Shown piece after piece: positions 1-32,575 of a DNA stretch of 32,575 bases (positions are counted from its first letter, which is position 1; every line of letters starts with the position of its first letter). A program made the position numbers and the translations under genes. The notes beneath the pieces are model-generated. The model did not search any database, was not told where the DNA came from, and was given only the letters and a program-made list of their open reading frames with translations. Source of the stretch: Bacteroidales bacterium. Lineage in GTDB: Bacteria; Bacteroidota; Bacteroidia; Bacteroidales; CAIWKO01. The DNA is taken from contig DAOORA010000054.1 of NCBI GenBank assembly GCA_035389045.1, positions 1 to 32,575 of the forward strand, in the 5' to 3' direction.

Positions 1-103
1 TGTATTGCGTGAACATAGGATCAAACTGAGCTTTAAGCCCATTATTCCAAAAAGCCGTAATGATGATGATCCCGATAACTAATTTGATTGTTTTATATTT
101 CAT
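1..103 (-). CDS. PorP/SprF-family type IX secretion system membrane protein, 5' part only (runs off the window edge)
   Basis: Not in the ORF track. Manual translation from ATG at 103 gives MKYKTIKLVIGIIIITAFWNNGLKA-QFDPMFTQY: a signal peptide followed by the QxDPxFTQY start typical of PorP/SprF. It lies 23 bp downstream of a type-B CTD gene, the usual position for such genes. Confidence 0.88.
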   Translation of the reverse strand, partial: MKYKTIKLVIGIIIITAFWNNGLKAQFDPMFTQY

Positions 104-126
104 ATTGTCAATATTTAAAGGTTATT

Positions 127-3100
127 TTAATATTGTACTATAATATACCCTTTTGCAGGAGCTAAGTCAGCGGTATTGAATTCAAGCACGTAGTAATAGG
201 TACCCGCCTGTACCTTTCCTTTGCCGGCACGTAACATACCGCTGTTGGGAACTCCGTCCCAGGTGTTGTCATATTGTTTCTTCTGGTAGATCAGGTTGCC
301 CCAGCGGTTGAATACTTTAAACTCATTGTCCGGATAGTTTTCAATACCTTTAATGACAAAGAAGTCATTGATACCATCATCGTTGGGTGAGAATCCATCG
401 GGAATATATAATCCTGTCGGTTTCAGCGTAAATGGCGTCGGGTCATTTTCTCCAATTTCATTGGTTATACCGTTTTCGTTAGGATCTATATCTGTTCCAT
501 TATCAGAACTGTCAGTGACGGATAAGCCTAAGGTTCCAATGCCGTTACCAATAGCGGTGTTCAGGTAATGTTCCTGCCAGAGACTATTGGTTCTGACGTT
601 CACGGTAAATTCAATATGGCTTATCTCGCCAACGGCAAGGAAGCTGGAGATTTTAAGGAGGTTAATATTCGAAACGCCGTCATAATTGGTGCTTGCAAGC
701 AGATTACCCGTCGCAACCGGTCCGGAACTGATGCTGAACGTGGCAGGAGCCGGGAATGTCAGCGATAAATCATCAGTCACCTGTACATCATGCAGTACGT
801 CATTACCAATATTTGCGACGGTCATAAAGAACGTGACATTGAATGTTCCATCCTTTTGTTTAATGATTTCAGTTACTTTCTTTGCCAAACCTATGACTGA
901 ATGAGCAGCTTCGGGAAGAACATTGATAATTAATAAGGCATTGTCACAGGCGCCTGCCGCATCACAGATGGTTATGCAAACGGTATCTGTACCGTTCCAG
1001 CCCGGGTTAGGCGTGTAAGTGATGCATACCTCGTTACCGATGACTACAGCTGTGGCCGTACCGTTATTAAAGCAACCTATGCTTGCAAGGCTGAATGGCG
1101 TAGGTCCGTCAATATCAGTGATCGGCAGGCAGACAGTAATGATGCTGTCCTGAGGTATGGTTACGGTGCTGTCATTTACCACGGGCGGATCATTAACCGG
1201 AGTCACGGTAATAATTACAAGTGCTGTATCGCAATATGAAGGAATGCCGGAATCACAGACCTCATAAACTAAAGTATCGGTTCCGTTATAGTTAGGATCA
1301 GGCGTATAGGTAATTTCACCAGTGCCCGGATTGATGGTGATGGTTCCGTTAGAAGGTGTGAAACATGCCGGGCAGAACGTGTTTACGGTTCCCGGATCAA
1401 TGTTATTATCGCAATCCGTATCATTGGCTAATACGTTGATGACAACCGGAAGATCCTCTGGAGTGGTAGCGTGATCAGTATTGGCCACAGGAGGAGAAAT
1501 GATCGTAATATACTGTATACAGGGTATACTTGTATTTCCTGAACCGTCTGTCGCTGTCCATGTTATTGTTGTAATACCTACAGGATAAGGGGCTCCGAGT
1601 GCTAAATTGTCGGAACGGATACCGGTAAAGGTAAGATTTGGTGAACACACATCTATGCCTGTAGGATCAACAATAGGCACCTCGGCATTGCATTGTCCCG
1701 GATCAGTGGTTTGCGTGATATCCGGCGGACATACGATCAACGGAGGTACATTTTCTGTAACCGTGATGGTCTGTATGCAGGGGATGCTGGTATTTCCCGA
1801 AGCGTCAGTTGCAGTCCATGTGATGGTTGTTATACCTACAGGATAATGTTCACTGAGCGCCAGTCCATCGGAACGGATTCCTGTAAAGGTAAGAGTAGTT
1901 GAACAGTTATCCGTCGCGGTCGGATTGATAATGGTAACATAGGCAAAGCATTGTCCCGGAGTGGCTGCCTGAGTGATATTGGCCGGACATGTTATTACAG
2001 GGGGAACATTTTCAGTAACAGTTACCGTCTGTATACAGGGTATGCTTGTGTTGCCCGAACCATCAGCAGCTCTCCATGTAATGGTAGTAACACCTATAGG
2101 ATAGGGAGCGTTTAGTGCTAAAGCATCCGAACGTATTCCTGTGAAAGTGAAAGTGGTAGAACAATTATCCGTAGCTGTAGGATTGATGATCGTTACATTG
2201 GCAAAACAATATCCGGGAATGGCTGTCTGTGTGATATTTGCAGGACAGATGATCACCGGTGGTACAATATCAGTAATGGTAACAGTCTGTATGCAGCTTG
2301 TACTGGTATTCCCGGCGCCATCCGTAGCCGTCCATGTGATAGTAGTAATGCCGACCGGATAAAGAGCATTAAGAGCCAGTCCATCTGAACGTATTCCGGT
2401 GAAACTGAATGTTGTGGAACAGTTATCCGTAGCGGTAGGATAGATGATCTGTACATTCGCATAACACTGACCGGGAACTGCTGTTTGGGTGATATTGGGA
2501 GGACATGTGATGACCGGTACTTGATTATCGTAAACAGTCACAGTTTGTAAACAAGGAATGCTTATATTTCCTGAAGCATCGGCCGCTGTCCATACGATTG
2601 TAGTAATACCCAAGGGATAAGGAGTATTGAGCGCTGCCCCATCGGAACGGATACCTGTAAAGGTAAATGTTGTGGAGCAATTATCCGTTGCTGTAGGATT
2701 GGGTATCTGTACATTAGCATAACACTGTCCGGGTATAGCTGCCTGTGTGATGTTGGCTGGACAGGTAATAACCGGTATCTGGTTGTCAATAACGGTCACG
2801 GTTTGTGTGCATGGAATGCTTGTACTTCCTGATGCGTCAGTAGCCCTCCAGATTATAGTGGTTATACCTACCGGGTAAGGTGCATTGAGTGCCAGCGCAT
2901 CAGAGCGGATACCGGTAAAAGTGAATGTAACCGAGCAATTATCAGTAGCTGTGGGATTGATGATGTTCACGTTGGCTGAACACTGGCCCGGAGCAGCATT
3001 TTGTGTGATATTTGCAGGACAAATGATCACCGGAGGCACATTTTCTGTAATAGTAACAGTCTGTATGCAAGGTATGCTGGTATTTCCCGAAGCATCGGTC

Positions 3101-6100
3101 GCTGTCCATGTAATAGTTGTAACACCTACCGGGTAGGGAGCATTGAGCGCCAGCGCATCCGAACGCACACCGGTGAAAGTGAAAGTTGTGGAGCAGTTAT
3201 CTGTGGCTGTCGGGTTGGTAATGGTAACATAGGCAAAGCATTGACCCGGAATGACAGGCTGTGTGATATTTGCCGGGCATGTAATCACCGGAGGCATATT
3301 TTCCGTAACAGTCACCGTCTGTAAGCAGGCTATGCTGGTATTTCCCGAACCATCAGCAGCTGTCCAGGTAATGGTAGTTACACCAACAGGATAAGGAGCA
3401 TTGAGCGGAAGGGCATCAGAACGTATTCCTGCGAAGGTCAAAGTTGTGGAGCAGTTATCCGTGGCTGTTGGATTGGTTATTGTTACATTAGCGAAACAAT
3501 ATCCGGGGATGGCTGCCTGGGTGATGTTTGCGGGACAAACGATCACCGGCGACACATTATCCGTAATAGTAACGGTTTGGATGCAGGGTATGCTGGTATT
3601 ACCCGAACCATCTGCAGCTGTCCATGTGATTGTAGTAACACCTAAAGGATAAGGTGCATTGAGCGCCAGGGCATCTGAACGCACTCCCGTAAAGGTGAAG
3701 GTTGTGGAGCAATTATCTGTAGCTGTTGGATTGGTGATAGTCACATTTGCATAACAATATCCGGGTATGGCTGCCTGCGTGATATCAGACGGGCAGGTAA
3801 TGACCGGCGGCACATTATCGGTAATGGTTATGGTTTGTATGCAGCTTATGCTGGTATTTCCGGCGCCATCCGTTGCTGTCCATGTGATGGTAGTAACACC
3901 TACCGGGTAAGGAGCATTGAGTGCCAGAGCATCGGAACGTACACCTGTGAAGGTGAATGTTGTTGAGCAATTGTCTGTGGCGGTGGGATTGATTATCTGT
4001 ACATTGGCATAACAGTATCCGGGTATAGCTGCCTGTGTGATGTCAGCAGGACAAGTAATAACTGGTATCTGATTGTCAATAATGATCACAGTCTGTGCGC
4101 AGGGAATGCTTATATTTCCTGAAGCATCGGTGGCCGTCCAGATAATGGTGGTGATTCCAACCGGATAAGGTGCGTTAAGTGGCAGCGCATCGGAACGTAT
4201 GCCGGAAAATGTAAATGTAGTGGAACAAAGATCAAAAGCTGTAGGATCAATAATAGTCACATTGGCCGAACACTGTCCCGGATCGGCATTTTGTGTGATA
4301 TTAGACGGGCAGATGATCACCGGAGGAACATTCTCCGTTACAGTAACAGTTTGTATGCATGGAATGCTGGTATTTCCTGAAGCATCGGTCGCTGTCCAGG
4401 TAATAGTTGTAACACCTACCGGGTAGGGAGCATTAAGCGCCAGGGCATCCGAGCGCACACCGTTGAAAGTGAAGGTTGTAGAACAGTTATCCGTGGCAGT
4501 GGGATTCGTTATGGTTACGTAAGCATAACAATAACCTGGGAAAGCTGTTTGCATGATATTCGCAGGGCAGGTAATCACAGGAGGTACATTTTCCGTTACA
4601 GTCACTGTCTGTATACAAGGCATGCTGGTATTTCCCGAAGCATCACCAGCCGTCCAGGTTATGGTCGTTACACCAATGGGATACGGTGCATTGAGTGGAA
4701 GAGCATCTGAACGAACTCCCGTAAAGGTGAATGTTGTGGAGCAATTATCCGTAGCTGTGGGATCTGTTATCGTTACGTTGGCAAAACAATATCCGGGTAC
4801 AACTGTCTGTGTGATGTCAGCAGGACAAGTAATAACAGGTATCTGATTGTCAATAACTGTCACGGTCTGTGCGCAGGGAATACTTGTATTACCCGAACCA
4901 TCGGCAGCCGTCCATGTAATTGTAGTAACACCTACCGGATAAGGGGCATGGAGCGCCAGTGCATCGGAACGTATACCGGTGAAAGTGAAAGTAGTAGAGC
5001 AATTATCTGTAGCCGTAGGATTGGTGATGGTCACGTTTGCATAACAATATCCGGGTATGGCTGTCTGCGTGATGTCGGGCGGACAAGTGATTACAGGAGC
5101 TACAGTATCCGTGATAGTAACAGTTTGTATGCAGGGTATACTGGTATTTCCGGAAGCATCGGCAGCCGTCCACGTAATTGTAGTAACACCTAACGGATAA
5201 GGGGCATTGAGAGCCAGTGCATCGGAACGTACTCCGGTGAACGTGATTATTGTGGAACAATTATCTGTTGCTGTAGGATTGGTTATCTGTACATTGGCAT
5301 GGCATTGTCCCGGATCAGCAGCCTGCGAAATGTCAGCAGGGCATGTGATTATCGGTGATCCGTATTCTGTGACAGTGATTTTTTGCTCACAGGTTACAAC
5401 TGAACCGTCAAGATAGACCACTGTCCAGGTGACAATGGTTGTACCAACCGGATAAATCCCGCTGGCATCGTTGGTCATAGTGAAAGAATTAGTTATACTC
5501 GCAACACAACCGTTGTTGATTAAAATGTCAGACAACGTATCAATAATTGTGGCAGTGCATAATCCTGAATCTACAGCCTGTGTGAAATCAAGCGGACATA
5601 TAAATACCGGGTTTGGAATAACCGTGAGGGTCATCGTACTGGTTTGGTCAGGACATGGTGCAATTCCTTGCGCAGTTATTGTGAGAGTCACACTTCCTGC
5701 AGTAACATCATCAAGACTGGGAGTATACGTAGGATTGAGATCGATAGGATTGCTGAATACTCCGGTTCCGGTGCTGGTCCATGATATGGCCTGATAATGA
5801 CTGGCCGTGGCGCCATTCAAAGGATAGGCTACTCCCTGGCATGTCTGTGCATCCGGACCTGCATCAGCTGCAGGAGGCTGGTTCACAATGATATGTATAT
5901 AGTCATTGATTGATTCACAAGGGCCACTATATATAACCCAGTTAAAACCGTATTCTCCGGCAGCCAGATTGGAAATGCCAGTAACCGGACTGAGGGAGTC
6001 TGCAATAGAAGCAATTGTTGGCCCAAGTACCTGTTCCCATACTCCGTAACCGTAAGCAGGAATATTTCCTGATACGGTTGTCGAGGTTGTTGTACCTCCA

Positions 6101-8722
6101 CCCAGACAAAGTACCTGGTCAGGTCCTGCATAAGCAGTTGAAGGCAGAGGATAATTGGTAACGGTAATGGTGTCGGTCGTGAAACAATTTACAGTAGTGT
6201 ATAAGGTATATACAAACTGATAAACACCGGGAATCATGCCTCCTATACTGGCATTTGGTGAGTTTGAAGGAAATAATGTCACCACATTGGGACCCGAAAC
6301 CTGTATCCAATTACCTGTAGTTCCGCTTGGTGAATTACCAATAAGGAAGGTATTGCTTTCGTGGCACCATTGCTGATCCGGTCCTGCTTGTGCAATTTGT
6401 GTTTGTATTACATTGAAGAAAACAGTGTCATTCGCACAGGCAGGTGTTAAGGGATAAATATCACAGACCGAAATAATAAACTGATCTGAACCATAATAAC
6501 CAGGATTTGGAGTATAGGTGAATGAGCAGTCATTGCCAATTGTTAAAGTTCCGTGCATTGGTCCTGATACTTGTGGTGTGGAACAATAAATTATCAGGCC
6601 TTCCGGGTCATAATCACCATTGCTTAAAATGTTTCCGGAATAAGTTTCATCCTGGCATAAATTAATATGTTCATTAACAGTAACAGGCGGATCATTATCT
6701 TCAATCGGATAAACTAACAGATATACGGTAGCCAGGTCACATTCCTGGGGTATGCCGTCGTCGCAGANNNNNNNNNNNNNNNNNNNNNNNNNNNNNNNNN
6801 NNNNNNNNNNNNNNNNNNNNNNNNNNNNNNNNNNNNNNNNNNNNNNNNNNNNNNNNNNNNNNNNNNNCGTTTCCGGACACCGGAGTGTTGATGTTGGTGT
6901 TATTGACATCGTTGAGAGCGATGGGCGGGTTGTTTTGTGAAATAATCGTAATATAAACCGTAGCGGTACTGCAATCACTATTGAAATCGCATATTGTATA
7001 AGTGAAACTGTCATTGCCAAAGAATCCTGCATTTGGATTATAGGTAAATGTTCCGTCAGGATTTACGATAACAGTTCCGTTTCCGGGATTAGTATTTGCA
7101 GTGACTAACACCGGTAAATCGCATATCCCAATGTCGTTGACCATAACATTTCCGGACACTGCTGTGTTGAGACTTGTTGTCGCATAGTCGTCTATGGCAA
7201 TAGGAATTCCGTTCACACTGACGGTTTGTTGACATTTCGAAGTGTTACCACATTCATCAGTCGCGGTCCATGTAATAATAGTTATGCCTGTTGTATAAGG
7301 CGGTACGGCATCATTACTGTATGTAACAGCAGAACACTGATCATTTGTTACAGGTGTTCCTAAATCTACTCCTGATGCTGTGCAAAGGCCGGAATCGGCA
7401 TTAACTTGAATATCAGGTGGGCAGGTTATTGTTGGTGGAGTGGTGTCCTGAACTGTAATAACCTGACTGACAGCTTGTGATGTGTTACCGCAATTATCGG
7501 TGGCTATCCATGTTCTTGTAATGCTGTAAGTTCCCGGACATATTCCGGCTATTGCAGCATCAGAAAAGCTGATTACCGGAAAAGGATCATAGTCATCTGT
7601 TACTGTAGGGGCAATGAAATTTGGAATAGCGGGGCAGTCAATGGTTGCATTGTTTCCCTGGCCTGATAAAACGGGTGCAAAATTATCCCGGGCGACAATG
7701 GTTACGTTTGCTGCAGCAGTGCAATTACTGGAATCTGTAACCGTAACACTGTATGTTCCGGCAGGCAACCCGGTAATCGAAGCACTGGTCTGCGCCGGTA
7801 TGGTATTCCATAAATAAGAAAAGGGAGGTGTTCCTCCTGTCACCGTCACCGTGGCGGTTCCGGTAGAATCACCCAAGCAATCTATATCCTCCTTTGCTAT
7901 TGTGGCAGTAAACGGTTGAAGGACTCCAAGACTTACACTGTCAACACCGATACAGGAGATAGCATCTGTAACAGTGATTATGTATGTCCCGGGAGCAGTA
8001 AACGGATTAACAACAGGATCTTCTATGTTTGAGGTATAACCTCCCGGGCCGCTCCAGGTATATGTTAAAGTAGAATTGCATCCATTGTTTGATGTGCCGG
8101 TTGAAAAAAGGTAAAGATTGGCGAGGTCACATGAAAGGCTATGAGAGGCTGTAACGTCAGGATTAATATTTATTGGATCACCTATGTTATCTATATACGT
8201 TTCACCCCATAAAGTCTGAAATGAATTATCAAATGTCAATCCAATAGGATTGGGATCGGGTGTAGGAGATGGGGATGGGGAATTATTCTCAAACATCCTC
8301 ATTCCGCTTGGGCAAACCGTGTTAGGTAAACTAAAAGTAAATAAAACTATATCGGAGCCTGCAACCAGCCCGGGAATAAATTCTGATCCGTTAGTGGCAA
8401 ATTTGTGATAGTCTTTTAATCCGCCAGGAGTCAGAATGTTATATACAGGAGTGTTGTCACTCCATCCTGCACCGGCAGGATTCACCGTTGTGACAGACGT
8501 TATCGGCACATCGGGAAATGATGCGGGAACCACAACACAGAAACCTGAGGGTCCTAAGTAATTATCAAAAATATCTACTATCCCGCCGACATGCAGGTGT
8601 GCTTCATATAAACAACTCACCGGATTGTACCTTATTTCAAATGTCGATTGCATTGAGCTTTGTGCTCTCAAAAAAGGTAGTAATGCAAAAACGAAAATCA
8701 GTGTTACTATTAATTTTTTCAT
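127..8722 (-). CDS. Giant T9SS-secreted adhesin-like protein with type-B (gliding motility-associated) CTD; one gene split into two ORF-track entries by the N gap
   Basis: ORF 6737..8722 supplies a signal peptide (MKKLIV...LRA-Q), an N-terminal beta-sandwich, SprB-like, HYR-like and Ig/Big_9-like domains up to the gap. ORF 127..7032 supplies, after the gap, Big_9/PKD-like domains, 15 HYR-like repeats, a DUF11-like domain and the CTD IPDGFSPNDDGINDFF...FNRWGNLIY...WDG...GTYYYVL...KGYIIVQY. The frame change is explained by the 100-N placeholder. Confidence 0.88.
1498..5367 (-). repeat. Intragenic tandem array of 15 x 258 bp (86 aa) HYR-like domains
   Basis: The DNCS-encoding anchor recurs at 1643, 1901, 2159 ... 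4997, 5255, exactly every 258 bp. Consensus PPVITCPANITQ..PG.C.ANVTI.NPTATDNCSTTFTFTG.RSDALALNAPYPVG.TTITWTA.D.SGNTSIPC.QTVT, with four Cys per unit. Confidence 0.95.
6768..6867. other. Scaffold gap (100 N, true size unknown)
   Basis: Run of exactly 100 N inside a repetitive coding region. Confidence 0.98.
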
Positions 8723-8803
8723 AATGGATAACTTTAGATGTTGTTATTAAACCGAATATTTTTAATCAAATATTATTTTTTATTTAGTTCTTCTGATTCA
8801 TTT

Positions 8804-11800
8804 TTAATAAGGTAATTGTTCAAATAGTACATTGAAATTGTAGTTGTGTGTCGGGTTGAGCGGGTAAGTCAGCACATTCTGGAAAATCAGATAGTAGTCA
8901 TCACCAGGCGCCTGAAATTTTACTTTTCCACTGAGGTCAGCATCTCCGGCAAAATAACCCAGAGCAAAATCAAAGTTATAATTTATGGGCACATTTGTGG
9001 GATAAGTGAGTACATTATAAAATATGGTGAACAAATCATCACCAGGTGCGCGGTACTTGATTTTCCTGTCCCTGTTAACATCTCCGGCCCACAAAGCCTT
9101 GGCCCCATCGGTCATGGTTTTCTGGGACAATCCTGTATAATTAAATGATGGTCCTGCAACAGGATGTGAGGTGCCAAAATTAAACTCCGGTTCGCTTCCG
9201 TCGGTGAAATTAACAAGTGTTCCTGCGGGTGTCAGTGTTTTGACATTGGCTGTCATGACTCCAAAGTGGTTACGATGACGTACAACCACATAATAGTTGA
9301 CATCATCCAAACCTGTGAAACATACAGGGCTTATGCCATCAATATCTACAACATTACCGTCGCGCTGTAACAGGGCTGAACGGGTATATTTTACATTTAT
9401 ATTGTTGTTTTTATCCCGAAGTTCAATGAAAACCCAATCAACGATGGCATTGGGGCCTGTTACTCCCAGAACTGTTGCGGAATCTGTAATTTGTTCTCCG
9501 CCACCGCCGCCATGATGCATGAATGTGGTATTATATGGTGCTGATGAATAGGGCTCTTTAACCGGAATAAACCCATGAACCCTCAGGGAGTCGGCCATCA
9601 GATGGTTTGTAGTTTTATAGGATCCCTGGAGAAATACCTTTACCATCAGACATCCTGAGTTGATATTGGGTGAGACAAGAATATAAACCGTAGCAGAGTC
9701 ACATTCCTGGGGCGTGCCATCGTCACAAACCTCATATACGAAATGATCCGGTCCTGTGTAATTCAGATCAGGTGTATACGTAAAGGTGCCGTCAGCATTC
9801 AGTATAACACTGCCGTGCAATGGATCAGTAAGCGGAGCGGTGTTCACGTTCTGGTTGTCTCCCTGAGGATCATAATCATTATCAAGCACATTGCCTGTGA
9901 CAGGTACATCCTGATTGGTGAAATATGAATCATCATGGGCAAACGTAGAATTCCCGTCATCGTTGGTCATAATATCAATCGTTACCATGGCAGTATCGCA
10001 TAGTGAAGGGATGCCAAGGTCGCAGATCTGATAGTCGAAGGTCACCTGTCCGGTAAATCCGATGACCGGAGTGAATTGGAAACTGCCATCGCTGTTAAGG
10101 ATGAGGTTGCCATTTCCGGGAGCAGGACCTATAAGAACAACACTGTTGGCATTTAGGTTGCCGTCGGGGTCGCTGTCGTTGGAAATAACGGTACCCACGA
10201 CAGGTGTATTGATACTGCCCTGGTATGCATCATTGATAGCAATGGGCGGATTATTAGCCGTATCCGGCCTGGTTACTGTAATAGTGACTAATGCTGTATC
10301 GCACAACGGGGGAATCACGTCGTCGCATACTTCGTAAACATAAGTATCTGTTCCTGTAAATCCGTTGTTTGGTACATAGGTATAAGAGCCGTTGGGGTAA
10401 ATAGTTACAGTGCCATTTACCGGTTGCGTCAAAGGAGTGGTATTGATGACAAGGTTATCCCCGTCGGGTTCATTGTCATTTGTGAGCATATTGCCTGTTA
10501 CAGGAGTATTGATAAGCGTGTTGTTGATATCATTTATCGCTACGGGAGGATTATTATATGGGAATATGAGGATATACACAGTAGCGGAATCACATTCCTG
10601 GGGTGTGCCGTCGTCACAGACTTCATAAACGAAATTATCCGGCCCGGTGTAGTTGGGATCAGGGGTGTAAAGAAACGTACCATCATCATTTAGTGTAAGT
10701 GTTCCATGCATCGGATTCTTGAGCGGAGTAATGTTCACCGTCTGGTTATCGCCCTGCGGGTCGTAATCGTTGTCACTGACATTTGCCGATACGGGTGTGT
10801 TAATATTGGTGAAATAGGCATCATCATGAGCAAACGTTGAGTTCCCGTCAAAATTCGTCTGTATATCAATAGTTACCAAAGCAGTGTCACAAAGTGGCGG
10901 TAGAGCCAGATCACATATCTGGTAATAAAATGATACCTGTCCGGTGAAATTGTTGTCCGGAACAAATTCGAAAGTACCGTCGGTGTTAAGCACCAGTACT
11001 CCGTCTCCCGGGGATGGTCCTACGAGTATCACACTATTGGGATTGAGGTTGCCGTCGGGATCACTGTCGTTAGTGATGACAGTTCCGGTGACAAGGGTAT
11101 TTATACTGCCCTGGTATGCGTCGTTGATAGCAACAGGAGGCTGGTTGAAGTTGCCTGGTTTTTTAACAGTGATGGTAACAATGGCCGTATCGCAAAGAGC
11201 GGGTATAATATCATCGCATACTTCATAGGTATAAACATCGATGCCTGTAAATCCGTTATTGGGAATATAAACATAAGAGCCGTCAGGATATATGGTCACT
11301 ATGCCATTTGACGGGTTAGCCAATGGAGTGGTGTTGATGACGAGATTATCACCATCGGGCTCATTGTCATTGGTGAGCATATTGCCTGCCACAGGGGTGT
11401 TGATCAACGTACTGTTGATATCATTTATCGCTACAGGAGGATTGTTATGAGGTAATACGAGAATATACACAGTAGCCTGGTCACATTCCATCGGGTTGCC
11501 GTCATCACAAACCTCATAAATAAAATTATCAGGTCCTGTGTAATTCAAATCAGGTACATAAGTGAATGTACCGTCATCAATAAGTAATACTGAGCCATGC
11601 ATAGGATCGGCTATCGGAAGAGCATTCACAGTCTGGTTGTCTCCCTGGGGATCATAGTCATTGTCACTGACATTTCCTGAAACAGCCGTGTTTTCATTGG
11701 TGATATAGGAATCATCATGTGCAAATGTGGAATTTCCATCCTGGTTGGTCATGATATCTATCGTTACCGTAGCCGTATCACATAAGGAAGGATTACCCAG

Positions 11801-14800
11801 GTCACAGATTTGATAGTCATAGGTTACCTGTCCGGTAAATCCGTTGGCTGGCACAAAATTGAAGGTTCCGTTTGAATTGAGAACCAGCGTCCCGTTTCCG
11901 GGAGCGGGTCCTATAAGAATTACACTGTTGGGATCAAGGTTCCCGTCAGGATCACTGTCATTGATAATAACTGTTCCGGTAACCATGGTGTTGATGCTGC
12001 CCTGATAGGCATCGTTAATGGCGATAGGCGGCTGGTTGCCAATAATTTGTTCCGTTACGGTGATGGTTACGATGGCTGTGTCGCATAACGGTGGGATAAT
12101 ATCATCACATACTTCGTACACATAAGAGTCTGTTCCGGTGAATCCGGTATTCGGAATGTAAGTGTAAGAGCCGTCTGAATATATGATCACATTTCCGTTA
12201 GCCGGATTACTCAACGGTGTGGTATTGATGACGAGGTTGTCGCCGTCTGGTTCATTGTCGTTGGTGAGCATATTTCCTGATACGGGTGTATTGAGCAGAG
12301 TTGTGTTGATATCATTGATAGCAACCGGTGGGTTGTTGTACGGTAGTACAAGTATATATGCTGTGGCTGAATCACATTCCATCGGTATGCCATCATCACA
12401 TAATTCATAAATGAAGTTGTCTGGTCCTGTGTAGTCGGTAAAAGGAATGTAATCAAATGTACCATCAGAGTTAAGTGTTAGTGTGCCATGCATTGGACCT
12501 GAAAGAGGAACAGTGTCAACGGTCTGGGCATCACCCTGCGGATCATAATCGTTGTCAAGCACATTGCCTGAAACAGGGGTGTTTTTATTGGTCATGTATG
12601 AATCATCATGTGCAAATGTTGAATTTCCGTCATCATTAGGCATGATATCTATGGTTACAGTAGCAGTGTCACACAGCGCCGGCGCGCCAAGATCGCAAAT
12701 CTGATAATTGTATGCGACCTGGCCTACAAAGCCATTGGCAGGAATGAATTCAAAGGTTCCGTTGGCATTAAGAACAAGAATACCATTACCCGGGGCCGGT
12801 CCGATCAGGATCACACTGTTATAATTGAGGTTGCCGTCAGGGTCGCTGTCGTTTGTGATGACCGTACCGCTAACCATAGTATTGATACTTCCCTGGTAAG
12901 CGTCATTAATTGCAATCGGCGGTTGATTGTAGTCGCCTGGTTCGGTAACAGTTATTGTCACAACAGCAGTATCGCAGAGCACCGGAATACCGTCATCGCA
13001 TACTTCATATATATAAGTATCTGTTCCCAGGAATCCGGTGACAGGGACATAGACATACGAGCCGTCCGGGTAAATGACCACGTTGCCATTGGATGGTGGT
13101 GTCAGGGGGGTAACATTAATAATAAGGTTGTCACCATCAGGTTCATTATCATTTGTGAGCATATTCCCTGATACGGGGGTGTTTATAAGAGTGGCGTTAA
13201 TATCATTGATGGCCACAGGCGGATGGTTTTCAGGAAGTACTATAATGGTAAGCAATCCCTGATCACATAAATTTGAAGGATCACAAACTTCGTATGCCAA
13301 TGAAATGGTATCTGAAAAACCAATTGGCGGTGTATAAGTAAAATTCCCCGATGTGTCAAAAACGATGATACCCTGGCCGGGTAGCGGATTATCTAAAAGT
13401 TCAAATTCAAGTTCCGCTAGGGTATTGTCAGGATCAGAATCATTAGGTGCGACTGAGCCCGTCACGGGTGTATTATAAAAAGTGGTATAAAAATCATCAA
13501 CAGCTACCGGTGGCAGACAACTCGGGGGTATTCCTACCGGACCGGAATCAGTGGCGGTACAGCCATTGATGTCTGTGACCGTTACAATGTAAATGCCTAC
13601 ATCCAGGCCGCTGATATTGGCAGTGGTAGCACTGTTCGACCAGAGGTAGGTATAAGGCCCTGTTCCTCCTGTCACAACGGCATAGGCTTCTCCATTGGCA
13701 AATGAACAACTTCTGTCGTATGTTAATACATCCACGGTTAAATCCGGTGATTTATCTATAAAAATGCCGGACAATGTGTCTGAGCATCCGGTGAAGTCAG
13801 TAACAATAACGATGTATGTACCTGTATCCAGACCAACAGGATCCTGAATATTTCCTATCGGAGTTGGGCCAGTCCAAAGGTAATTGAACGGTGGTACCCC
13901 GTTTACAACAGTAAGGTCAATTTTACCTGTTGCATTACTGCACGCGGAAGATGGAGTGACATCGGCATATAATTCCATTTGAAAACCAGGCTGGGTAATG
14001 GAATAATCATATTTTGCAGTACAGAGGTGGACATCGGTCACACTGACCGTGTAGGATCCTGCCGGAACATTATTCAGATCTTCGGTGACAGCGCCATTCG
14101 ACCAAATAAAGGAATATAAAGGCGTGCCACCACTGATGGTCAGGTCAATATTCCCGTCATTTCCTCCGAAACATCCTACATTTTGAATGTCGGCTGTGGC
14201 TGAAAACGGCAAAGGTTCTGTGATGCCGGTTGATAGCGTGTCTGTGCAAAGGTTCGCATCAGTGACTATGACGGAATATGTACCGGCAGTCAGGCCAAAA
14301 ATATCCTCTGTTATTTCTGCATTATCCCATAAATACGTATAGGGTAAGGTACCCCCTGTGACGATCAGGTTGATGCCTCCGTCGCTGCCGCCGTTACACA
14401 AAACATTGGAATTGACCGTTGACAGCGATATGGCTGAAAGTTGGGTAATGTCAAAACTTTTAGTTGCATGGCAATTGATTGAATCGGAAACGGTAACGTA
14501 ATATGTCGCTGCTGTGAGACCGGTTCTGTTCTCATCTGTGGATCCATCAGCCCATGAATACGTATAAGGCCCTGTGCCTCCTGCAACATTAAGATCAATG
14601 GCACCGGTGTGGGTGCCGCTGCACAATATATTGGTCACAAAGGCTGAGATATATATAGCTTCAGGTTGATTCACCGTAGTTGTGGCATATGCAGTACATC
14701 CACTGCTGTCAGTAACCGTTACTGAATAAAGCCCCGCAGGAACATTCAGAAGGTCTTCCGTAACTGCACTGTTTGACCAATTATATGCGTATATTGGCGT

Positions 14801-17800
14801 TCCGCCGGTAACAGTCAGGTCAACGATTCCCGTTGAATCTCCATAGCAACCGGCATTTGTTGGTGATGCTGTTGCAACCAGTTCACCGGGTTGTGTCATC
14901 TGGACAGAAGCCGTGGCCGTGCATCCTTTGGCATCAGTAACCAGGACATTATAGGTTCCTGCTGTTATTCCCGAAATATTCATGGTACTGGCTCCGTTTG
15001 ACCAGTCATAAGTATATCCTGCTGTGCCGCCGGTTACTGTTAAGCCGATACTACCGTTGCTGTTTCCAAAACATGAGATCTTTGATGTGATGTTTGCATT
15101 GACAACTAGTGAATCAGGCTGGCTGACTGTTACAGTGCTCAGGATAAAGGTACATCCCTCGTCGTCCGTCACCGTAACACTGTATGTTCCGGAAACAAGG
15201 TTGTTGACATCTTTGGTATAGGCTGTAAAACTGTTAGGACCTGACCAGGAATAGGAATAAGGAGTTGTACCGCCGTTTACTGTAAGGATAATCTGGCCGT
15301 CAGAACCACCGTTGCAGCTGACAGGGGTAACAACGGTGCTGGCTGTCAGAGATGATACAGATGTTACATTGACACTTAGTGTGTCCGTGCAATTATGAGC
15401 ATCCGTAACCGTAACACGGTATAGTCCGGCATTCAATCCCGAGATATCTTCTGTTGATGCGCCATTACTCCAAGAATAGGAATAAGGTGTTGTTCCTCCT
15501 GATACGATCAGGTTTATACTACCTGTTCCACCGGTACAGAGGATATCTATATGCGTTTGATCCAAAATAATATCCAGGGGTTGTGTCACATCTGCAGATG
15601 TAGCGCCCTTGCAACCATTGATATCGCTGACAGCTACGTGGTAGGTACCTTCACCAACTCCGTATATGTTCTGGGAAGTGGCGCCATTAGACCATAAATA
15701 GGTATAAGGCGGTGTCCCTGATGAGGTGTTTATTTCAACTGCGCCATCAATGCCGCCAAAACAATTTACGTTGGTGATCGTCTGGGCAATCACCAGCGGG
15801 CCTCCGGCATCGCTCACCGAAGCTGTAGTTTTAGCGGTGCATCCGTTGTCATCCGTGATGGTAACGGTGTAACTTCCTGCCGGCAGATTAGCAATATCTT
15901 CCGTACCGGCGCCATTGCTCCACTGGTACGTAAATGGCGGTGTGCCGGTGCCGGGTGTAATATCAATAGCTCCGTTTGCGGATAAACATATTGAACTGGT
16001 GACACTGGATGTCATTGTGGGCGTCGGGTTCACAAAAACAGGAACAGTATCTGTTGCACTACATCCTCCTGTTACGGATACCGTTACAATATAATTGCCG
16101 TTATGCAACGCTGCATCTGCATTATAAATAACCGGGTTCTGGCATGACGACGTACATCCGTGAGGCCCCGTCCATGAGTAAGTGTCTCCGCCACTCGCAA
16201 ACAACTGGAATGACGTTCCGGAACACACATTGCTTGAATATGCATTTGGTGTCAGTGTAGTTACGATTACAGTTTCGCACTTTGGCGACGTTGCTCCGCA
16301 AACATTATGAGCTACTACACACACATCATACGGACCGATCGGAACATTGTTCCAGTTAACGGTTATGGAGTGTGTGGAATCTCCTGAAACAATGGCATTG
16401 TTGTAAAATGTGCCCGGATATAATATGGATTCAATGGTCCAGGTGTAATATAAATTCTCTGGTTTGGGTTCAGTAGAAAATAAACTTGCGGTGTCAGACT
16501 GACATACTCCTGTTCCGGAGCAACCCACAGGAGCATTTAAAACAATGGTTCCTGAAGTGATGGCACAACCAATGGAATCCGAAACGGTTACCGAATAACT
16601 ACCGGCGTAAAGATCTGTCCTGTCTTTCGGATCATTCGATCCTGTTATATCGCTCCAGTCATAAGTATAGGGTGGCGTTCCACCTGTTACATCAAGCGTG
16701 ATGCTACCGAGCGAAAGGCAGGTAGGTTGTACCACTGTCGGCGTAAGTGTAATAATTCCAACTCCGGATTGGTTTATGGTGACCGGCGTGGCAAGCATGA
16801 CAGGCCCGCAATTGCCGGCATCATTCACATAAAGAGTGTATGTTCCCGGGGCAAGTCCGGAAAAAGTACCCGACGCCTGAAAATTAATTCCGTCAATGCT
16901 ATAGGTATAGGGCATTGTGCCGCCATTGCCTGCGACGGTGATGCTTCCGGTGTTCTGGCCACCACAGCTCACATCTGTTTTGGAAACAAATGAAATTCCC
17001 AGGGCAGCAGCAGGTTCCGTCACCACTACGGTATTGGTTTTTTTTGTGCAGAGATCATCTTTGACAGTGACTGAATACGTACCCGGACCTGCTGAAAAAG
17101 TGTTGTTTGTCTGGAACGGGCCGTTATTAAGGCTGAACTGCAACGTGCCTGTGCCACCGCTGGCAGTGACAGTCAATGTAGAGCTGTCACCAAGGCAAAG
17201 AATAGGATTGGGACTGGCTGCAAGGCTGGCACTAATAACCGGATTATATAAAATGGTAAAACTGTTGGTCGGGCTATAACAACTATTGACCGGATCTTCA
17301 AATGCTACGTAATATATTCCGGCATAAACCGTTGATGGATCGGGGATTTTATTCAGGACAGATGCTGGCGTTCCCGTATGCCAGGTGACATTAGCGCCTG
17401 AGGGTTTGTTGCATGGATTTAATGCCGTCAGATCAAATGTTGAACCCGAACATATATAATAGGTCTTTGCAATGGTGTTTTGAGGGGTCACGGTTACAAT
17501 GGACGTATTGTTACCCGCATTATCATCAGGCTCAGCGCCGCTGATCACAGCGGTATTGGCATAATTCTGACTGCATGATACAAGAGCAGTTATGGTCAGG
17601 GCTGCATTGATTTGATTGTTTAAACTGCCGATGTTCCATACGCCGGTAGTGCTGTTGTATGTTCCTGTGGTGGTTGAGTGAGATAAATAGGTGAAACCAT
17701 TCGGAAGCATATCGTTCACTAAAACGGAGGTAGCATTACTTGGACCGTTGTTATTCACATTTATTGAAAATGTTATACTGTCCCCGATGACGGGTGACAG

Positions 17801-18565
17801 GTTACCGGCAGTTTTTTGAACAGCCAGGTCGCAAACCTGGGTGGGTTTAATTGAAATTCCGCTCATCGACCAGTGGTCTTTATTCAGCAACCAGGCCAGT
17901 GTAGTGGTAGCGGAACCCTTTTTAGTACATCCTCCTCCGGTATTTTCTTTGGGTGTATTTACATTCCATTGTTGTGTCTGTGATGAAAGACAACTGATAT
18001 TCTGGTTATGAACAGAAACGACATTAAAAACGAGTTCGCTGCTGGCCGAAGAAACATTCAGGGAGGCAGTCACGCTTTCTCCCGAACTTGATGCATAGGC
18101 ACCCAGCGGTGTCGTCTGATTCACACCGGTGAAGGTCATGACGCCGGCAACGGCTCCTTTTCCGAGGGCGCCGTTACAGGTGACTACCACATTGTGGGCT
18201 CCGCTGGAAGGTGCAACCATGTAATAAATAAATGTTTTGGCTTCTCCTAAGGATGTTTGTTGGCCTGCCAGAGTCAGCGGGGTGCCGTCATAGGTGACAG
18301 AGGTGACAGCTTTGTCCCTGGTGGATATGCCAACCAACAACAGCCTGTCTGCGGCAGTGGTTGTTGTATGGGCTACTGTAATAGTAGTTCCTGCTACTGC
18401 CGATCCGTACGTTGTTGCATCAGCAGTTACCTGGGCTGATAATTTCAAAGCAGGCATACCAACTAACAACAGGCATATGATCAAGGTGTTGAAGCGAAGC
18501 CACGATAATTTAACGGGCTGCTTGCCTCTGGCATTTTGCGCATTGGTGCGGAGTATATTTTTCAT
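8804..18565 (-). CDS. Giant secreted adhesin-like protein (3253 aa): N-terminal head domain, DUF11, about 14 SprB-type repeats, 13 Big_9/cadherin-like Ig domains, C-terminal dockerin-like region; no recognisable T9SS CTD
   Basis: Extended signal peptide ending LSA-Q45. DUF11 motif DLAVQKT..N.SP.IGD.ITF.I.V.NNGPS.AT.V.V.D.LP.G. SprB-type repeats C.G..DG.I.L.V.GGT.PY.Y.WSNG....D...L.AG.Y.V.VTD..C. Ig repeats PPVAIND...N...ND.DPDG...G...DG.F.Y.P..GF.G.D...Y.VCD. C-terminus with duplicated GD.(N/D)...K.K..APGDD motifs. Confidence 0.93.
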   Translation of the reverse strand: MKNILRTNAQNARGKQPVKLSWLRFNTLIICLLLVGMPALKLSAQVTADATTYGSAVAGTTITVAHTTTTAADRLLLVGISTRDKAVTSVTYDGTPLTLAGQQTSLGEAKTFIYYMVAPSSGAHNVVVTCNGALGKGAVAGVMTFTGVNQTTPLGAYASSSGESVTASLNVSSASSELVFNVVSVHNQNISCLSSQTQQWNVNTPKENTGGGCTKKGSATTTLAWLLNKDHWSMSGISIKPTQVCDLAVQKTAGNLSPVIGDSITFSINVNNNGPSNATSVLVNDMLPNGFTYLSHSTTTGTYNSTTGVWNIGSLNNQINAALTITALVSCSQNYANTAVISGAEPDDNAGNNTSIVTVTPQNTIAKTYYICSGSTFDLTALNPCNKPSGANVTWHTGTPASVLNKIPDPSTVYAGIYYVAFEDPVNSCYSPTNSFTILYNPVISASLAASPNPILCLGDSSTLTVTASGGTGTLQFSLNNGPFQTNNTFSAGPGTYSVTVKDDLCTKKTNTVVVTEPAAALGISFVSKTDVSCGGQNTGSITVAGNGGTMPYTYSIDGINFQASGTFSGLAPGTYTLYVNDAGNCGPVMLATPVTINQSGVGIITLTPTVVQPTCLSLGSITLDVTGGTPPYTYDWSDITGSNDPKDRTDLYAGSYSVTVSDSIGCAITSGTIVLNAPVGCSGTGVCQSDTASLFSTEPKPENLYYTWTIESILYPGTFYNNAIVSGDSTHSITVNWNNVPIGPYDVCVVAHNVCGATSPKCETVIVTTLTPNAYSSNVCSGTSFQLFASGGDTYSWTGPHGCTSSCQNPVIYNADAALHNGNYIVTVSVTGGCSATDTVPVFVNPTPTMTSSVTSSICLSANGAIDITPGTGTPPFTYQWSNGAGTEDIANLPAGSYTVTITDDNGCTAKTTASVSDAGGPLVIAQTITNVNCFGGIDGAVEINTSSGTPPYTYLWSNGATSQNIYGVGEGTYHVAVSDINGCKGATSADVTQPLDIILDQTHIDILCTGGTGSINLIVSGGTTPYSYSWSNGASTEDISGLNAGLYRVTVTDAHNCTDTLSVNVTSVSSLTASTVVTPVSCNGGSDGQIILTVNGGTTPYSYSWSGPNSFTAYTKDVNNLVSGTYSVTVTDDEGCTFILSTVTVSQPDSLVVNANITSKISCFGNSNGSIGLTVTGGTAGYTYDWSNGASTMNISGITAGTYNVLVTDAKGCTATASVQMTQPGELVATASPTNAGCYGDSTGIVDLTVTGGTPIYAYNWSNSAVTEDLLNVPAGLYSVTVTDSSGCTAYATTTVNQPEAIYISAFVTNILCSGTHTGAIDLNVAGGTGPYTYSWADGSTDENRTGLTAATYYVTVSDSINCHATKSFDITQLSAISLSTVNSNVLCNGGSDGGINLIVTGGTLPYTYLWDNAEITEDIFGLTAGTYSVIVTDANLCTDTLSTGITEPLPFSATADIQNVGCFGGNDGNIDLTISGGTPLYSFIWSNGAVTEDLNNVPAGSYTVSVTDVHLCTAKYDYSITQPGFQMELYADVTPSSACSNATGKIDLTVVNGVPPFNYLWTGPTPIGNIQDPVGLDTGTYIVIVTDFTGCSDTLSGIFIDKSPDLTVDVLTYDRSCSFANGEAYAVVTGGTGPYTYLWSNSATTANISGLDVGIYIVTVTDINGCTATDSGPVGIPPSCLPPVAVDDFYTTFYNTPVTGSVAPNDSDPDNTLAELEFELLDNPLPGQGIIVFDTSGNFTYTPPIGFSDTISLAYEVCDPSNLCDQGLLTIIVLPENHPPVAINDINATLINTPVSGNMLTNDNEPDGDNLIINVTPLTPPSNGNVVIYPDGSYVYVPVTGFLGTDTYIYEVCDDGIPVLCDTAVVTITVTEPGDYNQPPIAINDAYQGSINTMVSGTVITNDSDPDGNLNYNSVILIGPAPGNGILVLNANGTFEFIPANGFVGQVAYNYQICDLGAPALCDTATVTIDIMPNDDGNSTFAHDDSYMTNKNTPVSGNVLDNDYDPQGDAQTVDTVPLSGPMHGTLTLNSDGTFDYIPFTDYTGPDNFIYELCDDGIPMECDSATAYILVLPYNNPPVAINDINTTLLNTPVSGNMLTNDNEPDGDNLVINTTPLSNPANGNVIIYSDGSYTYIPNTGFTGTDSYVYEVCDDIIPPLCDTAIVTITVTEQIIGNQPPIAINDAYQGSINTMVTGTVIINDSDPDGNLDPNSVILIGPAPGNGTLVLNSNGTFNFVPANGFTGQVTYDYQICDLGNPSLCDTATVTIDIMTNQDGNSTFAHDDSYITNENTAVSGNVSDNDYDPQGDNQTVNALPIADPMHGSVLLIDDGTFTYVPDLNYTGPDNFIYEVCDDGNPMECDQATVYILVLPHNNPPVAINDINSTLINTPVAGNMLTNDNEPDGDNLVINTTPLANPSNGIVTIYPDGSYVYIPNNGFTGIDVYTYEVCDDIIPALCDTAIVTITVKKPGNFNQPPVAINDAYQGSINTLVTGTVITNDSDPDGNLNPNSVILVGPSPGDGVLVLNTDGTFEFVPDNNFTGQVSFYYQICDLALPPLCDTALVTIDIQTNFDGNSTFAHDDAYFTNINTPVSANVSDNDYDPQGDNQTVNITPLKNPMHGTLTLNDDGTFLYTPDPNYTGPDNFVYEVCDDGTPQECDSATVYILIFPYNNPPVAINDINNTLINTPVTGNMLTNDNEPDGDNLVINTTPLTQPVNGTVTIYPNGSYTYVPNNGFTGTDTYVYEVCDDVIPPLCDTALVTITVTRPDTANNPPIAINDAYQGSINTPVVGTVISNDSDPDGNLNANSVVLIGPAPGNGNLILNSDGSFQFTPVIGFTGQVTFDYQICDLGIPSLCDTAMVTIDIMTNDDGNSTFAHDDSYFTNQDVPVTGNVLDNDYDPQGDNQNVNTAPLTDPLHGSVILNADGTFTYTPDLNYTGPDHFVYEVCDDGTPQECDSATVYILVSPNINSGCLMVKVFLQGSYKTTNHLMADSLRVHGFIPVKEPYSSAPYNTTFMHHGGGGGEQITDSATVLGVTGPNAIVDWVFIELRDKNNNINVKYTRSALLQRDGNVVDIDGISPVCFTGLDDVNYYVVVRHRNHFGVMTANVKTLTPAGTLVNFTDGSEPEFNFGTSHPVAGPSFNYTGLSQKTMTDGAKALWAGDVNRDRKIKYRAPGDDLFTIFYNVLTYPTNVPINYNFDFALGYFAGDADLSGKVKFQAPGDDYYLIFQNVLTYPLNPTHNYNFNVLFEQLPY
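9665..13228 (-). repeat. Intragenic array of 4 x 891 bp (297 aa), each unit a triplet of distinct Big_9-like domains (A-B-C)
   Basis: Anchor acattcc at 9701, 10592, 11483 and 12374, spaced 891 bp apart. A starts PPVAINDIN.TLINTP, B starts PP.AINDAYQGSINT, C starts GNSTFAHDD.Y.TN. Confidence 0.95.
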
Positions 18566-18603
18566 AGCTATGATGTTTATCTTTTCTGATTATATTATCC
18601 TGA

Positions 18604-19773
18604 TTAATTGTTGAAAAGCGGTGCTGTGTTGCCTGACTGGCACACTGTGATGCCGACGTTGGCGCTATTGTTGCCAGGGGTATTGTCAATCACATCACCT
18701 GTTACGGAAGCTGCATTAATATAAGTGCCGGCAGCATTAACATACACAGTAATGGTCAGTGTCGGTGAAACGCCCGGATTGACAGTGCCTATTTCCCACG
18801 CACCTGTTCCGGAGTTATAACTACCGAAAATGGTGCTGTGAGAAATATAGGTATATCCCGACGGTAAAAGATCCTGAACCACAACATTAGGCGCAGGTTC
18901 GGGACCGCTGTTTGATGCGGTAAGGGTGAATGTAATGGTGGCTCCTATGTATGGAGTGGGATTATTTACTGTTTTGGATATCCCCAGGTTTGCTATCGGC
19001 ATTGGCTTGATGGCTATTCCGCTCATAGACCAGTCGGCGTTTCCTGCAGCAGTCCAGTTCATAACCGTAGAACCTGACAATCCGTTCGTAACACTACCGG
19101 CGCCTTTTTCTTTTCCGGGTGTATTGATTTTCCAGAACGAAGTACGTCCGGTTGGATCTGAGATATTTTTATCATTGACCGAAACCACATCAAAGACCAG
19201 GTAGTTGGTTTGGGAAGGAACTGTCAGTGAAGGAGTGGCGCTGGTGCCGGAGGATGAAGTGTAGGAGCCAACAGGATCGGTTTGGTTGACATTGTAGAAA
19301 GACATCACCCCCACAATACCTGCATTATCATTGCCCAGGTTACTTGAAAAAGTTACCACCACATTATCGGTGGTAGAAGCCGGAGGATCGAGAATATAAA
19401 ATATATAGGTATACGCATCAGGGTCTGTAAGCTGGCTTCCGGCATAGATCATCGGATCTCCGCCATACGAAACATTGTTGCAGGGTTCGCCCTGAACCGC
19501 TCCACCCAGGTTGATGAGTCTTCCTCTTGAGGATACACCGACCATGATCATCCGGTAAGCGTTACTTCCGGTGGTTATAGATACTGTAACAGTTGTCCCC
19601 GCTGTGGCATAAGCCGAATTGGTGCTTTCCCAGACGGGCTGTGCTTTTAGTACCTGTCCGAATAAAAGCAGAAAAACCAGCATAGTCAGTGCCGGTTTAA
19701 TCAATACTTTTATTCCGCTGTATGTTGCAGTTGTTATGTCAAATCTGACGGAGGTGGAATGTATTTTTTTCAT
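18604..19773 (-). CDS. Secreted DUF11-domain protein (389 aa), paralogous to the N-terminus of the downstream 3253 aa protein
   Basis: Signal peptide ending LKA-Q45. Head domain ending WSMSGIAIKP, then DUF11 (NLGISKTVNNPTPYIGATITFTLTASNSGP...VVVQDLLPSGYTY). No CTD. Confidence 0.9.
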   Translation of the reverse strand: MKKIHSTSVRFDITTATYSGIKVLIKPALTMLVFLLLFGQVLKAQPVWESTNSAYATAGTTVTVSITTGSNAYRMIMVGVSSRGRLINLGGAVQGEPCNNVSYGGDPMIYAGSQLTDPDAYTYIFYILDPPASTTDNVVVTFSSNLGNDNAGIVGVMSFYNVNQTDPVGSYTSSSGTSATPSLTVPSQTNYLVFDVVSVNDKNISDPTGRTSFWKINTPGKEKGAGSVTNGLSGSTVMNWTAAGNADWSMSGIAIKPMPIANLGISKTVNNPTPYIGATITFTLTASNSGPEPAPNVVVQDLLPSGYTYISHSTIFGSYNSGTGAWEIGTVNPGVSPTLTITVYVNAAGTYINAASVTGDVIDNTPGNNSANVGITVCQSGNTAPLFNN

Positions 19774-19816
19774 AGTGCTGGATTTATCTGGATTAATATT
19801 TTTTGTTTTTTACCCA

Positions 19817-22558
19817 TTAATGATAAATGGTTGTTGGTGTAACAGGATTGGGATTCTGATAAATCAGTGTTGCTGAAATAGTGGCTGTACATCCGTTTGT
19901 ATCGGTTACCAGCACAGTATATATCCCTGCTGGCAATCCGCTCAAATCTTCAAGGGTAGAGGTAAAGCCATTTGGCCCTGTCCATGAAAACGTAAAAGGC
20001 GATGTGCCTCCGGACACGGTGAGGTTAATGGAACCGTTGCTGTAAACAGGAGGCACGGTAGGCGGATCAGGTGGTGCTGCCGGAGGATCAGGAGGGCATG
20101 TGGGATCCGTTTTTACAAAGGTAAGGGCTAACTGACCAGGTTGTGTGATGACCACCTGTAACGAAGCTGTACAATTTTTAGAATCAGTTACCTGAACCAG
20201 GTAGTTACCGGCGAACAATCCGGAGGGATCTTCTGTATAAGAGGTATACGAGCCGGGTCCTGTCCAGGAATAGGTATAGGGCGCTGTTCCTCCGGTGACG
20301 GAAATGTCAATGGATCCCGTAGATCCACCGTAACAGAGCACATTGGTATGTGTTTCACCAATATTTACTGAATCTGTTGGTTGATTTACCGATATGTTGG
20401 TATATGCCTGTGTACAGTTATTGGCATCAGTCACGGTAACCGTGTAGGTGCCAGCTGCCAGTCCGGTCAGATCCTTGCTTGTACTGCCGTTGCTCCACAG
20501 ATAGTTATATGGAGGTGTGCCGCCGGAAACAGTAAGAGCTATCGCACCGTTGTTGGATCCGTAACAATCGAGATGAGTGACACCGGGAATAATTATTATG
20601 GAAGTATCGGGTTGTGTCACTGTGGACGAATCAGTACCGATACATCCCCTGCTGTCAGTGATGGTCACAGAATACGTACCGGCGGTCAGATTCCCGCGGT
20701 TCTGTGTGGTTGCATTATCATTCCAGAGAAATGTATAAGGAATGACTCCGCCGCTGACCGTAATTTTTACTTCTCCGTCATTACCGCCATAACAACTTAC
20801 GTTAACAGGAGTGGCTGTGATAACAAATGGTGTTGTTGAAATAAGAACGCTTGTAAATGTCACCGGGCAGCCGGCGCCATTTTCAGCTGTAACAGTAACA
20901 GAATAAGTTCCTGCTGCAAGTCCTGAAATAACGTAAGGAGGTGTAGTCAGAGTCCCTGTTCCAGTTCCGCCGCCATTTCTGCTCCATTGGTAAACGTAGG
21001 GGCCGGTACCATTGGTAAAGGTCATCGTAATGGCGCCGCTGTTAGGCTGGTCATAGCAGGGATTGGTAACGGATGTGGAAACTTTTAAGTTGCACACAAT
21101 AATAACTGTTTTAGTATCAAAAGTTTTTCTGCCGCATTTGTCTTCAATAGTAACGGAGATATTACACTGGGTGGGCGTTGTCACTACAGGAGGTGTAAAG
21201 TACATACTGGTGATTGTGGGACCCGGGGTGAATGTGCCTCCGCAGGACGATGACCATGTGAATGTGTAATCAGTGGAATCAATGCTGCCCTGAAATATGA
21301 CAGACATCAGGAGTGTTGAAATGGCCGTCTGTTGTCCTGAAATAAGCGTATCCGGCATGGCATTTATTTTGGGCAAAACCTCTTTATCCATCACGGCCAG
21401 AAAGCTATAATTAAAGAAGATTCTTTGTGCAGCCGTATTGGCTGGTATGGAGCCCTGGGTCAGTTTGTGCCCACCCTGGTAGCACACCAGCCCCCTGTCC
21501 GGGTCACCGTATCCGCGACCGAAAACAACGATGGCATCACGATGTTTTACAGAGTCAGAAACTCGCTGAGGGTGATCAGGATCGTAAACTCCAACTTTGG
21601 TTGTGGCTCTCCAGCCGGGGTACAAGGGTACATAATCCTGTTCGGCCCCGCCACTGGTAGCGCCGTCAATTACTCCGACAAACTGCATGATGGGTTCGCT
21701 GTGGAAATCATATTGAAAAGGAGGTGAGGCATCGGAATGATCATCCGACTGAAGTGCGTTTTCATAATAATGGTTGTCATAAAAGGGGCCTGCTGGTGGA
21801 ACAGTTCCTTTTTTTTCAGAAAGAAAATTCATCTCCGCATCGTAATCGGGTGTTATATAGTCCCACATGTTTTCAACACCGCTTCCGGAATGACATCCAA
21901 GCCATATCCCGCCGCGGCAGCTGTCATTCCATGCCATAAGATTTTTGTGGGTCGACCAGTCCGGTTCGGCATGGGGCATAGAAAAAACATCATCGCAACT
22001 GTTAAGTTGTGCAGGAGTTCTCCAGTTTGATTCATCGCCGCCATAAGCAGATGGAGGTATTCCCGCATTGGCAAAATAGGCAACTGCGATCTGGCCGTTT
22101 TGGAAATCCAGAGTCCAGTGCGGAACATTCCAGAAAGTAACATAAACGGGAACAGTTATCGGAGAGGTGGTAGTCACACCCACAACACCCTGGGCAGTAA
22201 ATGTACTAATGATATTGTTCACATTTGGATTCCGGTATTCAGCCTCAATGATAAAAGGGCCTCCCCGGTAATCAATACCGTTGTATGTGAAATCAATGCC
22301 GTCTTTGACTTTGTTTGGGGCTATTACCCAGTCGACGGGGCAATTAGCGGACAGCAAAGCGTAAACAAGCCCGTAAGGTTTCAGGCCATTAGCGTAGGTT
22401 TGGGGCATAACACCCATATTAATAATAAACGCTCCTGCCGGAAGGGTTTTCATTTGCTGTGAATAACCCGAAAAAACTGTAATAAACAACAGTAATACAG
22501 TTAATGTTGTTTTAATTACGTTTAATTTAAATGACAAGGGATAAAAACATTTTTTCAT
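19817..22558 (-). CDS. Secreted SprB-repeat protein (913 aa) with an uncharacterised ~350 aa alpha/beta N-terminal domain; first gene of the operon; no CTD
   Basis: Signal peptide ending GYS-Q34. Globular non-repetitive N-terminal region, one PKD-like domain and about five SprB-type repeats. Ends NPNPVTPTTIYH. Confidence 0.9.
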   Translation of the reverse strand: MKKCFYPLSFKLNVIKTTLTVLLLFITVFSGYSQQMKTLPAGAFIINMGVMPQTYANGLKPYGLVYALLSANCPVDWVIAPNKVKDGIDFTYNGIDYRGGPFIIEAEYRNPNVNNIISTFTAQGVVGVTTTSPITVPVYVTFWNVPHWTLDFQNGQIAVAYFANAGIPPSAYGGDESNWRTPAQLNSCDDVFSMPHAEPDWSTHKNLMAWNDSCRGGIWLGCHSGSGVENMWDYITPDYDAEMNFLSEKKGTVPPAGPFYDNHYYENALQSDDHSDASPPFQYDFHSEPIMQFVGVIDGATSGGAEQDYVPLYPGWRATTKVGVYDPDHPQRVSDSVKHRDAIVVFGRGYGDPDRGLVCYQGGHKLTQGSIPANTAAQRIFFNYSFLAVMDKEVLPKINAMPDTLISGQQTAISTLLMSVIFQGSIDSTDYTFTWSSSCGGTFTPGPTITSMYFTPPVVTTPTQCNISVTIEDKCGRKTFDTKTVIIVCNLKVSTSVTNPCYDQPNSGAITMTFTNGTGPYVYQWSRNGGGTGTGTLTTPPYVISGLAAGTYSVTVTAENGAGCPVTFTSVLISTTPFVITATPVNVSCYGGNDGEVKITVSGGVIPYTFLWNDNATTQNRGNLTAGTYSVTITDSRGCIGTDSSTVTQPDTSIIIIPGVTHLDCYGSNNGAIALTVSGGTPPYNYLWSNGSTSKDLTGLAAGTYTVTVTDANNCTQAYTNISVNQPTDSVNIGETHTNVLCYGGSTGSIDISVTGGTAPYTYSWTGPGSYTSYTEDPSGLFAGNYLVQVTDSKNCTASLQVVITQPGQLALTFVKTDPTCPPDPPAAPPDPPTVPPVYSNGSINLTVSGGTSPFTFSWTGPNGFTSTLEDLSGLPAGIYTVLVTDTNGCTATISATLIYQNPNPVTPTTIYH

Positions 22559-22744
22559 ATTTATTACTGTTTTATTATTCTGATTTTTAATAATTGACTA
22601 TATTTTTTTATGTGTTTCAATTTTATTAATAACATTTGATTTTTATTTAGAATAATTCAGGGTAAATTTTAATTGGAAGGATAACTATATAGGTGTATAT
22701 GAAATGTTGCTTTTTCAAAACAGGACATTTAATATTATGTACAT

Positions 22745-22790
22745 CAAAGTTAATACAAAATTAATTTATAGTTGTTAAAATAGTGTTAAA
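22745..22790 (-). promoter_or_regulatory. Candidate promoter of the adhesin operon: Bacteroidota -7 boxes plus an 11-bp-phased direct repeat
   Basis: Minus-strand TAACTTTG (22752..22745) and TAATTTTG (22763..22756) match TAnnTTTG. TTTAACA occurs twice (22790..22784 and 22779..22773) near where a -33 TTTG would be expected. Confidence 0.5.
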
Positions 22791-22944
22791 TTTAAACTTT
22801 ATTAAATAATGTTGCTAAAAAATGAATTTTCATCTATAAAATATGATCTTATGACGACATAATACAAATAAATGAAGATGTAAATTTTTACATTTTTTTA
22901 GAAAAATTTATCTGCCTCAATTAGGCTAAGAATTCAATCATAAA

Positions 22945-22954
22945 TAACTTTGCA
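22945..22954 (+). promoter_or_regulatory. Candidate plus-strand -7 promoter box with no annotated downstream plus-strand gene
   Basis: TAACTTTGCA matches TAnnTTTG(C). The background is AT-rich, so a chance match is possible. Confidence 0.35.
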
Positions 22955-22978
22955 GAATGCATTTATAATTGCTTGGAA

Positions 22979-22998
22979 TTGAATAATTAATTATTCAA
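22979..22998. promoter_or_regulatory. Perfect 20-bp palindrome, possible transcription factor operator
   Basis: TTGAATAATT|AATTATTCAA is its own reverse complement. Confidence 0.45.
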
Positions 22999-23109
22999 AA
23001 AATTTATATTTATCCCGTTATGTTAATACCAAACCAAGCTGTTGCTTCAGCCAGCTGATAATTATTTCCAATTTTTTTAAATAAAATTGTATTACTCTAC
23101 CATTGTGTA

Positions 23110-23189
23110 TATTGTAAACTCAGTCAGTTTGCCCTAATTCTGTATTTTAACTATTGACCATTGACTAATGACTTTTATTGTAAACTCAG
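23110..23189. repeat. 14-bp direct repeat pair (TATTGTAAACTCAG) enclosing three degenerate heptamers
   Basis: Identical copies at 23110..23123 and 23176..23189, 66 bp apart. ATTGACC-ATTGACT-AATGACT at 23153..23173. Confidence 0.7.
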
Positions 23190-23451
23190 ACTGATTATAA
23201 TAATCCTGCAATACTGGGTTTTCTGTTTTATAGGGTCGAAATTTGAATAAGAATAAAACCTGCGCAGGAGGTAATATGAAACAATGAAGTATTTAAAAGG
23301 CCAATATTTAAAGAGTGCATTTCCAAAAAACTTACCAAAGAAGCGACAAGATAAATGTTCATTAAGATGCGGACGGAATTTGCAAATCTATACTGAGATA
23401 TGATTCTAATTGAAGTATTATTAATATTTGCTATATCTCTCAAAACCCGAT

Positions 23452-23484
23452 AAAAAAACCCCTGTTATTTACAGAGGCTTTTTT
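23452..23484 (-). terminator. Rho-independent terminator of the zf-TFIIB/lemA/htpX operon
   Basis: Minus strand reads AAAAAAGCCTCTGT-AAATA-ACAGGGGTTTTTTT: a stem with two G-U pairs and a U7 tail, starting 26 bp after the htpX stop. Confidence 0.8.
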
Positions 23485-23510
23485 GGATTAAAATTTCAGG
23501 TTCAGAAATG

Positions 23511-24719
23511 TCAATGTATGTCATGCTTTTTACCGCAGCGGGTACAATAAACGGTATTGCCGCTGAAGTCTGCAGGCACTTTAAGTTTCATTCCGCAGTT
23601 GCAGTTTATAAATGAATAGTTATCCACTTTCATCATGATATCATGCGCTGTACGGGTGGTTGTCCTCGAGTCTGTAAATGCAGCCATACCGGAACTTTCT
23701 CTTAATTCAACACCTGCCTCTTTTTCAAGTTCCCCATCGGGAATAATAGCTTTGTCTTTGCCTTTCACCGAATTAAAAGCTTTCTGATAATTGACCAATC
23801 CTGCTCCACCTGAAATGGCCCGTAAGATACGGATACGTTCTGAAATAGGAGGGTGCGTGCTTGTTAAATCCGACATTTTCATCCCTTTTTGTTTTAGCGG
23901 ATTGCAGATATACATGGGGGCGGTTACCTTGTTTGCCATTGGCATTTCTGCGGTACTGCTTGAAATTTTTTCAAGCGCTGATGCCAGGCCTTCCGGGTAT
24001 CGTGTCAATTTTACAGCGGATGCGTCGGCGAGGTATTCGCGTTTTCGCGATATGGCAAAATAAAGAAGCCGGGCCATAATAGGTGCAAGTATGGCTAATA
24101 CAAGCGCAAGGATCATAATAATAATTTGTCCGCCCCCATTACCACCGCTGCTGCTTCGGCTACGTCCGCCGGTCAGGAATAAACTCCGTAAGAAAATCTC
24201 CGAAATGATCACTATCGCTCCCAGCATAACTCCTGCCAGCGTCATAAAACGAATATCACGGTTTATAACATGTGACATTTCATGGGCGATCACGCCCTGC
24301 AGTTCATCACGGTTTAAGCGGGCAAGTAAGCCTGCTGTAACAGCAACAACAGCGTTTTCAGGATTCATACCTGCTGCAAAAGCATTGGGAGCATCGGTAT
24401 TAATTATATATACTTTCGGTATCTTTCTCATGCCGGCGGCTATGCTCATTTCTTCCACGACATTAAAAAGCTGGGGATGGACATCGGGTGTCACTTCTTT
24501 GGCGTTGCTGGCCGAAAGCATGATCTGGGCTCCAGACTTTACGGCAATAAGCGACATAACGATCATGACAATTGCGGCAATGGCCATCCCTATAAAGGCC
24601 CCGCCCCCTTCAGGGTCATATACATATCCTATGATAAAGCCCAATCCTACAAGAATGATGGTCATCAGAACAAACAGAACCATCGACTTCCGCTGATTGG
24701 CTTTAATTAATTCCCACAT
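23511..24719 (-). CDS. htpX: HtpX-like M48 family membrane zinc metallopeptidase with a C-terminal Cys4 zinc ribbon
   Basis: Two N-terminal TM segments, PNAFAAG, HEMSH (HExxH), SRKREYLADA, THPPISERI. The extra tail carries CNCG...CTRCG. It follows lemA. Confidence 0.9.
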   Translation of the reverse strand: MWELIKANQRKSMVLFVLMTIILVGLGFIIGYVYDPEGGGAFIGMAIAAIVMIVMSLIAVKSGAQIMLSASNAKEVTPDVHPQLFNVVEEMSIAAGMRKIPKVYIINTDAPNAFAAGMNPENAVVAVTAGLLARLNRDELQGVIAHEMSHVINRDIRFMTLAGVMLGAIVIISEIFLRSLFLTGGRSRSSSGGNGGGQIIIMILALVLAILAPIMARLLYFAISRKREYLADASAVKLTRYPEGLASALEKISSSTAEMPMANKVTAPMYICNPLKQKGMKMSDLTSTHPPISERIRILRAISGGAGLVNYQKAFNSVKGKDKAIIPDGELEKEAGVELRESSGMAAFTDSRTTTRTAHDIMMKVDNYSFINCNCGMKLKVPADFSGNTVYCTRCGKKHDIH

Positions 24720-24745
24720 ATGATGCCGGTATTATTGGTTTATTA

Positions 24746-25300
24746 TTAAAAACTGACTTTGGGTACTTCTTTTTCAGCCTGATCCTGAATTTCAAAAAAT
24801 ACTTCGTCTTTAAAATTGAACATCCCTGCTATGATGTTGGTTGGGAATGTCTGTTTTTTGTTGTTGTAGAATAAAACCTGATCATTGTATGACTGACGGG
24901 CGAAAGAGATTTTGTTTTCTGTCGATGTCAGTTCTTCCTGCAATGCCAGGAAATTCTGGTTGGCCTTCAGATCGGGATAAGCCTCAACAGCTATCTGCAA
25001 ACGCCCCAGCATATTGCTCAGTTCGCCTTCGGCTTTGACACGGTCTTCCATATTGGTCGCATTCATGGCCTGGCTGCGCATCCTGGTGATACTTTCCAGT
25101 GTCTGACGTTCGTGTACCATGTATCCTTTTACCGTTTCGATAAGGTTGGGTATCAGGTCGTGGCGCCGTTTCAACTGCACATCAATCTGTGCCCAGGCAT
25201 TTTTTACCTGGTTTCTTAATCTTATCAATGAGTTGTACATGCCCACAACCCAGAGAATCAATACAGCAATAATTCCTAAAATGATCCATAAAGCAGTCAT
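24746..25300 (-). CDS. lemA: LemA family protein
   Basis: N-terminal TM, then YNSL...NAWAQIDVQLKRRHDLIPNL, EAYPDLKANQNFLALQEELTSTENKISFARQ.YN, FPTNIIA. Confidence 0.96.
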   Translation of the reverse strand: MTALWIILGIIAVLILWVVGMYNSLIRLRNQVKNAWAQIDVQLKRRHDLIPNLIETVKGYMVHERQTLESITRMRSQAMNATNMEDRVKAEGELSNMLGRLQIAVEAYPDLKANQNFLALQEELTSTENKISFARQSYNDQVLFYNNKKQTFPTNIIAGMFNFKDEVFFEIQDQAEKEVPKVSF

Positions 25301-25325
25301 AATTTTTTCCTCCTGTTTTTTTTAA

Positions 25326-25721
25326 TTAATATTTCAATTTATAAGCAAACATCTCATTTAATAGTTGAACAACTTTGTTGTTGACGTCTGTAGTTCCAAG
25401 TTTCACCACTTCATGCAATTCACCTTTGTCAAACCAGAGTCCGTGGTCTTTTCTGCATTTGTCGATCAAAACATTTTTGCCTGCACCAACGAAGACTTTA
25501 TTCATTTTCCTGGAACATACCGGACAACGATGGCGTTTTTCATCATTTTGGGTATCGGTGATGAAAGTTGCTAAAAGTTTGTTTTTTTCTTCAGCATCTT
25601 CAAGTAATAATTCTAATTCGCCGGAATCAAGCCAAATACCTCCGCATTCCTGGCAATAATCTATTTCAATTTGCTGAAGTTCCAAAACCAGCATTGGCTT
25701 TTTACAGACGGGACAGATCAT
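25326..25721 (-). CDS. Tandem zf-TFIIB zinc-ribbon protein (start more likely the ATG at 25721 than the TTG at 25730)
   Basis: Two copies of the motif: MICPVCKKPM...IEIDYCQECGGIWLDSGEL and RCPVCSRKM...LIDKCRKDHGLWFDKGEL. Confidence 0.88.
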   Translation of the reverse strand: MICPVCKKPMLVLELQQIEIDYCQECGGIWLDSGELELLLEDAEEKNKLLATFITDTQNDEKRHRCPVCSRKMNKVFVGAGKNVLIDKCRKDHGLWFDKGELHEVVKLGTTDVNNKVVQLLNEMFAYKLKY

Positions 25722-25808
25722 ATTTTTCAATAAATTAATAATTCAAACAAATCAATGAATCGCGTTTTTTTATTTTGCTGTTTATCATTTGTTTTTACTA
25801 CGGTGTAT

Positions 25809-25816
25809 CAAATTTA
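25809..25816 (-). promoter_or_regulatory. Candidate -7 promoter box for the zf-TFIIB/lemA/htpX operon
   Basis: Minus-strand TAAATTTG, about 88 bp upstream of the ATG. Confidence 0.45.
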
Positions 25817-25959
25817 GTGATATTTTTATTTTTTATGACAATTCGTCGCAATATCCTTGTTTTTGCTACATTTTTACGAATTATTGTCAGTCAGACTTCC
25901 GGATGTTGTCGCTTAAGTATTGCATGTGCAGTCCCTGGTGTTTTCATAACTTACAGAGA

Positions 25960-26991
25960 TCAGATACTGAGTTTTGCCAGAGCATATTTATAAGTTACGG
26001 GGTCTTCTCCTGCAATCCAGAAATATGCCCCGTCGTATGTCATGCCGCCACCATTGCCGCCTGCGAAGGGAGAATTAATAAAATATGTTACAGCGCATTT
26101 AAAAGGGCTTAACTGACATTTATGTATCTGATGACCCTGAAGCAAATATAAATATCCTCCGGTATATTCCATCCCTTCGGCTTCATAGGGAAAATGCTGG
26201 AGGATTTCATCGGTTGATATATCCCACGTATATATATATCCGCCGGATGAATAGTACATTTTTTGTCCTACCAGCGCCAGGGACTTTACCCGATATGTAC
26301 AAAGTACAGGACTGGTCTGGAGCACCGTCCCTGTATTGGGATTGATTTTGTCGATGGTATTATTGTTCACGATCCAGATGGATGATGAAGCAAAATTGGT
26401 ACTGGGTGCATAGTAGCTTCCGGCCAGAGTTAATGTTGTATAGGTCGCATTGGCAGGATTAATTTTATAAAGGGTGCTTGTATTCCAGTTGCCGGCCCAG
26501 AGAATATTAACTCCGTCGAAGCCAATGTCCTGCCTGCCATCCCCGCCGATAACAGGATTATCAATAGTGTCAGTAAACGTAACAAAGGTCACCCATGCTG
26601 TTTCATCAGGCGCATTAGAATTCTTCAGCATGACAATACTATCGGTCTGATTGGTCATCCTGAGGGTGTCACCTGTAATAGAATAATTATATGTAAACAT
26701 GAAGACACTTATTTGTATTGAAGAAATAAATGCAAGGTCAACCGACAAAAACCTGAAACCATACTGGGTGGAATCAAGTTTAAAGAGGGAATTATCATTT
26801 TTTAAAATGACATATCTTGTTGCCGGCAGGCCTTCAATAACCTCCCATTTACCATAAATAGCCGGGTTGGGCGTTGTGCTGATACCTGTCGGCCCCGCAG
26901 ACCCGGCAGGGCCCTGAGGGCCTTCTTTTTTACAAGAGAAAAGTAAGATTAAGATAAGTGCTGTTAATATGATGGATGTTTTACGTATCAT
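25960..26991 (-). CDS. Lipoprotein with short collagen-like linker, small beta domain and probable beta-propeller (paralog 2)
   Basis: Lipobox LFS-C, then KKE-GPQGPAGSAGPTG. IYGKWEV strand. Repeated blade-like motifs (DIGFDG.NILW, LYKINP, IDKINP.TG.VL, GMTYDG.YFWI). Confidence 0.82.
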   Translation of the reverse strand: MIRKTSIILTALILILLFSCKKEGPQGPAGSAGPTGISTTPNPAIYGKWEVIEGLPATRYVILKNDNSLFKLDSTQYGFRFLSVDLAFISSIQISVFMFTYNYSITGDTLRMTNQTDSIVMLKNSNAPDETAWVTFVTFTDTIDNPVIGGDGRQDIGFDGVNILWAGNWNTSTLYKINPANATYTTLTLAGSYYAPSTNFASSSIWIVNNNTIDKINPNTGTVLQTSPVLCTYRVKSLALVGQKMYYSSGGYIYTWDISTDEILQHFPYEAEGMEYTGGYLYLLQGHQIHKCQLSPFKCAVTYFINSPFAGGNGGGMTYDGAYFWIAGEDPVTYKYALAKLSI

Positions 26992-27014
26992 GGTTTGTTA
27001 TCTTATGATTTAAT

Positions 27015-28043
27015 TTAGAGTTCCAGCCTGTAAAGTTTGTGTTCTCCGGAATTATCATATCCGACAACCCAGAAGTAGGTGCCATCGAAAGTGATGCCAC
27101 CATTGTTGCCGCTTACATTGCCCGATGGAATATAGTATGTTGTAACAGCTTCAAATGGCGATAACTGGCATTTGTAAATCATATGATTATGAAATAAATA
27201 TAAAAATCCGCCCGTATATTCCATTCCACTTACAATGAGATCAAACTGAGGGGTGATCACATTAGTGCCGATATTCCATGTATATACATTGCCGCTCCAG
27301 TTGCAGAACCACATGTCCTGTCCGACCAAAGCATCGGCAGTCACCTGTATGGAGCCCAGGATAGGGCTTGTTGACAAAACGGCTCCTGAAGTGGCATTCA
27401 CTTTGTCTATCGTATTGCCATCAGAGATCCATAGAAAACCTGCCGCATAATTTGTGCATCCGTAATAATACGAACTACTTAAATTAAAATTGGTCACAGC
27501 ATGTGTCACAGGGTTAATTTTATAAAGTATGCTTGAACTGCCGTTAGAGGTCCAAAGAATATGGGTACCGTCGAATCCGATATCCTGTCTTCCATCTCCG
27601 CCTGTCGGACTGGCAATGCTGTCGGTGATGGTCAGGTTGGTCACCCATTCGGTTTCATCGGGTGCATTGTCATTTTTTGTCAGTACAATGGTACCGTTCA
27701 GATTTGAAAGCGTTAGCGTGTTACTGGCAATGCTGTAATTATAGGTAATAAAAAACGCGTTGATCTGTGTATAAGTCAACAATGCCATGCCGCTGATCAA
27801 TGACTTAAATCCGTATGCAGCCGAATCGAGCCGGTAAATATCATTATTACTTTTTAATATTATATATTTTGTGTCCGGCATTCCGCTCAAAACCTGCCAT
27901 TTTCCGTATATGGCGGGATTAACAGCGGTGGTGGAACCGGTAGGACCCTCAGGCCCGGCTGGACCCTGTGGACCTTCTTTTTTACATGCCGTATACAATG
28001 TCATTATGATTGAAAACACTAGAGTCACCCTGATAAATTTCAT
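27015..28043 (-). CDS. Lipoprotein with short collagen-like linker, small beta domain and probable beta-propeller (paralog 1)
   Basis: Lipobox YTA-C, then KKE-GPQGPAGPEGPTG. Colinear with the neighbouring gene (NPAIYGKW, NAPDET.WVT, GGDGRQDIGFDG, GMEYTGG.LYL, KCQLSPF). Confidence 0.82.
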   Translation of the reverse strand: MKFIRVTLVFSIIMTLYTACKKEGPQGPAGPEGPTGSTTAVNPAIYGKWQVLSGMPDTKYIILKSNNDIYRLDSAAYGFKSLISGMALLTYTQINAFFITYNYSIASNTLTLSNLNGTIVLTKNDNAPDETEWVTNLTITDSIASPTGGDGRQDIGFDGTHILWTSNGSSSILYKINPVTHAVTNFNLSSSYYYGCTNYAAGFLWISDGNTIDKVNATSGAVLSTSPILGSIQVTADALVGQDMWFCNWSGNVYTWNIGTNVITPQFDLIVSGMEYTGGFLYLFHNHMIYKCQLSPFEAVTTYYIPSGNVSGNNGGITFDGTYFWVVGYDNSGEHKLYRLEL

Positions 28044-28084
28044 ATGTTTAAATTTAAATTAAAAACTATCGAGTTAGTTTTTCA

Positions 28085-28092
28085 CAAAAGTA
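28085..28092 (-). promoter_or_regulatory. Candidate -7 promoter box for the lipoprotein pair
   Basis: Minus-strand TACTTTTG, 41 bp upstream of the ATG at 28043. Confidence 0.5.
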
Positions 28093-28161
28093 ATAAAAAG
28101 TATACTGAAAAACTCCTTTTTTATGTAAAATTCTGTTAAATATTCTTTTTTTAAAAAAGAA

Positions 28162-29016
28162 TTATCCTGCATGGTGTATCACTCTTTGAGGAAAAGGAAT
28201 CTCAATACCTTCTTTGTCAAAGGCAGTCTTAAGGCGCTTGCGGAGTTCACCACTCACTTCCCACTGTTTCATGGGCTGTGTTTCGCCAAGAATTTTTATT
28301 ATTATGGCCGATTCGGCAAATTCAGCTACTCTCAGAAATTGGGGTGGATTGATGATGAATTCTTTCCACTGCGGGTCGTTTGTTAACTCAAGCCCGACTT
28401 CATTGATAACCTTAATTACATGATCAAAAGGAGTATTATAGGCCACACCGATATCCATGTTGATACGTGCATAATCTTTTGACAGGTTGGACACAATTTT
28501 TATTTCACCATGAGGAACATGATGCACGGTGCCGTCCATATCACGCAGGGTGGTAAGGCGTAAACTGATATCTTCCACCACACCGGAGGTTTTATCAAAA
28601 CTCACTACATCGCCGATACGGTACTGATTTTCAAAAATAATGAAAAATCCTGCAAGCAGGTCCCGGATGAGATACTGCCCGCCAAATCCTACAGCGATGC
28701 CCACGATACCGGCGCCGGCAAGAAGCGGCCCCACAGGAATGCCTGCTTCCTGCAGTATCATTAGCCCGCCGATGAGCACAAACACTATCCTGTTGACCCA
28801 GCTGAATATCCTGATCAGTGTGAATTCTCTTTTTTGCTGTGCCTCTGCTGAACTTTCCTTATCTGCTATTACACTCAGGTGAATGATTCTTTTTATCGCT
28901 CTTCTCAGAATCTTATACAATATTAGTGTGGCAATGGTGATGAAAACTATCTTTACCCCATGGCTTAAAATCCAGGGTATTAAATTTCCTGCCCATTCGT
29001 ATAATTTTTCTTTCAT
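28162..29016 (-). CDS. mscS: Small-conductance mechanosensitive channel (MscS family, YkuT/YbiO-like)
   Basis: Three TM segments, AGAGIVGIAVGFGGQ.LIRDLLAGFFIIFENQYRIGD, G.VEDISLR.T.LRD.DG..H.VP.G.I..V.N.S, GIEIPFPQR. Confidence 0.93.
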   Translation of the reverse strand: MKEKLYEWAGNLIPWILSHGVKIVFITIATLILYKILRRAIKRIIHLSVIADKESSAEAQQKREFTLIRIFSWVNRIVFVLIGGLMILQEAGIPVGPLLAGAGIVGIAVGFGGQYLIRDLLAGFFIIFENQYRIGDVVSFDKTSGVVEDISLRLTTLRDMDGTVHHVPHGEIKIVSNLSKDYARINMDIGVAYNTPFDHVIKVINEVGLELTNDPQWKEFIINPPQFLRVAEFAESAIIIKILGETQPMKQWEVSGELRKRLKTAFDKEGIEIPFPQRVIHHAG

Positions 29017-29037
29017 ATTTTTGTCGGAATTTTTTTC

Positions 29038-29046
29038 GCAAATATA
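29038..29046 (-). promoter_or_regulatory. Candidate -7 promoter box for mscS
   Basis: Minus-strand TATATTTGC, about 22 bp upstream of the ATG. Confidence 0.5.
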
Positions 29047-29111
29047 TGTTTATTAACGAAGATAATTTTTCCCATCATTTAAATACTTAGCACATTTAAA
29101 AAAAATATTGT

Positions 29112-30677
29112 ATGTTTGAAGAAAAAATGTTTTCCGAAAAAGACTGGCAGCAGATATACAGCAAGGGTATTACCCGCGAACAGATTGAAATACAACTTGA
29201 AAATTTCAGAAATGGTTTTCCGTTTGCAGAACTTGCAAAACCATCTACTCCTTTATCAGGCCTGAAATCCTTTGATGAAGAGCATAAACACAATCTCGCA
29301 ATTTATTTCATTGAGAATTCCCACTTTCACCAAATTGTAAAATTTGTACCGGCCTCCGGTGCCGCCACACGTATGTTCAGCCACCTGCATACCTGGCTCG
29401 AAAAGAATAAAAAATCTGAATGCCAGCCATTGGCCGATACGGAATATGATTTCAATTCACCGGAGTATTTCATTCAGAATATCAGAAAATTTGCCTTCTT
29501 TGGCGACATGAAATCGGTGATGGCTGCTGCCGGCTATGACTTAGAGGACTGTATTAAACATCATAAGTATGTGCCCGTCATAGATTTTCTCCTCAATAAG
29601 AAAGGCCTGAATTATTCCGGCCTTCCCAAAGCCCTGATCAAATTCCACACCTATGATGATATAAACCGTACGGCTCTCGATGAACATCTTGCTGAAGCCG
29701 CTGAATTATGCCGTGATCTTGATACAGCCGATATCCATTTCAGTATTTCGCCCGAACATATTGAAAAATTTGAAGCTCAGTTAAAAATTTCCCTGCCATT
29801 TTTTGAACAATTTTTTAAAGTCAAATACCGCATCAGTCATTCTGAACAAAAAACCAGCACTGATATTATTGCTGTCGACAATAATAACCAGCCTTTCCGT
29901 AATGCCGACGGCAGCCTGTTGTTCCGCCCGGGAGGGCATGGAGCCCTGATCTATAACCTGAATGATATTGACGCGGATATCGTATTCATTAAAAATATTG
30001 ATAATGTTTCTCCCGATTATATCGCTAATGATTCCGTATTTTATAAGAAAGTATTAGCCGGATATCTTTTTTCGATCAGGTATCAGATTTATGAGTTTTT
30101 GAGGATATTGGACAAGGGAAGCATTTCAGATACTGCACTGGCCAAAATTATCGGTTTCGTTATAAAGGAATTATCGCATGAATTACCGGAAAAATTTCAT
30201 TCGTTTGATAATACCGGCAAAGTTAATTATCTGCATAGTCTGCTCAACCGTCCCATAAGGGTATGCGGTATGGTGAAAAACCTCGGCGAACCCGGGGGAG
30301 GGCCTTTTTTTGTGAAAGACCAGCAGGGCAATATCAGCCAGCAGATCGTCGAAAGTTCACAAATTGATCACAAGAATGAACAACAGCTGAGGATTATGAA
30401 ACAATCCACCCATTTTAATCCGGTAGACCTGATATGCAGCATTAAGGATTATAAAGGAAAGAAGTTCGACCTGCTTCAGTTTGTAGATCCGGCAACAGGA
30501 TTTATTACAGGCAAAACAAAAGACGGCAGGCCTCTGAAGGCGCAGGAACTTCCTGGTTTGTGGAATGGAGCCATGGCTTTCTGGAACACTATTTTTGTTG
30601 AAGTGCCTATTAGCACATTCAACCCGGTGAAAACAGTGAATGATCTTTTAAGGAAGGAACATCTTAAACAAAATTAA
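29112..30677 (+). CDS. DUF4301 family protein (probable nucleotidyltransferase fold)
   Basis: Family motifs KFVPASGAATRMF, LPKALI.FH.Y, FRPGGHGALI.NLN, FIKNIDNV, RPIRVCGMVKN.GEPGGGPF, THFNPVDL, ELPGLWNGAMA.WNT.FVEVP..TFNPVKTVNDLLR.EH. Confidence 0.9.
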   Translation: MFEEKMFSEKDWQQIYSKGITREQIEIQLENFRNGFPFAELAKPSTPLSGLKSFDEEHKHNLAIYFIENSHFHQIVKFVPASGAATRMFSHLHTWLEKNKKSECQPLADTEYDFNSPEYFIQNIRKFAFFGDMKSVMAAAGYDLEDCIKHHKYVPVIDFLLNKKGLNYSGLPKALIKFHTYDDINRTALDEHLAEAAELCRDLDTADIHFSISPEHIEKFEAQLKISLPFFEQFFKVKYRISHSEQKTSTDIIAVDNNNQPFRNADGSLLFRPGGHGALIYNLNDIDADIVFIKNIDNVSPDYIANDSVFYKKVLAGYLFSIRYQIYEFLRILDKGSISDTALAKIIGFVIKELSHELPEKFHSFDNTGKVNYLHSLLNRPIRVCGMVKNLGEPGGGPFFVKDQQGNISQQIVESSQIDHKNEQQLRIMKQSTHFNPVDLICSIKDYKGKKFDLLQFVDPATGFITGKTKDGRPLKAQELPGLWNGAMAFWNTIFVEVPISTFNPVKTVNDLLRKEHLKQN

Positions 30678-30704
30678 TTTAAATATATTTGAAATTTAAA
30701 TGAT

Positions 30705-32438
30705 ATGGAAATTGACAGGAGTATTATTTTAAAGGCTCAACAGTGGCTTACCAATGATTTCGATGAAGAAACCCGTCTTCAGGTTCAAAAAATGATAAAC
30801 GAAAACCCTGAAGAATTGCTCGAATCTTTTTATAAAAACCTGGAATTCGGCACCGGCGGGCTTCGCGGTATCATGGGGGCAGGAACCAACCGTATGAACA
30901 AATATACGGTGGGTATGGCAACCCAGGGACTGGCTAATTATCTTAAAAAAATGTTTCCCGGTCAGGACAGGATCAAGGTGGCTGTCGCTTTCGATTCAAG
31001 GAATAACAGCAAATATTTTGCTCAGATCACAGCCGAAATACTTTCAGCAAACGATTGCCAGGTTTTTTTATTTGAAGATCTGAGGCCGACACCGGAACTT
31101 TCTTTTACAGTCAGGCATTTGGAATGCCAGAGCGGCATTGTAATTACGGCATCACATAATCCGAAAGATTATAACGGATACAAAGTTTATTGGGATGATG
31201 GCGGCCAGTTGGTAAACCCGCACGATAAAAATGTGATCGAAGAAGTAATTAAAGTTACATCGGTCAGCATGGTGAAATTCGTTGCAAAGCCTGAAAACAT
31301 CACCATCATAGGAGAAAATGTGGATACCGTTTATCTCTCAGAGGTCAAAAAACTTTCTTTTATTCCGGAAAAAATACAAAAGTATAAAGATGTTTCCATC
31401 GTTTATACGCCTTTGCATGGTTCTGGAATCATGTTAGTTCCGAAAGCGTTGAAGCAATCAGGTTTTGAGAATGTTCAGATACTTGATTCACAGGCCACTC
31501 CCGATGGAAATTTTCCCACGGTAAAATCTCCAAATCCTGAAGAGCAGGCGGCCATGAGCATGGCTATTGAAAAGGCAAAAGAGGTCAATGCAGAGTTGGT
31601 ATTAGCCACCGACCCGGATGCCGACAGGGTGGGAGTGGCAATAAAAAATCAGCGTGGTGAATTTGTTTTACTGAATGGCAATCAAACGGCTTCGCTGCTG
31701 ATCTATTACCTGCTGAACCAATGGAAAAACCTGGGTAAACTTAAAGGAAAGGAGTTCATAGTTAAAACAATTGTCACCAGCGAACTTCTTGCGGAAATAG
31801 CCGGAAAATTCGGCGTGGAATATTTTGATGTGTTGACAGGTTTTAAATACATAGCCGAGATCATCAGGAAAAACGAAGGCCGCAAAACCTTTATCGGCGG
31901 AGGAGAAGAAAGCTACGGATACCTTGTTAGTGATTTTGTCCGTGATAAAGACGCCGTCATCTCTTGCAGCATGATCGCTGAAACGCTGGTTTATGCCAAA
32001 GCACAGGGCAAAACGTTGTATTCTTTGCTGATGGAGATTTACAACGAATTCGGGTTTTATTACGAAAGCCTTCTCTCTGTTACTAAAAAAGGTAAGTCCG
32101 GTGCGGAAGAAATCAAACAGATGATGAAGGATTTCAGGGAAAACCCGCCAAAAACAATCAATAATTCAGATGTCATACTGATAAAAGATTATTTACTGCA
32201 GCAGCAACATGTGATTTCAACCAATGAGATAATTCCTATTGACCTTCCAAAATCTGATGTGTTACAGTTTTTCACAAAAGATGGCAGCAAAATTACGGTG
32301 CGGCCTTCCGGTACTGAACCTAAAATTAAATTCTATTTTGGCATCAAAACTGAATTGGCTGATTGTTCCCTTTATGATGAGGCTGAAAGGCAATGTAAAG
32401 AAAAGATCACTGCCATAAAATCCGCCCTGGGTTTGTAA
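30705..32438 (+). CDS. pgm: Phosphoglucomutase/phosphomannomutase (alpha-D-phosphohexomutase)
   Basis: FGTGGLRG, catalytic TASHNP, metal loop DPDADR, sugar loop GEESYG, phosphate loop RPSGTEPKIK.Y. Confidence 0.95.
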   Translation: MEIDRSIILKAQQWLTNDFDEETRLQVQKMINENPEELLESFYKNLEFGTGGLRGIMGAGTNRMNKYTVGMATQGLANYLKKMFPGQDRIKVAVAFDSRNNSKYFAQITAEILSANDCQVFLFEDLRPTPELSFTVRHLECQSGIVITASHNPKDYNGYKVYWDDGGQLVNPHDKNVIEEVIKVTSVSMVKFVAKPENITIIGENVDTVYLSEVKKLSFIPEKIQKYKDVSIVYTPLHGSGIMLVPKALKQSGFENVQILDSQATPDGNFPTVKSPNPEEQAAMSMAIEKAKEVNAELVLATDPDADRVGVAIKNQRGEFVLLNGNQTASLLIYYLLNQWKNLGKLKGKEFIVKTIVTSELLAEIAGKFGVEYFDVLTGFKYIAEIIRKNEGRKTFIGGGEESYGYLVSDFVRDKDAVISCSMIAETLVYAKAQGKTLYSLLMEIYNEFGFYYESLLSVTKKGKSGAEEIKQMMKDFRENPPKTINNSDVILIKDYLLQQQHVISTNEIIPIDLPKSDVLQFFTKDGSKITVRPSGTEPKIKFYFGIKTELADCSLYDEAERQCKEKITAIKSALGL

Positions 32439-32575
32439 TTTCGTTGTTTTATTCTGTTGCAGCTTGTGGGTTTTCTTTAACCCAAGCTCCTTTGTTCATT
32501 TTGGTTATAAACCATAAAACCGGATCAATCGGAAAAGTTGAGGGGAGAAAAATAATTTTTTACTTTGCATAAAAA

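Follow-up and report, generated by a model that had tools for sequence, protein, structure and literature searches.

How a giant adhesin-like protein is held on the cell when it ends without a known sorting domain is the question raised by two genes in the stretch of Bacteroidales DNA analysed here (the window, 32,575 nucleotides). We propose that they probably belong to a new docking system, similar to that of cohesins and dockerins, in which adhesins without a sorting domain are tethered to T9SS-anchored partners. The two genes and their joint are laid out as follows:

8804..18565, minus strand: gene A, 3253 aa, secreted and adhesin-like, with a signal peptide at the N-terminus
8723..8803, minus strand: A/T-rich spacer of 81 nt, from the gene A stop to the gene B start
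127..8722, minus strand: gene B, a single long gene of at least about 2,860 aa
136..405, minus strand: T9SS type B sorting domain of gene B (CHU_C / TIGR04131), located by profile matches

The gene A product contains DUF11, 14 SprB repeats and 13 tandem-95/Big_9/cadherin-like repeats (Pfam and NCBIfam), followed by a C-terminal module (C-module). Neither Pfam nor NCBIfam finds a T9SS sorting domain at its end; weak Por_Secre_tail signals are internal, inside the SprB region, and not terminal. Gene B comprises a signal peptide, an N-terminal domain (N-domain), SprB, 15 HYR and Big_9 repeats and a sorting domain matched by CHU_C (94.4 bits, cut-off 27; residues 2210–2299 of 2301) and by TIGR04131 (51.1 bits, cut-off 35), which makes it a T9SS type B substrate. 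As only B carries a sorting domain, A would be attached to the cell by way of B. A sequence-only reading of the window had recognised the 3253-aa protein and the gene directly following it, and both are found as described; gene B is corrected here from a 661-aa protein to one long gene, the reading of which is broken by 100 N at 6768–6867. A scan of the spacer for terminators and sigma-70-type promoters, in which Bacteroidota promoters are not represented, revealed no terminator-like site and no promoter. The A–B junction is preserved in orthologous form in a relative (G016). A paralogous fragment is present upstream.

The C-module, our candidate plug, divides into three parts:

8807..9655, minus strand: C-module, residues 2971–3253 (283 aa), an XDoc-like dyad that closes the protein with ..EQLPY
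9095..9655, minus strand: X-like β-sandwich half of the C-module (VKVFLQGSY...DWVFIELRD...LLQRDG...VRHRNH)
8957..9094, minus strand: dockerin-like repeat 1, residues 3158–3203; loop D3162-x-N-x-D...D3177, then helix
8819..8956, minus strand: dockerin-like repeat 2, residues 3204–3249; loop D3208-x-D-x-S...D3223, then helix

The terminal module of about 280 aa picked out by the sequence-only reading is thus 283 aa long, and its motifs IVDWVFIELRD, ALLQRDG and VRHRNH were all located, with VKVFLQGSY at residue 2975 (window 9643). The 46-aa (138-bp) duplication described for its end also held: the last 92 aa repeat at an offset of 46 aa in exact register, 23 of 46 aa and 75 of 138 nt are identical between the copies, and both copies are found in all 26 homologues (alignment A2). 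The AF2 model of the module supports the Asp-rich loop and helix claimed for each copy, with helices at module residues 207–216 and 253–262, 46 apart. The 26 sequences never vary at G191, D238 and D253, and conservation is at least 90% at W189 and D207. The X-like half is also found alone in other proteins.

The earlier description of this end as dockerin-like stands in structure but not in sequence. In structure comparison, the C-module resembles, over all 283 aa, a dyad of an X-module and a type II dockerin, and the structure it matches best is that of a protein-docking module. It has the tandem duplication of an Asp/Asn-rich loop and helix typical of dockerins, and its β-sandwich packs against the dockerin-like part as in XDoc. 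By contrast, every dockerin-family sequence test failed: a six-frame PF00404 scan of the source genome (G000) gave 42 dockerin matches, none of them on the contig carrying the C-module (C54), and hhalign returned a probability of 0.3% when alignment A2 was compared with 17 dockerins from that genome. The C-terminal 298 aa of gene A match no Pfam family at E ≤ 0.1 and no NCBIfam model, including TIGR04183, TIGR04131 and NF033708, and a PDB profile search with the module gave no match.

This fold is widespread and C-terminal. An exhaustive search of representative clusters at 50% identity found 8,685 with a C-module at E ≤ 1e-3 and 1,403 at 1e-30. Among the 150 matches listed, 147 end no more than 10 residues from the protein end, in proteins of 196–7457 aa. 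In 76 loci picked by the presence of a C-module, the module lies within 22 residues of the ORF end in 99 of 102 C-module ORFs; the three internal modules are followed by Asp-rich thrombospondin-like repeats.

The proposed receptor of the C-module is the first domain of gene B:

8663..8722, minus strand: signal peptide, MKKLIVTLIFVFALLPFLRA, followed by Q at the inferred cleavage site
8198..8662, minus strand: N-domain, β-rich, about 130 aa (profile match 8225–8650) plus a conserved Pro-rich tail

The β-rich domain with G.DIVLFTFSL that had been noted after the signal peptide is indeed present, as GSDIVLFTFSL, and LF.F is the most strongly conserved motif of the family (over 50 sequences, F108 never varies and L107 reaches at least 90% conservation). 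It matches nothing in Pfam or NCBIfam and, judged by profile comparison, is a member of a divergent superfamily. Its assignment as a cohesin was not borne out. No member of the 50-sequence family matches Cohesin (PF00963) at E ≤ 1; with 21 canonical cohesins from the same phylum as targets, hhalign returns probabilities of 1.65% (N-domain alignment A3) and 0.15% (A7); and a PDB profile search found no match and no cohesin. Cohesins fold as a nine-stranded β-sandwich (jelly-roll). The AF2 model of the N-domain, built from 7 close sequences, has a pLDDT of 43. For the homologue P0010, the matches of the Atlas model all have TM < 0.5 and are dominated by the sorting domain, which also dominates the ESM Atlas neighbours of P0006 and P0010. 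The label ‘cohesin’ is thus unproven for this domain. Atlas clusters of about 245–270 aa that combine a cohesin with Por_Secre_tail have an architecture like that of the small anchors described below (score 0.84, a lead only).

Sockets of this family are homologous to one another and accompany plugs in a conserved arrangement. Within the 76 loci, tblastn with the gene B N-domain gave 11 matches at 28–35% identity, most of them just downstream of a C-module, and the next gene opens with an N-domain in 45 of 98 testable C-module ORFs using iterated profiles, or 52 of 98 using a broadened profile. The N-domain occurs almost exclusively in one of two settings: right downstream of genes ending in a C-module, or in N-terminal position in proteins which themselves end in one. 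Nineteen ORFs hold both modules, the N-domain at the N-terminus and the C-module at the C-terminus, and some ORFs hold two or three N-domain copies; no ORF was found in which a C-module is fused to an N-domain behind it. The start of the domain lies 22–67 residues past a Met in 64 of the 65 N-domain ORFs.

The same holds in other genome sets. In five whole genomes (G459–G463), all 16 N-domain matches fall within the loci of 10 full C-modules, and every C-module is followed by an N-domain after a gap of 93–177 nt. A phylum-wide sample searched with profile A3 has the N-domain in 2 of 401 genomes (G000 and G262), beside C-modules in both. Of the 11 C-module ORFs in nine additional genomes, 9 directly precede a gene whose secreted product opens with a divergent domain, one precedes a second C-module gene, and one precedes neither; hhalign shows this divergent class and the N-domain to be homologous (probability 94.7%, E 6e-8). 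The sequence-only reading held that its proposed joint would fall if the two domains did not co-occur. This is the case in four relatives from the same genus, in which the N-domain is present and the C-module was not found, but is contradicted on the wider scale. A reading of no co-occurrence from a single-sequence N-domain search of 60 relatives, which gave matches in the same genus only, was discarded, as profiles later showed the family to be very divergent.

Chains of such genes end in small proteins consisting of a signal peptide, an N-domain and a T9SS sorting domain, without adhesin repeats; their position behind C-module genes is kept in several families. Among 34 ORFs with an N-domain only, the type A sorting domain scores above the cut-off in 14 and below it in 5, two have type B, two CVP-CTERM and 11 nothing. 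In partners of the divergent class, type A is above the cut-off in 13 of 14.

Because the tail of gene A is plug-like and the N-domain accompanies such plugs across many Bacteroidota, we propose an end-to-end joining system that is undescribed in the full-text literature and review covered (subscription journals lay outside that scope). On balance we favour the reading that the C-module docks into the N-domain of gene B and links the two proteins tail to head. The plug would be the last 283 residues of gene A, a β-sandwich packed on two 46-residue loop–helix repeats, and the matching socket the first domain of gene B, right behind the signal peptide. The exported gene A protein would thereby be tethered to the cell through its C-terminus, held in the N-terminal, cell-distal tip of the gene B protein, and together the two would span about 6,100 residues as one fibre. 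Elsewhere in the Bacteroidota, the same two modules may join proteins tail to head along the order of their genes (..C → N..C → N..C → N-CTD), with the small chain-end proteins (a signal peptide, an N-domain and a type A T9SS sorting domain) as surface anchors. We infer that plug and socket bind physically, that calcium is required and that the chain ends anchor. A bolder version, which we regard as rather unlikely, is a piggyback T9SS device, in which adhesins without a sorting domain dock in the periplasm on an N-domain partner, cross the translocon with it and stay tethered at the surface, so that a whole chain in gene order would need a single sorting domain.

Complex prediction of the C-module with the N-domain, in a job that included two Ca and left small molecules unscored, gave a score of 0.32 (runs 0.32, 0.35 and 0.15), with 0.00 for the best of three controls. 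Partner pLDDT is 77–81, the range in which the job folded the N-domain, and at least 90% of contacts are common to the runs. Of 157 solved complexes, 116 reach the mark for this score, as do 2 of 215 mismatched pairs, and scores up to 0.60 comprise only 18 of the 157 solved complexes, plus both mismatched pairs past the mark. The predicted model thus lends weak support to the pairing. The end-to-end joint put forward by the sequence-only reading is backed by gene order and architecture strongly conserved across Bacteroidota families, and weakly by complex prediction (0.32 versus 0.00).

Could the arrangement exist without a stoichiometric dock? The C-module may itself be a sorting, secretion or surface-attachment signal (a further type of C-terminal signal, or a lectin-like module that attaches to LPS or glycan), with the N-domain protein as a helper such as a dedicated chaperone, shuttle or processing partner. 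We consider this unlikely, as the T9SS type A, B and C models are all unmatched, in structure it comes closest to a protein-docking module, and a helper fails to explain either the double-ended proteins or the ORFs with two or three N-domains. Adjacency might also reflect mere tandem duplication and shuffling of adhesin genes within one operon, the modules being end-caps that are frequent in a single adhesin family and never touch. The repeat types common to the neighbours (SprB, tandem-95 and DUF11) and the paralogous fragment upstream agree with such a history, as do the intercorrelated distance matrices of all modules, which shared descent would produce. It is nevertheless a distinctly unlikely account, given that small anchors without adhesin repeats hold their place behind C-module genes in several families, that the N-domain is confined to C-module loci in the five whole genomes and that the complex score exceeds all controls.

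Two further possibilities retain docking but change the partner, and we judge both highly improbable. One is that the C-module docks on canonical Pfam cohesins encoded at other sites of the genome. In structure the plug is dockerin-like, and with at least 9 cohesin and 42 dockerin matches in its genome the source organism does have a cohesin network; however, in G262 and in the genomes sampled from family f43 (such as G099, G254 and G325) C-modules are present and no canonical cohesin was found at E ≤ 1e-5, synteny with cohesin genes was not seen in the examined loci, and the C-module profile is dissimilar to the genome’s own dockerins. The other is binding to the N-domain of the same protein or of identical copies, as homopolymeric head-to-tail fibres or an intramolecular clasp, for which the 19 ORFs with both modules provide the parts. 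A Mantel co-variation test (17 triples) did not discriminate: the dockerin part correlates with the protein’s own N-domain (r = 0.65) nearly as well as with the downstream one (r = 0.71), and the X part gives r = 0.58 and 0.55, respectively. Yet many chain-first genes have a C-module only and many chain-last genes an N-domain only, and self-binding is inapplicable to gene A, which has no N-domain of this family, the sole copy in the source genome being that of gene B.

If docking of the C-module into the N-domain holds, it would explain the surface display of giant Bacteroidota adhesins without a T9SS sorting domain, through an assembly logic of C-terminal plug, N-terminal sockets and chain-end anchor, with the order encoded in the operon. 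Confirmed binding would give a function to a very large unannotated family (8,685 clusters at 50% identity) that has no sequence relative in Pfam, NCBIfam or PDB. Small proteins with a socket and a sorting domain, together with their cognate plugs, might serve as orthogonal surface-display parts.

One of the closest known systems is the type II cohesin–XDoc complex of clostridial cellulosomes (for example, PDB 2b59, 3kcp, 5g5d and 4u3s). The C-module is arranged like the XDoc dyad that anchors clostridial scaffoldins; however, it shares no sequence similarity with it, measures 283 residues compared with about 156 and contains large insertions. Dockerin repeats are units of about 22 aa with a loop of about 12 residues, whereas the unit here is 46 aa and the loop, from the first Asp to the helix-start Asp, spans 16. 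Clostridial XDoc systems use SLH modules as anchors; those proposed here are T9SS sorting domains in a Gram-negative phylum, the cargo consists of adhesin-like repeats instead of enzymes and, unlike the partner of XDoc, that proposed for gene A is not recognisable as a cohesin. The cohesin–dockerin-like assembly logic would then extend beyond cellulosomes, with a socket not recognisable as a cohesin. Canonical PF00404 dockerins and PF00963 cohesins, often with a T9SS sorting domain, occur in the same phylum (cohesin in 102 of 401 sampled genomes) and in the same genome, but the C-module, unlike them, escapes PF00404 even in six frames. T9SS sorting domains (TIGR04183, TIGR04131 and NF033708) are likewise obligatorily C-terminal on large secreted Bacteroidota proteins, and types A, B and C have a β-sandwich component in common with the C-module. 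The C-module is about three times larger, carries the loop–helix duplication and matches none of the three models; the true T9SS sorting domains sit on the gene neighbours of C-module proteins.

The adhesin-like genes of the window, which is a complete contig (C54) of a 4.46 Mb genome (G000, 96% complete), are four in number and run head to tail, all on the minus strand:

19817–22558, minus strand, SprB-repeat protein of 913 aa
18604–19773, minus strand, 389-aa protein with a signal peptide, a ~200-aa N-terminal domain and DUF11
8804–18565, minus strand, gene A, 3253 aa, with a signal peptide, DUF11, 14 SprB repeats and 13 Big_9/cadherin-like/tandem-95 repeats
127–8722, minus strand, gene B, with SprB, 15 HYR and Big_9 repeats and a C-terminal T9SS type B sorting domain

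The sorting domain of gene B is well defined (CHU_C, 94.4 bits; TIGR04131, 51.1 bits), and the only reason the gene is split into two ORFs is a run of 100 Ns (6768–6867) inside one tandem-95 repeat, on either side of which the reading frames differ; the run is either a gap in the assembly or sequence that was withheld. Pfam and NCBIfam place no sorting domain at the end of gene A. No Pfam family matches the last 298 residues of A or the first 191 of B at E ≤ 0.1; in NCBIfam, the former have zero matches and the latter a single insignificant one, over the signal peptide (E 0.063, 12.5 bits). No terminator-like site was found between the two genes. Over 351 aa, the 389-aa ORF shares 42% identity with the initial ~360 residues of gene A, and it stops after DUF11 without a sorting domain or C-terminal module; it may be a truncated paralogue of gene A or a separate small protein. 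Elsewhere in the window, a stretch of low G+C (0.344 at 22001–24000, against 0.41–0.48 elsewhere) separates the adhesin cluster from an M48 peptidase gene, and two adjacent minus-strand ORFs of 343 and 342 aa (25960–26991 and 27015–28043) match nothing in Pfam or NCBIfam; their neighbours are LemA, M48 peptidase and zinc-ribbon genes.

The C-module of gene A (the plug) starts with VKVFLQGSY at residue 2975 and contains a 46-residue duplication (3158–3203 and 3204–3249; 23/46 residues and 75/138 nucleotides identical). The sequence-only reading had described this Asp-rich duplicated module and a G.DIVLFTFSL motif in the next gene; all of these features are present, the motif as GSDIVLFTFSL, and 81 nt separate the stop of A from the start of B. 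Searched exhaustively with HMMER, 1.84 billion representative proteins yielded 8,685 C-module clusters at E ≤ 1e-3 and 1,403 at 1e-30. Among the matches listed, in a table read by eye, 147 of 150 have their best stretch reaching to within 10 residues of the protein end, and the carriers range from 196 to 7457 aa. Named members are nearly all 'hypothetical protein' (one is a 'hemagglutinin protein') from Saprospiraceae, Chitinophaga-type and other Bacteroidota MAGs, and for none of them does a precomputed Pfam domain cover the module. A one-genome-per-species scan confirmed at least 596 such stretches, in Saprospiraceae, Chitinophagaceae, Spirosomataceae, Flavobacteriales and Lentimicrobiaceae.

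Both loop–helix repeats are found in all 26 members of the C-module alignment (A2), where G191, D238 and D253 never vary and conservation of W189 and D207 is at least 90%. AlphaFold2 modelling on this alignment gives a beta-sandwich and, after it, two helices spaced 46 residues apart (pLDDT 91.6, pTM 0.90), bearing out the dockerin-like shape proposed earlier for the end of A. Sequence comparison with dockerins is negative: contig C54 is absent among the 42 canonical PF00404 matches in G000, hhalign of A2 against 17 of these dockerins gives a probability of 0.3%, and the profile has zero matches in the PDB. Given a dockerin-like fold and no sequence link, the C-module is dockerin-like in architecture, and membership of the dockerin family is not demonstrable. 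The X-like beta-sandwich half (DWVFVELR...RHRNH) also occurs without the loop–helix repeats in many more ORFs of the phylum sample (for example, in G226, G187 and G351); in all, 50 of 401 sampled genomes give a match at E ≤ 1e-10, and most matches stop where the first loop begins. In three ORFs (L116:2-12703, L119:2-12760 and L083:2-1921) the C-module is internal, the terminal EQLP is missing and Asp-rich thrombospondin type 3-like repeats come next.

The beta-rich N-domain of gene B (the socket) had tentatively been read as a cohesin, an identity that we reject at the sequence level. Pfam Cohesin matches 0 of 50 family members at E ≤ 1, a PDB profile search found no cohesin, and hhalign against 21 canonical cohesins of the same phylum gives probabilities of 1.65% for the family profile (A3) and 0.15% for the profile of a divergent class (A7). 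G000 itself encodes 42 canonical Pfam dockerin and at least nine canonical cohesin matches, some side by side in one ORF, all on contigs other than C54 (for example, C51:29047-29649). As these are plentiful, the plug–socket pair is a separate system beside the classical network. Canonical cohesins were not found in four genomes with C-modules (G262, G099, G254 and G325), which argues against canonical cohesins as a required partner.

Close relatives of the N-domain are few. A word-based search found only six (57–73% identity), all T9SS type A proteins of 340–940 aa in which the domain comes straight after the signal peptide; scanning 60 related genomes with the single sequence recovered it from five species, all of the same genus. 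Profile A2 detects a full C-module in G000, G016, G003, G004 and G053; in G002, G008, G009 and G013 the N-domain is present and no full C-module was found, and we count these sockets without a detected plug against docking. None of the seven N-domain genes with enough flank in these genomes comes after a C-module gene, and the orthologous A–B junction is kept in G016 only. Taken alone, the same-genus evidence would have returned a negative answer to the co-occurrence test suggested with the sequence-only reading. Three of the N-domain proteins (P0005, P0007 and P0008; 868–940 aa) contain an internal stretch (..DPSRNFS..YKKAANVDNN..IN.IDI.RIK.KI..) that, by eye, seems to resemble closely the long-type canonical dockerins of G000 (alignment A6), with a cohesin-looking stretch after it.

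Across the phylum the two modules often adjoin. The N-domain of the window, searched by tblastn against 76 loci collected through the C-module, gave 11 matches (28–35% identity) in Spirosoma, Fibrella, Haliscomenobacter, Lacihabitans, Emticicia, a Flavobacterium, Saprospiraceae and Lentimicrobiaceae, most of them starting 140–250 nt past the stop of the C-module gene. Iterated profiles raised this to 65 ORFs, in 64 of which the domain starts 22–67 residues after a Met. These loci hold 102 C-module ORFs, and 19 ORFs carry both modules, with the N-domain first and the C-module last. A same-strand downstream gene starting with the N-domain follows 45 of the 98 C-module ORFs with enough sequence, or 52 with a broadened profile. 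Some ORFs contain two or three N-domains, and one locus (L077) encodes a C-module protein, a protein with both modules, a protein with three N-domains and a C-module, and an N-only protein of 318 aa, in that order.

Because the 76 loci were ascertained through the C-module, five whole genomes (G459–G463) were scanned. All 16 N-domain matches lie within loci of the 10 full-length C-modules, each of which is followed by an N-domain 93–177 nt later. Each of the five genomes had been selected for one locus where the adjacency was known, which leaves as independent observations the remaining five junctions and the lack of the domain in the rest of these genomes. Profile A3, run on 401 genomes sampled evenly over the phylum, found the N-domain in two (G000 and G262), both times adjoining a C-module, and many more of the sampled genomes carry C-modules. 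Nine of these, with 11 C-module ORFs, were taken for neighbour analysis: nine ORFs are followed by a secreted-protein gene with a different-looking N-terminal beta domain (gap −40 to 115 nt); of the other two, one precedes another C-module gene and one precedes neither kind. This divergent class aligns with the N-domain family at a profile–profile probability of 94.7% (E 6e-8, 112 columns), and by this sequence measure the two are homologous. The sockets form a large superfamily that diverges fast, and this is why single-sequence queries recover so few of them. Co-occurrence holds on the scale of the phylum but not in the four same-genus genomes. Also counted against docking are the plugs, about half of all, that lack a neighbouring socket gene, the existence of stand-alone plugs, and a co-variation test between the modules that gave no discrimination.

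Being at the very C terminus, the C-module prevents its carriers from also holding a C-terminal sorting domain; such domains are found where the chains end. Thirty-four of the 35 N-only ORFs with an intact 3' end were screened for such domains: a T9SS type A domain is present above the NCBIfam cut-off in 14 and below it in 5, type B in 2 and CVP-CTERM in 2, and 11 have nothing. Among divergent-class partners, 13 of 14 carry type A above the cut-off. The commonest terminal protein (~270–390 aa) consists of a signal peptide, the N-domain, a short linker and a sorting domain. Spirosomataceae also encode ~190-aa N-only proteins (L051:10876-11436, L056:4528-5127, L057:10909-11469 and L069:3617-4180) with a conserved Cys-containing tail (..NYANTGT.C..CN.TAP.LSK) and no known sorting domain, their genes placed between a C-module gene and a ~280-aa N-domain protein with a sorting-domain-like C terminus.

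We predicted the complex from the two window domains, supplying two Ca and the domains' own alignments. It scored 0.32 (runs 0.32, 0.35 and 0.15) against 0.00 for the best of three controls, graded as weak support, with a partner pLDDT of 77–81 and at least 90% of contacts agreeing between runs. Calibration, which holds only roughly here because custom alignments and a small molecule went in, puts 116 of 157 solved complexes at or above the pass mark, along with 2 of 215 mismatched pairs; scores of ≤0.60 comprise only 18 of those 157 complexes and both passing mismatches, and by the method's own account a pass at such a score is more likely to be false than true unless there was good prior reason to expect the pairing. 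Since the genomic evidence makes this pairing likely beforehand, we count the prediction as mildly favouring it.

The proposal that a dockerin–cohesin joint links neighbouring giant proteins end to end is partly supported: the dockerin-like shape stands, the conserved plug-then-socket order and, weakly, the complex prediction point to a functional joint, and the cohesin label falls. The pair, widespread and unannotated, is probably an assembly of the cohesin–dockerin type. We infer that the plug would dock into the socket of the protein encoded next, its two Asp-rich loops probably binding calcium, and would tether proteins without a sorting domain to T9SS-anchored ones; gene A would be mounted at the N-terminal tip of gene B, distal to the cell, the two totalling about 6,100 residues. 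In the boldest reading, a protein without a sorting domain might cross the outer membrane by co-secretion with its partner. Searches of the openly available literature, among it passages of the review PMC9251779, gave no account of this pair of modules or of piggyback transport through T9SS.

The nearest parallel is the clostridial scaffoldin, whose C-terminal XDoc attaches to the type II cohesins with which the anchoring protein begins. The clostridial anchoring protein is encoded next to the scaffoldin gene.
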